Assembly (NCBI GenBank): GCA_003558065.1
Contig: PWMU01000007.1
Location: 8,894-72,893, forward strand
Length of the DNA: 64,000 nucleotides
Direction of reading: 5' to 3'
Source of the DNA: Opitutia bacterium
Lineage (GTDB): Bacteria; Verrucomicrobiota; Verrucomicrobiia; Opitutales; T3Sed10-336
Part shown: positions 1-64,000 of the stretch, in pieces
How positions within the stretch are numbered: position 1 is the first letter of the stretch
How the letters are laid out: each line of letters starts with the position of its first letter
The notes under the pieces: generated by a model
Seen by the model: the letters and a program-made list of their open reading frames with translations, nothing else
Databases searched by the model: none
What the model was told of the DNA's origin: nothing
Made by a program: the position numbers and the translations under genes

Positions 1-1
1 C

Positions 2-1201
2 CGCGCTCATCACGCGGAAATCGGCGGGGTGTGGCCGGGGTCCATGCCTCCTGACGCCCGTTGCCTGGCCGAAGAGGGCGTGGTGATTCCGCCGATGTAC
101 CTGTTTCGAAAAGGCCGCGAACGGTACGGGAACGTGACGCGGCTGTTGCGCGAAAGCGAGTACCCGACCCGACGACCGGAGGAGAACCTGGCTGACCTCA
201 ACGCCCAGGCGGCGGCGAATTTTCGGGGTGCGCGAGCCCTTGCAGCTCTCGCGGAAGCACACGGTGCGGAAACACTGCGCCATTACTGGCGCGCCCTTAA
301 ACGCCAGAGTGCGGAAGCGCTTCGCGGCCGCCTGGACCGGCTGCCTCCGGGCGAGTATCGGGGGCGGCAGGAGCTCGACGACCGGACTCCGTTGAACGTG
401 ACCCTGCGACTGTCCTCCGGCGGCGTGGAGGTCGATTTCACCGGGACGGGCGATGTCCATTCCGGCAATTTCAACGCGACTCCGGGAATCGTGCACAGCG
501 CCGTGATTTACGTATTGAGACTTTTGATACAGGATCCGATTCCCTTGAACGAAGGGTTGATGGAGAGCGTGACCGTCAGTCTTCCCCGGGGCCTGCTTAA
601 CCCGGATTTCGGCAACGATCCGCGAAAGGCGCCTGCGGTGGTTGCCGGGAACGTTGAGACCAGTCAGCGCCTGGTGGATGCGCTGTTGCTGGCCCTGGAT
701 CTGGTTGCGTGCAGCCAGGGGACCATGAACAACCTGGTTTTCGGCAACGACCGGCTCAGCTTCTATGAAACCCTCGGCGGGGGAAGCGGCGCGGGGCCGG
801 GGTTTGACGGGACGGGCGGCGTGCACACGCACATGACCAATACGGCGGTGACGGATCCCGAGATCCTGGAATTCCGTTATCCGGTCCGTCTGGAACGTTT
901 TGAGTTGAGGCGGGGTTCCGGGGGGCGCGGGCGGCGCCGGGGCGGGGACGGGTTGGTGCGCGAGTTGCTGTTTCTCGAACCGATGTCCCTTTCCCTGTTG
1001 ACCCAGCACCGTACCGCAGGTCCGTACGGGCTGGGAGGAGGAGAACCCGGGGCCCCGGGGAGACAGGTGCTGGTTCGGGCGGCGGGGGACGAGGAAATAC
1101 TCCCCTTCGTGGCCAGGGCGGAGGTTGCGCAAGGGGATCGATTAATACTGGCGACTCCGGGCGGGGGCGGTTATGGTTCAGGAAGGGAGGCTGAGGAATG
1201 A
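2..1201 (+). CDS. 5-oxoprolinase / hydantoinase B family, C-terminal part (5' end outside window)
   Basis: Frame open from base 2: RAHHAEIGGVWPGSMP, VAGNVETSQRLVDALL, SQGTMNN, YETLGGGSGAG, HTHMTNT..TDPEILE, TPGGGGYG are hydantoinase B/oxoprolinase motifs. Confidence 0.9.
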   Translation, partial: RAHHAEIGGVWPGSMPPDARCLAEEGVVIPPMYLFRKGRERYGNVTRLLRESEYPTRRPEENLADLNAQAAANFRGARALAALAEAHGAETLRHYWRALKRQSAEALRGRLDRLPPGEYRGRQELDDRTPLNVTLRLSSGGVEVDFTGTGDVHSGNFNATPGIVHSAVIYVLRLLIQDPIPLNEGLMESVTVSLPRGLLNPDFGNDPRKAPAVVAGNVETSQRLVDALLLALDLVACSQGTMNNLVFGNDRLSFYETLGGGSGAGPGFDGTGGVHTHMTNTAVTDPEILEFRYPVRLERFELRRGSGGRGRRRGGDGLVRELLFLEPMSLSLLTQHRTAGPYGLGGGEPGAPGRQVLVRAAGDEEILPFVARAEVAQGDRLILATPGGGGYGSGREAEE

Positions 1202-1845
1202 TGATGGAGAGGGACGAGGATTTTCGTGAGCGGCGACGCCGGATGGTGGAGGATCAGATCGTGCGCCGCGGCGTTCGGGATGAAAGGGTATTGGAAGCGA
1301 TGCGCCGGGTTCCCCGGCATCCGTTCGTTCCTGAAGATCTGCGGGACCGGGCCTATGAGGACCATCCGTTGTCGATCGGCGAGGGACAAACCATTTCGCA
1401 GCCCTATGTGGTGGCGTTTATGACCGAGCAACTGAGCCTGAAGGGACACGAGCGGGTGCTCGAGATCGGTTCCGGCTGCGGGTACCAGACGGCGGTGCTG
1501 GCCGCCATGTGCGCCCGTGTCTATGCCATTGAATACTTCGCTTCGCTGGCTTCGCGCGCATCAGTCACTCTCGAATCCCTGGGGATCGACAATGTGACTT
1601 TGAGGAAGGGGGACGGGAACCACGGCTGGCCGGAGGAGGCGCCGTTCGATGCGGTGCTGGTCGCTGCCGCGGCCCCGGCGCTGCCGCCGGCTCTGGTGGA
1701 TCAAATGGTGGAAGGAGGAAGAATGGTGCTGCCTCTGGGCGACTGCCGGCAATCGTTGACCCTGGTGGAGAAAACCACTTCCGGAATTCGCACGACGGAC
1801 GTTCTCGGGGTTCGTTTTGTGCCGCTGCTGGGCGGGCGGGGATGA
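1198..1845 (+). CDS. pcm: Protein-L-isoaspartate O-methyltransferase
   Basis: VPRHPFVP, AYEDHPLSIGEGQTISQPYVVA, VLEIGSGCGYQTAVLA, GWPEEAPFDA, VRFVPL; ATGA overlap with upstream stop. Confidence 0.95.
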   Translation: MMMERDEDFRERRRRMVEDQIVRRGVRDERVLEAMRRVPRHPFVPEDLRDRAYEDHPLSIGEGQTISQPYVVAFMTEQLSLKGHERVLEIGSGCGYQTAVLAAMCARVYAIEYFASLASRASVTLESLGIDNVTLRKGDGNHGWPEEAPFDAVLVAAAAPALPPALVDQMVEGGRMVLPLGDCRQSLTLVEKTTSGIRTTDVLGVRFVPLLGGRG

Positions 1846-2049
1846 TCACGGGGGGCGATCGTTTTCCCGCGCCGCGAAGCGGCCTGGAGGGCGGTGCCGG
1901 ACCGCCGCCGCGACAGGTGTTTCGTAGTGCGGCCGATCGTCCTCAGGCGACGGCTCGAGCGGAAGTTTCCACCAGGAACCGGGAACGTTCCCCTGGCCGA
2001 CCTCACTCGGCGGTTGCGAATCGGCGGCAGGTGTTTATGGTCAGTCGGT

Positions 2050-2604
2050 ATGGTTAATCAGGAAGTCACATTGACCCGGGATTGCCCGGCGACACTCATT
2101 CCCGCCGGCGACTCGGTGACCCTTCCCGAAGGGGCGCGCGTCTTTGTCTCTCAGGCTCTCGGAGGCACCGTTACCGTCCGGGCCGATTCCGGCCTCTTTC
2201 GGATCGCCGGGAAGGATCTTGACGCGCTGGGTGAAGGAGCGGCTGAAGCTCTCAAGGAGGAAGAGAGGTCGGGCGAAGGGGAGCCCGGGGAGTTCAGCGA
2301 GGGGCAGCTTTGGGAGGCGCTCAAGACCTGTTTCGACCCGGAGATCCCCATCAATATCGTGGACCTGGGGTTGATTTACGATCTGCAGGCCCGGGAAACT
2401 TCGGGAGGCCGGCACGAGGTTTCCGTGAAAATGACCCTCACCGCGCAGGGCTGCGGGATGGGCCCGGTTATCGCCGATGACGCGCGCTCGAAACTCGAGG
2501 CTTTGCCCGAGGTGGAGTCCGCTCAAGTGGCTATCGTCTGGGATCCGGTCTGGACGCCGCAGATGATCTCGGAGGAAGGTCGCAGGAAGCTCGGGATCGA
2601 GTAG
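2050..2604 (+). CDS. sufT: Fe-S cluster assembly protein SufT (DUF59 / PaaD-like)
   Basis: QALGGTVTV N-domain plus DPEIPINIVDLGLIY and MTLTAQGCGMG, WDPVWTPQMISE; start placed at ATG 2050. Confidence 0.88.
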   Translation: MVNQEVTLTRDCPATLIPAGDSVTLPEGARVFVSQALGGTVTVRADSGLFRIAGKDLDALGEGAAEALKEEERSGEGEPGEFSEGQLWEALKTCFDPEIPINIVDLGLIYDLQARETSGGRHEVSVKMTLTAQGCGMGPVIADDARSKLEALPEVESAQVAIVWDPVWTPQMISEEGRRKLGIE

Positions 2605-2620
2605 AGCGGGGCCGGATTGA

Positions 2621-3934
2621 TCATTCGGGCACCGTGACTTTGAAGGTGATTTCTCCGCGGCTGTCCCTCGTGAGGGAGTGGCGTCCCGGGTCCTCCTGAG
2701 GGAAGTCTTCGTTCCGGATGGTTTCGCCGCCGCCGTCGATGCCGTCGGGCCCGAGGCTGTAGATGACGAAACCGTTGTTGAGTTTCCGATATCGCAATGG
2801 CTCGTCGCTGGAGAAGGGATCCAGGGGAACCCGCTTCAGGTTTTCCGGGGACAGGGCGTCTGAAGAATCCGGATACTCTTTGCGGGTGAGGCGGTATTTT
2901 TCGACAGCGAGCGCGGTCAGAAGCAGCCGATTGACGGCCCTGGAGTGGAGGAAGAGAAGCCAGATCTCGTCGGCGTCGGCGAAGTCCCGTGCCAATCGGT
3001 CGTTGGGGCCGTCGCCGGGTACGGGCCAGTGCCGGATGCCTTCGGCGAAGGGTAATTCCACGGCTTCCAGGGCGCGGTCCCGGGTCTTGCGGGTGTTGGC
3101 GACCAAGCGTCCCTGGTGAAGGCGAAACATCAACCAGTATTCGAGCAGAGGATCGAGGAGCGGCGTGTTCCGGGCGGTCCCGTCTTCTCTCCCCGGCAGG
3201 GCCGGATTCGAATCAAGATGCCTCCGGACGAACCTCCTCCGCCAGTCTTCGGCCTCGAATTCCGAAAGCATTGTGTGAAGGCGAACCGTGGCATCCCATT
3301 CGAGAATGCTGGAGAACGGTACCGAGCGATCGATGATGGACTCCCAGTGCCGTAGTTCTTCGCGGGTGGCCGCCTCGGCAAGAAGGGGAATTTCCGGACC
3401 GAAGGTATTGGTGAGCGTCCCCTGGGCCGAAATTCCCGCGCGGGCCTCTTCCCGTGTGCCCGAATTGATGAAACGCTGACTGATCTCAAGCAGATCGAGA
3501 AACGCGTTCAGGGCGGCATTGAGGTTCTCTTCCTCAATCAGGAGCCGGATCTTCTCCCGGTAGAGCAGGGCGAGGTCACCCAGTTTCGGGGTGAGGGACG
3601 ACTCGGGATTCGCGGAAGGCCCTGCAGGGGGGCCGAACGGGCGTTGCAGGGATTGTTGAACCAGCTCGAAAACAGGGCGGTAATGAGTCTCCAATTCGCG
3701 CCGGTCTTTGGCGGTGTCGACAGGCGCGAGAATGGGATCCGGCCCCGCCGCTTCCAGCAACCTCAAGGCGTCCATGAGGAAGGCGCGGCCATCGGGTTCC
3801 CGTGTTTCGGGGACAACGACCGGGGGAATCCAGGGGGTCCGGTTGCCGTCGTGTATCCACCATGCGGCTGCCGATCCCGCCAGAGCGACGATCGCGGCGA
3901 AATAAAGAACGAGAAGTCTGAGTTCCTTCTGCAT
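2621..3934 (-). CDS. Membrane-anchored hypothetical protein with pseudopilin/GspG-like C-terminal domain
   Basis: N-terminal hydrophobic helix (LLVLYFAAIVALAG); C-terminus ALAVEKYRL..YPDS..L.P..LKRVPLDPF..PLRY....GFVIYSLGPDGIDGGG resembles GspG C-terminal segments. Confidence 0.7.
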   Translation of the reverse strand: MQKELRLLVLYFAAIVALAGSAAAWWIHDGNRTPWIPPVVVPETREPDGRAFLMDALRLLEAAGPDPILAPVDTAKDRRELETHYRPVFELVQQSLQRPFGPPAGPSANPESSLTPKLGDLALLYREKIRLLIEEENLNAALNAFLDLLEISQRFINSGTREEARAGISAQGTLTNTFGPEIPLLAEAATREELRHWESIIDRSVPFSSILEWDATVRLHTMLSEFEAEDWRRRFVRRHLDSNPALPGREDGTARNTPLLDPLLEYWLMFRLHQGRLVANTRKTRDRALEAVELPFAEGIRHWPVPGDGPNDRLARDFADADEIWLLFLHSRAVNRLLLTALAVEKYRLTRKEYPDSSDALSPENLKRVPLDPFSSDEPLRYRKLNNGFVIYSLGPDGIDGGGETIRNEDFPQEDPGRHSLTRDSRGEITFKVTVPE

Positions 3935-4007
3935 GCGCGTGCTCCATTCAACCTGACACCGGCAATTCAAGCGACCTGTAAACGGGTTTTCGGATTCAGT
4001 GACGCTA

Positions 4008-4910
4008 CTATTCCCGGCGCAGGACGATCCATGCGCCCGCACCCACCAGGACGGCGGCGGCGTAAAAGGCGGGTGCTGGGATTTCGGTGAAAATGAAGTA
4101 GGCCATGGCGCCGGCGAAGATGAACTGGCAGAGATTCACCACGCTGACAACCTGGCCTCGAAAGTGTTTCAGGGAATGGTTGAGAATCGAATGGCCCATG
4201 ATCGTCGGAACAAGAGCCAGGGCGAGGAGGAGTCCGTATTCCTTCAGCGGATGCCCGACGAGCGGGAGCCCCATCGCGATCGCGACCGCGAGGCAAATGA
4301 TCCCGGCCATCCAATAGAGCGGAATCAGGTAAAGCCAGATATTGTGAAAATCCCGGTTGCGGCGTCCCAGGGCGAGGTAGAAAGCGAACAGGAGCATCGA
4401 CCCGAAACAGACAAAATCCCCGAAAAGAAGGGCGGGATCGAGGGTGTAGTCCGATAGGCCGATCAGGACCACTCCGGCCAGGGCGAAAACCGTTCCGGCG
4501 ATCTCACGGCCGTGAATGCGTTCCCTCAGCATTGCGAGAAGGATGAAAGGCATGACCAGCGGCACCATGTTGACGATGAGGCTGGCATTGGCGGCAAAGG
4601 TCAGCCGTGCGCCGAGTGCCCAGGAAATAAAATGCAGAGCGAGAAGCAGGGCGGGGACAAAGGACCGCTTGAGGTGTTCGAAACGGTAAGTGGTTCTTTC
4701 CCGGCGAAGGTGGTAGAAAAAAACCGGCGTGAGGACCGCGGATGCAATAAGCAGGCGGTAGGCGGCGAGGAGGACGGGATGCGTCTCGCTCGCTTTGATC
4801 ATGATCACTGCGGTCGAGCACGCGAAGACCCCGAATAGCAGCCAGAGCGCCGGGAGAATGAGAGACCGTGCCTGTGCGGGAGCGGTGGCCTTTTCGGTTG
4901 AAACGGTCAT
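4008..4910 (-). CDS. DMT/EamA family transporter
   Basis: 300 aa, about 10 hydrophobic helices in two repeats; AAYRLLIA, LALHFISW, PTIMGHSILN. Confidence 0.85.
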   Translation of the reverse strand: MTVSTEKATAPAQARSLILPALWLLFGVFACSTAVIMIKASETHPVLLAAYRLLIASAVLTPVFFYHLRRERTTYRFEHLKRSFVPALLLALHFISWALGARLTFAANASLIVNMVPLVMPFILLAMLRERIHGREIAGTVFALAGVVLIGLSDYTLDPALLFGDFVCFGSMLLFAFYLALGRRNRDFHNIWLYLIPLYWMAGIICLAVAIAMGLPLVGHPLKEYGLLLALALVPTIMGHSILNHSLKHFRGQVVSVVNLCQFIFAGAMAYFIFTEIPAPAFYAAAVLVGAGAWIVLRRE

Positions 4911-5033
4911 GGATTCACGGACCGGGAAGCCCGCTCACCGTTATGGCCCGGGTTCCCGGGGAAAGGCAAGGTTTTGGGCGCTCCAGTGAAGCCCGTCGCG
5001 TTCGGACATGGGAAAACCCCTTGAGGCTCAGCC

Positions 5034-5055
5034 TTGAACCTCGAACCTTTGAACC
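5034..5055 (+). repeat. Heptamer array (TTGAACC/TCGAACC x3)
   Basis: ttgaacc tcgaacc t ttgaacc in the trxA-EamA intergenic region. Confidence 0.6.
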
Positions 5056-5082
5056 GTGCACCCGCCGCGGCGGCGCGGGGAT

Positions 5083-5409
5083 TCAGACGTGGGCGGCGAT
5101 CTTGCTCTTCAGATCCTCTTTGTTGGTCATGCCGACGATCTGTTCCACGACAGAACCGTTCTTGAACAGGAGGAGGGTGGGGATGGCGCGGACATTATGG
5201 TCCGAAGCGATCTCGCCGTTGTCGTCGATATTCACCTTGCAAATCCGCACCTGACCGTCCATTTCCCGCGCCAATTCCTCAAGAACCGGAGCGATCGCTT
5301 TGCAGGGACCGCACCAGGGCGCCCAGAAGTCGACCAGGACCGGTTTGTCGGCGGCGTCGACGGTTGTTTTGAAATTATCCGCGTTCAATTCCAGGATTTT
5401 GTCTGACAT
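5083..5409 (-). CDS. trxA: Thioredoxin
   Basis: VLVDFWAPWCGPCK active site, IPTLLLFKNG, 108 aa. Confidence 0.97.
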   Translation of the reverse strand: MSDKILELNADNFKTTVDAADKPVLVDFWAPWCGPCKAIAPVLEELAREMDGQVRICKVNIDDNGEIASDHNVRAIPTLLLFKNGSVVEQIVGMTNKEDLKSKIAAHV

Positions 5410-5418
5410 AATAAAACC

Positions 5419-6162
5419 TTAATACTTGGTGTAAAGAAGGTAGGCGAAGACAATCGCGACCGCTGCCGCGATCACGTCAACAGCGAGACCGGCAACGCTT
5501 CCCTTCGACTCGCTCGACTCGGCCGCTACAGGGGCGGCGCCCTCCTTCTGTGCGGCGGCGGCACCTGTTCTTTTCGGAGGGGGAGGCGGGCCGGGCGGCC
5601 GCGATTTTCCTCCCGGGGCGGAGGGCCGGGCCGGCTTCTGTTTCATGCGTGGCGGAGCGGAGGGGCTCTTGGGCGTCTCCGCGCTTTCCGGTTTCGCTCC
5701 AGGGGTGTCGTCTGCCTGGCCGGCCGCCGGAGGTTTTGGTTGGGCTCCCGCTCCGGCTGCCGCGGCGGCTTGAGAAGCCGCGGGGTCCGAACTCGCGGGC
5801 TGGGACTTCGGTTCCTCCCGGGCGGCGGATTCCTTCTTTTTCTGGTCGGAGTCGCCCGCGGGGGCGGGTTTCTCCTCGGAAGACGACTTCTCCTTGGATT
5901 CGGGCTGCCCGGAACGCTCCCCTTCCTGCCTGGAAAGTTTCAGGGGGCTCTTGCCGGAAGTGCTTTCACCGGAAGACGAACCGGCCGACTCGGAAGATGC
6001 CTTCGCTTCACCGCCCGAGGATTTCTCCTCACCCGACGAGGCCTGCGAATCGATTTTCTTATCCAGATCGTCCGGGAGTTCTCCCAGCTTGATGACCTTT
6101 TTCTTTTCCTCGTCCTCTTTCCGAGGTCCCTGGTTTTCTGGGGATTCGTCTTTGTTGCTCAT
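5419..6162 (-). CDS. Low-complexity disordered protein with single C-terminal transmembrane helix
   Basis: S/E/K/P/A-rich 247 aa ORF ending LAVDVIAAAVAIVFAYLLYTKY; co-directional, 9 bp from trxA. Confidence 0.75.
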   Translation of the reverse strand: MSNKDESPENQGPRKEDEEKKKVIKLGELPDDLDKKIDSQASSGEEKSSGGEAKASSESAGSSSGESTSGKSPLKLSRQEGERSGQPESKEKSSSEEKPAPAGDSDQKKKESAAREEPKSQPASSDPAASQAAAAAGAGAQPKPPAAGQADDTPGAKPESAETPKSPSAPPRMKQKPARPSAPGGKSRPPGPPPPPKRTGAAAAQKEGAAPVAAESSESKGSVAGLAVDVIAAAVAIVFAYLLYTKY

Positions 6163-6253
6163 GGTGCGTTAAGTAAACGTTGGATGATTGCCGATTGTCA
6201 AGCCAACCGGGTTTGACCGCTCGCCGTCCGCGGAATCGGGAACCGGCGAGCCG

Positions 6254-6493
6254 TCAGGGAGTGTTTTCGCTGATGATATCGTTGAGTTCTCCGGGGTCGG
6301 TTTCAGCGAGGGTTTTGCCTCGGCATCCCAGGTGTTCCACAGTCTTGATCGCGGTTTCGGCCAATCGCTCGTGGGTTTCCTCGGAGCCGCCGGCAATGAC
6401 GAAATCCTTCGCCTGGGTGATCCTCTTGTGCCCGTCTTCGTTATCGAGTCCAATACCCAGTAACAGCGCCTTCTTCGGTGGTTGATGGTTCAC
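6254..6493 (-). CDS. Small hypothetical protein (79 aa) coupled to scpA
   Basis: ATG overlaps scpA stop (ATGA); globular-looking LLGIGLDNEDGHKRIT..FVIAGGSEETHERLAE. Confidence 0.75.
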   Translation of the reverse strand: MNHQPPKKALLLGIGLDNEDGHKRITQAKDFVIAGGSEETHERLAETAIKTVEHLGCRGKTLAETDPGELNDIISENTP

Positions 6494-7275
6494 GCTTCCA
6501 ATGTCGCCGATGTTTCGGCATTTTCAAGCTCGTTTTCGGGGTCCGCCCGGCAGTGAATGTCGCTGAAGTTCTCCGTCTGTTCCACTTGCAGTTTTTTGAG
6601 GCGGACGAGTTCCAGGAGGGCGAGAAAGGTCGCGACAACCACCCGGATAGTGACGTGGTGATCCTCGTCGAACAGTGAGGAAAAAAGAAAGGCCCGCTGG
6701 CTCCTGCTCCGTTCGAGAAGCAATTCCATGCGGTCGGAGATCGTGACCTGCTCGGCGAGGATTTCGCCGGATACCAGTTTCTCGGAAAGGCGTTTGAGGA
6801 CCTGGTTGAAAGCGTACCAGAGTTCGAGTTTGTCCGAAGGTTTGAGCGGGCGCTCGTCGGCGGCCATTCTGCGTCCCGAATCAACCTGTCGAGGCACCAG
6901 ATTCGCCCGGAGCTCGGCGAGGTCGCGGATGTCGGACGCCGCTTTCTTGAACTTTTGATATTCAAGCAACTGGTGAACCAGTTCCCAGCGCGGATCGAAC
7001 TCATCGTCGGCTTCGGGATCTTCGGTTTGCTGGTGCTTCGGGAGCAGCATCCGGCTCTTGATTTCCATGAGCGTGGCCGCCATCACGAAAAACTCGCCGG
7101 CGACGTCCGGCCGGATTTCCTCCATGGCAGCCAGGATTCCGAGGTACTGCTCCGTAATCTTCTTGATAGGGATGTCGTAGATATCGATTTCCTGTTTCCG
7201 TATAAGGAACAGCAGCAGATCGAGGGGGCCTTCGAAAACGTTGAGTTTGACCGGATAATCGGCGTTGGTGATCAT
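6490..7275 (-). CDS. scpA: Segregation and condensation protein A (SMC kleisin)
   Basis: FEGPLDLLLFLIRKQEIDIYDIPI, FFVMAATLMEIKSRMLLP, TFLALLELV. Confidence 0.95.
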   Translation of the reverse strand: MITNADYPVKLNVFEGPLDLLLFLIRKQEIDIYDIPIKKITEQYLGILAAMEEIRPDVAGEFFVMAATLMEIKSRMLLPKHQQTEDPEADDEFDPRWELVHQLLEYQKFKKAASDIRDLAELRANLVPRQVDSGRRMAADERPLKPSDKLELWYAFNQVLKRLSEKLVSGEILAEQVTISDRMELLLERSRSQRAFLFSSLFDEDHHVTIRVVVATFLALLELVRLKKLQVEQTENFSDIHCRADPENELENAETSATLEA

Positions 7276-7421
7276 ATTCGGGTTATCAGAAGTTCGGATT
7301 CCGGAATGGTGAGGTGTCGGGGGGAGCGTGTCGAGGGGAGAGTGTCCGGTATCAGGTTTGAGTGATGGGCCGGGGCTCTTTCTGAGTCCGGAAGGAAACG
7401 CCGGCTACCGCGTCGGGGAAA

Positions 7422-9539
7422 TCAAAACCGGACCAGGGAGAGGGCCATGCCAAATTCGGCCGAGCTTTCGCGTTGGGCGCCGTTGCGGAGGGTAATCCGG
7501 TATTCGACGTCCCAGGTGTTCTGCAGAGTCTGGGTAATGGCGTACCGTTGTTCGGTAAAGAGGCTGACACGGGTATCGTAGCGGGCGTAGGCGTTGAAGC
7601 CGTAAACCTCATTGAAGCGGTACTGGTACCGTGCGGCGTACTGTTCGATGCGGTTTTCGAGGTAGTCGGTGCCGAGGGTGAGGGACCACACTTCGGTGTC
7701 GGTCAGGGTAAGGGCGGTGTTGGTTTCGCGGAGTTCCAGCCGTTCGGTGTCGAAGCGGTTGAACACATTGAAGCGCAACCAGTCAACCGGCGTGAGCACC
7801 ACCTCGCTGTGGAGGTCCGAGAATTCATCGTCCAGGCGGGCGAGGGGTTCTTCGCCTTCTTCGGGGGCCGGGCCGGGTGTGAAGCGCCAATCGGCGGCCA
7901 GAAACAGGGCGAGGAGGTCGCGCGAGCCGTAGTCGGGGTCGCGGGTCTGAAAATACTGGTCCAGACCGAGCCGCAGGGCGTGAATCTCGTTGAGTTCGTC
8001 AATATTGCGGATCCGTCCGAGACGAAGGGGTTGAAGCTGGGTGGAGTCGGCGCGCCGATCGATCGCGGGGATAACCTCGTCGCCCCGGTCCGCCTTGGGA
8101 ATGTAGCGATACTGGAGTTTCGGTTCCACCAGGTGACGGATTCCGTCGATTCGCCAGAACCTGTTCTGATAATCGTAAATGCCGTAGCCGTAAAAGTTGA
8201 CATCCATTCCAACCTCTCCGAGCCAGCGGGTGTAATCGTCCCGCTCGCCGTCGACCCGGTTGTAGTGGGTCATGCGCCCGCCGGCGGCGGGGGTGACGCT
8301 CATCCAGTCGGTGACTGCGACGGGCCGGTCGAGACCGTAAAAGACATCGAATCGGTCACTGCGCGTGGTCTCGAGCTGCAGCGGCCCCGGCGGGCGCTCC
8401 TGGAGGTGGGCGGCACTGGCCTGATAATTCTGGTAGATACCGCCGGCCAGGGGCCGGGTGAGACCGTCGACCCGGACTTCGGGCAGCCGTTCCTGGACGA
8501 GCTGAAAGTCGTTCGGGCGCGCCCGGGTGAAAAGGGAGAGGACCGTGTTGTCGCCGAGCATGGCTGCTTCGAGGAACGTGTCGGGTTCCTGTTCCCTCTC
8601 GAAGAGGGAGCGCCGGAAATCCCGTGTGACGGCGGAGTCGCTCCAGTCTTTGAACTGGGCGGTCACTTCGAGGTGCTCCTCGAAGAAGAACTTGTTCTGC
8701 CAGTCGACAAAATACCTGTGCCTGGAAATGTCCCGGCCGAGCAGGTCGGTACCGAGTTCGCCCTGGTCCACGATGTAGCCGGAACTGAACTCGCCGAATA
8801 CCTGGTAACGGTCGCCGGTCCAGTCGTAATCCGCCCCGGGACCGAAGAGGCCGCCGCGCCGGGTGTACCCGTCGAGATCCACGCCGACCCTCACGTCCTC
8901 GGCCACGGGCGCCCGCACTCCCAGTCGCACCCACGTCCCGAGAAACTTCTCGTAGCCGGCTCCCATTGTGACATCCGCCGGAAACTCCCTGGGTTCGAGT
9001 TCGAGGGCGTGCCAGTAGAAGAAGGGGACGCGCCCGACGCGCAGCGTGAGGTTCTCGGCCCTCATGCGCCGGTCCTCGTCGACGGAAGCCCTGCGGGCCC
9101 GGACGTTGGGCGAGAACGCCCGCGGCTCGTAAGCGTAGAAAACCGCGTCGGTGAAGCGGAGTTCCTCCGGCGTTCCCGAAACCTCCCGGCTTTCCAGGAA
9201 AAGGGGGAAATAACCGAATCGAATGTTTTCTCCCCGCGCCTGGCGGGTGGCGAGTTCGTAGGAAAGAAAATCCCCGACCAGCCGTCCGCTCCGGTATTGC
9301 ACCACGACGTTGTCGCGGGCGGTGGCGATCATTTTCTCCTGGTTGTAGATGATCTCGTTGGCGGTGAGGAAGCTGTCCTCATAGGTCAGGCGCGCGCTGC
9401 CGCGGGCGATCAATTCCTGCCGGCGGTGGTCGTATTCAATGGGGTCGTCCGAGATCAGTTCCAGCGCCTGCAGCGGACGGTTCGCGCCAACGGCAAACAG
9501 GAGAAGCAGAACGATGATGGCGCGCACGGTTTCAGACAC
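7422..9539 (-). CDS. lptD: LPS-assembly protein LptD
   Basis: Signal peptide, OstA-like N-domain (LIARGSARLTY..LTANEIIYN), RLPE motif, RHLVEPKLQYRYIP, beta-barrel ending in Phe. Confidence 0.85.
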   Translation of the reverse strand: MSETVRAIIVLLLLFAVGANRPLQALELISDDPIEYDHRRQELIARGSARLTYEDSFLTANEIIYNQEKMIATARDNVVVQYRSGRLVGDFLSYELATRQARGENIRFGYFPLFLESREVSGTPEELRFTDAVFYAYEPRAFSPNVRARRASVDEDRRMRAENLTLRVGRVPFFYWHALELEPREFPADVTMGAGYEKFLGTWVRLGVRAPVAEDVRVGVDLDGYTRRGGLFGPGADYDWTGDRYQVFGEFSSGYIVDQGELGTDLLGRDISRHRYFVDWQNKFFFEEHLEVTAQFKDWSDSAVTRDFRRSLFEREQEPDTFLEAAMLGDNTVLSLFTRARPNDFQLVQERLPEVRVDGLTRPLAGGIYQNYQASAAHLQERPPGPLQLETTRSDRFDVFYGLDRPVAVTDWMSVTPAAGGRMTHYNRVDGERDDYTRWLGEVGMDVNFYGYGIYDYQNRFWRIDGIRHLVEPKLQYRYIPKADRGDEVIPAIDRRADSTQLQPLRLGRIRNIDELNEIHALRLGLDQYFQTRDPDYGSRDLLALFLAADWRFTPGPAPEEGEEPLARLDDEFSDLHSEVVLTPVDWLRFNVFNRFDTERLELRETNTALTLTDTEVWSLTLGTDYLENRIEQYAARYQYRFNEVYGFNAYARYDTRVSLFTEQRYAITQTLQNTWDVEYRITLRNGAQRESSAEFGMALSLVRF

Positions 9540-9580
9540 TGAGCAGAGGAACTAGGGGCAGGCAGGGGCTGATTCAAGCC

Positions 9581-9618
9581 AAATAAAAAGGGCGGCAGGG
9601 AAAATTCCCCTGCCGCCC
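9581..9618 (-). terminator. Rho-independent terminator downstream of ferredoxin
   Basis: gggcggcaggg / ccctgccgccc 11-bp stem (9590-9618) followed on the minus strand by TTTTTATTT. Confidence 0.85.
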
Positions 9619-9650
9619 CGGATGAAAGGCGATTCCGTCGCGTCCGGCTG

Positions 9651-9953
9651 TCAGGCCGCGTTCGGATCGACGCACTTTTCGCCTTTGAGCGGCTCTTTGG
9701 CGTCGACGATGACGTCGTACTTTTCACACTCGTTCGCGTTTTCTTCGATCCAGCTCTGCCATTTTTCCGGAACGTCGTAATCGGGGAAAATGGCTTCGAC
9801 CGGACATTCCGGAACACAGGCGTTACAGTCGATGCAGGTCTCCGGGTTGATGTACAGACGGTCGGGCGCTTCGTGGAACGCTTCCACGGGGCAGACTGAT
9901 GCACAACTGGTGTATTTGCAATCGACGCAATATTCGGTGACTACGTAAGCCAT
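9651..9953 (-). CDS. fdxA: 7Fe-type (FdxA-like) ferredoxin
   Basis: MAYVVTEYCVDCKYTSCASVCPVEAF..INPETCIDCNACVPECPVEAIF. Confidence 0.93.
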   Translation of the reverse strand: MAYVVTEYCVDCKYTSCASVCPVEAFHEAPDRLYINPETCIDCNACVPECPVEAIFPDYDVPEKWQSWIEENANECEKYDVIVDAKEPLKGEKCVDPNAA

Positions 9954-10020
9954 AAGTGGTATTTCTCCTGTTCTGTTTATTAGGTGCCCGCTTGCCGGGA
10001 AATTGAAAAATGGTGCAATA

Positions 10021-10051
10021 CCTTGAAAGCCGATTTCTTTCAATGTCAAGG
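10021..10051. promoter_or_regulatory. Palindromic operator-like site in the divergent ferredoxin/glgB region
   Basis: TTGAAAG-N7-CTTTCAA at 10023-10043, next to a minus-strand TTGACA (10044-10049). Confidence 0.5.
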
Positions 10052-10255
10052 ATCCGTTTCTTCGTGAAACCGCAAAAATGAGGCGCTACGGGAACCGCGT
10101 TTCATTCAAGAAATGACTTGGCTTCCGGCAGGCGCCGCGCTTAGAAGGGAAACCTCATCACAACCGCGGTCAGACCGCGTCAGGGAGGACGGGCCTCACT
10201 CCGGTTGAACGCCGTCATTTCCCTGCGAACCCGAAAAACGACAAGGCAGCAACCC

Positions 10256-12535
10256 GTGGTCATCAAAAAATCCGATTTGCAGCAATTTCTGCGTGGCGCG
10301 GAATATGACCCTCACCGGTTGCTCGGAATGCACCGTATCCGCAGGAAGGAGAAGGGCAAATCCGGGGTGGTGGTTCGCGCCTACCTTCGCGATGTGGTCC
10401 GGTGTGAGGTGGTGGACCTTGAGAAAGGCGGGGAGACCGTCCACCCGATGGAATGTCTCGATGAGACCGGTTTTTTTGAGATCCTGATCCCCGGCGCCTC
10501 CCGGGAGCCCTTTCCCTACCAGTTGCGCGCCTACGACGCCAACGGAGAGTTCCGGCAGTTTTTCGATCCCTATTCCTTTCCGCCCTTTGTGGGCGAGCAG
10601 GACCTGTACCTCTTTAACGAGGGGAACGAACACTGGATTTACACCAAGCTGGGGGCCCACCTGCGCGAGCACGCGGGAGTCCGCGGCGTTTCCTTCGCGG
10701 TCTGGGCGCCCAACGCGGGCCGTGTCTCGGTGGTGGGCAACTTCAACCACTGGGAGGGACGTTACCATCCGATGCGCCTTCTCGGGAGTTCGGGGGTCTG
10801 GGAGCTTTTCATTCCGGGGCTCCACGAGGGGGATATGTACAAGTTCGAGGTTACGGGGAAGGACGGGACCGTCCGCCTGAAAACGGACCCGTTCGGCACC
10901 TATTTCGAAAGCCCGCCGCACAACGCTTCGATCGTCTACGACACCCGTCGGTACGAGTGGGGGGATGAGGAATGGATGGAGCGCCGCGCGGCCGCCGCCG
11001 GCAAGGATCGCCCGGTTTCCATCTACGAGGTCCACCTCAATTCCTGGCGCCGCGTGGTGGAGGACGGCGACCGTCCGCTCACCTATCGCGAGCTGGCACC
11101 GCTGTTGACCGATTACGTGATCCGGATGGGCTTTACGCACGTGGAAGTGCTGCCGGTGGCCGAGCACCCGTATTCCGGGTCGTGGGGGTACCAGGTGACC
11201 GGTTTTTTCGCGCCGACCCATCGTTTCGGCGAGCCGGCGGATTTCATGTACCTGGTCGATTACCTGCACAGGCACGGGATCGGTATCATCGTGGACTGGG
11301 TGCCGGGACATTTTCCCCGCGACGCCTTTGCGCTCCCGCAATTCGACGGAACCCATCTGTACGAACACTCCGATCCCCGGCAGGGCGAGCACCGGGAGTG
11401 GGGGACCCTGATATTTAACTACGGTCGCCACGAAGTCCGGTGTTTCCTGACCAGCAACGCCCTCGCCTGGATGGACCGCTACCACATCGACGGCCTGCGG
11501 GTGGACGCCGTCGCCTCGATGCTTTATCTCGATTATTCCCGGGAAGACGGGGGATGGCTTCCCAACAGGTACGGGGGCCGGGAGAATCTGGAGGCGATCG
11601 AGTTCCTGCGGCGGACCAACGACCTCGTCCACCATTACTATCCGGGAACGTTGATGATCGCCGAGGAGTCGACCTCATGGCCCGCCGTGACCCGTCCGAC
11701 TTCCGAGGGCGGGCTCGGGTTTGACATGAAGTGGAACATGGGGTGGATGAACGATACCCTCGAGTATTTTTCAGCGGATCCCGTGTTCCGTAAATACTAT
11801 CACAGTAAGCTGACCTTCGGCATGCTTTACCAGTATTCCGAGGATTTCGTCAGCGTCTTTTCCCACGACGAAGTGGTTCACGGGAAAGCTTCGATGCTGA
11901 TGAAGATGGGGGTGGACACGATAACCGAAAAGGCACGCAACCTTCGGGCGCTTTACGCCTACATGTGGGCCTATCCCGGGAAGAAGCTGCTGTTCATGGG
12001 GAACGAATTCGGGCAGTCTTCGGAATGGCAGTATGACAGGAGTCTGGACTGGCACCTTTGCCAGTACATGGACCATGAGGGGGTGCGGCGTCTGGTTGAG
12101 GATCTGAACCACTTTTACGTGAAGGAGCCGGGGCTTTCCACACGGGATTTCGATTCGGAAGGCTTTCGCTGGATCAACGCCAATGATGCCGACAGCGGCG
12201 TCATCAGTTTTTTGCGGTACGGAACGTCGGAGGCGGATCTCTTTGCGGCGGTCTGCCATTTCACTCCCGTGTTGCGCCGGCCCTACCGGGTCGGGGTGCC
12301 GTGCGAGGGTTACTGGCGGGAGGTGATCAACACCGATTCCCATTTCTACGGCGGCCGGGACTACGGAAACCACGGGGGGCTCAGGGCCGAAGCGGTCCCG
12401 AGCGACGGCTTCGATTTCAGCCTTCTCCTCACCTTGCCGCCGGTCTCGACTTTGATTTTTCAGTGGACCGGAGAGCAAGGCAAGGGGCGGTCGGCCCCGG
12501 AAAAAAGCACGCCTACGGCAGGTGCGGGCGGATGA
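10256..12535 (+). CDS. glgB: 1,4-alpha-glucan branching enzyme (GH13)
   Basis: FAVWAPNA, IYEVHLNSW, SWGYQVTGFFAP, DWVPGHFP, DGLRVDAVASM, IAEEST, SHDEVVHGK; start (GTG 10256) uncertain. Confidence 0.97.
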   Translation: MVIKKSDLQQFLRGAEYDPHRLLGMHRIRRKEKGKSGVVVRAYLRDVVRCEVVDLEKGGETVHPMECLDETGFFEILIPGASREPFPYQLRAYDANGEFRQFFDPYSFPPFVGEQDLYLFNEGNEHWIYTKLGAHLREHAGVRGVSFAVWAPNAGRVSVVGNFNHWEGRYHPMRLLGSSGVWELFIPGLHEGDMYKFEVTGKDGTVRLKTDPFGTYFESPPHNASIVYDTRRYEWGDEEWMERRAAAAGKDRPVSIYEVHLNSWRRVVEDGDRPLTYRELAPLLTDYVIRMGFTHVEVLPVAEHPYSGSWGYQVTGFFAPTHRFGEPADFMYLVDYLHRHGIGIIVDWVPGHFPRDAFALPQFDGTHLYEHSDPRQGEHREWGTLIFNYGRHEVRCFLTSNALAWMDRYHIDGLRVDAVASMLYLDYSREDGGWLPNRYGGRENLEAIEFLRRTNDLVHHYYPGTLMIAEESTSWPAVTRPTSEGGLGFDMKWNMGWMNDTLEYFSADPVFRKYYHSKLTFGMLYQYSEDFVSVFSHDEVVHGKASMLMKMGVDTITEKARNLRALYAYMWAYPGKKLLFMGNEFGQSSEWQYDRSLDWHLCQYMDHEGVRRLVEDLNHFYVKEPGLSTRDFDSEGFRWINANDADSGVISFLRYGTSEADLFAAVCHFTPVLRRPYRVGVPCEGYWREVINTDSHFYGGRDYGNHGGLRAEAVPSDGFDFSLLLTLPPVSTLIFQWTGEQGKGRSAPEKSTPTAGAGG

Positions 12536-13214
12536 TTTCGGTCCAGAGGCGGTACCCCTGTTCATTCATGTGCAGGTCGTCGTCGCCAAAGAGTTCCGCC
12601 CGCGGTTCGCTTTTTCCGTCAAGCATGTCATCAAAAACATTGATGTAGGAAAGGGAGTCGCGTTCTTCAATGAACTCGCGAATCAATTGATTTCCCTCGC
12701 GTTTGGCGTCGAGCAGGTGTCGTCTCGAGGGGCTCGGTTTCATCGAAATGAACGCGATTCCGGTCCCGGGGAGTTCGGTCTGAACTCTGTCGACGAATTC
12801 CTGGAAATCCGCGGCGACTTCCCCGGGACGTTTGCCGGCGTTCAGGTCGTTTTCACCCGCATAAAAGATCACCATTTCCGGCCGGTACCGGATGACGGTT
12901 CGGCTGGCGAAGGCGACGGAGTCGGCGATCTGGGAACCCCCGAAACCGCGATTGATCACCCTGTGGTCCGGGAAGTCTTCGGCGATGGTGTGCCAGCGGC
13001 GAATGCTGGAGCTTCCGGTGAACAGAATCGCACCCTCCTGTGGAGGGGCCTTCCGGTCTTCCTCTTCAAAGGCCTGAATCTCTTCCTCCCAGCGGACGGG
13101 CGAAAGCGAGTTTCCGGCAGGGACAGGCCCGGAGGGGGCGGCCGGCGCGGGGTTGGAAGATAGAGAGGAACCGGTCGTGGAGGAACGGGGGGTCATCTGT
13201 TGGATGCGTGTCAT
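12513..13214 (-). CDS. SGNH/GDSL hydrolase family protein
   Basis: FTGSSSIRRW, NRGFGGS, YAGENDL, DDLHMN blocks; start uncertain (13196-13214). Confidence 0.88.
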   Translation of the reverse strand: MTRIQQMTPRSSTTGSSLSSNPAPAAPSGPVPAGNSLSPVRWEEEIQAFEEEDRKAPPQEGAILFTGSSSIRRWHTIAEDFPDHRVINRGFGGSQIADSVAFASRTVIRYRPEMVIFYAGENDLNAGKRPGEVAADFQEFVDRVQTELPGTGIAFISMKPSPSRRHLLDAKREGNQLIREFIEERDSLSYINVFDDMLDGKSEPRAELFGDDDLHMNEQGYRLWTEIIRPHLP

Positions 13215-13309
13215 TGCCGGCCAGTTTTGCGGGAATTCCCGGGGGATGGCAAGGGTGCGGGGACAGGTTTGCACTCGACAGTTACTTTTTGTTGTCGGAT
13301 GATGCCGTT

Positions 13310-14284
13310 ATGACAGATGAAACGTCATTCGATCGACGTCCCGCCTTGTTCGACCACCAGGTCAACGGCTTTGCCGGGATCGATTTTCAGCGGAGCGACA
13401 TGACCCGGGAGATGCTCAGGACCGCGGTTCAGGAACTGCGCAAACACGGGATTTACCGGATATTTCTGACCTTGATCACCGATGAGATCGAGGCGCTCTG
13501 CGGGAAGCTCGAAAGGGTCGAGACCTTTCGGGCGGAAGACCCGTTGATCCATGAAACCGTGGCCGGTTATCACATCGAAGGTCCCTACCTGAGCCCGAAA
13601 CCGGGCTACCGCGGCGCGCATCCGGCGGAGAAAATGAAAGCGCCCGACCTGAGGGAATTCGGGCGCCTGCAGGCCGCGGCGAATGGAGGGATCCGGATTC
13701 TGACTCTGGCGCCGGAATGGGAGGGAAGCGACGGGTTCATCCGCGAAGTGGTCTCCCGCGACGTTGCCGTCTCGCTCGGTCACACGGACGCCTCCCACGA
13801 GGCTATCGATCGCGCGATCCGGGCGGGAGCGACCTTGTGCACGCATCTGGGGAACGGGTGTCCTGGCGTGCTGGACCGTCATGCCAATGTGATTCAGCGC
13901 CTCCTCGCAAGGGACGAACTCACCGCCTGCTTTATCCCCTACGGCATTCACATTCCGCCGCACGCATTGAAAAACCTCTACCGGGCGAAACCGAAGGGGA
14001 AAACGATTCTGACCTCCGATTGCATGGCTGCGGCGGGCGCTCCGAACGGGCGGTATACTTTGGGCGAATTGGAGATCGAAGTCGGTGACGATCGCGTGGT
14101 CCGCCAGCCGGGCGAGAGCAACCTGGCCGGTTCGGCGCTGACTCTGGAAGAAGGGGTGATGAATTTTTCGCTCTGGCTGGACGTTCCCATGGAAGAGGCC
14201 TGGGCACTCGGTTCGACCGCAGTGGCGGATCGTTTCGGCATCGAGCTCCCGATGATCGCCGGCCCGGCTCAAGCGATCGGGTGA
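13310..14284 (+). CDS. nagA: N-acetylglucosamine-6-phosphate deacetylase
   Basis: DHQVNG, HIEGPYLS, RGAHP, TLAPE, LGHTDA, THLGNG, TSD, LAGS. Confidence 0.88.
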   Translation: MTDETSFDRRPALFDHQVNGFAGIDFQRSDMTREMLRTAVQELRKHGIYRIFLTLITDEIEALCGKLERVETFRAEDPLIHETVAGYHIEGPYLSPKPGYRGAHPAEKMKAPDLREFGRLQAAANGGIRILTLAPEWEGSDGFIREVVSRDVAVSLGHTDASHEAIDRAIRAGATLCTHLGNGCPGVLDRHANVIQRLLARDELTACFIPYGIHIPPHALKNLYRAKPKGKTILTSDCMAAAGAPNGRYTLGELEIEVGDDRVVRQPGESNLAGSALTLEEGVMNFSLWLDVPMEEAWALGSTAVADRFGIELPMIAGPAQAIG

Positions 14285-14455
14285 GGGAGCGGGAGGTTGA
14301 GCGGTTTCGCGTTTCAGCGCCCCCGCGGGCCGGCCGGGGTCCGGGGCATCGAATTGCGGCGGACCGAACGGGAGATCCGAACGCCGGCACCCGGAAGCTG
14401 ACTTTGCCGAGACGCCGGTTTCCGCGGGGGTCGCCGACGGATTCGGCACACGGCT

Positions 14456-15604
14456 CTATTGCCCGAGTAGCTTCAGGAATTCCCGGTTGCTCTTGGTTTT
14501 GGAGAGGCGGGAAATCATGGTGTCGGCGGCGTCTTGGGTCTTCAGAGAAGCCAGCGCCCGGCGGAAGAAGTGAATCTTTTCCAGCTCCTCCTCCGGGATG
14601 AGGAGCTCCTCGCGCCGGGTGCCGGAAGCCGTCACATCGATGGCCGGCCACAGCCGGAGTTCCGCCACCTTTCGGTCCAGCACCAACTCCATGTTTCCGG
14701 TACCCTTGAACTCCTGGAATATCAATTCGTCCATGCGGCTGCCCGTTTCGATCAGGGCCGAGGCGATGATCGTGAGGCTGCCCGCTTCCTCGGTGTTACG
14801 GGCGGCTGAAAAAATCTGCCGCGGCTTTTCCATGGCGCGGACGTCGAGCCCGCCGCTCATCGTTCGGCCGCTGCCGCCGCGCGCGGAGTTGTGGGCGCGG
14901 GCGAGACGGGTGAGCGAATCCATCAGGATCACCGCGTCGACGCCGGTTTCGGCCAGGCGTTTGGCCCGTTCGATGGCCAGGTCGGCGACCCGGAGGTGAT
15001 TGGCGAGGGGCTCGTCATTCGAGGACGCGAAGATCTCCGCCGGGACGCTGCGTTTCAAGTCAGTCACTTCCTCGGGGCGTTCGTCCACCAGGACCAGCAT
15101 CACGTGGCACTCCGGGTGGTTCTCAAGAACGCCGAGTGCAATGTCGCGAAGAAGCGTTGTTTTACCGGTGCGGGGCGGCGCGACAATCAGGCCGCGCTGA
15201 CCCTTCCCTATGGGGCAAAACAAGTCGATGACCCGAACGGTCATGCGGCCGTCCTTCATCTCCACCCGGAGGGGCTCGTCCGGGGTGATCGTGGTGAGTT
15301 CGGTGAAGTCGGGATGCTTGCGGCGTTCCTCCACAGGCAGGTTGTCGACTGATTCAATAAAGCGCACCCGCGGCCGTGAATCTTTCGGGTCGGTCACAAC
15401 GGTGGCCTTAAGGAAATTCCCGGTCTGAAGCTTGAAGCGGCGGATCAGTTCCTTGTCCACCGTCGGGTCGGTGCTTCGTGCCTTGCCGTTGTGTTCCGGG
15501 TTCAGCAGGATGCCGCGCCGTTTCCGGTCAATCTCCAGGATCCCCGCCGCGGACTGTTCCGAGCCGGCCCCGGCCGGCTGTTCCGTTGTAGTTTTTTTTG
15601 TCAT
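14456..15604 (-). CDS. rho: Transcription termination factor Rho (short N-terminus)
   Basis: PIGKGQRGLIVAPPRTGKT, DERPEEVTD, DSLTRLARA, FQEFKGTGNMEL, SGTRREELL. Confidence 0.93.
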   Translation of the reverse strand: MTKKTTTEQPAGAGSEQSAAGILEIDRKRRGILLNPEHNGKARSTDPTVDKELIRRFKLQTGNFLKATVVTDPKDSRPRVRFIESVDNLPVEERRKHPDFTELTTITPDEPLRVEMKDGRMTVRVIDLFCPIGKGQRGLIVAPPRTGKTTLLRDIALGVLENHPECHVMLVLVDERPEEVTDLKRSVPAEIFASSNDEPLANHLRVADLAIERAKRLAETGVDAVILMDSLTRLARAHNSARGGSGRTMSGGLDVRAMEKPRQIFSAARNTEEAGSLTIIASALIETGSRMDELIFQEFKGTGNMELVLDRKVAELRLWPAIDVTASGTRREELLIPEEELEKIHFFRRALASLKTQDAADTMISRLSKTKSNREFLKLLGQ

Positions 15605-15783
15605 ACAGAAAGTCGTCGATAAGATTTTCGATGCCATTCGCGGCAATTCCGGTGTGTGGACAGGGAGCCGGCCGGCAAGGGAGTGGGGCCGGTGTTTGAA
15701 AAAATCCCGCGGTCGCGTTCCCGGAATGATTTACGGACTTGACCTCTCAGAAGGAAGTCTTTCAAGACTAGGGGAAGATAAGC

Positions 15784-17790
15784 ATGAGTAATGCCGGTGA
15801 CTTTGCACCTAATACAAAAACCCACGAAATGGCTATGGAAGACAAAATAACCTCTGTTTCAAAGGAAAAAAGGGTCATCAAGCCCGCTGCGGAATTCCAA
15901 AAACAAGCCAATATCGGCAGCATGACCGCCTACCGGAAAATGTACCGGGAATCGATCAATAGTCCGTCAAAGTTCTGGGCAAAGCAAGCAAAAGATTTCC
16001 TCGTCTGGCGCAAGCCCTGGAACAAGGTCGTGGAGTGGAAGGCGCCGCACGCGAAGTGGTTTACCGGGGGGATGATCAATGTTGCCGAGAACTGTCTCGA
16101 CCGCCACCTGGGGACGGCGCGTGAGAACAAGGCCGCCATCATTTTCGAGGGAGAGCCCGGGGATGTCCGGACGATCACCTACAAGCAGCTTCACGGAGAG
16201 GTGTGCCGGTTCGCCAATGTGCTGACCCGGCTTGGGGTCAAGAAAGGGGACCGTGTGGCGATCTATCTGCCGATGGTGCCCGAGGCCGCCGTAGCGATGC
16301 TGGCGACCGCGCGCATCGGGGCGATTCATACCGTTATTTTCGGCGGCTTCAGTTCCTCGGCCATCACCGAGCGGGTGAACGACTGCGAAGCGAAGCTGGT
16401 GATTACGGCCGACGGCGGCTACCGGCGCGGCGGGGTGGTCGAGCTGAAGAAGAATGTGGATGAGGCGCTCAAAAAGACGCCTTCCGTCGAGAAGGTGGTC
16501 GTGGTCAGGCGTTGCGGTAATTCCGTGCAGATGAAGAAGGGGCGCGATGTCTGGTACCACGAGGAATTGGAGGAGGCCAGCCCCGTTCACAAAGCCAAGG
16601 GCTTCTCCAGCGAAAATCCCTTGTTCATTCTTTACACCAGCGGGAGCACGGGCAAGCCGAAGGGCGTGCTGCACACCTCCGCCGGTTATCTTCTCGGGAC
16701 GGCCCTCACGAGCTATTACGTGTTCGACCTGAAAGAGTACGACACCTACTGGTGTTCGGCGGACGTCGGCTGGATTACCGGCCACAGTTACGTGGTTTAC
16801 GGGCCGCTTTGCAGCGGGGCGACCACCGTCATGTACGAGGGAGCGCCCAATTACCCGGATATCGACCGCTTCTGGTCCATTATAGAACGGCACCGGATTT
16901 CCATTTTCTATACCGCCCCGACCGCTATTCGCGCGTTCATGAGGGGCGGGGACGAGCCGGTGAAGAAACACGACATGAGCTCATTGCGTTTGCTGGGAAC
17001 CGTCGGCGAGCCGATCAATCCGGAAGCGTGGATGTGGTACTATAAGACGATCGGCGGCGGACGTTGTCCGGTTGTCGATACGTGGTGGCAGACCGAGACC
17101 GGGGCGATCATGATCACGCCGCTTCCCGGGGTCACTCCCATGAAACCCGGGTCGGCGACCCTGCCGTTCTTCGGCGTCGAGCCGGAGGTGGTCGACGACA
17201 GCGGCAGGAAAGTCCCGAAAAACAGCGGGGGCAAGCTGGTCATCAAGAGGCCCTGGCCCTCGATGCTCCGTACGCTCTGGGGCGACGATAAACGTTTTAA
17301 AGAGCAGTATTGGAGCCAGTTTCCGGGAATCTATTTCTGCGGCGATGGTTGCCGGCAGGACAAGGACGGCTACTACTGGATTGTCGGGCGGATCGACGAC
17401 GTGCTGAATGTATCCGGGCACCGCCTGGGAACCGCCGAGCTCGAGAGCGCTTTGGTCAGTCATGCCGACGTCGCCGAGGCTGCCATTGTCAGCAAACCCG
17501 ACGAAATCAAGGGCAGCGGCGTCGTGGCGTTTGTCACCCTCAAGGCCGGCAGGAACGGAAGTGATAATCTCAAAAAGACACTCCGCGAGCACGTCGGCAA
17601 GGAGATCGGGCCGATCGCCCGGCCCGACGAGATCCGTTTCACCGAGGGCCTCCCCAAAACCCGCAGCGGCAAGATCATGCGCCGGATCCTCAAGGAGGTG
17701 GCCAGCGGCGGGGACCGTTACGGGGACGTGACGACGCTCGAGGATTTCAACGTCGTGGCCAGGCTCGCCAAGACCGGGGAAGACGAGTGA
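15784..17790 (+). CDS. acs: Acetyl-CoA synthetase
   Basis: [39 protein letters not shown]; true start may be ATG 15829 or 15835. Confidence 0.97.
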
Positions 17791-18038
17791 GTGAGATCGA
17801 GGGGGATGCGAGTATCGAGGGGAAGAGGTTTCCGATCATTGTACGCGGAGCCCCACCCTTGACCTTTGTCACTCACTCAATCGGTGTGGATTAGGGCTAG
17901 ACTTTCACGGTTTTCTTTGCTGAGCTTGACTTCGCGTGCGGTCGGGGCTGCCCGGAACCGAAGGGCGCAACCGCTTGACTTCAAGTGATAACAGTAGAGG
18001 AAGCCGATTTGACAGTATCAAACAACCGCAGCAACTTG

Positions 18039-18683
18039 ATGTTTAAGCCTCAGAGATACCCGACGACACGCAACGCCTTCACCATAATCGAATTGCTGGT
18101 GGTTCTCGGGATCATTGTGGTCCTGGCCGGCATCACCTTCGGTTTGATGTCGGGAGCCCAGGAACGGGGCAGAACTTCCCGTGCCCAGGCGGAGTTGCGG
18201 GCCCTGGCACAGGCATTGGAGCAATACCAGGGGCAGTACGGCGATTATCCGTGGGTGGAAATGCCGGGTGTCGCGACCAATGAGGAAGTGTTGTTCAACG
18301 CCCTGGCGGGTATTGTCGGCCCTACGGGAGACCCGATCCGGGATGATTCCGGCGCGACCCGTGTCGGCCGGGTCTATGTTGATTTTTCGCGGTTCAGCAT
18401 TGGAGACCGGGATAACGAAGCTTTGAGCGAAGCCGAACGGGACGAGCTGCCGCGCGCCGGGGAGACTTCGCCGGGAGTGCTCGAACGGCGGTTTCTGGAC
18501 CCCTGGGGAAATCCTTATCGTTATTATTATAAGAGCCGTACGGAACAACCCGATTTTTCCTGGGAGCGAAGGGGGTTCGTCCTTTATTCGGCCGGCCCCA
18601 GCGGCGAACACCGGGAACCGGGGAATGACGGGGTCATGCCGGACCGCATGGAGAACGACGACAATATTTATTTCGATGATTGA
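18039..18683 (+). CDS. Prepilin-type N-terminal cleavage/methylation protein (GspG-like pseudopilin)
   Basis: NA|FTIIELLVVLGIIVVLAGI; C-terminal LDPWGNPYRY..FVLYSAGP. Confidence 0.9.
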   Translation: MFKPQRYPTTRNAFTIIELLVVLGIIVVLAGITFGLMSGAQERGRTSRAQAELRALAQALEQYQGQYGDYPWVEMPGVATNEEVLFNALAGIVGPTGDPIRDDSGATRVGRVYVDFSRFSIGDRDNEALSEAERDELPRAGETSPGVLERRFLDPWGNPYRYYYKSRTEQPDFSWERRGFVLYSAGPSGEHREPGNDGVMPDRMENDDNIYFDD

Positions 18684-18743
18684 TTGCCCCGGCCCCGGCT
18701 CGGGGCTGGAGTGATTCCTTAACTTTAATGGAGGGAGCAACAG

Positions 18744-19478
18744 ATGAATGACATTTATATGAAAACAACGCTGAATCGAACCCGTGGCCCATCGCGAGGT
18801 CCGTCGGGAAGAAAGACAGGGTTCACCCTGATCGAGCTGCTGACGGTCATTGCGGTGATCGGTGTTCTGGCGGCAATCCTGATTCCGACCATGAGCAAGG
18901 TCCGCCAGAGCGCGAACAACAGCCGGACCCAGGCCCAGTTCAGCCAGTGGATCACCGCGATCGAGAGTTTTAAACAGGAGTACGGGTACTACCCCGATTT
19001 CGATTCCGACGGGGATGGGGGTTGGAACCCGAGCGGCGAGGCGGCGGTCAGTCTTCAAAGCGAACGGCCGCGCAGAAACTTCATCGAGATCCTTTCAGGG
19101 CGGATGCCCGACGGGGCCCGGTTTCAGGATAATCCCCGATACCGTGAGCATCCGAACCGCCGGCGTATTTCCTTTTATTCCTTTTCGGAAGACGACTTCG
19201 ACCATTCCGGTTCCCAAACGATCCCCTATATCGTCGACGCTTTTAACAACAATGACATTGTCGTCGTTGTGGACCGAACCGGGAATGGGATCATCGACCG
19301 GGAGGATCTTGACGGCGCCGATCTTCCCAGGGTATCGCCCAGAGAGAATGTCAATGTCAGCGCCCGTCCCGATCTTCCCGACCGCGGGATCCGCGCCGGG
19401 GTGATCATTTATTCGGCCGGGGCGCGGGCCAATTCCGATGCCGGGGTAGCGGAAAATCTCGTCAAGTCCTGGCAATAG
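18744..19478 (+). CDS. Prepilin-type pseudopilin
   Basis: TG|FTLIELLTVIAVIGVLAAILIP; AIESFKQEYGYYP; GGAGG before ATG. Confidence 0.9.
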   Translation: MNDIYMKTTLNRTRGPSRGPSGRKTGFTLIELLTVIAVIGVLAAILIPTMSKVRQSANNSRTQAQFSQWITAIESFKQEYGYYPDFDSDGDGGWNPSGEAAVSLQSERPRRNFIEILSGRMPDGARFQDNPRYREHPNRRRISFYSFSEDDFDHSGSQTIPYIVDAFNNNDIVVVVDRTGNGIIDREDLDGADLPRVSPRENVNVSARPDLPDRGIRAGVIIYSAGARANSDAGVAENLVKSWQ

Positions 19479-19573
19479 GGGCGGCTGCGTGCCGGTGGGT
19501 TTCGAAGTTCGTGAAGTCACCGATTGCCCCTTTCCTCAAAATCAAGCAACACACAGATCCCTCCGATAGAAAA

Positions 19574-21658
19574 ATGGATACTCCGAGAATCACTGTTTCC
19601 TCATGCCTAGCAAAGCGGTCGTTTTTTGCCCTTCAACAAAAGAGAGTCGCCTCCTGTGGAGTCGTCGCCGCCATTTGCCTGGGGGGATTCCTGGCGCCGG
19701 CGCACGCCGATCCCGCGTCCGTGGACCCCGAGTTTCAGGCGGGGGCCGCCGCCAACGACGACATCCTGAGCTTTCGCTATTATCCGGGTGAAGGCGAGGT
19801 GGAAGACCGGATTTTGATCGGCGGTTTTTTGACCCAGTACGATGGAACGGAACGGCAGCGGGTTGCGCTCCTCGATCGGGATGGAGCGCTTGTGGAGGCC
19901 TTCGATCCCGGTTCCGGGCCCAATGGGCGAGTGGATTCGGCGGTGTTGCTGGACGATGGCAAGGTCCTGATCGGAGGGGCGTTCACCCGGGTCGACGGTG
20001 TCGACCGGAATCGAATCGCCCGCCTGAATGCGGACGGGTCGCTCGATGAAACGTTTGATCCGGGCAATGGCGCGGATTGGCTCGTCACCGATATTGCGGT
20101 GGATTCCGACGGCTACGTGCTGGTCACCGGGGGCTTTCAACAGTTCGACGGCCAGCAGGCGAACAGGATCGCGCGTCTGCAGCCCGACGGCGCCCTGGAC
20201 GAAACCTTTGATTCGGGCAACGGGTTTAACGACTGGACCGAGACGGTGGTTGTTGACTCGCAGGATCGCATTCTGGTTGGCGGAAGCTTCAGCCAGTACT
20301 CGGGAAGCACCGCGGGGCGTCTGGTCCGGCTGGAGAGCAACGGGGACCGTGATGAAACCTTTGATATCGGAACAGGATTCACGGGAACCGTGCGTGTGAT
20401 CGCGTTCGATCCCGATGGCGCGATAGTGGTCGGAGGTGATTTTACGGACTATGATTACGAGGGCGACACGATGGTTCGTCTTGCGCGTTTGGATACGGAT
20501 GGCCGGTTCGACGCAACGTTTGATACGGGAGAGGGATTCAACAACACCGTTTATTCGGTGGCTTTTCAACAGAACGGTCAGATCGTGGTTGGCGGGAACT
20601 TTACCGAGGTGGACGGCTTGTCGGTCCGCCGTGTGGCGCGGTTGAATGGCGCGGGCACCGTCGACACCGGGTTTGATCCGGGAAGCGGTCCCAACAGCAG
20701 AGTTCATGGTGTGGCGGTGCAGGACGACGGGCGTATCCTGTTGGGCGGACGGTTTACGGAGTATGACGGGGCGATTCATCGTCGCATCGTCCGGCTTGAG
20801 GGAGGTGGCCCTGCCGGCGGATACGATTTGTGGGTGCAGGATCACTTCAATTCCGAGGAGCAGAACGATCCGGCCGTCAGCGGTCCGGAAGCCGATCCGG
20901 ACGGTGACGGGATCGTCAATGTGTTGGAGTACGCCTTCGGGGGAGATCCGAAGGTTCCCTACAGCGCGACTCAGCCTGTTGCCGAAGAGGTCTCGGAGGG
21001 AGCCGACTCGTTTCTGGAAATCTCTTTTCTCCGCCTGAATGCCAATGATCTGGTGTACCGGGTTGAGGCTTCGGACGAACTGGAGGATTGGTCGGAAATC
21101 TGGGTGAGTACGGATCATGGTTTTCAGGGAAGTGGAGAAACCACCGTTGAAACGGTCCGGGATACCGAGGCGATTGCCGCCAACAGTTCCCGGTTCCTGC
21201 GGGTTCGCGTAAGCATGGAAGAGGTCGAACCCGCCGAACCCGTCGATCCCGAGTCCGGCTTTGATGCCTGGAGCGAGAGCTATTTCACATCGACCGAATT
21301 GGAGGATCCCGAGATCAGCGGGCGTTCGGCGGATCCCGACGGTGACGGAATCATCAACTTGATGGAGTATGCCTTCGGCGGGGATCCCTGGCAGTCGAAC
21401 AGCGCCACCTTGCCCACCCAGGAACGGATTGCGGACGGGGATGAGGTGTTTCAGGAGATCACGTTTTACCGTCTCGATACCGGGGATCTGATCTACCGGG
21501 TCCAGGCTTCGGACGACCTGCAAAGCTGGTCGGAGATTTGGGTCAGTACGGATCATCCCTTTCAGGGATCGGGATCCAGCACGATGGAGACGGTCCGGGA
21601 TCCCTCGCCTGTCAACGGCGGCCCGCGCTTCCTGCGCGTGCAGGTTTCCGAGAATTAA
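19574..21658 (+). CDS. Secreted delta-60-repeat beta-propeller protein with two tandem C-terminal surface/sorting-like domains
   Basis: Signal peptide ending AHA; seven repeats of DG[KR]ILIGG.F...RIARLN.DG.LD.TF; two copies of W...F...DPDGDG..N..EYAFGGDP...Y.V.AS..L..W...RFLRV. Confidence 0.85.
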   Translation: MDTPRITVSSCLAKRSFFALQQKRVASCGVVAAICLGGFLAPAHADPASVDPEFQAGAAANDDILSFRYYPGEGEVEDRILIGGFLTQYDGTERQRVALLDRDGALVEAFDPGSGPNGRVDSAVLLDDGKVLIGGAFTRVDGVDRNRIARLNADGSLDETFDPGNGADWLVTDIAVDSDGYVLVTGGFQQFDGQQANRIARLQPDGALDETFDSGNGFNDWTETVVVDSQDRILVGGSFSQYSGSTAGRLVRLESNGDRDETFDIGTGFTGTVRVIAFDPDGAIVVGGDFTDYDYEGDTMVRLARLDTDGRFDATFDTGEGFNNTVYSVAFQQNGQIVVGGNFTEVDGLSVRRVARLNGAGTVDTGFDPGSGPNSRVHGVAVQDDGRILLGGRFTEYDGAIHRRIVRLEGGGPAGGYDLWVQDHFNSEEQNDPAVSGPEADPDGDGIVNVLEYAFGGDPKVPYSATQPVAEEVSEGADSFLEISFLRLNANDLVYRVEASDELEDWSEIWVSTDHGFQGSGETTVETVRDTEAIAANSSRFLRVRVSMEEVEPAEPVDPESGFDAWSESYFTSTELEDPEISGRSADPDGDGIINLMEYAFGGDPWQSNSATLPTQERIADGDEVFQEITFYRLDTGDLIYRVQASDDLQSWSEIWVSTDHPFQGSGSSTMETVRDPSPVNGGPRFLRVQVSEN
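20818..21655 (+). repeat. Intragenic tandem duplication, two copies of about 400 bp
   Basis: Near-identical DNA blocks such as gatcc.gacggtgacgg.atc.tcaa..tg.tggagta.gccttcgg.gg.gatcc in both copies (about 20818-21215 and 21254-21655). Confidence 0.85.
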
Positions 21659-21680
21659 CGCTTTGCGCGGAAACCGCCCG

Positions 21681-21705
21681 TTGATTGCCGGTCCCCGGCA
21701 ATCAA
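21681..21705. terminator. Perfect hairpin between convergent genes
   Basis: ttgattgccgg-tcc-ccggcaatcaa, 11-bp stem; no clear U-tract. Confidence 0.55.
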
Positions 21706-22727
21706 TGGAGCAGTCGAAAAAGAGTCCGGAACGGCAGGAGCCGAATCGAAGCGAGCGCCAGGGCGAGATCGCGGCGTTTTTTGTCGGTTAGAAAGCCGTG
21801 CACCTGATTGGCGGTCCGCAGCCGGGAATGGAACCGGCGCCGCGCCGCATGGGATGAGTGACTGCAGGCTGTTGTCCAGTCCGTTTGGCCGCGCGTATAG
21901 GCGAGCACGGGAGCCAGGGCGATTTCCGCGTTCTCGAGAGCGAGGGACATTCCGTTCCCGGTGAACGGAGGGATCATTCCCGCGGCGTCGCCGATGCAAA
22001 GACGAGACGTATCGACGTGGTAGCCGCGGGGAAAATCGAATCCGGAGGAGGCGGCGAAGCTTTCGGGCAGCGTGACGGCGGCGCGGCCTCGTTCCGCCAG
22101 CAACGGCAGTCCGGATGCCTCGATGTAGCGGAACAGAAGTTCTTCCCTTGTGGCCCGCAGACCCGGGAGTCGGCGGAAGAGGCCGCAGAGATTGACAAGC
22201 CCCTCCTCGATTCGCGAAACCCCCACGTAGGCGCCGTCACCGAGGTGCATCTCCAGATCCTCCAGCAACCCCCGGAAATCCCTGAGATGGATCTTGAGCG
22301 CCATCCAGTCGGAACGTCCCTTTCCCCTGCCGGTGGCGGTCACGGTACCCTCTGAATAAAAGGTATCGCCGCCCGCCCGGTCCGCAGTCCGCAGGATTCC
22401 TCCGGTGGCTTCGAGCCGTTGGGCAAGCCGGTTGTCGAGACGGTACCGGGAGATGCCCCGGGCCGGGATCGGCAGGTCCGCCCGGAATATCCGTCGATTC
22501 CCCCGGTGCCAGCTCGTTGACCGGTTGAGCGCGCTTCCGCCAAGAAGCTCGGCGACACCGAGCCTTTCGAGGGTGGCTTCCGGAACCCCGCAGATGAATT
22601 CCCCGCAAACTCGGTGACGCGGGTAGCGGCCCGCCTCGCGAACCGTCACGGGCACCCCGTGACGCCGCAGAGCGATACCGAGGGAAAGGCCGGCCAGGCC
22701 GCCGCCGATGATGGTAATGGATTTCAT
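21702..22727 (-). CDS. FAD-dependent oxidoreductase
   Basis: ITIIGGGLAG Rossmann motif, YPRHRVCGEFI, IGDAAGMIPPFTGNGMSLA. Confidence 0.88.
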   Translation of the reverse strand: MKSITIIGGGLAGLSLGIALRRHGVPVTVREAGRYPRHRVCGEFICGVPEATLERLGVAELLGGSALNRSTSWHRGNRRIFRADLPIPARGISRYRLDNRLAQRLEATGGILRTADRAGGDTFYSEGTVTATGRGKGRSDWMALKIHLRDFRGLLEDLEMHLGDGAYVGVSRIEEGLVNLCGLFRRLPGLRATREELLFRYIEASGLPLLAERGRAAVTLPESFAASSGFDFPRGYHVDTSRLCIGDAAGMIPPFTGNGMSLALENAEIALAPVLAYTRGQTDWTTACSHSSHAARRRFHSRLRTANQVHGFLTDKKRRDLALALASIRLLPFRTLFRLLH

Positions 22728-23404
22728 TGGTGGCTTCGGTTTCTGCGTACGGCGATCATGCGGTAGGCGCCCCTCGTGGTGGTGTGGCATTGAATCCGCC
22801 AGGATTCCGGGTGGAGGCCGAGAAGGTCGGGGAGTTCTTCGCCGAGGAAGCCGGCACGGATGCTGACGCGTGCGTCATGCCAGCTCACCCGGTTGATGCC
22901 GAGCGGTCTCAGGAGCCAGACCTGGCGAAGGTGAATCACCCTCCGGGCGGTTTCACAGGCGACGATGACCCGGGCGTTCCGTCGGAGCCGTGCGCCGAGT
23001 CCGGCGAGTTGTTCGTCGGTGAACTGGTGGAGGATGAAATTGGCCAGAAAGAACCGGTACCGGTCGTACCCGGAATACGCAAGCAGGTCCTCCCGGTGCC
23101 ACCGCCAGGTCTTCGGCCAGGTGTCGGGACGGCTCCACAGGTCAAGACCGTCGATCCCGACCCCGGAAGGCAGGCGGTTGCTTCGGAAAAGACCGCTTCC
23201 CAGCGAGCCGTCTCCCGCTCCGAGCTCCAGACCCGTTTCGCCATCTCGCAGATGTCCGGGCAGGGTCCGCCGGAACCAGCGGAAGTTTCCCATGAAGAAA
23301 TTGATGAGACGCAGGTCGCGACGATTGTGAAGCGCCTCCGGATGGCCTTCAGGCAGACTGTCGAGTATTTCCGGTTGCACTTCACGTTTCATTGGAGCGT
23401 TCAT
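22724..23404 (-). CDS. SAM-dependent methyltransferase
   Basis: PEILD...RRDLRLINFFMG, LELGAGDG, ANFILHQF, HDARVSIRAGF; ATGA overlap with the oxidoreductase. Confidence 0.82.
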   Translation of the reverse strand: MNAPMKREVQPEILDSLPEGHPEALHNRRDLRLINFFMGNFRWFRRTLPGHLRDGETGLELGAGDGSLGSGLFRSNRLPSGVGIDGLDLWSRPDTWPKTWRWHREDLLAYSGYDRYRFFLANFILHQFTDEQLAGLGARLRRNARVIVACETARRVIHLRQVWLLRPLGINRVSWHDARVSIRAGFLGEELPDLLGLHPESWRIQCHTTTRGAYRMIAVRRNRSHQ

Positions 23405-23517
23405 GTTCGAGGGTGGAGGGTCGTAAGTCGTGACATTCAGGCTCGTGCGGCGACGAAAAATACAGTTTACTCAAAGAATGGCGTCGCCAAAATCAGCCGA
23501 ACATTCTAATTTACGGT

Positions 23518-25185
23518 ATGCAAAAGACTTTCCGAACCCTTTTTCTTGTCGTTGCCGTGTTGTTGAGTCCGGGGTCCGCGTTGTGGCTGGAATCGGCCGA
23601 AGCCCCGCTTCCGAAGGGAGTGATCCTCACGGTCAAAACGGGATCCCTGAAGGAACTGTCGGACAAAATTATGCAGATTGCCCGCCAAGTCGAGCCGGGA
23701 CCCCAGGTGGAATCGATGCCCTTTTTGCTGGGCGCGATGCTGGGGGATCCGATGCTGCAGGGAGTCGAAGCCGGGCGGAACATCGGGGTTGCGATGGTGA
23801 AACAGGAGGAAGAGTATGTGCCGGTGCTGCTTGCGAGGTTGCCCGAGGAGAGTCCGTACCGTCAGTCCCTGCCGGGATACGGATTATCGCTTTCCGATTA
23901 TGAGGGCTGGACCTTCGGGACATTGGCTCCGGTGGAACCGGATGCGCTGGGTGACTTGCGCGGGTCACTGGTCGAATGGGTTCAGGGGGCGCGTGAGCAC
24001 GATATCGAGTTGCATTTGAACGGGCCGGAAGTTTCGAGGTATATCCTTCAGATGGAAAGCGAGGTCCGTACGGGGCTCGCCGGGCTGACAGAGGAGGGGC
24101 AGGATCCCGAGATGGAAGAGGCGATCTGGTCCCTGGTGAAAACGATTGCCGGGGAATTCAGGGTGGCCTCCTCGATCGGCTTCGGGCTCGGCCTCGACGC
24201 GGAGTCTATCACTCAGCACGGGCACATCACGGCCGATGAGGACACCGCCCTGGGGCGCTTTTTTTCAGCTGATCACACGGTCTCCATCGCGGCTGCCGAG
24301 TGGATCGAGGCCGATCATCCTGTGGCTTACCTGGCGAGGGTGAATTCGGGAGCGATCCAGGATTACCTGAATTATTTTTCCGCCAAGGCCGAAGCCGCAG
24401 GAGGAGCGGTCGTGTCGGAGGTTTTCTCGACCCTGCGCCATGTGGTCGGGTCTTATGCGGAGTTCAGTGACGGCCATACGGCGGGCTACCTGCGGTTTGA
24501 GGCAATGGCGCCACGGATGGTGCAGCTTATGGACAGCCGGTATGACGACGACTCGTTGCGGGATTCCCTCAAAGCGGTGGTCGAAATGGTCAACCAGCCG
24601 GTTCTGAAAGGTTTTTCCCGCGATTCGTATGGCGAGGTAACGACGCGGGCCGAACTGCTGGAGGTGGAACAGAGGATTGGCGATCATGCAGTCCACGCGA
24701 TGCGTACTTTTGCTGATTTCGACGAGGACGACGATCTGTCCGAGGCTGATCGCGAGTTTTACGCGGGCCTGTACGAACAGATCGTTTATTATGTTCAGGT
24801 TGGGGACTACCTCCTCATGGCTTACGATTACGACGATCTGCTGAAGACGGCGACGTCGATTGCCGAAGGAGAGAGGCCGGACCGGAGCGTCGCGGGGAAG
24901 TTCCGGGAGGAGAGGGGCCTTGCCGGCCAATGGATCATTAATCCCGCCCCCTTTCTGGCCACGGCACAGGCATTCGGTGGGGGCGAAAGCGAGGAGGCGG
25001 GTACGGAGCTCCCCCCGGCCCGTGGCGAGGTTTGGGCGGGGGAGAATGGGGTGCGGGGGAGGTTTGAGATCCCCGTCGAGCTGATCGCCGCTGCCTATCG
25101 CGAGGGAAGGGCTATGGTCGAGGGTATGGGAATCGAAGAGTTCGATTTTGAGGAAGATCTTAACGGCGAGGTGCCGAACCAATAG
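23518..25185 (+). CDS. Secreted/periplasmic hypothetical protein (acidic)
   Basis: 555 aa ORF with signal peptide and no recognisable motif. Confidence 0.75.
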   Translation: MQKTFRTLFLVVAVLLSPGSALWLESAEAPLPKGVILTVKTGSLKELSDKIMQIARQVEPGPQVESMPFLLGAMLGDPMLQGVEAGRNIGVAMVKQEEEYVPVLLARLPEESPYRQSLPGYGLSLSDYEGWTFGTLAPVEPDALGDLRGSLVEWVQGAREHDIELHLNGPEVSRYILQMESEVRTGLAGLTEEGQDPEMEEAIWSLVKTIAGEFRVASSIGFGLGLDAESITQHGHITADEDTALGRFFSADHTVSIAAAEWIEADHPVAYLARVNSGAIQDYLNYFSAKAEAAGGAVVSEVFSTLRHVVGSYAEFSDGHTAGYLRFEAMAPRMVQLMDSRYDDDSLRDSLKAVVEMVNQPVLKGFSRDSYGEVTTRAELLEVEQRIGDHAVHAMRTFADFDEDDDLSEADREFYAGLYEQIVYYVQVGDYLLMAYDYDDLLKTATSIAEGERPDRSVAGKFREERGLAGQWIINPAPFLATAQAFGGGESEEAGTELPPARGEVWAGENGVRGRFEIPVELIAAAYREGRAMVEGMGIEEFDFEEDLNGEVPNQ

Positions 25186-25250
25186 GGGGAACGGCTGTGT
25201 TCCGGTCGAATCCAGCGGATCGAATTGCCTCTCCGCCCGGACAACCGGCG

Positions 25251-25628
25251 ATGGGCGAGGAGGATTGGGCGCGGTTTCGCGAAGGGATCGAGCTGTTCAA
25301 CGCGGGTTCTTTCTGGCACGCCCACGAAGCCTGGGAGGCGGTGTGGCGCCGCAAAACGGGCGACTGTACGTTTTTCTTTAAAGGCCTGATCCAGGCGGCG
25401 GCCGCTTATCACCAGCTTGAACAGGGGAAATTCCGGGGAATGATGACACACTTTGATAACGCCCGGGCGAAACTTGTCCCGTTTGCTCCCGAGTATCTGG
25501 GGGTGAGGGTTGATGCCCTGCTCGAATCGCTGGATCGTTCCCGGCACGAGGCGGAGCGTCTGGGAAAGACAGGGCTGCAGCCCTGTCCTCGGACGCCGGT
25601 TGCGCGTATCGAATTCGCGCCATCGTGA
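25251..25628 (+). CDS. DUF309 family protein
   Basis: GIELFNAGSFWHAHEAWEAVW..FFKGLIQAAAAYHQ; start could be GTG 25197. Confidence 0.85.
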   Translation: MGEEDWARFREGIELFNAGSFWHAHEAWEAVWRRKTGDCTFFFKGLIQAAAAYHQLEQGKFRGMMTHFDNARAKLVPFAPEYLGVRVDALLESLDRSRHEAERLGKTGLQPCPRTPVARIEFAPS

Positions 25629-25730
25629 AAGGTGATCGGTTAAGGCGCTCGTTGGAAGTAGCTCAGGCTTCCAGCGGGAGACAACACGGTGGAAGCGTGT
25701 TCTGCTTTGAGCTTAACCGTGCCCTTCGTG

Positions 25731-26348
25731 CTACTGCAGAATGACGAACTCGGTGCGACGATCCTCGGCCATTTGGGATTCGCTGCCTCCCTCGGTGGCT
25801 TCGAGATCGCCCATGGAGAGAACCTCAATACGATCGCGGGAGATTCCGAGATTGAGGAGATACTCCTTCACGGCGGTGGCGCGCCGGTCGCCAAGCCCGA
25901 GATTGTACTCGGTCGTTCCGCGCCAGTCGCAGTGGCCTTCCAGGAGAATGTTGTGATCCGGGTTATCGTGAAGGTGGTTGGCAACCTCTTCGATCTTGGC
26001 CCGTTCACCGGAGCGAATGTTCGACCGGTCGAACTCGAAGTAGACCGACTCGAACATGTCGCGAATCTGCTCGCCGTCCCCGAACTCCTGGCGTTCTTCA
26101 AGGCCCGGGCGCGGTTCCAGAACGAAATCCTCGTCCCAGCCGGTGTCGTCACGATCCTGGGCGTCGAGTTCGTCCGCTCTGGCTGCACGCTCGGCCCGTT
26201 CGGCGTCGCTCAGGTAACCGGACTGGTAATCCGGGTCGCCCATGACCGTCTGATCGGGACTCGGCCGGGGATGGTCACGGCAGGCGGAAAAAAGGAAGAG
26301 GACGGACAGACCGCCTAGGAAAAGGGTGGTTTTGGTGGCGACGTTCAT
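25731..26348 (-). CDS. pal: OmpA/Pal family peptidoglycan-associated lipoprotein
   Basis: Lipobox LFSAC; VYFEFDRS, LEGHCDWRGTTEYNLGLGDRRA, DRRTEF. Confidence 0.88.
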   Translation of the reverse strand: MNVATKTTLFLGGLSVLFLFSACRDHPRPSPDQTVMGDPDYQSGYLSDAERAERAARADELDAQDRDDTGWDEDFVLEPRPGLEERQEFGDGEQIRDMFESVYFEFDRSNIRSGERAKIEEVANHLHDNPDHNILLEGHCDWRGTTEYNLGLGDRRATAVKEYLLNLGISRDRIEVLSMGDLEATEGGSESQMAEDRRTEFVILQ

Positions 26349-26381
26349 TGACTCGATAGTTCGGATTCAGAAGAGGATTGA

Positions 26382-26410
26382 ATAATGTAAAGATTCCCCG
26401 GGCGGTGCAA
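26382..26410 (-). promoter_or_regulatory. Putative sigma70 promoter for pal
   Basis: Minus strand TTGCAC-N17-CATTAT. Confidence 0.45.
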
Positions 26411-26485
26411 GCGATTTTGAAATCGTCACCGGCGGGTTTTCATGCGATAATTCGGGGTTAGCTTGGACAGGTGCAAGCAAAATCC

Positions 26486-27352
26486 ATGACGACGGTATTT
26501 TTGATTGATAACGGTTCCCTTCGGCCCGATTCGACCCGGAATCTCCGCAAGGTCGCTTCGGAGCTGGCCCGGAGGACGGGAATTTGGGTCGAACCCGTTT
26601 CGTTGCTTCATTCGGACCGGGTTCCCGCTGATGAATTGGATGGGCTTCCCGCCGAGGTGTTCGAGCCGGCTCTGGCGGCTCGTGCCGAAGGCGGGTCAAC
26701 CGATTTTTTACTGCTTCCGTTTTTCTTCGGTCCCAGCCGTGCCCTCACCGAATACATCCCGGAGCGATTGGGGCGTTTGAGTAAACGGTATCCCGGATTG
26801 AATGTCCGGATCGGGCGGCCGCTGGTTGATCTCGACGGGGAGAACGACACGCGGGTTGCGGGTATTCTGAAGGACCGCGTCGAAGAGCGGCTCGAACCCG
26901 GGCACACGCCCCCGGTCGTAGTCGTCGATCACGGAAGCCCGGTGCCGGAGGTGACGGCGGTCCGGAATTTTGTCGCCGGGCAATTGAGCGCCCTGTTGGG
27001 GGCTCGGGTCAGCCGGGTGGCTCCCGCTTCGATGGAGCGGCGGCCCGGCGCCTCGTACCGGTTCAACGAGCCGCTTTTGGAAAACCTGCTCGACCGCCCC
27101 GGTTTTAATGCCGGCCGGGTCATCGTTGCCATGATGTTCCTGTCCCCCGGCCGCCACGCGGGCCCCCAGGGCGATGTCGCGGCGATTTGCCGCGAGGCCG
27201 AAAGGCGCAATCCGGATCTTCGGGCGGTGACGACGGACCTGGCCGGGGAACATGAGGCCGTCGTTGAGATTCTCTGCGACCGGGTACGCCGGGAGATTGG
27301 GGAGTGCCGCGGCACCGAACCAGGAACGGCCCGAGCCGCCGGTGGATCCTGA
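26486..27352 (+). CDS. CbiX/SirB-like chelatase family protein
   Basis: LIDNGSLRP, LPFFFGPS, VVDHGSP, FLSPGRHAG two-domain CbiX pattern. Confidence 0.78.
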   Translation: MTTVFLIDNGSLRPDSTRNLRKVASELARRTGIWVEPVSLLHSDRVPADELDGLPAEVFEPALAARAEGGSTDFLLLPFFFGPSRALTEYIPERLGRLSKRYPGLNVRIGRPLVDLDGENDTRVAGILKDRVEERLEPGHTPPVVVVDHGSPVPEVTAVRNFVAGQLSALLGARVSRVAPASMERRPGASYRFNEPLLENLLDRPGFNAGRVIVAMMFLSPGRHAGPQGDVAAICREAERRNPDLRAVTTDLAGEHEAVVEILCDRVRREIGECRGTEPGTARAAGGS

Positions 27353-27397
27353 CCGGCTTGAAAGGGGGGGGTGCCTGCCGAGTCAGCCGGATTCCTT

Positions 27398-27937
27398 CTA
27401 CCTCCCGGCTGCGTTCCGCGGCCGTTCCCCGCCCGCGTCCTCCCCTTCGTCGGGACCGCTTTCCAGAACGTAGGCGTAGCGGATTTCCGATATAAAACGG
27501 AACTGCCCGGTTTGGAGATCGCCGTTGTCGTAGGTCTTATCGAAGCGGAGCAGGTGGTCTTCAGAGACATCGGGATCGAGCACGGCGATTGCGGCTTTCA
27601 CCCCGTGATGGTTGGTTACCCATTCCCACTCGCCTCCGAAAGGCGTGGGCGCAGTCCAGTCAAAACGATTGATATAGTCCTCCACGCCTTCCGGTGGCGT
27701 TCCGGGCCCGCGTGATTCGGGGTATTCCTCGTTCTCGGTCGCATAAACCGCGAACGCTTCGATCACTTTACTGATTTCGCCGTGAAACCGGGCGTTCTGG
27801 TGGTTCTCGCGCATTCGGTCGTAGACGGGAAAGGCCACTGCCGCCAGGAGACCGAAAATGACAACCAGAGTCACAATCTCCAAAGCGGAGGAACCCGTTC
27901 GGCTGCGTAAGGAATATTGGCGGTTCGATAGAGCCAT
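27398..27937 (-). CDS. Pseudopilin-like protein with degenerate prepilin leader
   Basis: RTG|SSALEIVTLVVIFGLLAAVAFP; AFAVYATENEEYP; TPFGGEWEW; DKTYDNGDL.TG.FR. Confidence 0.78.
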   Translation of the reverse strand: MALSNRQYSLRSRTGSSALEIVTLVVIFGLLAAVAFPVYDRMRENHQNARFHGEISKVIEAFAVYATENEEYPESRGPGTPPEGVEDYINRFDWTAPTPFGGEWEWVTNHHGVKAAIAVLDPDVSEDHLLRFDKTYDNGDLQTGQFRFISEIRYAYVLESGPDEGEDAGGERPRNAAGR

Positions 27938-28005
27938 AGATGGACCTCGAAAGTAGTCCCGTTGCCGCGGAGCGTCAACTGATAGTTTGGTACGCGAAGC
28001 CCGGC

Positions 28006-29937
28006 TCAATCGTCCGGACTCTCTTTTTTTCCGGCCGCCCCTTTTGACGGAGGCTCCGGTTCCGAATCGGGTGTTGGCCGTTGTTGCCCGGTCGCGGCTT
28101 CGAGAAGCTGGTAAACGCGGTCCACAATCCGTCGCGGGTCCTCCAGCAGGCCTGCGGATATGAGCGCGTTGTCAAAAATCTGTTCCGCGACCAGTTTCGC
28201 CAGGTTCTCGTCGGACCGACGAAGGGAGGCGACCTTTTTGATCAGACTGTGACGCGGGTTGATTTCGAGGTTCACCTTGGCGGCGTCGTCGAACTCCTCG
28301 TTCATGGCCTTCATCATCCGGCGCATCGTGGGCGTCATCATCTTGTCGGCTTTGAGCGCCAGGGCGGGGCTTTCGACGAGGCGTTTGCCGGGACTGATAT
28401 CGGCGACCCGTTCGCCGAGGACGTCCCGCATCCATCGGCAGAGTTCGGTAGTCTCAGCCTCGTCGAGCGCATCACCCGAAGCGGGGGAGGGAGCGTCGTC
28501 GAGCTTGAGGTCGGCCTGGTCGGCCGAGGCGAACTTCCCGCCTTCGAATTCATGAAGGTTGTTCATCACGAACTCGTCGACCGGTTCGTACAGGTAGAGC
28601 ACTTCGAGATTGCGCGCCCGGAAAGCTTCCAGGTAGGGACCGCTTTCGATGGCTTCACGGCTCGGGCCGGAGAGGTAATAAATCTCCTCCTGGCCCTCTT
28701 TCATGCGCGAGACGTAATCGGTCAGGCTGGTGAGCTTGTCCTTTTCGGTGAGATTGGATTCGAAACGCAGGAGTTTCGTCAACTGCTCCCTGTGCGTGAA
28801 GTCCGTCGCGGCGCCCTCCTTCAGGAAAAACCCGAAGCGCCCGAAGAATTCCGCGTAACCGTCCGGACGCTTTTCGGCCTCCTCTTCGAGGAACTTGAGG
28901 AAGCGCTTGGTCAGAAGCCGGTTCAGTTTCTGGACCAGGGCGCTGTCCTGCATGGATTCGCGGGAAATATTCAGTGGCAGGGCCTCGCTGTCCACGACGC
29001 CCTTGAGGAATCGGAGCCACTCCGGGAGCAGCGCCTTGGGGTGGTGATCAATAAGGATTTTCCGGCAGTAGAGGGCGACTCCCGGATCGACGCGCCCGAA
29101 TCCCATGCGTTCGGGATTGTCCCGGGGCGTAAAGAGCAGGGCGTTGATCGCGATCGGGGCGTCGGCGCTGAAATGGAGCCGGTAGCGCGGCTCGTCGAAG
29201 GCGTTGGCGGCGAACTTGTAGAACTCGGTGTACTCCTCGTCGCTGATCTCGCTCTTGCTTCGCAGCCAGAGCGCCTGCACGGTGTTGACCTTGTCGCCGT
29301 TCAGATTGATCGGGAACTGCACGAAGCTGGAGTACCGGCGAAGGATTTCGCGGACCCGGTCGGCGCCGGCGAACTCCTTGCACTCGTCTTTCAGCTCGAC
29401 GACGATCTTGCAGCCACGCCGCTGGCCCTCGGCCGCTTCCAGTTCGTAGCTGCCCGCGCCTTCGCACGTCCAGCACCACCCGGTCTCGTCTTTCCTCCAG
29501 GACCGGGTGTACACTTTGACCCGTTTCGCCACCATGAACGCGCTGTAAAAACCGACCCCGAACTGGCCGATCAAGTTTTCGTTCTTGCCGCCGCTCTCGC
29601 GAATCGCCTGGAGGAAGGCTTTCGACCCGGAATGGGCGATAGTCCCCAGGTTCTCGAGCAGTTCGTCCCGGGTCATGCCGACACCGAAATCCTGGATGGT
29701 GAGGGTGTTGGCGGTGTCGTCGGTCGAAATGTTGATTTCCAGCGGGAGCCGGTCATCGAAAACCTCTTTCTCGGTGAGCTGGATGTGCCGGAGCTTTTCC
29801 AGGGCGTCGGAGGCGTTGGATACGAGCTCCCGGACGAAGATTTCCCGGTCCGTGTAGAGCGAATTGATGACGATGTCCAGCAACTGCTGAACTTCGGCTT
29901 GGAAGGTGTGTTTCTCCGGTTGTGTGGATGTGCTCAT
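28006..29937 (-). CDS. htpG: Chaperone HtpG (Hsp90)
   Basis: FQAEVQQLL, RELVSNASDA, LGTIAHSG, IGQFGVGFYS, LPLNISRE, LEINPRH. Confidence 0.98.
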   Translation of the reverse strand: MSTSTQPEKHTFQAEVQQLLDIVINSLYTDREIFVRELVSNASDALEKLRHIQLTEKEVFDDRLPLEINISTDDTANTLTIQDFGVGMTRDELLENLGTIAHSGSKAFLQAIRESGGKNENLIGQFGVGFYSAFMVAKRVKVYTRSWRKDETGWCWTCEGAGSYELEAAEGQRRGCKIVVELKDECKEFAGADRVREILRRYSSFVQFPINLNGDKVNTVQALWLRSKSEISDEEYTEFYKFAANAFDEPRYRLHFSADAPIAINALLFTPRDNPERMGFGRVDPGVALYCRKILIDHHPKALLPEWLRFLKGVVDSEALPLNISRESMQDSALVQKLNRLLTKRFLKFLEEEAEKRPDGYAEFFGRFGFFLKEGAATDFTHREQLTKLLRFESNLTEKDKLTSLTDYVSRMKEGQEEIYYLSGPSREAIESGPYLEAFRARNLEVLYLYEPVDEFVMNNLHEFEGGKFASADQADLKLDDAPSPASGDALDEAETTELCRWMRDVLGERVADISPGKRLVESPALALKADKMMTPTMRRMMKAMNEEFDDAAKVNLEINPRHSLIKKVASLRRSDENLAKLVAEQIFDNALISAGLLEDPRRIVDRVYQLLEAATGQQRPTPDSEPEPPSKGAAGKKESPDD

Positions 29938-30132
29938 GATCGATACAAGACGTGTGTGTGATTGAGAATGTTTCGCGAGTTTTTGAAGTTTGCCCGGTTG
30001 ATTGTGAGGGATCGCTTTCCGGGGCCGGGAGCCGGTTGGGGCCGATTAATATGGCGGACGGCCCCGTCCCTTTCCCGGGCGAGGTGTTCGACTCTTTGAA
30101 CAAAGGCCCCGCAGCCGAGTTCCGCGCCGCGG

Positions 30133-31569
30133 TCAATCGCCGCCGAGAATCCCGACGATTTGATTGATCAGAATGATGAGGATCGCGACCGGCGCGACAT
30201 AACGGATCATGAAATGCCAGAGTTTTTCCAGTCGGAAATTCGGAGTGCCCTTCTGGATCTCTTCGGAGGCTTTCTTCAGGCTCCAGGCCCAGCCGACAAA
30301 AATGGCGAGGCCCAGTGCGCCAACCGGCAGGAAGAGTTGAAAGGTCAAGGTGTACAGGAGGTCGAACAGGGAAATGCCGAAACGGCCGCCTTCCGACAGC
30401 CACTCCACCGCCCCGAAGCTCAGGGCGGAAGGAATGGCCAGAACAAAGATGATTCCGCCGAGTCCCCAGGCCGCTTTCCTGCGATCCAGCTTCCAGTCGT
30501 CCACCAAGTGGGCCGTGACGACTTCCATCAGGCTGATGGCCGAGGTGAGCGCGGCAATGGCCAGCAGGAGGAAGAACGCGGCGCCAAAAAGGATGGTCGC
30601 CGCCGTGCCTCCGGGCAGTTCACTGAGGATTTGCGGAAAGATGACAAAGACCAGGCCGGCTCCCTCCGCGACCAGATCGTCGAGGGGAACCGCCTGCGTG
30701 GCCGCCATAAAGAAGATCACCGGAAACACGATCAGGCCGGCGAATACCGCGATCAGCGTGTCGGTGGCGACCACGTAGCCGGCGGAGGAGGGAAGGCATT
30801 CCTCTTTGCGCAGGTAGCTGCCGTACGTGATCATTACGCCCATGCCGAGACTCAACGAGAAAAACGCCTGCCCCAGGGCGAAGACAGCGGTTCTCCAGGT
30901 GATCTCCCCGAAGTCGGGAACGAGGTAAAAGCGAAAACCTTCGCCGGCTCCCTCAAGCGTGACCGCCCGCCCGATCAGCAAAACCAGGAGGATGAAAAGC
31001 ACCGGCATCATGACCTTGATCGAGCGCTCGATCCCCTTCTGGACACCGGCGGCGACAATGGCGGTTGTCGCGAGTGTGAAAACCGCGACAAAGAGGATCT
31101 CGTAACCGGGATTGGCCGTCATCTCACGGAACAGTCCTCCGAAGTACTCCGCGCTCTCCTGTCCCTCGGGCACGATCAAGCCCCCTCCGGCGGCCTGGAT
31201 AAAATAATAAACCGTCCAACCGGCGATTACCGTGTAAAAGGAGAGAATCACGAACCCGGTAAACACCCCGAGGACGCCTACCAGGAACCAGGGGGTCCCG
31301 GGCTTGAGGTGTTTCAGGGCGCCGACGGGGTTCTTTTCTCCGGCGCGACCGATCACCATTTCCGCCAACATAACGGGAAGCCCGACAAGCACGATACAGA
31401 GAATGTAGATCAGCACAAAGCCGCCGCCGCCGTTTTCGGCGGCGGCGGTCGGAAATCCCCAGATATTACCCAGACCGACCGCCGAGCCCGCCGCCGCCAG
31501 AATGAAGGCGAGGCGGGAGCCCCACAGGCCCCGTCCGTTGCTGTTGTTGTTGTCCGAACTTGTGCTCAT
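30133..31569 (-). CDS. Sodium-dependent transporter, NSS/SNF family
   Basis: GSAVGLGNIW, ENGGGGF, QAFFSLSLGMG, GLVF, multiple TM helices. Confidence 0.93.
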   Translation of the reverse strand: MSTSSDNNNSNGRGLWGSRLAFILAAAGSAVGLGNIWGFPTAAAENGGGGFVLIYILCIVLVGLPVMLAEMVIGRAGEKNPVGALKHLKPGTPWFLVGVLGVFTGFVILSFYTVIAGWTVYYFIQAAGGGLIVPEGQESAEYFGGLFREMTANPGYEILFVAVFTLATTAIVAAGVQKGIERSIKVMMPVLFILLVLLIGRAVTLEGAGEGFRFYLVPDFGEITWRTAVFALGQAFFSLSLGMGVMITYGSYLRKEECLPSSAGYVVATDTLIAVFAGLIVFPVIFFMAATQAVPLDDLVAEGAGLVFVIFPQILSELPGGTAATILFGAAFFLLLAIAALTSAISLMEVVTAHLVDDWKLDRRKAAWGLGGIIFVLAIPSALSFGAVEWLSEGGRFGISLFDLLYTLTFQLFLPVGALGLAIFVGWAWSLKKASEEIQKGTPNFRLEKLWHFMIRYVAPVAILIILINQIVGILGGD

Positions 31570-31622
31570 CGATTCTCTCTTTCAGCCGGAGAGTGTCCGG
31601 GAAGTCAATGCCGCAGTTACGG

Positions 31623-33386
31623 TTACAAATATTCTTCGTTGGATTCCGTGTCCACGATCTTGAAATTCTCGACGTGGAAACTCGGATCGGGACGAAAGGC
31701 CAGCTTGACGCCGTGAAGCTGCTGGAGATCGGCGAGCAGCTTCTCGTCCTCCTGGCGGAGCCGTTCGAGGATGCTGGGATGAACGAGGATCCGCAGCCCC
31801 AGCTTCTTCTCGCCCTCGGCTGTCCTTCCGGCCTCGGAACCGAGCCGCCGGAGAACACTGGCCAGGCGGCGCTGAATCTCGACGCTCATCGTCCGGGAGG
31901 ATTTGACGATCCCGCGACCCCGGCAATACGGGCAGTCGGTGTAAATGCCGGAGGAATGGCTTTCCTGCTGCCGCTGGCGGGTCATCTGCATGATCCCGAG
32001 CTGCGAAATCGGCAGGATGTGGGTTTTGGCGCGGTCGTTCGCCATCTCGCTGCGAATCCGGCTGTAAACCTGGTTGCGGTCCCGCCGGCTCTTCATGTCG
32101 ATAAAATCGATGATGATCAGGCCCCCGATGTTGCGCAGGCGGACCTGCCGGGCGATTTCCGTAGCCGCCTCCATATTGACCTGGAAGATCGTGTTCTTGT
32201 CTTCGCCGCTCTTCGCCTTGTGGGCCCCGGTGTTGACGTCGATCGCGATGAGGGCCTCGGTTTCGTCAATGACGATCTGTCCGCCCGACGGAAGGGTCGT
32301 CTGGCTCTGGAACGTCTGTTCGATCTGACGCTCGATGTTATAGCGTTCGAAAATGGGGATCGTGGCGTTGTAAAGCGTGACCTTCGACTTCGAGCGGGAA
32401 GAGATCTGGGAAACCAGTTGCTCGATCCGTTTGTGATCGTCGGTGCTGTCCACTATCACCCGGTCGATCTCCTCGGTCAGGAAATCCCGCACGGTGCGTT
32501 CGATCAGATCGGGCTCCTGGTAGAGGCAGGTCGGCTGTTTGGAGCTTTCCATCTTCTCCCCTATCTCATCCCATTTCTTCAGGAGAATGTGCAGGTCGCG
32601 TACGAAGTAGCGGAGTTTCTTGCCTTCGCCCGCGGTGCGCAGGATGACGCCCATTCCTTCCGGGATGGTGAGCGAGCGCAGGATCTTCTTAAGCCGGCTC
32701 CGTTCCTTCGGATCCTCGATTTTGCGCGAGATGCCGCACTGGTCGCAGTAGGGCATCAGCACCAGGAATCGGCCGGGCAGGGTGATGTTGGTGGTCGTGC
32801 GCGGCCCCTTGGTTCCGATCGGCCCCTTGGTGATCTGCACGACGATTTCCGTACCGACCGGGTAGTGGGAGGGGACGTCCTTGATGTTGAGCTGCTTGGC
32901 TTTGCTCTTGGCTTCGTCCCGGCTCTTGTTGACCCGGACGACCTCCACGGATGAATCCGCCGCCGCGGGCAGGATGTCCCAGTAATGCAGGAAGGCGTTC
33001 TTCTGCATGCCGATATCCACAAAAGCGGCTTTCAGACCGTTTTCCAGGTTCTGGATCCGGCCCTTGAAGATGCTGCCGACCATGCGGTCCTCGCCGACGC
33101 GCTCGATTTCAAACTTCTCGAGAATACCGTCGACCAGCAGTGCGACGCGCTTCTCCAGCGGTTCGGCGTTGATGATCAACTCCCGAAAGCTGGTTTTCTC
33201 CCGTTTGATGGTATCGATGATTTTGCTGAGAAAAGGCTTCTTTTTTGAGCGTGCCTGGGCCTCTCGTTTGAGCTTTTCCGGAGGGATTTCCTTGACCCGC
33301 TGCTCGCTCGGGGGCGATTGGAGCTCTTTAAGCTGTTTCTCGGAAATTTCGTTCTGATCGTTTTGATTGATGGATGATTCGTTCAT
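31623..33386 (-). CDS. Ribonuclease E/G family protein
   Basis: S1 domain [45 protein letters not shown] Zn-link. Confidence 0.95.
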
Positions 33387-33483
33387 TGTTCTGGATGTGT
33401 CCCGTTTTCGTTGGGCTCTTCATCACAGCCGCCGCTGTCGCGGACACCAGTCGGGGCGTCGTGTGGATATCGCCTTCAGACAT

Positions 33484-34713
33484 CTAGTATTCCTTTCTGA
33501 ATCGATAGACGCTTTGCACCAGCCCCTGCAGGATGCAGCAACTGATCATGAAAGAGCCGCCATAACTCAAGAAGGGAAGCGGGAGTCCGGTTATAGGCAT
33601 CAGACCGATCGTCATACCAATATTGATAAACACGTGAACGGAAAAGATGATGGTGACCCCGAGGGCCAGCAACATGCCAAAACGGTCCCTGGCGAGGCCC
33701 GCGATGCGGACTCCGTTGCCCAGCAGCAGGCCGTAAAGGCCAACCACCAAAGCACTTCCCAAAAAACCTTTCTCCTCCGCGAGGACGGAGAAAATAAAAT
33801 CGTTGTGCGCCACACCGCGCGGGAGGTAGCCCAGTTGGGCCTGCGTGCCCTCTCCCCAGCCCTTGCCGAAAGCCCCTCCCGAGCCGACGGAGATGAGGGA
33901 TTGGCGCACGTTCCAGCCGATGCCCACCGGGTCGATCCTTTCGGGTGCGACGAAGGAAAGGATCCGGTTGCGCTGGTAGTCGCGCAGGGGCAGCAGCGAG
34001 TGCTCCTCGTACTGCCCCCGGTGGGCGGTGGGAGAGAGGTCGTTTTCCTTCAGGAACCGCTCGTAGCCGTAGACGTCGACCGAAACGAGCGACACCACCA
34101 GGAGAAAAAGACCGATAACCGCCGCGAAATAGGCTTTGGGGAAATTGGATACGTATAACAGCGATAAAACCATGGGCGGAATGACAAGGGCCGATCCTAG
34201 ATCGGGTTGCATGAAAATCAACAACATAGGCAGTGAAATCACCAGCCCTATTTTAGTAACCGTCAGGAGCGACTCGCGAAAGGTTCCGACCTGGGAGCGC
34301 GCCAGGATGCTGGCAACGATCACCAGGCACCCAAGCTTGGCCACTTCCGAGGGCTGCACCGCGAAAAAGCCGAAATCCAGCCACCGCACGGCCCCGTGCC
34401 GGGGCGGTCCGGCCAGGGGCGTCCATAGAAGCAGCAGAATGAGGATCGAGGCCAGGTAAATCCAGTGGGAGCCCTTGAGGAAAACCCGATAATCGATCAG
34501 GCTCACGAAAGCGTAGGCGCCGAGGCCGCCGAAAATCCAGACGGCCTGCATCCGGAATTGGGAGAGACCCGTGTAAACCTGTGCACTGTAGATAAAGAAG
34601 ACACCGGTTACCATCAGGATCAGCATGCAGGCAGGGTTGACCAGGTCAAAACGATACCGGGCCGCTGTTTTGAAAAAACTAAGATAATAAGATTTTAAGT
34701 TGAAAGTTTCCAA
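33484..34713 (-). CDS. rodA: Rod shape-determining protein RodA (SEDS family)
   Basis: GAVRWL, QPSEVAK, QPDLGS, SVGSGG, HNDFIFSVLAEE.G, PITGLPLPFLSYGGS; start uncertain (TTG 34713 or 34782). Confidence 0.9.
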   Translation of the reverse strand: METFNLKSYYLSFFKTAARYRFDLVNPACMLILMVTGVFFIYSAQVYTGLSQFRMQAVWIFGGLGAYAFVSLIDYRVFLKGSHWIYLASILILLLLWTPLAGPPRHGAVRWLDFGFFAVQPSEVAKLGCLVIVASILARSQVGTFRESLLTVTKIGLVISLPMLLIFMQPDLGSALVIPPMVLSLLYVSNFPKAYFAAVIGLFLLVVSLVSVDVYGYERFLKENDLSPTAHRGQYEEHSLLPLRDYQRNRILSFVAPERIDPVGIGWNVRQSLISVGSGGAFGKGWGEGTQAQLGYLPRGVAHNDFIFSVLAEEKGFLGSALVVGLYGLLLGNGVRIAGLARDRFGMLLALGVTIIFSVHVFINIGMTIGLMPITGLPLPFLSYGGSFMISCCILQGLVQSVYRFRKEY

Positions 34714-34984
34714 TTTGTAATCCCGAAAAACCTGTTCCGGTCGGGCGAGAAATGATTTGATTTTGTCAGATTCTACTGCCAATAATTACCGCAAGAATAA
34801 CAAAATTGATTCCGGATACCAGAAATCAGGAGTCCAACGGTCAGGATCCGCGGCTTTCTCGATACGGGTGTCGGACAGGCGAGTCGCTTTGAGGCATTGA
34901 ATCGTTTCGCAATACTTTTTCAAGCCGGATCTCGCAGGCGCGCTTCGATTTCAATCGATTCTACAGGGACAAAATGTTGATTTT

Positions 34985-36517
34985 ATGAGTACCGTTTGGC
35001 CTTCGCTTTTTCTGAGTCTTCTGGCGGCGGTGATTTCGGCATTGTTGGTCTGGTATCTGACCCACCGCTGGAGGGACAATACGCGTCAACAGTGCGAAAA
35101 GCTTCTCTTCTACACGAAAAAAGAGGCGGAGATTTCCTCCCGGGAAATCCTCAACGAAGCGCAGGTCAAGATCGACAAAAAGTGGGCCGAACTGGATCGT
35201 CGCCAGGACCGGTTTGAGCTCGAGCGGGAGCGGGACCGCGAGGAAATCGACAAGGATCGCCGCCGGCTCAAGCAGTTTAGGGAGGAGTTGGAGGATCGCC
35301 GAAAGAAACTGGAGAGCGTCGAGGAGAGCGTCTTTCAGCGGGAAGAGGCGTTGCGCAAGACAACCCAGAAGTACCGGCGGCGGATGGAAGAGATTGGCGG
35401 CGTATCCTCGGAAGAGGCGAAAAAAATCCTTCGCGACGAAGTCGTCGCCGAGTGCCAGGGGGAATTGCGGTACCTTCGGCGGTCGTTACTGGAGAAATCC
35501 GAAAAGGAGGTGCGCCAGGAGGGCAAACGTCTTCTGGTTTCGGCGATGCAGCGACTCTCCACCCAGCCGATGCACGACATCACGGCCACGTTGGTCCCGA
35601 TTCCGGGAGATGAGATGAAAGGACGGATCATCGGCCGGGAGGGCCGCAATATCAAGTGCTTCGAAGCGGTTACCGGGGTGACTCTCATGATCGACGAATC
35701 GCCCGGAACGGTTTTGATTTCCTCGTTCGATCCGGTTCGCCGGGAAGTCGCGCGGGTGGGACTGGAATACCTGATCGAGGACGGCAGGATACATCCGTCA
35801 AGTATCGAGGAGTACGTCGCGCGGGCTCAATCCGAGATCGAGACCGATATCGCCCGTTACGGTGACGACGCGGTGAACCAGTTGAAGCTCGGCGGGGTTC
35901 ACCCCGAGGTTCGCCAGCTGTTGGGGAAGCTCAAGTATCGCTATGCGTTTACCCAGAACGTCCTCGATCATTCGGTCGAAGTGGGGTTCATCTGCTCGAT
36001 GCTCGCCGCGGAGATCGGATTGGATCCGCTCCCGGCCAAGCGGGCGGGACTGTTTCACGATATCGGCAAGGCCATGGATCACGAGTACGAAGGCAGCCAT
36101 GCCACCGTCGGCGCCGACTTCCTTCGCCGGTTCGGAGAAGATGCCACGGTCGTCAATGCGGTTGCCGCTCACCACGAGGAGGTTTCTCCGGAAACGGTTT
36201 ACGCCGGGCTGGTCATGGTCGCGGATACCTTGTCGGCGGTCCGGCCCGGCGTGCGCAACGAGACGCAGAGCTCCTTTATCGATCGCCTGGCCCGGCTGGA
36301 AAAACTGGCCGCGGACGTGGACGGTGTGAAGGAGGCCTTTGCCCTGCAGGCCGGGCGCGAAATCCGCGTGTTGGTCGAGCCTTCGGAGGTAAACGACGAG
36401 CGAACCGCCGAGCTGGCCCGGGAACTCCGCCAGAAGATCGAGGATAATCTCCAGTACCCGAGCACGATCAAGGTCACCGTGATCCGCGAGCAGCGCTACA
36501 GCGAGACGGCGAAGTAG
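34985..36517 (+). CDS. rny: Ribonuclease Y
   Basis: N-terminal TM, coiled coil, KH (MKGRIIGREGRNI), HD (HDIGKA), ALQAGREIRV. Confidence 0.96.
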   Translation: MSTVWPSLFLSLLAAVISALLVWYLTHRWRDNTRQQCEKLLFYTKKEAEISSREILNEAQVKIDKKWAELDRRQDRFELERERDREEIDKDRRRLKQFREELEDRRKKLESVEESVFQREEALRKTTQKYRRRMEEIGGVSSEEAKKILRDEVVAECQGELRYLRRSLLEKSEKEVRQEGKRLLVSAMQRLSTQPMHDITATLVPIPGDEMKGRIIGREGRNIKCFEAVTGVTLMIDESPGTVLISSFDPVRREVARVGLEYLIEDGRIHPSSIEEYVARAQSEIETDIARYGDDAVNQLKLGGVHPEVRQLLGKLKYRYAFTQNVLDHSVEVGFICSMLAAEIGLDPLPAKRAGLFHDIGKAMDHEYEGSHATVGADFLRRFGEDATVVNAVAAHHEEVSPETVYAGLVMVADTLSAVRPGVRNETQSSFIDRLARLEKLAADVDGVKEAFALQAGREIRVLVEPSEVNDERTAELARELRQKIEDNLQYPSTIKVTVIREQRYSETAK

Positions 36518-36528
36518 TCGAGGGGGCG

Positions 36529-36570
36529 TTGTTCGTTATTCGTTATGGGTGATTCGTGATCGGTTACTGG
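36529..36570 (+). repeat. Degenerate heptamer array (TTATTCG-like x6)
   Basis: ttgttcg ttattcg ttatggg tgattcg tgatcgg ttactgg. Confidence 0.65.
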
Positions 36571-36723
36571 TGGTTCCGGAAGGGGTCGGCGACGAAAACA
36601 ACCGGTCGGACCCGGATTGTTGGCTTTCGGCTCCGTGTGGAAGCGGGCCCGTCGCTCCCGGATCCGGACTGTCTGAACCTGAGACGTTGCCGCTATCCGG
36701 ATCGCATCCATCTGGAATTTAAG

Positions 36724-36751
36724 TTGAACTTCGAACCTTGAACGTTGAACG
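36724..36751 (+). repeat. Heptamer array (TTGAACN x4)
   Basis: ttgaact tcgaacc ttgaacg ttgaacg. Confidence 0.7.
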
Positions 36752-36805
36752 TGCTGTTCCGAGACCGGAAAGCTGAACTGAATTCGGTACGCGAGGTCCG
36801 CCACC

Positions 36806-37813
36806 ATGAGCCAAGGAGAGAAACCGCTGATTTTAACCGGAGCCAAACCTTCCGGGGAGTTGACCCTCGGGAATTATCTGGGGGCCATCAAGAACTGGGC
36901 GGTGATGCTGGAGGAGTATGAGTGCTTTTTTCCGATCGTGGATCTGCACGCCATCACCGTGCATTACGTGCCCGCCGAACTCCGCCGCCGCACGTATCAA
37001 TGCCTGGCTCAGTACCTGGCCTGCGGGCTCGATCCGGAGAGGTCGCATATTTTTCTGCAATCCCACGTCACCGGTCACACCGAGCTGAGCTGGGTGCTGA
37101 GCTGTTTGACGCCGGTGGGTGATTTGCACCGGATGACGCAGTTCAAGGAGAAGTCGAGCGTCCCGGGCGCGAGTGTCAACGCCGGCCTGCTGTATTACCC
37201 GGTGCTGATGGCGGCGGACATTCTCCTGTACAACGCCGACCGGGTTCCGGTCGGGGAGGACCAGAAACAGCACCTGGAGCTGGCCCGGAATCTCGCCCAG
37301 CGTTTCAATCACACCTATTCGGATACCTTCAAGATCCCCGAGCCCTTCATCGGCAAGACCGGCGCCCGGATTATGTCGCTGCAGGACCCGCTGAGGAAGA
37401 TGTCCAAGTCGGAGGATAGTCCCGGCGACGCCATCCTGCTGCCGGATCCTCCGGAAGTGATCCGCAAGAAGATTCTCAGTGCCGTTACCGATTCGGGCCG
37501 GGAGGTTCGCCGCGGTGACGACAAACCGGGCATCAGCAATCTACTCAACATTTTCAGCGCGGTTACCGGCCGGGCGGTTGAGGAACTGGAAAAGGAGTTT
37601 GCCGGCACCGGATACGGCGCCTTCAAGAACGCCTTGGCCGATTCGGTTATCGCGGAGCTGGAACCGGTCCAGGACAGGTACCGTCGGATTATCGAGGACA
37701 AGACCCTCATGCACCGCGTACTGAAGGAAGGAGCGGAAGCCGCCCAGGCACGGGCGTACAGGACCCTCGCCAAGGTCAGCCGCAAGGCCGGGTTTATCGA
37801 ACGTCTCCGATAG
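36806..37813 (+). CDS. trpS: Tryptophan--tRNA ligase
   Basis: TLGNYLGA (HIGH variant), YPVLMAADIL, VPVGEDQ, KMSKS. Confidence 0.97.
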   Translation: MSQGEKPLILTGAKPSGELTLGNYLGAIKNWAVMLEEYECFFPIVDLHAITVHYVPAELRRRTYQCLAQYLACGLDPERSHIFLQSHVTGHTELSWVLSCLTPVGDLHRMTQFKEKSSVPGASVNAGLLYYPVLMAADILLYNADRVPVGEDQKQHLELARNLAQRFNHTYSDTFKIPEPFIGKTGARIMSLQDPLRKMSKSEDSPGDAILLPDPPEVIRKKILSAVTDSGREVRRGDDKPGISNLLNIFSAVTGRAVEELEKEFAGTGYGAFKNALADSVIAELEPVQDRYRRIIEDKTLMHRVLKEGAEAAQARAYRTLAKVSRKAGFIERLR

Positions 37814-37834
37814 AACGGAGGGCGCGCAAGGGGC

Positions 37835-37986
37835 GGTTCCCGGTTCGAAGTTCAAGGTTCCGGATTCAGGCACGGTAGCTTGAGGAGGGCTTTGGAATAA
37901 CGACCGCAGCCTTCGTGACCGTTTGTTTTACGTTGAAATAAAACGCTGCCTGAACCTCGTGAACCAGGAACTTCGAACCTTGAACC
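37835..37986. repeat. Inverted pair of heptamer arrays enclosing a 74-bp core (MITE-like)
   Basis: Left arm 37835-37872 reverse-complements to tgcctgaatccggaaccttgaacttcgaaccgggaacc; right arm 37947-37986 is tgcctgaacctcgtgaaccaggaacttcgaaccttgaacc. Confidence 0.75.
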
Positions 37987-38003
37987 CGTTAACTCCGAGG
38001 GGC

Positions 38004-39851
38004 CTACTCGTGCACCTCGCTTGCCAGGTGCCACACCCCGGGTGAACGCCAGAGGCGGGAGATCAGCAATTCGCGCTCGTTGGTGAACTCCTTGGGCAGG
38101 CGGTCGAAGAGTTTCAGGAAGAACGCTTCATGTTGGCGCGCCTCCTCGATCCACATTTCGCGATCCACCGACATGAGGGCCTCGAATTTCTCGAACGGGA
38201 AGTCGTCCCGTCCCGTCCAGTCGACGTCCTTGTACCGGGGAATCCAGCCCAACGGGCACTCCAATGCGTACGCCTTTCCGTGAACCCGTTGAACGATCCA
38301 TTCGAGCACCCGCATGTTTTCACCGAACCCGGGCCAGAGGAATTTCCCGTCCTCGTCTTTGCGGAACCAGTTGACCATGAATATCCGCGGTGGATTCGGG
38401 AGGTTCCGGCCGATATTCAGCCAATGGTTGAAGTAGTCTCCCATGTGGTAGCCGCAGAAGGGCAGCATGGCCATGGGATCGGTGCGGACCTCGCCCACTT
38501 TGCCGGCGGCGGCGGCGGTCTTCTCGGAGCCCATCGTGGCTGCGAGGTAGACCCCGTGGGACCAGTTGAAGGCCTGCGAAACCAGCGGAACGGTTGCGGA
38601 CCGGCGGCCTCCGAAAATGAAGGCGCTGATCGGAACGCCCTCCGGGTTGTCCCAATCCGGATCGATGCTGGGACACTGGGCCGCTGGTGCCGTGAAGCGG
38701 GCGTTTGGATGAGCCGCCGGGCGGCCGCAATCGGGAGTCCAGTCCCGCCCCCGCCAATCCGTCAGTTTCGGCGGCGGCTCGTCGGTCATGTCTTCCCACC
38801 AGACGTCCCCGTCCGGGGTCAGGGCGACATTGGTGAAAATGGTGTTTTCCCCAAGTGAGGCCATGGCGTTGGGATTGGACTTATCCGAGGTTCCGGGCGC
38901 GACCCCGAAGAAGCCGGCTTCGGGATTGATCGCGTAGAGACGGCCGTTCTTGCCCGGTTTGATCCAGGCGATATCGTCTCCGATGGTCGTGATTTTCCAC
39001 CCGTTGAGCGGTTCCGGCGGAATCAGCATGGCGAAGTTGGTCTTGCCGCAGGCGCTCGGAAAAGCCGCCGCGACATAGGTCTTTTCGCCTTCGGGAGACT
39101 CCACCCCGAGAATCAGCATATGCTCGGCCATCCAGCCCTCTTCACGCGCGATGACCGAAGCGATGCGCAGGGCCAGGCACTTCTTGCCCAGCAGGGCGTT
39201 ACCGCCGTAGCCACTGCCGTAGGACCAGATGGAGCGTTCCTCGGGAAAGTGGACGATGTACTTGGTCTCCTTGTTGGAAGGCCACGGCACGTCTTTTTCG
39301 CCCGGCTGGAGCGGCGCCCCGACCGTGTGCAGGCAGGGGATGAAGGGGCCGTCCCCCAGCAGGTCCAGCACTTCCTGCCCGATCCGGGTCATGATGCGCA
39401 TGTTCACCACCACGTACGGAGAGTCGGTGATCTCGACGCCGATTTCCGAAATCGGCGAGCCGAGAGGGCCCATGCTGAAAGGAATGACGTACATCGTGCG
39501 TCCCTTCATGCAGCCGCCGAACAGGCCGATCAGTTCCTCTCTCATCTCTTTCGGATCGCGCCAGTTGTTGGTGGGACCCGCATCTTCCTTCCGGAGACTG
39601 CAGATGAACGTTTTGTCCTCCACGCGGGCCACATCGTCCGGATCGGATCGACAGTAGAAGCTGTTGGGCCGCTTCTCCGGGTCGAGCCGGATGAAGGTCC
39701 CGCTTTCTTCCATAAGCCGGCAGAGGCGGTCGTTCTCTTTCCGGGACCCGTCGCACCAGTGGATTTCATCCGGCTGGCAAAGGGCGGCGACTTCCTGCAC
39801 CCACTCTTTGACGTTTTTCTGTCCCGGGACGGTTATTAGCGTATCGTTCAT
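38004..39851 (-). CDS. pckG: Phosphoenolpyruvate carboxykinase (GTP)
   Basis: [50 protein letters not shown]. Confidence 0.97.
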
Positions 39852-39953
39852 CTTTGCTTTCGTTTCAGGTTGGAAGTTGCGAGGATAGCGTTTTTCTGCG
39901 CCTCCAGCCGCGCGCCGGTTGTTCTGCGATGGGCGCGGATTGCATTTTCGCGT

Positions 39954-41651
39954 TCACATCTTTCCGTGCCGGATAATCGAGACCAGCAGGCCGAAGCCCA
40001 TCACGGTGGCCAGCAGGAAACCGATCAGCCCGATGACGGGAATGTCGTTCCAGGTCGGGGGAATCCCCGCGTGAACCATGAGCGACGAGCCGACGACCAG
40101 CGCCGCGAGGACAATGGCAAAGGCGATACGGTTGCTGACGCGTTCGAGCCCGAGAATGAGCGGCCCCAGCCCGTGATGCTCGAAGGCCACCCGCGCCCGT
40201 CCCTCCTCGATCGAACGCACGAATGCCCGCAGGTCTTCAGGCAGTTCCTTCAGGAACTCCAGGGCGCTGAGACCGGATTCGAAGAGATTCCGGGTGAGGC
40301 GTGAGGGGTGGATCCTGTCCATACGGACCCGTCGCACGTACGGAGCCGTCTCCTTGAGGATGTCGAAGTCCGGGTCAAGCTGGCGCACCACGCTTTCGAA
40401 CGTGGAGACCGCCTTGATCAACAGAAAAATCTCCATGGGGATCCGTAGCCCGTGGCGGGTCGTCTTGTTGAGCAGCTCCTGCAGCAGTCGTCCGAAACTC
40501 ATCTGGCGGATCGGCTTGTAAAAGTGCAGGGTCATGAACTCCGCGACATCGGCTTCGAGAGCCCCGCGTTCCGGCGTCCGCTGAGAAGTGGTCAGTTTCA
40601 ACAGGGCGTCCGTGGCGGCCGATTCGTCGTGCCGGGAGATGTGGAACAGGAGATCGGCGAAATGCTGGCGCAATCTCAGATTCATCGTGCCCATCATCCC
40701 AAAATCGATAAACGAAATCTCCTGTTTCTCCAGGACGAACAGATTCCCCGCATGCGGATCCGCATGGAAGAACCCGTGCACGAAGATCTGCTTCATCATC
40801 AATTCCGCGGTCTGGCGGGCGATCTGTTTGAGGTCGTAGCCCTTGTCTTTCAAAAGGTCGAGATTCGTGGCCTTGATGCCGTCCAGGAACTCGAGGGTTA
40901 ACACCTTCTCGCTCGAAACGTCGCTGTAAACCCTGGGGACGTGGAGGGTTCGCTCCTTTTGAAATTGGTGAGAGAACCGCTGGATGTGGGAAGCTTCGAT
41001 CGTGAAATCCAGCTCCTTGCGCAGCATGTGCGACATCTGACGGATGATTTTCGAGGGCTGGTGGATGCTCCAACCGTCGACATGCTTTTCCATCAGGGAA
41101 GCCAGCGTGTACATGATCTCAAGATCGGTATCGATCCGCTGGCGGAGTCCGGGCCGCTGCACCTTGACCACCACCTGCTCGCCCGTGGCGAGCCGCGCTC
41201 GGTGAATCTGGGCGATCGACGCCGCCGCGAGAGGTTCCTTGTCAAAATCCGAAAAGAGCGTATCCATTTCGGCATGCAGCTCCGTCTCGATTTTCTCTTT
41301 GATCTCCGGATACGCCACTGATGGCACATCGTCCTCCAGCTTGCGCAGTTCCTGAATGTATTCGTCGGGCAGCAGGTCGGCGCGCGTCGAGAGGATCTGG
41401 CCCATCTTGACGAACGTCGGTCCGAGATCCTGCAGGGCCAGCCGGAGACGGACCGGGCGGGAACGCTCAACCGCGACCTTTTTTCGTTTCTTTCGCCGGC
41501 TGATCCGGAAAGCGGAGTTCAGGTAACGGTTGGCGTGGACCAGTTGCAGGAACTCATCGAACCCGTAGCGGAGGAAGACTGCGATGACTTCCCGGTAGCG
41601 CTGGACGTGATGATAGGTGCGGCTGATGACTCCGGGCGGATAAAACGACAT
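39954..41651 (-). CDS. UbiB/AarF (ABC1) family atypical kinase
   Basis: LGPTFVKMGQILSTRADL, AAASIAQIH, VVKVQRP, FHADPHAGN, DFGM, two C-terminal TMs; start uncertain. Confidence 0.93.
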   Translation of the reverse strand: MSFYPPGVISRTYHHVQRYREVIAVFLRYGFDEFLQLVHANRYLNSAFRISRRKKRKKVAVERSRPVRLRLALQDLGPTFVKMGQILSTRADLLPDEYIQELRKLEDDVPSVAYPEIKEKIETELHAEMDTLFSDFDKEPLAAASIAQIHRARLATGEQVVVKVQRPGLRQRIDTDLEIMYTLASLMEKHVDGWSIHQPSKIIRQMSHMLRKELDFTIEASHIQRFSHQFQKERTLHVPRVYSDVSSEKVLTLEFLDGIKATNLDLLKDKGYDLKQIARQTAELMMKQIFVHGFFHADPHAGNLFVLEKQEISFIDFGMMGTMNLRLRQHFADLLFHISRHDESAATDALLKLTTSQRTPERGALEADVAEFMTLHFYKPIRQMSFGRLLQELLNKTTRHGLRIPMEIFLLIKAVSTFESVVRQLDPDFDILKETAPYVRRVRMDRIHPSRLTRNLFESGLSALEFLKELPEDLRAFVRSIEEGRARVAFEHHGLGPLILGLERVSNRIAFAIVLAALVVGSSLMVHAGIPPTWNDIPVIGLIGFLLATVMGFGLLVSIIRHGKM

Positions 41652-41779
41652 GGCGGTGAAAGGAGAAAACCGCTTCACCATAGGGGCCTTGTGAATGGCG
41701 GGCAAACGTGTTTTACTTTTATTTTGCCCTTGAACCCCGGCGACGTGATGGATTTGATTGGGTTTTTTAAGGGATTTAT

Positions 41780-42733
41780 ATGAAAATTGACTTACCCGAC
41801 GGACGGCAGATTGATCTGCCTTTGGCGAAACTGGTGTGGATACCGGTCGCCGCGCTGGTTTTCGTGGCGCTCATCACCATGGTGTACCAGGTGGACACCG
41901 AGGAGGACGGGGTCGTGCTGCGATTCGGCAGGCATGTCGAAACGGTCGGTCCGGGCCTTCACTTTAAGCTGCCTTATCCGATCGATCAGGTCGAAAAGGT
42001 CAAAACCCGGATCGTGGATGTCCAGGAATTCGGCTACCGGAGCCAGGGAGGCCGCGCGCATACCACAAGGGGATACGAGGAGGAGAGCTCCATGCTGACC
42101 GGGGACCTCAATATCGTCGAGGCGTCCTGGGCGGTCCAGTTCCGGCGCGAAGAGCCCGAGGACTACCTGTTTAACGTCAAGGACGTCGAAGACACCCTCA
42201 GGGACATCTCGCAGTCGGTCATGCGTGAGGTGATGGGTGATCGCGCCAGCATTCCCATTCTCACTGTTGGGCGTGCGGAGATTCAGGATCGTGCCCGTGA
42301 GCTCATACAAAATTATGTGGACCAGTTCGAAATGGGTCTCCGCGTCAATGAGGTCAACCTGGAATCGGTCGAGCCGCCGCAACCGGTGATCGACGCCTTC
42401 CATGACTTGAACCGGGCCGAACAGGATGCGCAGCGGTTCTTTGAGGAGGCTTCCAGGGAATTCGAGGAGCGGGTGCCCCGGGCGCGCGGTGAGGCCGAGC
42501 GTACCGTGTTGGAAGCCGAAGGGTATCAACAGCGCCGGACCAACGTCGCCCGCGGGGAGGCGCAGCGATTTATCGATACCCTTGAAGCGTACGAACAGGC
42601 GCCGAATGTCACACGACGACGGATGTACCTGGAGACGATGGAAGACCAGTTGTCACACATGAAGGAGATCATCATTATCGACCAGGACATGAAATCGATC
42701 CTGCCTCACTTTAACCTGCGGGAGGACCAGTAG
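41780..42733 (+). CDS. hflK: FtsH modulator HflK
   Basis: VVLRFGR, GLHFKLPYPI, MLTGDLNIV, PRARGEA, RRRMYLET. Confidence 0.92.
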   Translation: MKIDLPDGRQIDLPLAKLVWIPVAALVFVALITMVYQVDTEEDGVVLRFGRHVETVGPGLHFKLPYPIDQVEKVKTRIVDVQEFGYRSQGGRAHTTRGYEEESSMLTGDLNIVEASWAVQFRREEPEDYLFNVKDVEDTLRDISQSVMREVMGDRASIPILTVGRAEIQDRARELIQNYVDQFEMGLRVNEVNLESVEPPQPVIDAFHDLNRAEQDAQRFFEEASREFEERVPRARGEAERTVLEAEGYQQRRTNVARGEAQRFIDTLEAYEQAPNVTRRRMYLETMEDQLSHMKEIIIIDQDMKSILPHFNLREDQ

Positions 42734-43834
42734 ATGCGAGCGATGTGCCAACAATCCGACGGAAAAAGCGGCAACGCTTCGGTGCCTATGGTCGCGGGAC
42801 TTGTCCTGCTCGCAGTGGGGGCGCTCATTGCGGTGAACTCAATGTACATTGTCAACGAATGGCAGCAGGGAGTGGTGACCCGTTTCGGCGAGGTCGTCGG
42901 GGAGCCGGTGACCGAGGCCGGGCTCCAGTTCAAGATGCCTTATCACCGGGTGCAGATTTACGACAAGCGCTTGTTGCGCTGGGACGGGAGTCCGACCTCC
43001 ACCATCACCCGCGACCGCAAGCGCGTTCAGATCGACGTGACCGCCCGGTGGCGGATCGACGACGCGCGGCGTTTCCGTGAAGCGATCAATCTCGAGGGCG
43101 AAGCCGACCGGCGCTTGAACAGCATCATCGATTCGGCCGTCCGCAACCGGATCGGGCAGTTCGATCTCTATCAGGTGATTCGCAGCAGCAACAGGATCCT
43201 CGAAGTTGACGAGGACTTTGAGATCGCGATGGATGAGGCGGAAATGGAGGAGATCGACCTCGACGAGATCGCCACGCTGGGCGCCGAAGTCGAGGAGTTG
43301 GAACGGGACGACGAGGGCAATTACCTGGCCGGCCGGCCGGTGGTGATCGACCACATCCTCGAAGCCGCCCGGGAGACACTTGATGATATGGATCTCGGTA
43401 TCCATCTGCAGGATATTCTTATCAAGCAGCTCAATTATACGAGCGAGATTGAGGAAACGGTTTTCGCGCAGATGAATGCGGAGCTTAATAAGATCTCCGC
43501 CGGTATCCGGTCCCACGGACAGCGACGCGCGGAAGAACGGCTCGGGGAGATGGAACGTGAGCTGGCGACCATCAACAGCCGGGCGCTCGAACGTGCGGCG
43601 AGGATCCGCGGGCAGGCCGACGCGGAAGCCACCACGACCTATGCGGATGCCTATAACCGGGATCCCCATTTTTACCAGTTCCTGCGGACGCTGGAGACTT
43701 ACGAAGATATTCTTGGCGACAACAGCAGGCTCGTGATCGGCACCGACAGTCCGCTTTTCGGTCTTTTTAAAGACCTGGCCACGATGGAGATTGATGTGGA
43801 GGAATTGCGGGATGGGAACCGGGACGACGATTGA
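42734..43834 (+). CDS. hflC: FtsH modulator HflC
   Basis: VVTRFGE, AGLQFKMP, DKRLLRWDG, IRGQADAEA, YNRDPHFYQFLRTLETY. Confidence 0.92.
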   Translation: MRAMCQQSDGKSGNASVPMVAGLVLLAVGALIAVNSMYIVNEWQQGVVTRFGEVVGEPVTEAGLQFKMPYHRVQIYDKRLLRWDGSPTSTITRDRKRVQIDVTARWRIDDARRFREAINLEGEADRRLNSIIDSAVRNRIGQFDLYQVIRSSNRILEVDEDFEIAMDEAEMEEIDLDEIATLGAEVEELERDDEGNYLAGRPVVIDHILEAARETLDDMDLGIHLQDILIKQLNYTSEIEETVFAQMNAELNKISAGIRSHGQRRAEERLGEMERELATINSRALERAARIRGQADAEATTTYADAYNRDPHFYQFLRTLETYEDILGDNSRLVIGTDSPLFGLFKDLATMEIDVEELRDGNRDDD

Positions 43835-44066
43835 GTCCCGGTGGTGGAAAGCGGCCCGGGAGCGCGCAGGTCCCGCCCTCAGTGAGTGTGGCGGGGGAGC
43901 GCGCGACCCCGGAAGGACGGTTCACTCAATTGCGTACCGGAGACTTTTTGTTTCGATCCCCCTTCTGAAAGAGCTCGCACACGCTTCAGGGTAGGACCGG
44001 CTTTATGCCGCGAACCAGCCGTTATTCGACGCGGCAAAGAGACCCGCAGCGATCGGGATCGCCCGC

Positions 44067-45332
44067 ATGACCAATCGATTTTATAACGCTTTCGATACAG
44101 AGGCGCTGGAAGCGAAGAATATTTCCGATTACAGGAGCCCCTTTCAGATCGATCGCGACCGGATCATTTATTCCAACTCCTTCCGGCGGCTTCAGTCGAA
44201 AACCCAGGTTTTTCTTTCGGGGGAGTATGATTTTTACCGGACCCGCCTCACCCACTCGATCGAAGTCGCCCAGATCGGGCGTTCCATCTGCCATTTCCTG
44301 AGGGCGAGCGGCGATCCGTTGGGGCCGGATTTTTTCGTGGATCCGGAGCTGGTGGAGGGCGTTTGTCTGGCGCACGATCTCGGGCATCCCCCGTTCGGTC
44401 ATTCGGGAGAGCGGGCTCTGCACGACCTGATGCGGGAACGGGGCGGGTTTGAGGGGAATGCCCAGACCCTGCGCATCGCTACCGAGACTATTTATCAGAA
44501 CGAGTCGGGAAGTCGCGGCATGAAACCGACCCGGGCTTTCCTGGACGGCATTCTGAAATACAAAAAACTTCACTCCGAGCTTTCCGATCCCGATAACCAC
44601 TTCATTTACGATGAGCAGGCCGGATATCGCGACTTCGTTTTCGCATCCCGAAAAATTCCGGAAGCCTGGGCCCGGGGGACCGACTTGAACCGGCTGAAGA
44701 GTATCGAATGCCAGGTGATGGACTGGGCCGACGATACCGCCTATTCGCTCAACGACATTGTCGACGGGGTTCGCGCGGGGTTTCTGACCACGGAGAAAAT
44801 CCGTCAGTGGAGCGAGACGGCTATGCTCGACGCTGCCGGGAAACAGCCGATTGAAGACCTGTTGAGGGCCGTTCGCGAGGACCGGCTGGAATCTGTATTC
44901 AGCCGGAAAATCGGAGAGTTTATCCAGGCGGTACGGCTCATACCGGCCGAGACCTTTTTGTCCGACCTCTCGAATCGCCACCGTTTCGTTCTCAAGGTGG
45001 ATCCGGCGATCGCGGCGCAGGCGGAGGTATACAAGCGACTCGCCTTCGAAGTGATCTTTCGCTCCCCGCAGTTGCAGCAGATTGAGTACAAGGGGGCGTT
45101 TGTCCTGAAGCGGCTTTTTGAGGCCCTCACGGAAAATTACCTGGACACTCCCCGGCGGCCGATTGCCTTTCTGCCGGTGGCGGTGGCGGCGCTGGTTGAA
45201 CGGGAGAACGATCCCTCCCGCCGGATCCGGCGACTGGCCGACTACCTGGCGGCGATGACCGACAGCGCCGCAATCCGCACCTACAAACGGCTTTTCGATC
45301 CCGATTTTGGATCCATTACGGAAATAACCTGA
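44067..45332 (+). CDS. dgt: dGTP triphosphohydrolase (HD family)
   Basis: DRDRIIYSNSFRRLQSKTQV, RTRLTHSIEVAQI, AHDLGHPPFGHSGE, FEGNAQTLR. Confidence 0.93.
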   Translation: MTNRFYNAFDTEALEAKNISDYRSPFQIDRDRIIYSNSFRRLQSKTQVFLSGEYDFYRTRLTHSIEVAQIGRSICHFLRASGDPLGPDFFVDPELVEGVCLAHDLGHPPFGHSGERALHDLMRERGGFEGNAQTLRIATETIYQNESGSRGMKPTRAFLDGILKYKKLHSELSDPDNHFIYDEQAGYRDFVFASRKIPEAWARGTDLNRLKSIECQVMDWADDTAYSLNDIVDGVRAGFLTTEKIRQWSETAMLDAAGKQPIEDLLRAVREDRLESVFSRKIGEFIQAVRLIPAETFLSDLSNRHRFVLKVDPAIAAQAEVYKRLAFEVIFRSPQLQQIEYKGAFVLKRLFEALTENYLDTPRRPIAFLPVAVAALVERENDPSRRIRRLADYLAAMTDSAAIRTYKRLFDPDFGSITEIT

Positions 45333-45394
45333 TAGATTCAGCGGGCCCCGGATTTATAATTGAGGATTTCCGGGGAAAACCTCATAAGGAAACC

Positions 45395-45838
45395 ATGCCG
45401 AAAATCGACACCGATCAAGTTGCGATGATTCTGAGCCAGAATGAGCTCCCCCAGCCCACGGTTGAGCGGATCATGAAGGACATCCAACGACAGCTCGAGG
45501 AAGAGCAGCAGCAGAAGGAGGCGGAGAAGGAGCCGAAGAAAAAACGCCAGTTTGTCATTCTGCTTTCCGATCCGGAGGGCGAGCTGCCGAAGAAGGACCT
45601 CGTCGGATGGGTCGTTCAGATTCCCGAAGAGGAGAGTCCGCTGAGCACCCAGGAACGGATCCAGCGGGCCGCGTACGAGTTCAACGCCAGTCCGCGCGGC
45701 CGGAAGCTGCCGGCTCTGAGTGTCGGGGAAGCTATCGAGAGCGTGAGCGCGAAATTCTTCAAGGAACAGGAGATTGCCATCAAAACCAAGGTGCCGGTTC
45801 TGGCCTTGCGCACCGATAACAAGCTCCCGACCGAGTGA
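45395..45838 (+). CDS. Hypothetical protein
   Basis: 147 aa ORF with plausible codon usage and AAGGA before ATG; no known motif. Confidence 0.75.
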   Translation: MPKIDTDQVAMILSQNELPQPTVERIMKDIQRQLEEEQQQKEAEKEPKKKRQFVILLSDPEGELPKKDLVGWVVQIPEEESPLSTQERIQRAAYEFNASPRGRKLPALSVGEAIESVSAKFFKEQEIAIKTKVPVLALRTDNKLPTE

Positions 45839-45855
45839 GGGGAGAGGAAGAAAAA

Positions 45856-45897
45856 TCGGAAAGGGAAAAGCGGAAAGCGGAAAGCGGAAAGCGGAAA
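45856..45897 (+). repeat. Heptamer tandem repeat (GCGGAAA x4 perfect plus 2 degenerate)
   Basis: tcggaaa gggaaaa gcggaaa gcggaaa gcggaaa gcggaaa. Confidence 0.85.
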
Positions 45898-46041
45898 GGG
45901 CACACGGATCCGGACCAAACGAATAACACCGCCACAGCGGCCCCGCCGCTCACTTCGCGTACTTTGCGGTTAAAAATAGCCGGCGCCGGGGGGCGGCGAA
46001 CCAGCTAAAAAGGCGATAGGAGTTCATTTACAAGACTTAGA

Positions 46042-47007
46042 ATGCCGTCCGAACACACTTTTATTGTTCCGGAAGGAATTCACCGGGAACGGGCGGACAA
46101 GGTGCTTGCATCGGCTTTTCCCGAGTTCAGTCGAACGGCCCTTCAACGGGCGTTTGATGCCGGACTGGTCTTTCGCGATGATACCTGTATCGGCAAGCGG
46201 GAAGGCGTCTCCGCGGGAGAACCTCTCAATTTTTCCCTCCCTGAAGCAAGGCCTTCCGAGTTGAAGGCGGTGTCCATGTCGCTCGATATCCTGACCGAGG
46301 ATGAGCATTTCCTTGCGGTCAACAAACCGAGCGGCCTGGTGATACACCCGGGTGCCGGAACGGGCGAGGACACGCTGGTGCACGGACTTCTGGCACATTG
46401 CAGGGGCAGCCTCAGCGGCGTCGGCGGTGTCGAGCGTCCGGGCATCGTTCACCGCCTGGACAAGGAAACGTCGGGGATTGTCCTGGTCGCCAAGACCGAT
46501 CGCGCGCACCGGGAACTGGCACGCCAGTTCAGTGATCGGGAGGTGAAGAAGCACTACCTCGCGCTGGTGGCCGGCGTGCCGGAACTCCTGTCGGGGACCC
46601 TGCGCGATGCGATCGGGCGCCATTCGGTTCACCGGCATAAAATGGCGGTCCAGCCCGAGGGAAAAGGCCGGGCCGCCCACACCGAGTGGGAACGGGTGGA
46701 GGTCTACGGCGCGCAGGCTTCATTGCTGCGATGCCGTATCCTGACCGGGCGCACCCACCAGATTCGCGTGCACCTGAGTTCACGCCGACACCCGCTGCTG
46801 GGCGACGCCGTTTATGGCTACCGTACCCGTGACGAGACGTTCCCGGAGCCGCGGCGAATCATGCTCCACGCGGAAACCCTGGGCTTCCGGCATCCGGCGA
46901 CCGGGGCAGCCATGACGCTGACGGCTCCGTTACCCGCGGATTTCAGGGAAATGATCGAAGCGTTGAAGCGGATCGCGGGGAGCGGGGCGAAAGAGGGACG
47001 AGGGTAA
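46042..47007 (+). CDS. RluA-family pseudouridine synthase (RluD-like)
   Basis: VNKPSGLVIHP, RPGIVHRLDKETSG, TGRTHQIRVH, MLHA; N-terminal S4-like region. Confidence 0.93.
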   Translation: MPSEHTFIVPEGIHRERADKVLASAFPEFSRTALQRAFDAGLVFRDDTCIGKREGVSAGEPLNFSLPEARPSELKAVSMSLDILTEDEHFLAVNKPSGLVIHPGAGTGEDTLVHGLLAHCRGSLSGVGGVERPGIVHRLDKETSGIVLVAKTDRAHRELARQFSDREVKKHYLALVAGVPELLSGTLRDAIGRHSVHRHKMAVQPEGKGRAAHTEWERVEVYGAQASLLRCRILTGRTHQIRVHLSSRRHPLLGDAVYGYRTRDETFPEPRRIMLHAETLGFRHPATGAAMTLTAPLPADFREMIEALKRIAGSGAKEGRG

Positions 47008-47036
47008 ACGTTGTCGGCCCTCGATCCCCTCCGGCC

Positions 47037-47357
47037 TTACTCGCCTTTGACCTTTTTTGTCAGGTTCGCGAGTTTGACTTCGAGAGATTTCACCCGGCTC
47101 TCGAGTTTGTGGAAATCTTCTTCGCTGACCGGCTTTTCCTTCTGCCACCAATCGCGGAGGGTCTGGTTGATCTCCTGGGTTGTCGATTCGAATTCCTTGC
47201 GGCTTTCCTCGACAATCTTCTCGGCCATTTTCTCGGCCTCCTGCCTTGAGATTTTCCCTTGCTCCACCATTTCATGAAGCATGTTCTGGACGTGCTCCTT
47301 GGTGATGACTGTGGCGCCGATTCCGGCGTAAACGGCTTTTTTCAATATATCCAACAT
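47037..47357 (-). CDS. Phasin-like (PHA granule-associated family) protein
   Basis: LKKAVYAGIGATVITKE...EMVEQGKISRQEA....LESRV..LE. Confidence 0.8.
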   Translation of the reverse strand: MLDILKKAVYAGIGATVITKEHVQNMLHEMVEQGKISRQEAEKMAEKIVEESRKEFESTTQEINQTLRDWWQKEKPVSEEDFHKLESRVKSLEVKLANLTKKVKGE

Positions 47358-47465
47358 GTGCGGGCTCCTTTGGGAATGGTTTTATGCTACTCAAGAAGTG
47401 GCCTAAAAGGGCTTCATTTTCAAGCAATTACTTGCAATTCGCAGCGGCGGGAGGAGGCGTCCGGC

Positions 47466-48689
47466 CTATTGGGCTTCCTGGGGAAGGTAGACCGTAAAGG
47501 TGCAGCCGTTGCCGGGCTGTGTTCTCAGGCGGACCGCTCCGCGGTTCCGTTTGACCAGCCGGGAGACGATGGCAAGGCCGAGCCCGGTTCCCTTGTCGGC
47601 TTTTTTGGTCGTGAAATACGGTTCGAAGATATCCTCGATAATGTCCTCCGGAATGCCTTGTCCCTTGTCGCTGATTGAGATGGCGACATAAGCGTGCTTG
47701 GGATCGAGAATGTCTCCATTAATGATGCGCTCGTTGGGGCCGTCCCTGAATTTTTGGGCTTCCGGAAGCTTGTCGAGTTTCCGGGCATCCACGGTAACCT
47801 TCTGGGCACCCGAGGAACTCTGCAGCGAATTGGTCACCAGGTTCAGGAGGATCTGCATCAGTTCCGAACCGTGGATGAAAACAGACGTATCCTCCTGCAA
47901 ATGTTCGATACTGACCATCGCCTCTTTGACGGCCGGGTGTACCTTGATCAGTTCCTTCAGGTCCTGCAGGATCAGGTTGACGGAGATGAGCTGTCCATCG
48001 GGGGCGTCGCGGCGAATCAGTTCCAGGTGGCGGTTCGATATGGAGCAACAGACCCGCACCTGCTGGGCTACCGTGGTCATGCTTTCCCGAACTTCCTCCA
48101 GCTCCTGGCCCGTCAGTTTCGACATCTCGCCCAGCCGGTGCATCAGCAGGTCGACGTACCCCCTGATGATGGTCAGCGGATTGTTAATGTCGTGAAGCAC
48201 CCCGGCATAAACCTGTGAGGAGGTGCGTGCCATCTCTTCCTGCATCATCAGGTTTTCGAGGTCCGCCTGGAGCGAGTCCAGCCGATGTACGGACTCGGCG
48301 ACATCCTCGGAGAGACGGCGGCTCTTCATGGCGTTGTCCACCGCCGTCCGCATGGCTTTAACGTTGAAAGGTTTGCCGATGTAATCGTGGGCGCCGTGTC
48401 TGAGGGCCTGCCGTGCCGTCTCCAGCGTCTCGTAGGCGGTCAGCATGATGACTTCCGTGTTCTTATCGATTTCCTTAAGCGCTTTGAGGACTTCGATACC
48501 GGACATGCCGGCCATCCGGATATCTAGAATGACCGTGTGGGGAGGAGTTTCCCTGGCGAGGGCAACGGCTTCCTCCCCGGAGTTGGCGAGGAGAACCCGG
48601 TAACGCTCTTCAAAGACGATCTTCAAAGACTCCCGGGGACCCTCCTCGTCGTCGACAATCAGCAGCGTTTCTTTTTCTTGATCTGTCAT
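47466..48689 (-). CDS. Hybrid receiver-histidine kinase (REC-HisKA-HATPase)
   Basis: LLIVDDE, VILDIRM, MLTAY, IGKP; LHDINNPL H-box; NLVTNS, DKGQGI, PYFTTK, GTGLGL. Confidence 0.93.
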   Translation of the reverse strand: MTDQEKETLLIVDDEEGPRESLKIVFEERYRVLLANSGEEAVALARETPPHTVILDIRMAGMSGIEVLKALKEIDKNTEVIMLTAYETLETARQALRHGAHDYIGKPFNVKAMRTAVDNAMKSRRLSEDVAESVHRLDSLQADLENLMMQEEMARTSSQVYAGVLHDINNPLTIIRGYVDLLMHRLGEMSKLTGQELEEVRESMTTVAQQVRVCCSISNRHLELIRRDAPDGQLISVNLILQDLKELIKVHPAVKEAMVSIEHLQEDTSVFIHGSELMQILLNLVTNSLQSSSGAQKVTVDARKLDKLPEAQKFRDGPNERIINGDILDPKHAYVAISISDKGQGIPEDIIEDIFEPYFTTKKADKGTGLGLAIVSRLVKRNRGAVRLRTQPGNGCTFTVYLPQEAQ

Positions 48690-48694
48690 AGCGG

Positions 48695-49924
48695 CTAAAA
48701 TGAAATTCCGACCGACCCGGTAAAGGCGTTTACGATCGCTTGATAATCCCCGTCCGCGGGACCTTCGTCCCCTCCGTCGCTGCCGCGCACCCGGCGTGTC
48801 GAGGAATAGCCGAATTGGTAGCCGAGATTCCAGCTCACATCACCGTTGCTCCAACCCACCCCGGCCATGCCAAGGTGCCGGTCGTCTTCGGGAACCGCAG
48901 GGGTGTAGTGATCGTCGGGGACCGTATTCTCACTGAACATATAGCCCACGCTGATGTGAAAATCGTTTTCAAAATACCGGGTGACGCCGGCTTTGTAAAC
49001 AATGCTTTCCTCCCATTGGAACACCAGTTCCTCGTCGCCGCTCTGGTCCCTACGCATCGTGACCGTGTCGAGGACGCTCCAATCCGTCCACTCGAGGTTC
49101 GCTTCGAGGTTCCAGTGTTCCCTGGGGCGGAAGGAGTATCCGATTACTGCGGATTTGGGGAACGGCAGATTGAGTGCGGCACGTTCTTCAGCATCGATCC
49201 CGGCGGCGGGAACGCGCGTGGTGGCGATGCCCTGAAGGGACGATCGCGTCGAACTGCGATAGGCGAGGCCGAAGGCGTGCCGCTCGGCCGGCGCCCAGCG
49301 CACTCCCAGAGTGTAACCGAAAAACTGATCCCTTCCGTCGAAGCGGAATTCGTCGCCGTTTGCGAGGGGATGGCCGGACTCGAAGATACCTTGCCGCAGA
49401 TCGAGCTGGGCGTCGTTGATAGTGAGGCCGCCGCCAATCGAAAGGGTCGGATTGATTTCCCAGGCGAGCACCGGCGTAATCTGCCGGTATTCCAGCCTGG
49501 ACCGGGTCGCGACGGTGCGGAAATCGGTATCATCGGGCCAGTCGTTCACCAACCCGAAGGGGGCATAGGCGCCGATCCCGAAGGTGAGCGGTGTGGTCTC
49601 GATCGGGACCGTAATGTAGGCGTTGGGCACAGCCTTGAAGCCGGCTTCGTTGGTGAAGCTTTCCCCGGTTTGGCTGCTGCGGTAATCGGCGTCGAAATCG
49701 ATCGCGTACACACCCGCCTGCATCGAGACGGCGGAGACCTGGGTGATGCCGGCCGGGTTGTAATAGACGGCGGCGGGCGTATCCGCTGTGGCCGCGAACG
49801 CATTGCCCCGCGCGGAGGCATGAGCGTCCATGTCGACCAATCGGAAGCCGAGCCCCGAGCCGGTCGTGGCGGAGGTTAAGAGAAGCAGCGCGGCCGCGGA
49901 GAATTGAATCGGCGTTTTTGTCAT
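48695..49924 (-). CDS. FadL/OmpP1/TodX family outer-membrane channel
   Basis: Signal peptide then GFRL...ASARGNAFAATADTPAAVYYNPAGIT hatch motif; APFGL; WTDWS; C-terminal Phe; ATG overlaps upstream TGA. Confidence 0.9.
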   Translation of the reverse strand: MTKTPIQFSAAALLLLTSATTGSGLGFRLVDMDAHASARGNAFAATADTPAAVYYNPAGITQVSAVSMQAGVYAIDFDADYRSSQTGESFTNEAGFKAVPNAYITVPIETTPLTFGIGAYAPFGLVNDWPDDTDFRTVATRSRLEYRQITPVLAWEINPTLSIGGGLTINDAQLDLRQGIFESGHPLANGDEFRFDGRDQFFGYTLGVRWAPAERHAFGLAYRSSTRSSLQGIATTRVPAAGIDAEERAALNLPFPKSAVIGYSFRPREHWNLEANLEWTDWSVLDTVTMRRDQSGDEELVFQWEESIVYKAGVTRYFENDFHISVGYMFSENTVPDDHYTPAVPEDDRHLGMAGVGWSNGDVSWNLGYQFGYSSTRRVRGSDGGDEGPADGDYQAIVNAFTGSVGISF

Positions 49925-51951
49925 GATAGTGGGAGGGTAGCCCGAATCCTGTTGGCGTGTTGTTTGTCCTGGGTGATCTGGAGTGAGCCTCCGTGCGATC
50001 GCAGAATTTTTTCCGCCACCGTGAGGCCGAGGCCGACTCCGACATTCCGGGTCGTGAAAAACGGTTTCAGGGCCTCTTCGGCGGCTTCCGGGCTGAAGCC
50101 GGCGCCCTGGTCCAGGAAGTCCACGGTGACCAGGCTGTTGCCCTCCGGGCCGCTCTTGATCTTGTTCCTGATGGCAATCTCGGGCGTTTCGCCTTCGGAT
50201 TGCAGGGCATTGAGCAGGATCTCCATGCAGGCGTACCTCAAGGTCGAAAGATCGCCCCGGATCCGGCAGTCGGCGAAGGACGGATCCCACTGGAGGATGC
50301 CGCCTTTTCCGCAAAAGTGACGCGCTTCGGCGAACGCTTGCTTCACCAGTTCTTTCAGGGATCCGGTACGATCGGTGCCGTTGCGGCTTTGCGAGAGGAG
50401 CAGCATCTGGTCGGCGAACCGCGAAATCCGCCGGATCTGGCGGTCCATGGTTTTGTCGAGGGAGTTCCGGAAGCCTTCTTTGTCGAAGTCGCTTTCGAGC
50501 AGTTGGTGATGCGTGCTCAGAGGAACCAGGGCATTGCGGATCTCGTGGGCGAAGCGTTCCGCGATCAGGGCAATGGTCTGGGCGTTGTGGGATTCGATCT
50601 CGACTTTCTTTGCCTTCTCGATCTGGGTGAAGTCTTCCATGAGCAGCATGGTGGCCGTTCCGGACTCGAGGTTTCGAGTCTGCAGGGGGAAGATCGAGAT
50701 GCGGAAGATGCGATTGTCGCCGGGAAAGTCGGCGAACATGAAAGGGGCAATGTCGTGCCCTTTCTGGACGACTTCATACAACTGGCAGGCGATCGTCGGC
50801 GGCAGGTCGGAGAATGCGACGGGCTCGTCCGGCTTTTTCTGCATGAAATCGTGAAGCGCCGGGTTGGCGTGCAGGACCTGCAGTTCGGGCGACATCACCA
50901 GGCAACCGCTCTTGAACTGGGCGATAACATCCGAAATCAATTCATGATTGCTGGCGAGCTCTTCATGAAGCCAGTTGTTCCGTATGGCCAGCCCGAGTTC
51001 CTCCATCAGGTGAAAAAGCAGTTGCAGTTCTTCGTCGCTGAAGTGCGCACCGGTGAGGCGGCCTCCTATGAGGGCGAGGCCCAGGCACCGCTCGCGGTCG
51101 ACGATGGGGATGGCGACTTCGCAACCGAGCAGTTCGAATTCCCGGTTGATCTCGTAATTCTCCTCGGAGAACAGATTGGTCTCGTAATCGGCTTTAAGAA
51201 TCTGGCCGCTTCGTGCCACCGTCCCGCCGATGCCGCCGGCCAGGTTGAGTTGAAAATACTGGAAGAGGTCGACTTCGATTCCTATCGAACAGATGCATTC
51301 GAGATCGGTGTCTTCTTCGTGCGGAGGCGTGAGACCCGGAAACGGCAGGTCGGGTTTCCGCAGCAGGATCGCCACCCGGTTGACGCTGATGACCTCGCGC
51401 AGCTTCAAAATGAACTGGTGAACAAAGGATTTCAGGTCGAGGGAGTACGAGAGGATGCGCGAGAAATCGCGCATGATCTCCAGCGCTGAGGCGGGCAGGG
51501 CCGGGCCCGGGCCGCGGGACGGGGGTGCCGGGACGAATGAGGCTGTGGCGCCGGCTTCCGGCCTGGTGACCTGCTTCGGCCGCGTTCCTACGGCCGGGCG
51601 CAGGTGTTTTTCGAGGATCCGGTTCACAAGCGGGCCGCGCAAGGGCTTCCGGAAAATGAAATCGGCCCCCTTCAGGTAGGCTTCCTCCTCCCAGACCGGC
51701 TCCTTCTCATCGGTGCAGATGAATAGTCCGACCGCCGGGGAGTTGCGACGTATAGCTTCAACGGCGCTGACGACGGACAGGTTCTTCAGGCCGGTATCAA
51801 CCAGGCAGGCTTCGGGGTGGGCGCTTTTCAGGAGGGGGAGGGCTTTGCTGAGGGAGGAGAGGGGGTGAAGGCGAAATTCGTTCTCGGGAAGAAGCACTTT
51901 GAGCGATTCCTGGAAACCGCTGTCTTCAGTTATGACGAGGATATGAATCAT
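49921..51951 (-). CDS. Soluble hybrid sensor kinase (atypical REC - GAF - PAS-like - HisKA - HATPase)
   Basis: N-terminal REC (CLVD, GADFIFRKP), GAF-like VAIPIVDRE..LGL...FSDEELQLL, AHEIRNAL, LLNALQ, DQGAGF, PFFTT, GVGLGL; no TM helix seen. Confidence 0.9.
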   Translation of the reverse strand: MIHILVITEDSGFQESLKVLLPENEFRLHPLSSLSKALPLLKSAHPEACLVDTGLKNLSVVSAVEAIRRNSPAVGLFICTDEKEPVWEEEAYLKGADFIFRKPLRGPLVNRILEKHLRPAVGTRPKQVTRPEAGATASFVPAPPSRGPGPALPASALEIMRDFSRILSYSLDLKSFVHQFILKLREVISVNRVAILLRKPDLPFPGLTPPHEEDTDLECICSIGIEVDLFQYFQLNLAGGIGGTVARSGQILKADYETNLFSEENYEINREFELLGCEVAIPIVDRERCLGLALIGGRLTGAHFSDEELQLLFHLMEELGLAIRNNWLHEELASNHELISDVIAQFKSGCLVMSPELQVLHANPALHDFMQKKPDEPVAFSDLPPTIACQLYEVVQKGHDIAPFMFADFPGDNRIFRISIFPLQTRNLESGTATMLLMEDFTQIEKAKKVEIESHNAQTIALIAERFAHEIRNALVPLSTHHQLLESDFDKEGFRNSLDKTMDRQIRRISRFADQMLLLSQSRNGTDRTGSLKELVKQAFAEARHFCGKGGILQWDPSFADCRIRGDLSTLRYACMEILLNALQSEGETPEIAIRNKIKSGPEGNSLVTVDFLDQGAGFSPEAAEEALKPFFTTRNVGVGLGLTVAEKILRSHGGSLQITQDKQHANRIRATLPLS

Positions 51952-51978
51952 TTCGTGCGGTTGGAGAGAGCCGATTTT

Positions 51979-52007
51979 TTAATAAATGGTTTCTATCCAT
52001 AGTGCAA
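51979..52007 (-). promoter_or_regulatory. Putative sigma70 promoter for the kinase-FadL-kinase operon
   Basis: Minus strand TTGCAC-N17-TATTAA in an AT-rich 76-bp gap. Confidence 0.45.
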
Positions 52008-52027
52008 CACTCGTTCTTGGCGGACAT

Positions 52028-53272
52028 TCACTTTGTGTTGACCCTGCGAAGAATCAGGCAGGCGTTGCTGCCGTCCAAGCCGGCGTTCAGGTTGACCGCG
52101 ACCTCGACCGGATAGCGGCGTTCCCTCAGCGGGACAAAATCGAGATTACATTCCAGGTCGGGCGTGTGGAGGTTGATCGTCGGGGGGATCGCCCGGTTCT
52201 TGATCGCCAAAGCACAGATCACCGTCTCGACCGGCCCGGCCGCCCCCGCCCAGTGACCGGTGACCGGCTTGGTTGAGCTGATCTGCAGGCGCTCGGCGTG
52301 GGAGCCGAATGCCTTCTTGATAGCGAGCGTCTCGGCGAGATCATTCTTCGCGGTCGCGGTCCCGTTTGCATTGAGGTAATCAACCTTTCCGGGATGGACC
52401 TTCGCGCGATGCAGCGCCTTTTCAAGCGAACCGAACTGCGGCAGGTCCTCCGGGGTGCCGTTGGCGCCGTCGAAGCTTCGACCGTGCGCCAGAATCTCCG
52501 CGTAAATCGGCGCTCCCCGGTTCAGGGCGAACGACAGTTCTTCGATGACCAGGAAAGCCGCCCCTTCCCCCAGGATGAACCCGTCCCGATTTCCGGCGAA
52601 CGGTTTCATGGCACGGGCGGGTTCCTCGGTTTCGCGACTCAGGTGGTGCGAGGCGCAAAGGATCCCCCACAGTCCGGCGGTTATCGGCGCCCCGCCCGCG
52701 CCGGCCACCGCGACATCGGCGTCGTCGTCCCGAATCAAACTGAATGCCTGTGCGATCGTCTCGGTGCCGGTGGAAGCGCCGGTGAGTAAGGTCTGGGTAT
52801 GGGCGCTGATTCCCAATTCATGGGCGATCGCCGCAGCGGAGCCCCCGGCCTGGGCGTTGAGCAAGGCGCGGAGCGTCCCGTTGTTCCGCCCCTCGCGTCC
52901 CGAAAATTCTTCCACCGACTGATCCTGTTGGCCCCGCCCCGGTGTCGAGCCGGCGACGATTCCGATCCGGTCGGGGGAGACGCGGCTCAGGTCGATGGCC
53001 GCGTCGCGTGTCGCCAGCCTCGCCGCGGCAATTCCGTACTGCGTGGCGGGGGGCGTGCTGTTGGCCAGCGCGGGGGCCAGATAGTCCGCCGGATTAAAGC
53101 CGCGCAGTTGGCAGGCCACTTTGGACGGAAGGCCGGAGGTGTCGATCCGGCTGACGAAGGACGCCGCGCTTTGGCCGGTGCGGAGATGGGCCCAGAAGGT
53201 GTCGAGGTTGAAACCGTTGGGGGCGATAACTCCGATTCCGGTAATGACGACTCTTCTGTTCCAGGATTCCAT
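52028..53272 (-). CDS. FabF-like beta-ketoacyl synthase homologue lacking catalytic Cys and first His
   Basis: RRVVITGIG, MKPF..NRDGFILGEGA, STKPVTGH, IPPTINL; TGA166STG replaces TACTSG and YLNAN303GT replaces YVNAHGT. Confidence 0.9.
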   Translation of the reverse strand: MESWNRRVVITGIGVIAPNGFNLDTFWAHLRTGQSAASFVSRIDTSGLPSKVACQLRGFNPADYLAPALANSTPPATQYGIAAARLATRDAAIDLSRVSPDRIGIVAGSTPGRGQQDQSVEEFSGREGRNNGTLRALLNAQAGGSAAAIAHELGISAHTQTLLTGASTGTETIAQAFSLIRDDDADVAVAGAGGAPITAGLWGILCASHHLSRETEEPARAMKPFAGNRDGFILGEGAAFLVIEELSFALNRGAPIYAEILAHGRSFDGANGTPEDLPQFGSLEKALHRAKVHPGKVDYLNANGTATAKNDLAETLAIKKAFGSHAERLQISSTKPVTGHWAGAAGPVETVICALAIKNRAIPPTINLHTPDLECNLDFVPLRERRYPVEVAVNLNAGLDGSNACLILRRVNTK

Positions 53273-53401
53273 GTGGGTTGAAGATTCGTGCCTGATTCGG
53301 GTGAAAGGTTCCTGAGCGGCTTGAAACGAGGCGACTTGGTCCAGATAAATTCATTTGGCTGAAGAATGCCCGAATTCGCGAGCCAATAAAAGGCGGAGTG
53401 C

Positions 53402-54187
53402 CTAATTTTTTTGAAGGGGTCGCAGCCCGAGGCTGCCGAAGGCCAGAACGCTTCGGCTGACCGCCCCTTTCTTCAGGCAGGCGATGTCTGACAAGCTCTC
53501 CTGCCCGTCTTCATCCGGAAGTTGGAACTGGAAGCGGAAAAGGCCTCCCGGGGTTTTCCGATAAAGGCTGCCCGGGTTGAGCCGTGCCGGGACGGTTTCT
53601 TCGAGGGGGGTGTCGGGACGGGTGGGAAACGGAAAGTTGAGGTTGTTCACTTCGGTCCGCGGGTTGCCGGTCGAAGCGAGTGTTCCGGCAAACCGGGCTG
53701 AAATCGCGGCGGCGGCCTCCAGCGACGTGCGGGTTTCGGGATCCAGTGCGTTCGGGTCGGCCTTGAGTCGCTGAAAGGCTTCCGCCGGAAGGTGCTGGGA
53801 AAGGGCGAGAGCGGGGATTCCCAACAGCGCCCCTTCGAGTGCGGCGGCCACGGTTCCGGAATTCAGGATGAGCGGCAGGCCCGCGTTGAGGCCGATGTTG
53901 ATTCCTGAGACAACCAGGTCGGGGCGATTGGGCAGCAGATGGGCAATCCCCAGATTGACGCAGTCGGACGGAGTGCCGTCGACCGCCCACGCGGGACAGG
54001 GAAAGGTCTCGATTCTCCGGACGGCCACATCCCGGTACCGGCTCATGGCTTTCCCGATCCAGCTCTGTTCATCCGCCGGCGCGACTGCGCAGACATCGGC
54101 AACCTCGTTCAGCGCGAGCACCAGCTGCCGGAAAAACGCGGCGTCGACGCCGTCGTCGTTTGTGACCAGAATGGTGGGAGGCGGCAT
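53402..54187 (-). CDS. surE: 5'/3'-nucleotidase SurE
   Basis: ILVTNDDG, GTPSDCV, DLVVSGINIG, SGTVAAALEG. Confidence 0.94.
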   Translation of the reverse strand: MPPPTILVTNDDGVDAAFFRQLVLALNEVADVCAVAPADEQSWIGKAMSRYRDVAVRRIETFPCPAWAVDGTPSDCVNLGIAHLLPNRPDLVVSGINIGLNAGLPLILNSGTVAAALEGALLGIPALALSQHLPAEAFQRLKADPNALDPETRTSLEAAAAISARFAGTLASTGNPRTEVNNLNFPFPTRPDTPLEETVPARLNPGSLYRKTPGGLFRFQFQLPDEDGQESLSDIACLKKGAVSRSVLAFGSLGLRPLQKN

Positions 54188-54251
54188 GTGCCGTGACGGG
54201 GTCGGCTGGCAGCCGGTCGGACTTCGGCGGTAGCCTAAGCCCGACAGACTC

Positions 54252-55469
54252 CTAGTTTTCGATTCGCACCTCCGGGGGGTTCGCGTAATCGTTCCAGAGG
54301 CGTTCCAATTCCGTTGCGTCGGCTTCGCCGTCCATCACCGCGAAACGGTAGCGGGCGGTATAGGGGGAGTCCGGCGTGATCTCCCAGTCGCCCAATTGGG
54401 AGGGCGCATAGCAGAAGAAGGGTTCGCGGGGATGCAGGCGAACCGGTTGCGGGAAACGGAAGTTGTCGGGATGGCAGAATATGGCGATGCCCGTTCGTTC
54501 GCCGTCGACGTCGCCGCTGATGTGCGTCCAGCGGGTTCGTGTGCCGTTGCCTTCCCGCCGGTCGGTCTCGCCTTCGGATGTCAGGAAGTGGGTGTTCTCT
54601 TCGCCCACCCAGTCCTCGTGACCCCGGAATCCGAGACCGCCGTAGTGATGCTCGACCAGAATGAGCGGGTCGGGGGTCGCGGTTTCCTGGTGTGATTTGA
54701 GATCGAAGAGCCGATACTCCCTCTCGGCGTCAGCGGTCTGGTAAAGGGCGACTTCCCAGGTCTCGTTCAGAGCGACCACCGGCTCGTCGCCCGACAGATC
54801 CAGAAACCGGTGACGCGACCGGAAGCCGCCATGCACCGGACCGCTCCAGGTCTTATCGATCTCTTCGAACTCGACCTTTCCGGTTTCGGAGTGCATGTTC
54901 CAGAAGTCGGGAGAGCGTCCCTGAAATCGCGTGCGTGTCCACGGAGACCAGATGCCCTGGTGGTGGGTGTGACGCTCCGGATAGCTGGCGGTCACGGTTC
55001 GCCCGGAAGGACTCAACACCGGGTGCAGGAAGCCGCCGCGCTTGAGGACGGGGTTGATGTCGGGCCTGGGGAACGGCCGCTCTTCGGCCTGATAGTACAG
55101 AGCCGGCGTTCCGTGGACCGTGAAACGGAGGCGCCCTCGGTCTTCAACGACTTCAACCCAGGGGCTGACGTTGTCGGTCGGGGCTTTCCCGGCCAGGCGG
55201 AAGGTGGCTTTCGCGCCTTGTTCCAGATAGGGAAGCAGGAAAGCAGCTTGACCGTCCTTCGAAACCTGGAGGGGGATCCGCTTCCCGTCCGCGTTTTCCA
55301 GGGCGCGGGAGTCACGGGCTCCTTCCGGGAGCTCGAAGGTGACCACGGTGTCGCGCCGTTCGTAATCCCCGGCTGAGACCGTAATTCTGAGCGATTCCGC
55401 CGAAAGGAGACAAGCGGGAGCGACGGCCATGGCAGCAACGGCGAGCGAAGTGAATGTGGAGTTTCGCAT
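54252..55469 (-). CDS. Secreted DUF6807-like protein (family often mislabelled PmoA)
   Basis: Signal peptide; RGGFLHPV, HTHHQGIW, DFWN, HYGGLGFRG, HPDNFRFPQP. Confidence 0.75.
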   Translation of the reverse strand: MRNSTFTSLAVAAMAVAPACLLSAESLRITVSAGDYERRDTVVTFELPEGARDSRALENADGKRIPLQVSKDGQAAFLLPYLEQGAKATFRLAGKAPTDNVSPWVEVVEDRGRLRFTVHGTPALYYQAEERPFPRPDINPVLKRGGFLHPVLSPSGRTVTASYPERHTHHQGIWSPWTRTRFQGRSPDFWNMHSETGKVEFEEIDKTWSGPVHGGFRSRHRFLDLSGDEPVVALNETWEVALYQTADAEREYRLFDLKSHQETATPDPLILVEHHYGGLGFRGHEDWVGEENTHFLTSEGETDRREGNGTRTRWTHISGDVDGERTGIAIFCHPDNFRFPQPVRLHPREPFFCYAPSQLGDWEITPDSPYTARYRFAVMDGEADATELERLWNDYANPPEVRIEN

Positions 55470-55502
55470 GACAAGCTTTTATGCCGCAAGCACAAGTGTT
55501 CT

Positions 55503-55847
55503 TCAAGGGAATTCTCGGGGATCGCGTTCGGTTGTGTCCAAAGTCGAACACACTTGCAACAGACCGCGAATCTCTTCTTCCGGACCTTCGTGGTGCTGTT
55601 CTCCGGCCAGTTTCAGGGCGGCATCCAGGAAGGGGCGGGCGCGATCCTTGCGGCCCAGTTCGAGGTAGGCTTTTCCCAGCAGGATCCTCGGAACCATCCA
55701 TTCCGGTTTCTTTTCGGCGCAAAAGGTGAGGGGGACGATCGCTTCGGCGTACTGTTTTTCCGCGAAACAGGCCTGGCCGAAGCTGAACTGAAAAAGCTCG
55801 TTGTCAGGGTCCTTTTCCACCCGTTTTCTGTGTTCCGACAGGTTCAT
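55503..55847 (-). CDS. Small tetratricopeptide-repeat protein
   Basis: DPDNELFQFSFGQA..A..PL....KPEWMVPRILLGKAYL. Confidence 0.8.
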   Translation of the reverse strand: MNLSEHRKRVEKDPDNELFQFSFGQACFAEKQYAEAIVPLTFCAEKKPEWMVPRILLGKAYLELGRKDRARPFLDAALKLAGEQHHEGPEEEIRGLLQVCSTLDTTERDPREFP

Positions 55848-55849
55848 GG

Positions 55850-56557
55850 CTAATCAATGAAGACAGCGACAGCGGTGGCGTTGTCACGGCCTCCGCGTTC
55901 GTTCGCAAGGTCCACCAGTTCCCGAACGATGCTCTCCGGTGTGGCCGCCGCGAGCATGCGCGGGTGGATTTCCTCCGCGGTAATGGCCAGGGTGATACCG
56001 TCGGTGCAGAGGAGCAACCGGTCCCCGGAAGCCGGCTGGTAGGCGTAGGTGTCGATCTCGAGATCCTCGATCTGTCCCAGGCAGCGGGTGAGAACGTGGC
56101 TGTGCCGGCGCGGGATGGGCACCAGGGGATTGTAGTCGGGACGGTTCCGGATTTCCTCCTCCAGGGTGTGGTCCCTGGTCAGTTTTTCGAATCCGTCGGA
56201 ACGAAAGCGGTAGACGGCGGTATCACCGACGTGGGCGATATCGAGTGACTCTTCGCCGAGCGCGACCGTCGTCATCGTCGTGCCGATTCCCGTGTCCGGA
56301 CTCAGACTTTTTCCCAGCAGCAGGATCTCGAGGTTCATTTTCCCGAACAGCGTCTTCATGTTGAGCAGAACGCGTCCCCGGCCGAGTTCCTTTTCCAGTA
56401 GCTCAACAGTCAGTTGGCTGGCGCGCGCTCCTTCGGGAAGTCCCCCCAGCCCGTCGGCAACGGCGAATACCGACTGACGTTCGTCGATCAGGTACGCGTC
56501 TTCGTTTCGTTCGCGAACGCGTCCGATGTCACTCAAGCCGTAACTGCTGACATGCAT
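55850..56557 (-). CDS. PP2C-family Ser/Thr phosphatase
   Basis: GRVRERNED, VADGLGG, HVGD, LTRDH, LLCTDG, GGRDNAT. Confidence 0.94.
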   Translation of the reverse strand: MHVSSYGLSDIGRVRERNEDAYLIDERQSVFAVADGLGGLPEGARASQLTVELLEKELGRGRVLLNMKTLFGKMNLEILLLGKSLSPDTGIGTTMTTVALGEESLDIAHVGDTAVYRFRSDGFEKLTRDHTLEEEIRNRPDYNPLVPIPRRHSHVLTRCLGQIEDLEIDTYAYQPASGDRLLLCTDGITLAITAEEIHPRMLAAATPESIVRELVDLANERGGRDNATAVAVFID

Positions 56558-56573
56558 TGAAGATCGACTTTCT

Positions 56574-57902
56574 TCAGTCGTTCCCTTCGACCGTGTCGCC
56601 CACGTTGACGAAACGGTACTCCCGGTCGAGCCGCAGGATCACGCCCCGCTCTTCCACTTCGTAAAGGGTGACGCCTTCGATTTCATCCCCTTCGGCGATC
56701 AGCTCGCCGTTGATGATCGCCTCACCGGTTGCGAGCAGGACCCTCTCTATGTGGAGCCTGGGCCAGCCGTTTTCTTCGTCCGGTTCGGCCGGAACGGGCT
56801 CGCCGGGTTCAGCCGGTTCCGTCCTTTCGGGATCCTCCGGTTCCGCCATCGCTTCTTCAGCGGTTTCGCGGATCCGTTTGACCTCATCGGCGGAAACGGA
56901 GAGCGACAGGAGCAGCCGGGTAGCGTCCGCGTCCGCGCGCAAGTCTTCCAGAAAAGCGGGGGGGTCTTCCATTTGCCCGCCGGCAGTCATGTGAAGCATC
57001 GGCAGAATTTCCTCGTTCAGCGCTTCCTGCAGCGTTCGGGCGTCGTTCTCATTTCCGAGCTCGACTACCAATTGCAGTGCCAGTGAACTGTCGGCCCGGA
57101 TTCCCATCGAGGCGGTCCTGAGCGACGCCAGGGCCGCGGCCGCGGGCCCCAGGGGAACAGGAGACTCCTCGAGGCCCTCCCGCAGCCGCGACTGTATCCG
57201 CGGGCTGAGCGCGGCAACCAGCCACGCCTGGCTGCCCTCGGCCAAATGATCCTTGCTCTCTTGAATGGCCTCGGGAAGCTGGGTCTCCCGGCGCGAATCG
57301 AGTTTCTCGAGAGTGGCGCGGAGGGAGTCGTAGTCCCCGAAATACAGCGTTGAGCCGTCCTCGCCGTGTTCGAAGAGGGCCGCGCTTACGGTGAGTTCCG
57401 TGTCCGGCACCGGGAACTCCAAAACCGGGCGGTCGCCGATTTCCGAGCGGCGCAGAGCCCCGCGCTGATCTTCATCGAGCACTTCGTTCAGGGCGTTTTC
57501 GAGACGGTCGAGGCTGAGGGAAGTCCGGAGCTTGAGGGCGCCGGCAAGCCCCGCACGTTGCGGGTTGTTTTGCGGGAGGGCCTCGAGATCCCTTATCGAT
57601 AGCAGGCCTTCAATCACGTCTTCCCGCCGGATCCCCAGGGCTTCCCGGAATCGATTCAGCTCCGGCGGGACCGTTTGCCGCATGGAATCGTCGTCGCCCA
57701 CGTTCCGGGCGAATTCCGAGTTCTCCATGTCCTGGAAATGAACGTACAGGACCAGTTCGGAGTCGTCGAGCGCGGCCGCTTCAACCGCGCCCTCGGGGGA
57801 GGTGAAAAAGTAATAGTAAATACCGTACCCGAGCCCGCCAAGGGCCACCAGGAACAGGAGCAGGAGGAACGCGTCCAGCAGTTTGTGTTTTCTCGTCTTC
57901 AT
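56574..57902 (-). CDS. Membrane-anchored protein with GspB/PilP-like C-terminal domain
   Basis: N-terminal TM; Pro/Glu linker; C-terminal AIINGELIAEGDEIEGVTLYEVEERGVIL resembles GspB-type beta domain. Confidence 0.65.
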   Translation of the reverse strand: MKTRKHKLLDAFLLLLFLVALGGLGYGIYYYFFTSPEGAVEAAALDDSELVLYVHFQDMENSEFARNVGDDDSMRQTVPPELNRFREALGIRREDVIEGLLSIRDLEALPQNNPQRAGLAGALKLRTSLSLDRLENALNEVLDEDQRGALRRSEIGDRPVLEFPVPDTELTVSAALFEHGEDGSTLYFGDYDSLRATLEKLDSRRETQLPEAIQESKDHLAEGSQAWLVAALSPRIQSRLREGLEESPVPLGPAAAALASLRTASMGIRADSSLALQLVVELGNENDARTLQEALNEEILPMLHMTAGGQMEDPPAFLEDLRADADATRLLLSLSVSADEVKRIRETAEEAMAEPEDPERTEPAEPGEPVPAEPDEENGWPRLHIERVLLATGEAIINGELIAEGDEIEGVTLYEVEERGVILRLDREYRFVNVGDTVEGND

Positions 57903-58148
57903 CGGATTCGCTTGCCGTGTGGATTTCAGGGACCGGATTCCAAGGCTTATACAAAGTCTATCGGGCGGTGCCGACAATAAAAATAACTCGACCCGGAACC
58001 GCGCGCGGGGCGAGGGGCCAGAGGGCAAATGACTCAGGCCGCCCGTCAAATCGGGGTCGACAATGGCTTCGCGTAGAGTGAGAGTGAGGGTGGGTGGGGC
58101 CTTGCCCGGATTTTGTTACAACAACCGACGTTCTTTAATCTTCACGGT

Positions 58149-59879
58149 ATGATCATTCCATTGCTTCGGAGGATTGCGGTGTTCGCCCTCGGGGTGTTCC
58201 TCGTGTTTCTTATCTTGTCGTATGTCTTCGCGCATTTGACCGAGACATTCTTTGAGTTTCCGCTGCCGTACTTCCTGGCCGGCGTGGCCGCGGCGGTCGC
58301 CTGCGCGGTCCTGCTCTTGCGCAACGCGTATAAAAACGACGACTACCTCACCGGGTGGGACGAGAGGGCTTTCCTGGTGATTTCGTCCCTGTTCTGTCTG
58401 GCGTTGAGCGCCGCGTCATTGGCCGCCCAGTTGCTGCTGTTGCGGCACGGCTTCTGGGGGTTGGTTCTTTTCGGGTACGTTCCTCTGGCGGCCGCGCTGA
58501 TCTACGTGGCGGCGGCGGCGCTGCGATTCAAGGAGGCCGGGGAATTCCCGAAGGAGTATCCGGAGTATACGAAGAAGCAGCGGGCGAAGCGCGCGAGTCA
58601 GGGCCGTCGCGAATGGGCCGCCGCGGCCGCCGCGCTCGCGGTGGCCGCGGTCTCCCTCTACCAGGTGTTCCCGGAGGAGTTGCCGCTTGTCGAGGCCGAG
58701 GACGAGGATCGGGCGGAACCCCGCGCGGAGCTCCGCCCCCGGGATTTCGAGGGGGACTGGAGCTCTCCGGCTTTTCTGTTGCGGTTGGCCGAAGCCGGAC
58801 ATGCCGAAGCGCAGTACCTTCTCGGACAGGTTTACTACGATGAGGACCACCCGAAGTACTGGAAGACCCCGGAACGGGCGGTCCGCTACCTCGAACAGGC
58901 CGCTGCGCAGGGACACGTCGATGCGGCCGTTGATCTCGGTTACATCTACCGGGACGGCTACGGAGAGATTCAGGATGATGCCCGGGCCTTTGAGTATTTC
59001 ATGAAGGCTGTCGAAGCCGGGAATGCGGTCGCCCAAAGGGAGATCGCGGGCCTGTATCGCTTCGGAAGAGGCGTGGAGGCGGACGAAACCGCTGCCTATC
59101 GCTACCTCGTGAAGGCCGCGGAAAGCGGCGACACGCAGGCCGAAACGGAGTTGGCCGAAGCTTATCAGCGGGGGCGCGGGGTCGACCGGGATCCGGAACA
59201 GGCTTACTTCTGGTTCTCCCGGGCCGCCCGCGGCGGCCATCCCGCCGCCCAGAATGACCTCGCGCTCAGTTACCTTAGGGGTATCGGGGTGGAACGCGAT
59301 CCCGAGGAGGGCGTCCGCTGGCTCGAGCGGGCCGCCGAACAGGACTTTCAGCCGGCCGTATTCAACCTGGGAATGCTCTACTACCGGGGCAGTTACGTTT
59401 CGACCGATTACGACCTCAGTTACCACTACCTTTCCAGGCTCGCCGACGCAGGTCATGTGCTGGGGCATTTCTATCTGGGGTCGCTTTACTACGAGGGGCG
59501 CGGGGTTGCCCGGGACAGGGAGAAGGCGTACAGTCAGTTTCAAGCCGCCGCCGCCAGAGGACACTTGCCGAGTATGATGAACCTCGCGGGCCTCTACCTC
59601 GAGGGGGGCGGTGTCCAGCGCGATCTGGAGAGAGGCCTCGGCTACATGGAGAGGGCCGCCCTTCGCGGCCTGGCGGGCGCGCAGTGGCGCATGGGGAAAA
59701 TCTTCAACGAGGGGACATTCGTCATGCGCGATCCGGTCGTGGCTCAGAAATGGTTTCTACTGGCTGCCGACCAGGGGCATCAGGAAGCCAAAAGCATGAG
59801 CGACGCCCTCGACGAGGAGCTCAGCCGGGAGGACCGGGAAATGGCTCGAACCCTGGCGAATCGTGCGGCGACCCAGTGA
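58149..59879 (+). CDS. Sel1-repeat protein with N-terminal multi-TM region
   Basis: About 5 TM helices then about 10 repeats of AQ..LG..Y..G.GV..D...A..W...AA..G. Confidence 0.9.
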   Translation: MIIPLLRRIAVFALGVFLVFLILSYVFAHLTETFFEFPLPYFLAGVAAAVACAVLLLRNAYKNDDYLTGWDERAFLVISSLFCLALSAASLAAQLLLLRHGFWGLVLFGYVPLAAALIYVAAAALRFKEAGEFPKEYPEYTKKQRAKRASQGRREWAAAAAALAVAAVSLYQVFPEELPLVEAEDEDRAEPRAELRPRDFEGDWSSPAFLLRLAEAGHAEAQYLLGQVYYDEDHPKYWKTPERAVRYLEQAAAQGHVDAAVDLGYIYRDGYGEIQDDARAFEYFMKAVEAGNAVAQREIAGLYRFGRGVEADETAAYRYLVKAAESGDTQAETELAEAYQRGRGVDRDPEQAYFWFSRAARGGHPAAQNDLALSYLRGIGVERDPEEGVRWLERAAEQDFQPAVFNLGMLYYRGSYVSTDYDLSYHYLSRLADAGHVLGHFYLGSLYYEGRGVARDREKAYSQFQAAAARGHLPSMMNLAGLYLEGGGVQRDLERGLGYMERAALRGLAGAQWRMGKIFNEGTFVMRDPVVAQKWFLLAADQGHQEAKSMSDALDEELSREDREMARTLANRAATQ

Positions 59880-59885
59880 CGTGGT

Positions 59886-59920
59886 GGCGAGGGGCGAGGG
59901 GCGAGGGGCGTGGGGCGAGG
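59886..59920 (+). repeat. Heptamer tandem repeat (GGCGAGG x5)
   Basis: ggcgagg ggcgagg ggcgagg ggcgtgg ggcgagg. Confidence 0.85.
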
Positions 59921-59953
59921 GGGCGAAATTGCCTCAGTCGCCAACTTTGAGGT

Positions 59954-59982
59954 TTGACAGGGCGGATGGCCGAACACATTCT
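59954..59982 (+). promoter_or_regulatory. Putative sigma70 promoter
   Basis: TTGACA-N17-CATTCT, 54 bp upstream of ATG 60037. Confidence 0.55.
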
Positions 59983-60036
59983 ATGTGCGTCACTTCAGAT
60001 CCTAATCAACAATCCTACACAAGCGTATCCCCTACT

Positions 60037-62226
60037 ATGAAAATGATCCCCTCCTTTCTGAAACGCCCGGTCCTCCTGGCGTTTGCCGCCGCGTTGGTGT
60101 CGAGTCCCGCCTACGCACTTACCGTCCACGTTGATGAGGACTTCTCGGAGGCGGTGCCTCCGGACCAGCTCCCCGGTGCCTGGGAGATTCCGTCGACTCA
60201 CGCCATCACCGATAACACGAATCCGGAAAACTGGACAATCACCGACGACCCCCCCGCCGATGGCACCAGTATTTGGATACGCGGCGGCAACGTGATTCTG
60301 GGGGATGACGACGCCGGCGAATGGCTGGCCGTCACGGCCTCCGACGAGGAGCCGATTGTTTTCCGGGTCAGTATTTATGATTTCATGGAGGAGCCTGACA
60401 ATGACGACGATGTGGCTACGCAGAGCTATGTTCAATTGGGCGACCTGGATCAGACGATCCTCCTGGCCGTGGGCGTGTTCGCGCAGGACGAGCGTTACGA
60501 GGTGCGCAGTTGGCCGGGCCACAACTGGTTTACGCTCGATGCGGAACGCAGTGAAGGCTGGCACACGTTTACGTTTGTGGTGCGGGAGGATACCTTTGAC
60601 GTGTACGTCAACGAGGATCCGTTCGACGAGGGGGCGGCGCCCGACCCGAACGCCACCAACCGCACCTGGGCCGGAGGTGCCGAGTTCGGCTGGATCGACC
60701 TGGGCGGGAATTTCTCAACCACCGCCGAGGCTTTTATGTACGATAATGTCTACTTGGCCAACGACCCGGCTGCCGCGCGTACCATCGATATCGTCGAGCA
60801 GCCGCAGGGCGGAGAGGTGCCGTTTGGGTTTGATTTTGACTTGAGCGTGGTGGCCGAAGCCGACACGTCCCTGACGTATCAGTGGCGCAAAGACGGGGCG
60901 GATCTGGATGACGCCGATCCCCGCGTTTCGGGCGCCACTTCCGACACCCTCACGATCAGTGAAGCCGAGTTCGAGGATTCCGGAAACTATCGGGTTTTCG
61001 TCTCCGACGAGAGCCAGACCGTACCCAGCGAGGTGGCCGCCATCGACGTCCAGCCGTTTGTTTTCGTCGAGTCTCCCGAAACCCTCCAATTGGAAGAGGG
61101 CGGGACCGCCGTGTTTTCCGTGGAGGTTTCCGGCGAGGAAACCTTCGAGTACCAGTGGTTCCGCGGCGAAGGGGCGCTCGAGGACGGCGGCCGGATCTCC
61201 GGGGCCACCTCGACCAGCCTCACTATCACCGACGCTTCGCCCGCCGACGCGGGCGATTACTTCGTCGAGGTGACCAATCCGCACGGCACGCGGGACAGCG
61301 AGGTGGCGCGCCTGATTATCGCGCCTGCGCCGACCGGCGTCCGGTTCGCGGATTTCGAGGATATCGAGCTGCCGTCTCCCAATGGAAGCGTCCTGTTCCA
61401 GGCGCCCAGTTTTTCCGGGTCGACCAATTTTCGCGTTACCTCTCCGAACCTTTCCCAGGTAACCGATGATGTCCCCGAAGGCAATTGGGGGGCGCAATCG
61501 CTCCTGGTCAACTTCAGCTTCGTCGAGGATCAGGATAATCCGTGGTTGCGTTTGACCACGTTCAACACGACCAACCTGGCGAATCCGATCATCCGTTTCG
61601 ATCAATATTTTCGGTTTGACGTTTATACCAACCAGGACGTGTACCTGGCCTTCGGAGTTCGAGACAACGGTGCCGAGGGAGAGATCGGCGAGGACGGCGG
61701 CGCCGCCGGACCCATCGAATGGATCGGGGGCACGACCGACAACGAGCGGGAAGGCTTGACCGGCGACGTTCCGCCCCTGGGGCGGCTCGTGAGAGCCGGA
61801 GAGTGGACGTCGCTCTTCTTCAATATTCCGGAAGAGCCGCTCAAGGCCTTCACGGGGAACGCGACGCTCGATAACGTTCAGGGAACGCTGGAACATATCG
61901 CGATTGTTCCCGTGATCGACGAAGAGGGCGATTACTCCACCGATCCCTTCGAGATCTACTTCGACAACTTTGAAGTCACCGAGGTCGGTCCGCCGGACTT
62001 TGTGGGTCCCCCGCGCGTTGCCGCGAACCGTACTGCCGACGGCAACGTTCGCGTGCGGGTGACCGGGGAAGCCAATGCTTCGTTCGCCCTGGAGGTTTCA
62101 ACGGACCTGGTGGATTGGGATCCGCTGACCACCATCGACGCCGACGGGGGCGGCGTTGCCGAGTATATTGAAGAGGACGTGGCCGGTTTCCCGCGCCGTT
62201 TCTACCGGGTCAATCTGGAGGACTGA
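60037..62226 (+). CDS. Secreted surface protein: lectin-like N-domain, two Ig-like domains, beta-sandwich domain, C-terminal sorting-like domain
   Basis: Signal peptide ending AYA; two LTYQWRKDG/YQWFRG...GATS..LTI...D.G.Y.V.V Ig repeats; ends LEVSTDLVDW...RRFYRV. Confidence 0.85.
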   Translation: MKMIPSFLKRPVLLAFAAALVSSPAYALTVHVDEDFSEAVPPDQLPGAWEIPSTHAITDNTNPENWTITDDPPADGTSIWIRGGNVILGDDDAGEWLAVTASDEEPIVFRVSIYDFMEEPDNDDDVATQSYVQLGDLDQTILLAVGVFAQDERYEVRSWPGHNWFTLDAERSEGWHTFTFVVREDTFDVYVNEDPFDEGAAPDPNATNRTWAGGAEFGWIDLGGNFSTTAEAFMYDNVYLANDPAAARTIDIVEQPQGGEVPFGFDFDLSVVAEADTSLTYQWRKDGADLDDADPRVSGATSDTLTISEAEFEDSGNYRVFVSDESQTVPSEVAAIDVQPFVFVESPETLQLEEGGTAVFSVEVSGEETFEYQWFRGEGALEDGGRISGATSTSLTITDASPADAGDYFVEVTNPHGTRDSEVARLIIAPAPTGVRFADFEDIELPSPNGSVLFQAPSFSGSTNFRVTSPNLSQVTDDVPEGNWGAQSLLVNFSFVEDQDNPWLRLTTFNTTNLANPIIRFDQYFRFDVYTNQDVYLAFGVRDNGAEGEIGEDGGAAGPIEWIGGTTDNEREGLTGDVPPLGRLVRAGEWTSLFFNIPEEPLKAFTGNATLDNVQGTLEHIAIVPVIDEEGDYSTDPFEIYFDNFEVTEVGPPDFVGPPRVAANRTADGNVRVRVTGEANASFALEVSTDLVDWDPLTTIDADGGGVAEYIEEDVAGFPRRFYRVNLED

Positions 62227-62246
62227 CACTTCCCGCCTTCCTTTCG

Positions 62247-62281
62247 AAAAAACCCCGCGCCGTGACGGCGCGGGGTTTTTT
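62247..62281. terminator. Bidirectional Rho-independent terminator
   Basis: aaaaaaccccgcgccg-tga-cggcgcggggtttttt between convergent genes. Confidence 0.92.
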
Positions 62282-62302
62282 GCGTGCGGCTTTCCCGTTC
62301 GA

Positions 62303-63982
62303 TCATTCCAGCGGTTTGGCCACGCGTCCGAGCTTCGTGTCCTTGAATTTGAAAAACGGTTGTTGCTGCTCGATCGCGATCATCTTGCAGTGCCGGACCA
62401 GCCGGTCGCAACTGATGACGTATTCACTGAGGATCATGCCCGTGGCCGCGTTCATTTCATGCCGGGCCACGGTTTCGTCGAGCTCTTTGCGAAAGGCCGC
62501 GCTGGTTTCCACGTAGGCGTCGCGCGCCCGCAGTATGGCCGCCCCTTTTTCGGGGAATTCGTTTCCTTCGGTGTCCATGGAGACCTCCACAGCCTGCAGG
62601 GTGCGTTCCGCTTTCTGATGAATGTCGAAGAGAGGGTCCACGATCTTCCGCTGCAACGCCTCGGACTGCCCGGTTTGCGACAGCCTCTGGGCGAGCTCCG
62701 CCATATTGGCGATGTGATCACCGATTCGTTCGAGGTCGCCCACGATGTGGTTCAGGTATTTGGCGAACAGGGCCTGGCGTCGTGACAGGTAACGCCGGGT
62801 CAGGGCGGCGAGGTAATTTTTGAAGGTGCCCTTGATCTCGTTGACCACCTCCTCGTTCATCCGAATCGTGCGCGCGGTGCTCTTGTCGAAGTCCTTGAGG
62901 AGTCCGCGCTCACACTCCAGGCTTTGGCGGCAGATCGACGCGCATCGTTTGAGCTCCTTGACAGCGGCCCGGAGGGCGTTTTCCGGGGTGGGGGTCAGCT
63001 CCGGTGCGAGGTGGGTCCCGGGGACGGATGGTTTTCCCGAAGGTGTCAGTTTCTCGATCGTCGCGGCGTAGAAGCCGACAAAGGGAAGCAGCAGGACCGC
63101 GGCGACGACCATGACGGCGGTGTGCAGGTTGGCGGTCTGGTGGATCAGGCTGTCCGCGGTCAGGGGAATGACCCGCAAAAACAGGGGCGCAGCGGCCAGG
63201 GCGAGCAGGGTGTTGAAGCTATTGAAAGCCAGATTCCCGAAGGCGGCGCGGCGCGCCTCGATTCGCGCGCCGATGCTGGCCAGCAACGCCGTCGCGGAAG
63301 TTCCCATATGGGCTCCGAGCACGAGCGGATAGACCTGCTGCAATTCGGTAAACACTCCCGCTGAAATCAGGACAAAACACATGCCGATGGTGGCGCCGCT
63401 GCTTTGGATGATCCCGGTGAACAAGCCGGCGGCCAGGATTCCCAGCAGCATTCCCGACCACGTGCTCCCGTCGACATGCTCCAGCCACGGCCTCATGGCA
63501 TCCCGGTGGGGTTCGATGGCGTCGCTCATGATTTCCATGCCGAGAAAAAGTATTCCGATACCCAGAAAAGCCCGGCCGCCTTGCCGGATGCTTTCACGGG
63601 GCGCCGTCATGGACACCGCGAACCCGACGGCGATCGCGACGAAGGCCAGGTCGGTCAGGCGGAGAGAGACGACCTGCATCGAAAGGGTGGTGCCTATGTT
63701 GGCTCCGAACAGAATCGGCAGTGAACCGGCCAGGCGGATCAGTCCGGCATTCACGAGCCCGACGGTCATCACCGAGGCCGCGCTGCTGTGGATGAGGAAA
63801 CCGAGCGTCGTACCCAGAGACAAGCCGGCGATCCGGTTGCGCGTCGCCAGTGCCAGAACGGCGCGCAGCCTTTCTCCGGCAACCGCCCGCAGTCCTCCCG
63901 TCATGATGTGGATGCCGAACAGGAACAGTGCCAGGCCGCCGCCTGTGATGAAAATCAGTGATAAAAGATCTTCCGCGGACAT
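62303..63982 (-). CDS. Na/Pi cotransporter family protein with PhoU-like C-terminus
   Basis: GGLALFLFGI, HSSAA, GANIGTT, IIQSSGAT, GAHMGT, DLERIGDH. Confidence 0.93.
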   Translation of the reverse strand: MSAEDLLSLIFITGGGLALFLFGIHIMTGGLRAVAGERLRAVLALATRNRIAGLSLGTTLGFLIHSSAASVMTVGLVNAGLIRLAGSLPILFGANIGTTLSMQVVSLRLTDLAFVAIAVGFAVSMTAPRESIRQGGRAFLGIGILFLGMEIMSDAIEPHRDAMRPWLEHVDGSTWSGMLLGILAAGLFTGIIQSSGATIGMCFVLISAGVFTELQQVYPLVLGAHMGTSATALLASIGARIEARRAAFGNLAFNSFNTLLALAAAPLFLRVIPLTADSLIHQTANLHTAVMVVAAVLLLPFVGFYAATIEKLTPSGKPSVPGTHLAPELTPTPENALRAAVKELKRCASICRQSLECERGLLKDFDKSTARTIRMNEEVVNEIKGTFKNYLAALTRRYLSRRQALFAKYLNHIVGDLERIGDHIANMAELAQRLSQTGQSEALQRKIVDPLFDIHQKAERTLQAVEVSMDTEGNEFPEKGAAILRARDAYVETSAAFRKELDETVARHEMNAATGMILSEYVISCDRLVRHCKMIAIEQQQPFFKFKDTKLGRVAKPLE

Positions 63983-64000
63983 GGTGAAAGCACGGGACTC

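Follow-up and report, generated by a model that had tools for sequence, protein, structure and literature searches.

A kinase-FadL-kinase locus with a disabled ketosynthase as a possible reduced copy of a Verrucomicrobiota signalling cluster for an acyl-derived hydrophobic molecule

DSF (Rpf) signalling combines the crotonase-family synthase RpfF with RpfC/RpfG, and photopyrones, dialkylresorcinols and alkylquinolones are made by KAS III-like synthases and read by LuxR-type or LysR-type regulators, not by kinases. The FadL-family channel TodX is encoded in a catabolic operon near TodS/TodT, a system with a cytoplasmic PAS kinase that combines two kinase modules with an internal receiver. Non-condensing ketosynthases, for example KS0 domains and the chain-length factor KS-beta, share the KAS fold, but in them another residue stands in for the nucleophile Cys or the HGT His; the chain-length factor has an adjacent active KS-alpha partner and a Gln at the Cys position. 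The Sinorhizobium signal is an AHL that is read by a LuxR-type regulator, and we know of no report of a rhizobial fadL embedded between sensor genes. According to the accessible part of PMC9938287, whose reference list includes Krol and Becker 2014, long-chain AHL signals in Sinorhizobium are taken up by way of FadL. For Ralstonia solanacearum, the accessible part of PMC8578825 describes the phcBSRQ genes as encoding a methyltransferase that synthesises the fatty-acid methyl ester methyl 3-hydroxymyristate, a membrane sensor kinase that perceives this signal, a soluble REC-kinase protein without a DNA-binding domain, and a REC protein.

The locus described here lies in a window of 64,000 nucleotides from an Opitutia bacterium, the window being the whole stretch of DNA that was analysed. 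It consists of four co-directional ORFs on the minus strand, and both this layout and the junctions claimed for it in a sequence-only reading were found to be exact in the ORF list and the sequence. KASx (52028..53272; 414 amino acids) is a paralogue of the FabF-like beta-ketoacyl-ACP synthases. A spacer of 76 bp (51952..52027) runs from its stop codon to the ATG of HK1 (49921..51951; 676 amino acids), a soluble REC-GAF-PAS-HisKA-HATPase histidine kinase, and a scan of this spacer for promoters and terminators gave no signal over shuffled expectation. The TGA of HK1 overlaps the ATG of a FadL/TodX-family outer-membrane channel (48695..49924; 409 amino acids from the ATG) within the sequence ATGA at 49924-49921, and 5 bp (48690-48694) separate the FadL stop codon from the ATG of HK2 (47466..48689; 407 amino acids), a REC-HisKA-HATPase kinase that has no further sensor domain. 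In HK1, HATPase_c (48.8 bits) and GAF (30.6 bits) exceeded their Pfam cut-offs, while Response_reg (28.0), HisKA (22.7; cut-off 26.9) and PAS_4 (18.1) remained just under theirs; the H-box residue His469 was invariant in 34/34 orthologues, and Asp52 of the REC domain was present in 20/34. HK2 matched Response_reg (2.8e-27), HisKA (9.8e-08; 32.4 bits) and HATPase_c (2.9e-22; 79.6 bits). Both proteins thus combine the H-box histidine with the HATPase_c domain that is expected of two-component histidine kinases.

The channel matched PF03349 with 1.6e-51 and 175.6 bits (cut-off 29.7), its residues 20-381 covering profile positions 6-391 of 421. Its AlphaFold model (pLDDT 79.1) found E. coli FadL as the best Foldseek match (3pgs_A; E 6e-30; TM 0.85). 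The protein also carries an NPA(G) motif, the NPA part of which we take to be the FadL hatch motif: across 11 orthologues N56 was invariant and P57, A58 and G59 were conserved to at least 90%, and PDB entry titles among the structure matches name N33A, P34A and delta-NPA mutants. The modelled channel has the FadL-type barrel fold with an N-terminal hatch. TodX was structurally more distant (TM 0.72), and while HK1 and HK2 together resemble the multi-domain kinase of the Tod system in outline, the catabolic operon is absent around the window's FadL gene. The Sinorhizobium case described in the accessible part of PMC9938287 is similar in that a FadL homologue carries a hydrophobic quorum-sensing signal over the outer membrane; here, in contrast, FadL is encoded in translational coupling with kinases.

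The triad of kinase, FadL and kinase, as well as its link to a dedicated KAS, proved to be conserved across the Verrucomicrobiota, and the absence of conservation that would have spoken against the sequence-only reading was not observed. We compared 80 FadL-anchored loci from public genomes, using thresholds of our own choice for neighbour calls; since these genomes are related MAGs, the locus counts do not represent independent events. An HK2 orthologue (40-79% identity, 97-100% coverage) stood directly downstream of FadL at 63/77 evaluable loci, and an HK1 orthologue directly upstream at 36/72. FadL was without a REC-kinase neighbour at the remaining 14/77 loci, including three relatives of the same family with FadL alone. 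Linkage recurred in different orders and classes, between proteins of 25-50% identity and also with the genes rearranged, and is not due to chance. A DNA-binding output regulator was not among the conserved cluster neighbours in the 80 loci. A DSF (Rpf) system was rejected, because crotonase and HD-GYP genes are missing from both the annotated conserved neighbour clusters and the window region.

Upstream of the triad, the complete clusters contain further genes that the window lacks. Upstream sequence of 6.5 kb or more was available for 52 loci; 27 of them contained HK1, and each of these 27 had exactly one of two modules (both 0, neither 0). At 14 loci this was an ICMT-like methyltransferase, KASx and a 7TM kinase, and at the other 13 a fusion of a LuxD-like acyl-ACP thioesterase with a methyltransferase, again accompanied by a 7TM kinase. 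The ICMT gene was present in 15 and the 7TM kinase gene in 17 of 18 KASx loci. In the place of the window's spacer between KASx and HK1, KASx was directly followed by a 7TM kinase gene at 16/16 loci with both genes complete. The genes are tightly spaced, with approximate medians of 14 bp for ICMT-KASx, -6 bp for 7TM kinase-HK1 and 16 bp for FadL-HK2. The ICMT-like protein matched the isoprenylcysteine O-methyltransferase model with 98.7 bits, and the LuxD-like domain retains the nucleophile motif, His and Asp in an alignment to the thioesterase 1tht. Contig C67 of the window's genome, which is not the contig of the locus, encodes a LuxD-methyltransferase fusion, a 7TM-GAF kinase and a GAF-REC protein. 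The sister species has the same three genes (79% identity), with the fusion and the 7TM kinase again away from the contig of its KASx; in the three relatives that have ICMT-KASx, the fusion found no full-length match. The 7TM-GAF kinase of contig C67 aligns over its whole length with TIGR02916 (PrsK of the XrtA/PEP-CTERM system; residues 29-717 to model positions 9-679). At 147.1 bits it is under the cut-off of 300 and was rejected as PrsK proper, and the 7TM kinases here neighbour acyl enzymes and FadL instead of exosortase genes.

Since complete clusters hold a methyltransferase and a 7TM kinase, or the LuxD-like fusion, their content points to synthesis of a signal besides its import. The sequence-only reading had proposed the import of a hydrophobic signal; a lipid or hydrophobic-signal role is still the most economical reading. 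The same reading knew of no described system of this composition, and our literature searches for the system or its parts likewise found no published description of it; a search on the name of the 7TM-kinase family yielded, in the accessible parts of the sources, only surveys of archaeal and eukaryotic kinases. The conserved cluster is probably a still undescribed lipid-signal system. That this Verrucomicrobiota cluster is present in the window as a reduced, lineage-specific copy, which would handle an acyl-derived hydrophobic signal by a Phc-like logic with FadL as outer-membrane passage, has in our judgement an even chance of being right.

A full cluster has three parts, namely an acyl-handling producer module, a PrsK-like 7TM-GAF histidine kinase and the HK1-FadL-HK2 triad. 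The producer module, in the form either of a dedicated KAS that usually follows an ICMT-like membrane methyltransferase or of a SAM methyltransferase with a fused LuxD-like acyl-ACP thioesterase, would yield a hydrophobic acyl-derived molecule; with a methyltransferase present this would probably be a methylated product, for example a fatty-acid methyl ester. The molecule would cross the outer membrane through FadL and be perceived by the 7TM kinase and/or the GAF-PAS kinase, from which the REC-bearing kinases, as a multi-kinase phosphorelay, would lead to an output whose genes lie elsewhere. The window's genus has lost the ICMT gene and the cluster 7TM kinase, and its KAS no longer has Cys163, His303 or the GFGG gate; as producer and 7TM kinase, those on contig C67 are probable. 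The likeness to Phc, as far as the accessible part of PMC8578825 describes it, extends to HK2, which matches PhcR in architecture only, and to the adjacency of the thioesterase-methyltransferase fusion and a multi-pass membrane kinase in the window's genome. The phcB, phcS, phcR, phcQ operon is described there without a FadL gene, a KAS or a second GAF-PAS kinase, whereas the cluster here has no conserved single-REC PhcQ-like gene or LysR regulator as a neighbour. Its methyltransferases are of other families (ICMT-type or LuxD-fused), a comparison made by description, and the name PhcB did not occur among the 120 of 284 matches listed. Several observations speak against a signal system: the mixture of Cys, Ser and Ala at the KAS nucleophile position (7/10/2 of 19) is ill-suited to one simple chemistry, a methyltransferase is not universal (ICMT is missing in 3/18 KASx loci), a REC-kinase does not always adjoin FadL, and a conserved output regulator is missing from the cluster.

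KASx had been described as a FabF homologue without catalytic residues. It matched PF00109 (8.7e-33) and PF02801 (7.2e-28), and its closest solved relatives in the PDB are FabF chains, matching down to 2e-83. The roles of the FabF residues (catalytic Cys163, His, GFGG gate loop) were taken from the accessible part of PMC7138838. An alignment to PDB 4ls5_A with a column check placed Ala (A166 of KASx) at the Cys163 position and Asn (N303) at His303, so the description is right for two of the three triad residues; His340 is kept, and so is Lys335. The gate loop reads GLDG, against GFGG (with Phe400) in the other 17 family members, and KASx differs at 12 of the 70 columns that are invariant in those 17. 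These substitutions and the altered loop ruled out a true FabF, together with a score of 337.7 bits that does not reach the cut-off of 493.75 for TIGR03150 (FabF equivalog) and a place in the tree in a clade distinct from the FabF of the same genome. KASx resembles KS-beta/KS0 in its fold and in such replacements, which in KASx affect both the Cys and the His, but its solved relatives are true FabF enzymes and not KS-beta chains; a chain-length factor was rejected, as the window region has no second KAS gene and the Cys position holds Ala, not Gln. The clusters resemble ketosynthase-made signal systems in that a dedicated condensing enzyme, not the housekeeping FabF, is encoded beside sensing genes, and differ in that those synthases are KAS III-like and their readers LuxR/LysR-type, whereas kinases are found here. 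At the nucleophile position, 7 of 19 cluster KAS had Cys, 10 had Ser and 2 had Ala, and all 17 non-Ala proteins had both His residues. A dead KAS, which had been suggested as part of the system, is therefore no general feature of it. The dead form was seen only in the window and its sister species, both of which also lack the ICMT gene and the cluster 7TM kinase, and the window's KASx has a long stem within a Cys-bearing subclade of the tree. Judging from alignment and tree, the cluster KAS was ancestrally an enzyme that had Cys as well as both His residues, and the dead state is a derived oddity of these two species.

The KASx frame is also open in the sister species, with an identity of 64% (tblastn) or 66% (MAFFT pair alignment). 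Between the two, dN/dS of KASx was 0.22, compared with 0.10-0.20 for neighbouring genes, an estimate that is rough because dS (~1.2) is near saturation; its dN was 0.26, and the kinases and FadL had values of 0.14-0.16. The disabled KAS thus appears to be under purifying selection, which argues for a probable non-catalytic role. The sequence-only reading had put forward an acyl-binding receptor or partner; as a receptor, KASx would bind acyl chains or acyl-ACP and feed lipid status to the adjacent HK1. The intact frame in two species and the dN/dS value indicate that the gene is kept for some function, and KASx has remained beside HK1, with His340 and Lys335, through the loss of the ICMT gene and the 7TM kinase. 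A receptor would, however, concern only 2/19 cluster KAS with an enzyme as ancestor, and the 12 altered positions include the acyl-admitting gate loop; this proposal is, in our opinion, distinctly doubtful. Far less credible still is a chance adjacency of unrelated genes with KAS as a decaying pseudogene. The lost catalytic residues and the faster evolution would suit such decay, but the recurrent linkage, the open frame in both species and a dN far under dS contradict it.

Nutritional or environmental fatty-acid sensing is a serious rival to the signal reading, and we regard it as possible, if on the unlikely side. FadL would then be a general long-chain importer, the kinases would respond to fatty acids from outside or regulate the gene for uptake, and KAS and the LuxD-methyltransferase would be regulated targets in lipid metabolism and not makers of a signal. 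A genome-wide search found the window's FadL to be the sole PF03349 member, its model lies nearest to the E. coli long-chain fatty-acid channel and not to aromatic-hydrocarbon channels, and acyl-CoA dehydrogenase, 3-hydroxyacyl-CoA dehydrogenase and thiolase genes occur together on another contig (C42), which this sole FadL could simply serve. On the other hand, acyl-CoA ligase and beta-oxidation genes were not conserved neighbours in the 80 loci and, as had been noted before, are not nearby in the window either (none within ~8 kb on either side of the locus). Uptake also leaves unexplained why 27/27 HK1 loci pair a 7TM kinase with one of two non-homologous modules of acyl enzyme and methyltransferase, and anabolic-type enzymes (KAS, acyl-ACP thioesterase) suit production more than catabolism. 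Quite improbable to us is envelope-lipid homeostasis without a diffusible signal, in which the 7TM kinase would sense the membrane state, the methyltransferase and acyl enzymes would remodel an envelope lipid and FadL would move this lipid at the outer membrane. The ICMT family does include the lipid A phosphate methyltransferase LmtA (25.1 bits, a weak match), PrsK, to which the 7TM kinase can be aligned over the full length, belongs to an envelope system, and an exosortase-associated hydrolase is a weak match of the LuxD-like domain (34.6 bits), but all three matches are far under the family cut-offs. Moreover, lipid A, exosortase and lipid-transport genes were not found as conserved neighbours, and FadL channels are known for the inward passage of hydrophobic molecules, which is established knowledge and also stated in the accessible part of PMC7728783.

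Among 20 loci from more distant members of the phylum, 10 have a KAS of a different clade with a Cys-His-Asn triad; a 7TM-PAS kinase and a GAF-PAS kinase come after it, and these genes are divergent from FadL and the REC-kinase. FabF groups with KASx against this clade in the tree, leaving a common dedicated ancestor of the two cluster-linked clades without support, and the ICMT query gave one partial match only in these 10 KAS-bearing loci. An HK2 orthologue was located directly downstream of FadL at 11/20 of the distant loci.

The feature comprises four genes on the reverse strand of the window, which we delimited from the list of open reading frames (ORFs) and their Pfam domains. In the direction of transcription, a KAS-like protein of 414 aa with the N- and C-terminal KAS domains (52028-53272) is followed, after 76 bp read from the sequence, by kinase 1 (HK1; 676 aa, REC-GAF-PAS-HisKA-HATPase; 49921-51951), whose Pfam matches for REC, HisKA and PAS were slightly under their cut-offs. 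The stop codon of HK1 overlaps the start codon of a FadL-family protein in an ATGA at 49924-49921; counted from that ATG, the FadL protein has 409 aa (48695-49924; Toluene_X, 1.6e-51), and it is separated by 5 bp from a REC-HisKA-HATPase kinase (HK2; 407 aa, 47466-48689). The ORFs and the sequence thereby confirmed exactly the junctions described in the sequence-only reading, which had also remarked on the lack of lipid-catabolic genes nearby; inspection of the ORFs and Pfam domains around the locus indeed revealed none. A scan of positions 46900-53600 returned 2 promoter-like sites versus 1.3 expected and 12 terminator-like sites versus 8.3 expected, counts that do not stand out from chance. 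Upstream of the KAS gene, at 53402-56557 on the same strand, lie genes for SurE, for a DUF6807 protein whose N-terminus resembles a signal sequence and for a PP2C phosphatase, an order shared only with the sister species. Elsewhere in the window, we observed a gene for an ABC1 atypical kinase and, after it, a divergent tandem pair of SPFH/Band 7 genes (39954-43834), as well as a gene for a Sel1-repeat protein (seven repeats in 588 aa) that overlaps the start of a gene for a 787-aa protein bearing immunoglobulin I-set domains (58113-62226).

In the sister species, which belongs to the same genus, all four genes recur in unchanged order (64-79% identity). In a member of another genus of the family (G003), the order was an ICMT-like membrane methyltransferase, KAS, a 7TM kinase, HK1, FadL and the start of HK2; in a third genus (G007), it was FadL, ICMT, KAS, 7TM kinase, HK1, an HK1-like gene and HK2. 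Another genome from the window's own genus (G002) carried FadL, ICMT, KAS and the beginning of the 7TM kinase, and in a genome of another family (G032) HK1-FadL-HK2 was transcribed away from a fusion gene that joins a LuxD-like acyltransferase to a SAM methyltransferase. FadL occurred without these cluster genes in G004, G011 and G023. To extend this comparison, the FadL alignment was used in a scan with one genome per species, yielding 271 relatives, and the best 80 of the 271 loci were kept, nearly all from records titled as Verrucomicrobiota MAGs. Here, as for the NfeD sites and the more distant loci described below, neighbours were called by tblastn at identity and coverage thresholds of our own choosing, and from ORF clusters that contained some antisense artefacts.

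Among these best 80 of 271 loci, HK2 was located directly 3′ of FadL in 63 of the 77 evaluable cases and HK1 directly before FadL in 36 of 72, while FadL had no kinase neighbour in 14/77. HK1 was present in 27 of the 52 retained loci with at least 6.5 kb of upstream sequence, and these 27 divided into 14 with KAS and 13 with the LuxD-methyltransferase fusion; none had both and none had neither. The kinase-FadL-kinase triad and its link to a KAS, as proposed in the sequence-only reading, thus recurred in this gene-neighbourhood check, although the genomes compared are relatives, so that independent events are fewer than the counts suggest. Within the same best 80 loci, an ICMT gene was found just upstream in 15 of 18 KAS loci, leaving 3/18 without this methyltransferase, and a 7TM kinase (PF16927) in 17 of 18, the sole exception being the sister species. 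Where both genes were complete, the 7TM kinase directly followed KAS in all 16 loci. Similarly, it was encoded downstream of the fusion in 13 of 14 fusion loci from the retained set, often with a GAF-REC protein next. The estimated intergenic spacings in the cluster were short, these values being approximate. The conserved cluster therefore couples FadL and kinases to an acyl-ACP-using enzyme in 27/27 HK1 loci, usually with a methyltransferase. No conserved output regulator was found among the annotated neighbours of the best 80 of 271 loci.

In an alignment with the solved FabF 4ls5_A (2e-83), the window KAS shows Ala and Asn in place of Cys163 and His303, respectively, its gate loop reads GLDG instead of GFGG, and His340 and Lys335 are retained (residue roles according to the available part of PMC7138838). 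The view that this protein is a FabF homologue devoid of its catalytic residues thus applies to Cys163 and His303, but not to His340. Nor does a dead KAS characterise the system beyond the window and sister species: across 19 window-type KAS the Cys position was occupied by Cys in 7, Ser in 10 and Ala in 2 (window and sister), His303 was missing only in the latter pair, and His340 and Lys335 were invariant, leaving 17 of 19 with Cys or Ser plus His303. We regard the dead KAS as a local peculiarity. Its clade is distinct from the genome's own housekeeping FabF (contig C171), which has the Cys, HGT and GH motifs, and the window pair branches off on a long stem (0.5-0.6) within a Cys-bearing Opitutales subclade. 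The window KAS deviates at 12 of the 70 columns invariant in the other 17, as compared to 0-6 for each of the others upon leave-one-out. The ORF is intact in both species, with a dN/dS (NG86) of 0.22, which is a rough figure since dS, at ~1.2, is near saturation; the corresponding values were 0.18 for SurE, 0.20 for PP2C and 0.10-0.14 for HK1, FadL and HK2. Judged by these sequence comparisons, the window KAS is probably a pseudoenzyme that is still retained by selection. A role as receptor, as put forward in the sequence-only reading, is one possibility; when the window KAS was modelled once in complex with residues 1-460 of HK1, without controls, the prediction scored 0.31 against a mark of 0.32, which speaks neither for nor against such a role. 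The genome encodes two further, very divergent KAS paralogues (C102:50676-51401 and C99:9965-10708; tree branches of 3.7 and 4.3), and in the C102 paralogue a motif pattern search did not reveal an active-site motif containing Cys.

A second locus in the window's genome, on contig C67 (L115:6546-11881, reverse strand), has three consecutive genes. The first encodes a fusion (571 aa) of a LuxD-like acyltransferase with a methyltransferase, the second a PrsK-like 7TM-GAF kinase of 720 aa and the third a GAF-REC protein of 499 aa. This trio adjoins NfeD and is also present in the sister species, with a fusion of 79% identity, and in G004. Aligned with the structure 1tht of a myristoyl-ACP thioesterase, the LuxD-like domain has kept the nucleophile motif, His and Asp. 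Between the two cluster types, the 7TM kinases are homologous over their full length (24% identity), and they resemble PrsK, the kinase of the XrtA/PEP-CTERM system, albeit under the PrsK cut-off. Of 284 matches to the fusion family, the 120 listed bore only generic names, none of them PhcB-like. No clear ICMT orthologue was found in the window's genome, the only match being a 24.5-bit partial one in a 403-aa frame on contig C76. Conversely, the ICMT-KAS relatives G003 (87% complete), G007 (97%) and G002 (96%) yielded no full-length fusion match, and G002 just two weak matches to the methyltransferase domain. In the window's genus, production has probably been taken over by the fusion enzyme. 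The NfeD genes mark a variable site (L115:12131-12754, L024:2704-3360 and L023:7253-7729), beside which the window's genome and the sister species carry the fusion-7TM kinase trio, G002 has FadL-ICMT-KAS-7TM kinase and G004 only FadL; these differing modules suggest module replacement at one chromosomal position.

Of the 401 genomes sampled from the phylum, all of which were at least 90% complete, 70 contained FadL of the cluster type (profile match at E <= 1e-50). The cluster also occurs in several genomes assembled as one contig, among them G080, G110, G315 and G345. We selected 20 more distant FadL loci by rank order, one per genome. A REC-kinase directly followed FadL in 11 of them, 10 of which had a divergent KAS, then a 7TM-PAS kinase and then a GAF-PAS kinase. 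The KAS of these loci (L127-L132, L134, L137-L139), which come from distant classes of the phylum, form a clade of their own in which Cys and His303 are present and His340 is replaced by Asn, giving a Cys-His-Asn triad on a scaffold like that of FabF. Such a triad is normally associated with KAS III and chalcone-synthase enzymes. A shared origin of this clade and the window-type KAS was unsupported by a 31-row unrooted tree: FabF grouped with the window-type KAS against the distant clade, which leaves a common dedicated ancestor of both cluster clades without support. Possibly, the cluster KAS clades were recruited independently.

On our preferred reading, the acyl enzyme, together with the methyltransferase where present, would make a hydrophobic product for which FadL would be the outer-membrane passage; this product would be sensed by the 7TM kinase and the GAF-PAS kinase, and the signal relayed by the REC-kinases. 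We rate the cluster as a putative two-component, lipid-signal-type system assembled from different parts. Points that count against this reading are the 14/77 loci in which FadL lacks a kinase neighbour, the loci that have no methyltransferase and the lack of a conserved output regulator. The nearest described logic is that of Ralstonia phcBSRQ, which comprises a methyltransferase synthase, a sensor kinase and a soluble REC+kinase protein according to the available part of PMC8578825, and the passage proposed for FadL is comparable to the FadL-assisted uptake of long-chain AHLs by Sinorhizobium described in the available part of PMC9938287; both likenesses concern architecture only. A description of the system or its parts was not found in the literature searched, outside of which lay most subscription journals and supplements. 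For ketosynthase pseudoenzymes nothing on such a system was found, and in the accessible portions the name of the 7TM-kinase family appeared only in surveys of archaeal and eukaryotic kinases.

Alternatively, the FadL protein of the window, which is the only family member in its genome, could serve the beta-oxidation genes that are present on contig C42. If the cluster served nutrient sensing, it would nonetheless represent a new arrangement for regulating fatty-acid uptake. The bolder signalling interpretation, which we advance only tentatively and consider rather doubtful, is that Verrucomicrobiota share a phylum-wide autoinducer system of their own, in which a dedicated FadL and three histidine kinases acting as a relay would perceive a self-made acyl-derived lipid. 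Its synthase would have been swapped at least two times, between a Cys-His-Asn KAS, a KAS with an ICMT-like methyltransferase and a LuxD-type thioesterase-methyltransferase fusion, and the KAS displaced in the window's genus would have been retained in the same pathway with a new, non-catalytic role. Verrucomicrobiota are abundant in soils, waters and guts. To our knowledge, almost nothing is known of cell-cell or lipid signalling in this phylum, and our literature search was likewise empty. Since the cluster is widespread and tightly organised, with interchangeable acyl-enzyme/methyltransferase modules, it represents a concrete, testable candidate for a Verrucomicrobiota signalling system. 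Such a system would be an instance of a signalling pathway served by a dedicated outer-membrane channel, and would provide a natural case of a ketosynthase that became a pseudoenzyme after its job had probably passed to a non-homologous enzyme.

Some cluster records are titled as Methylomirabilota, Kapaibacterium, Proteobacteria, Klebsiella or Akkermansia muciniphila MAGs (L038, L050, L068, L074-L076, L091, L080 and L106); their FadL and kinase genes resemble Verrucomicrobiota loci, and the labels may therefore be binning or naming errors. At loci with only FadL and a REC-kinase (L096:9145-9816, L101:6218-7606, L106:8589-9800), the divergent upstream gene varies: in some genomes labelled Chthoniobacterales or Spartobacteria it encodes an OmpR-type regulator with a HAMP kinase, and in another genome a REC-adenylate/guanylate cyclase occupies this position. 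These divergent genes are possible outputs of the relay. Lastly, one locus (L105:8556-11185) contains two tandem FadL genes of the cluster subfamily, followed by a REC-kinase.

Follow-up and report, generated by a model that had tools for sequence, protein, structure and literature searches.

The locus considered here raises the question of why a ketosynthase gene of the FabF type should persist at full length after its catalytic residues have been replaced, and of what its product might do beside a pair of signalling kinases. It lies in a 64,000-nucleotide stretch of the genome of an Opitutia bacterium (GCA_003558065.1, PWMU01000007.1:8894-72893), called the window below; genomes, contigs and loci are designated by numbers preceded by G, C and L, respectively, the window's own genome being G000.

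A full-length ketosynthase fold without the catalytic triad

The ketosynthase (KS) gene is a stop-free frame of 414 codons, and each of the features that an earlier note on this DNA had read from it, namely Ala166, Asn303, His340 followed by Trp341, the GLDG gate, the DGAN segment and the intact frame, was confirmed at its position (Table 1). DGAN, at residues 268-271, occupies the loop 2 position of B. subtilis FabF. The product retains a complete thiolase-type KS fold, as indicated by its Pfam matches, an AlphaFold model (mean pLDDT 85, with only residues 111-129 and 270-276 of low confidence) and the match of that model to the FabF structures 4LS5 and 4LS6 (TM 0.87), while lacking the Cys-His-His triad. 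It resembles FabF/KAS II (TIGR03150; B. subtilis 4LS5; E. coli FabF) in fold, length, Lys335, His340 and about 37% identity, but differs from it in the absence of Cys and His303, in the gate, in lacking the basic ACP-docking residues and in being encoded with kinases rather than acpP. It also scores below the curated cut-off of TIGR03150 (337.7 against 493.75 bits) and below that of PRK07103 (182 against 445). The gate residue Leu399 is private to the window's genome, Phe being found in all 119 homologues (120 sequences in all), which suggests, on the alignment, a continuing erosion of the protein.

Table 1. Features of the ketosynthase gene and its neighbourhood, in window coordinates
Feature	Position	Strand	Basis or remark
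FabF-fold ketosynthase pseudoenzyme (KS), 414 aa, Ala166/Asn303/His340	52028..53272	-	Pfam PF00109 and PF02801
Codon 166, GCT (Ala), catalytic Cys position	52775..52777	-	Alignment to B. subtilis FabF 4LS5
Codon 303, AAC (Asn), first catalytic His position	52364..52366	-	AAC also in L031, L035, L036
His340 (CAC), then Trp341 (TGG)	52250..52255	-	His340 kept in 7/7 sub-clade members
Gate loop GLDG in place of GFGG (Leu399-Asp400)	52070..52081	-	Sequence, alignment
Residues 66-74 (APALANSTP), ACP-docking region 1 without Lys/Arg	53051..53077	-	Alignment; interface residues as given in the accessible part of PMC7138838
RGK, REC-GAF-(PAS)-HisKA-HATPase hybrid kinase, 676 aa	49921..51951	-	REC Asp, His, N/G boxes present
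FadL/OmpP1/TodX outer-membrane channel for hydrophobic molecules	48695..49924	-	PF03349, E 1.6e-51
RK, REC-HisKA-HATPase hybrid kinase, 407 aa	47466..48689	-	Pfam
surE, upstream synteny marker	53402..54187	-	Abuts RGK in G002, where KS is deleted
Promoter-like TTGCAC-N17-TATTAA between KS and RGK	51979..52007	-	Predicted, motif alignment

Contigs from four public DNA runs (soda lake, salt lake and alkali sediment; at most four samples from at most two studies, one of them possibly the source itself) span the gene and differ only at 52322 (synonymous) and 53262 (W4S). Since they agree at the altered codons, the substitutions are not assembly errors, a doubt that the earlier note had itself raised. 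No RNA dataset was listed among the public runs carrying the gene. Three other KS genes, each with Cys/His/His, are encoded in the same genome, all on other contigs, and the window KS is 36% identical to the acpP-linked FabF among its own genes; the claim that no active KS lies nearby thus holds for the whole contig, on which no second KS was found. A tblastn search with one ACP-like ORF of this genome, a weak check that missed AcpP on C171, matched the query alone. No beta-branching cassette (HMGS, ECH, ACP) was recovered among the 12 window ORFs scanned or in gene maps drawn by eye. Between 53290 and 53400, upstream of KS, lies a loose match to a short motif common to G001, G004 and G011, which is possibly a conserved promoter or operator.

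Downstream of KS, as in its relatives, lies RGK, whose stop is overlapped by the start of FadL; both hybrid kinases retain their phospho-sites and kinase boxes. A TTGCA-N17-TATAA-type motif precedes RGK in 6/6 aligned orthologous loci, including two without KS, and because this promoter-like element lies between KS and RGK the kinase genes likely have their own promoter; a consensus scan of the window returned two sites against 1.4 expected, the motif at this position not being among those listed. The notion that KS is kept merely as part of the kinase transcript is disfavoured by the same motif. Beyond RK, the window contains a phasin-like gene (47037-47357; weak Pfam match) and, by eye, an ABC1/UbiB-like kinase gene (39954-41705), the phasin-RluA neighbourhood being conserved at 6/6 orthologous loci. 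A large secreted-looking protein with Ig-like domains (59863-62226) and the protein of L121 at 51-2288 share a short C-terminal domain that by eye resembles a sorting signal.

A kinase-linked ketosynthase clade of Verrucomicrobiota

The best 119 homologues are 44-64% identical to the window KS; those with a taxon name are from Verrucomicrobiota, and the nearest named records are labelled Opitutia or Opitutales. In an IQ-TREE analysis (46 of 85 rows used) the window KS falls in a kinase-linked clade that is split from housekeeping FabF with SH-aLRT support of 100. Seven sequences with degenerate motifs, including that of the window, group together on one branch (100), whose stem of 0.31 compares with 0.10 for its sister (99), a set of six intact Cys/His/His copies. 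By sequence, therefore, the window KS is not a broken housekeeping FabF but a member of a Verrucomicrobiota ketosynthase clade. Housekeeping FabF, which the earlier note took as its reference, was accordingly the wrong yardstick: Ser already replaces Cys in 100 of the 119 homologues (Ser/His/His 100, Cys/His/His 15, Cys/Asn/His 2, Ala/Asn/His 1, Ala/His/His 1). Lys335 and the gate Phe occur in all 119, and the His/His pair, Lys335 and the GFGG gate in 113/113 non-degenerate homologues. Nor are the Cys and His losses clade-wide, a matter that the note had left to an alignment of orthologues; the Ala and Asn changes are limited to part of the seven-member sub-clade. A profile of the seven, with 7999 scored candidates, recovered no degenerate member beyond these seven clusters, and none was found by identity among 80 metagenomic loci, of which the two best were examined.

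The Ser form has a single origin (SH-aLRT 87). Its large sub-clade (L040-L097, e.g. L074:9965-11239) accounts for 33 of the 62 intact tree members, and the L061 copy is Gly/His/His. Free-standing ketosynthase decarboxylases of the PksF/CurC type likewise carry Ser/His/His. This triad is shared by the 100 homologues above, whereas the window KS is Ala/Asn/His and its parental context is one of signalling. In the accessible portion of PMC11350588, KSQ is covered and Ser-KS is not; our literature search gave no usable passage on Ser-KS or on His303 mutants. At L094:9399-11212 and L099:9411-11224, in two non-Verrucomicrobiota records, a methyltransferase-KS(Ser) pair occurs with no kinase downstream, and it is possible that the enzyme pair alone was moved by horizontal transfer.

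The parent operon and its replacement modules

The earlier note overlooked the kinase operon from which the gene originates. In intact loci the order is an ICMT-family methyltransferase (not always present), KS, a HisKA_7TM/GAF kinase (7TM kinase), the REC/GAF/PAS kinase RGK and, variably, FadL and the REC kinase RK, with the KS stop abutting the 7TM kinase start. After removal of four duplicate loci, and among loci whose flanks are long enough, the 7TM kinase is directly downstream of KS in 60/65 and absent in 5/65, RGK is at most 3.2 kb away in 41/46, and ICMT is upstream in 33/52 and absent in 19/52. A sample of 401 genomes of the class points the same way: clade KS occurs in 13, the 7TM orthologue in 13 and both in 11, while in a twelfth KS/7TM genome the end of a contig truncates KS. 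This pairing is not seen in the window's genome, in G446, with its borderline score, or in G295, which has the 7TM kinase only.

RGK is more widespread than this. A near-full-length match was found in 52 genomes of the class, 39 of which lack a clade KS at threshold. Thirty of these 39 KS-less loci were fetched (G327 among them being only a partial match), and none of the 30 has a clade KS nearby. Seven instead carry, beside RGK, a fusion of a LuxD-type acyltransferase to a SAM methyltransferase together with a 7TM kinase; six carry a class I methyltransferase, a membrane kinase and a REC kinase; and in 17 no synthase module of either type was found within the fetched DNA. Thus, a single position next to a shared kinase core is taken by three different lipid-handling and methylating modules, each with a membrane kinase and often accompanied by a FadL channel. 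The proposal that RGK always needs a KS-fold partner, which is true in the window's 12-genome family (9/9), failed in the class sample: since 39/52 RGK genomes lack a clade KS and 0/30 loci lie near one, RGK does not generally need a KS.

The LuxD-methyltransferase fusion has intact Ser-Asp-His and SAM motifs. At L121:3546-8881 (G000, contig C67) a HisKA_7TM-GAF kinase and a GAF-REC protein come after it; the same module occurs at L210, L253, L254, L255 and L233-L239, and in seven other genomes of the order it lies beside RGK-FadL in divergent orientation. The class I methyltransferase (about 470-570 aa; L213, L215, L216, L218, L219, L240, where a membrane kinase and a REC kinase also lie upstream of RGK) is 35% identical to a Paraburkholderia graminis plasmid gene that itself belongs to a methyltransferase-kinase-regulator operon, and we take this module to resemble phcBSR (PhcB-like). 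A search for a PhcB-like module, run with no positive control, gave no match in five genomes of the family. Many cassettes (L040, L048, L050, L060, L065, L066, L068 and others), mostly in Chthoniobacterales/Spartobacteria records, are preceded by NrdR, by a protein of 190 aa that matches nothing in Pfam or NCBIfam, and by a HIT protein. Some family genomes encode a second, diverged RGK paralogue (L034:15495-17174, L038:1849-3126, L209:1689-3326), that of L038 having no kinase domain match, and at L088:6657-9239 FadL and RK form a single ORF of 860 aa, either a fusion or a read-through error.

The parent operon is probably a lipid-signal synthase/receptor pair, an interpretation by analogy with PhcB/PhcS/PhcR and the ICMT-like BpsB. 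The methyl-ester quorum-sensing system PhcB-PhcS-PhcR of Ralstonia, as described in the accessible part of PMC7694676, similarly joins a lipid-methylating enzyme to a membrane sensor kinase and a hybrid kinase/regulator; the parent operon differs in its ICMT-family methyltransferase, KS and HisKA_7TM receptor, and the analogy is functional only. In BpsA/BpsB and DquA/DquB a condensing-enzyme fold is likewise paired with an ICMT-family methyltransferase, BpsB methylating the lipid product of a PKS, but that enzyme is a type III PKS rather than FabF-type, the seen portion of the source mentions no linked kinases (PMC9827899), and in the window's genome no ICMT orthologue was found. Our literature search, with limited coverage of subscription journals, found no paper on the KS-7TM-RGK operon, and searches joining Verrucomicrobia with ketosynthase, PhcB or signal synthase, judged by title and abstract start, returned none on it. 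The HisKA_7TM literature that was found concerns archaeal (and eukaryotic) two-component signalling; in the available part of PMC5847659 it is mentioned only as a sensor domain.

What was lost in the degenerate sub-clade

Within the 12-genome family a degenerate KS lies directly before RGK in four genomes (G000, G001, G004, G011). Neither a 7TM orthologue nor ICMT was found in any of them, with completeness of 97%, 82%, 97% and 67%, respectively; because G001 and G011 are incomplete, the missing genes there are weak evidence. At the window locus itself both the 7TM kinase directly downstream and the ICMT upstream are absent, the closest candidates elsewhere in the genome being, for the kinase, a 23% paralogue on C67 and, for ICMT, a weak profile match on C76 (E 3e-5). 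All four genomes carry the LuxD-methyltransferase module on another contig, and no active clade KS was found in them. The intact cassette is present in G003, G007 and G010 (in the last, the ICMT position is beyond the contig end), and both KS and RGK are missing from G005, G006 and G009. At the locus in G002 and G008, whose orthology is confirmed by trees of RGK and RK, these two kinases are kept and KS is gone, with 96 and 50 bp remaining upstream of RGK; elsewhere, both genomes encode an intact clade KS accompanied by a 7TM kinase. The family therefore divides into four genomes with a degenerate KS, five with an intact one and three with neither, RGK occurring in the same nine that have a KS. 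Intact and degenerate copies never co-occur, a mutual exclusion that comprises two contrasts only.

The residues lost fall into distinct groups. The basic ACP-docking residues of E. coli FabF include K65/R68/K69 and R127/K128, as given in the accessible part of PMC7138838. Docking region 1 has no basic residue in any of the seven degenerate proteins, whereas the mean for 62 intact members is 3.1 and 8/8 housekeeping FabF proteins have three; region 2 is partly kept by count, with its motif lost. Also gone in 7/7 are the ISPF patch, the GFGG gate and loop 2, identity in loop 2 being 0.27 in the sub-clade against 0.63 in intact members. By contrast, Cys is lost in only 3/7 and His303 in 4/7, the latter on two branches and always to codon AAC, so that the triads A/N/H, A/H/H, C/N/H (as in G004) and C/H/H (the proteins P0011 and P0012, which are devoid of the ACP patch) all occur, and Thr305 varies as T/I/A. 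K335, H340, T307, D311, E314 and E349 are kept in 7/7, and identity within the group is 0.92 over segment 230-244 and 0.86 over segment 335-349. These comparisons suggest an order of loss in which the receptor and methyltransferase went, docking and gate were lost in all seven, and the catalytic residues would have gone last and piecemeal.

Selection on the degenerate ketosynthase

Between the window and G001, NG86 dN/dS for KS is 0.21 (0.14-0.28) at dS 1.2, beside 0.18 for surE, 0.23 for RluA, 0.125 for RGK, 0.14 for FadL and 0.10 for RK in the same pair; for G011 against G004 it is 0.195. As both window and G001 are Ala/Asn/His, their divergence most simply post-dates inactivation. Ten estimable pairs of intact KS gave 0.04-0.14 (three intact pairs, and window against L034, were left out for saturated dS). 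Maximum-likelihood omega is 0.13 for the four degenerate KS; in the same genomes RGK has 0.075 and RK 0.07, and four intact KS sets, of which ks_int1 and ks_int4 are saturated, span 0.01-0.09. The frame is open in 7/7 degenerate members over dS 1.2-2.2, whereas neutral simulation at 0.6 substitutions per site, with indels excluded, left 0/1000 frames open; GC3 of the window KS (0.79) is not eroded relative to its neighbours (0.72-0.76). A fresh pseudogene is thus ruled out by the dN/dS of about 0.2 at dS 1.2 and the simulations, and the decaying gene that the earlier note had weighed against its own reading does not match a ratio so far below 1.

The constraint is unevenly distributed. In degenerate KS, omega is 0.33-0.34 for the catalytic, ACP-docking and lid elements (delimited according to published work, once the alignment had been seen) and 0.14-0.20 for the rest, the latter being near the intact range of 0.04-0.15; in 7/7 intact pairs the order is reversed, these elements being the more constrained. 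Some of the poorest conservation in the degenerate proteins is seen in the lid and the Cys-loop strand, from which the dimer interface is built. Judged by these ratios, the window KS is a selected pseudoenzyme, in which the chemistry appears to have been released and the scaffold kept. Of the earlier proposal of a non-catalytic ketosynthase fold under selection, the full-length fold, the purifying selection and the predicted lack of catalysis stand, and its derivation by comparison with housekeeping FabF does not; as to the ligand binding that the note also considered, the lid of the acyl pocket is relaxed.

Weighing the explanations

We favour, with a probability of about one half, the reading that the window KS is a predicted-inactive ketosynthase, descended from an enzyme whose operon likely encodes a lipid-signal synthase and its receptor, and selected as a likely non-enzymatic accessory of the two adjacent hybrid kinases. 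The fold, the losses, the descent from the clade, the failure to find 7TM kinase and ICMT in four genomes and the selection on the scaffold are observed. In the proposed mechanism, the intact KS would use acyl- or malonyl-ACP in making or releasing a lipid, which would be methylated by ICMT, passed by FadL and sensed by the 7TM kinase, feeding RGK and RK. Loss of receptor and methyltransferase would have released KS from its chemistry; input may come from the LuxD-methyltransferase/7TM module that these genomes encode at another place; and the folded KS would be retained in the relay as a binding or allosteric component, which is the weakest step. Against an essential role stand the deletions in G002 and G008 and the 39/52 RGK genomes without a clade KS, and against an accessory role the fact that degenerate KS is less constrained than intact copies and than RGK and RK.

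Some room is left to the view that the gene is a slowly decaying remnant, useless and persisting only through selection against misfolding until it is deleted. The two clean, independent deletions at the locus, the piecemeal loss of Cys and His303, the long stem branch and the mere seven clusters among 7999 candidates all fit it; yet bacterial genes without a use are as a rule disrupted well before they have diverged this far, and here every frame is open, the dN/dS equals that of surE and RluA in the same pair, the scaffold is constrained nearly as in intact copies and GC3 is uneroded, so that we regard it as rather unlikely. Conservation of K335, H340, T307 and the acidic residues in all seven, of the two highly identical segments, and the repeated change of His303 to Asn by the same codon would instead suit a residual or new chemistry, in which a small CoA thioester or a free beta-keto acid would be decarboxylated or hydrolysed, independently of ACP, in a pocket made up of His340, Lys335, Thr307 and the RDGF region. 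FabF mutated at its Cys retains decarboxylation, and in thiolases Asn is used at the His303 position. Such chemistry is unlikely, however: no one new residue set has been fixed among the four triads, Thr305 varies, loop 2 and the gate are lost, and the kept residues are also structural in FabF.

A different origin altogether is envisaged if the parent clade were an acyl-ACP-sensing kinase subunit rather than a synthase, the window copy having been retuned after loss of the membrane kinase. The fixation of Ser in a large sub-clade by a single event, the abutting KS and 7TM genes and the dispensability of ICMT at 19/52 loci could be so explained, but the His/His pair, Lys335 and gate are intact in 113/113 and more constrained than the scaffold, the modules that replace KS are plainly enzymes, and the very ACP-docking charges that such a subunit needs are lost in the window copy; we consider it improbable. 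It is still more improbable that the protein is a subunit akin to a chain-length factor, pairing as a heterodimer with housekeeping FabF or FabB and changing the chain length of fatty acids, as amxFabFmut of anammox bacteria does with amxFabF2 (accessible part of bioRxiv 10.64898/2026.05.19.726425). Like amxFabFmut and the chain-length factors of type II PKS, the window KS is a natural, selected FabF fold without the triad; three active KS genes are available in its genome, and its low-confidence residues 111-129 recall the lid reported there as disordered in the amxFabFmut homodimer. Those proteins, in the portion of the preprint available, sit beside an active KS and form heterodimers with it, whereas no active KS is adjacent at the window locus or at L031, L035 and L036; the window KS has Ala rather than the Gln of chain-length factors, shares just 36% identity with its own FabF and has let the interface-building lid and Cys-loop strand diverge, and the gene stays with the kinases rather than fab genes, in genomes in which no active clade KS was found.

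Meaning of the degenerate ketosynthase and its parent operon

Returning to the favoured reading, of a scaffold kept beside the two kinases, a wider and frankly speculative scheme can be drawn, which we put forward as doubtful: Verrucomicrobiota would use lipid-ester quorum sensing through an RGK-FadL-RK core with swappable synthase/receptor plugs (ICMT with a Cys- or Ser-ketosynthase, the LuxD-methyltransferase fusion, or a PhcB-like enzyme), KS would also be a physical regulator of the relay, and the soda-lake lineage would have kept the dead fold as a regulator, discarding it only where an intact copy exists elsewhere.

The sub-clade offers a natural series, from apparently active Cys/His/His through Ser/His/His to a selected pseudoenzyme, in which the order of losses can be read. 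The FabF-fold pseudoenzymes that we found described are heterodimer partners of active ketosynthases, and use in a kinase relay would be something different. The pseudoenzyme itself is narrow in distribution and derived from an apparently undescribed, probable lipid-signalling operon of Verrucomicrobiota; the larger value lies in that parent operon, a candidate lipid-signal system in a phylum abundant in soil and water.
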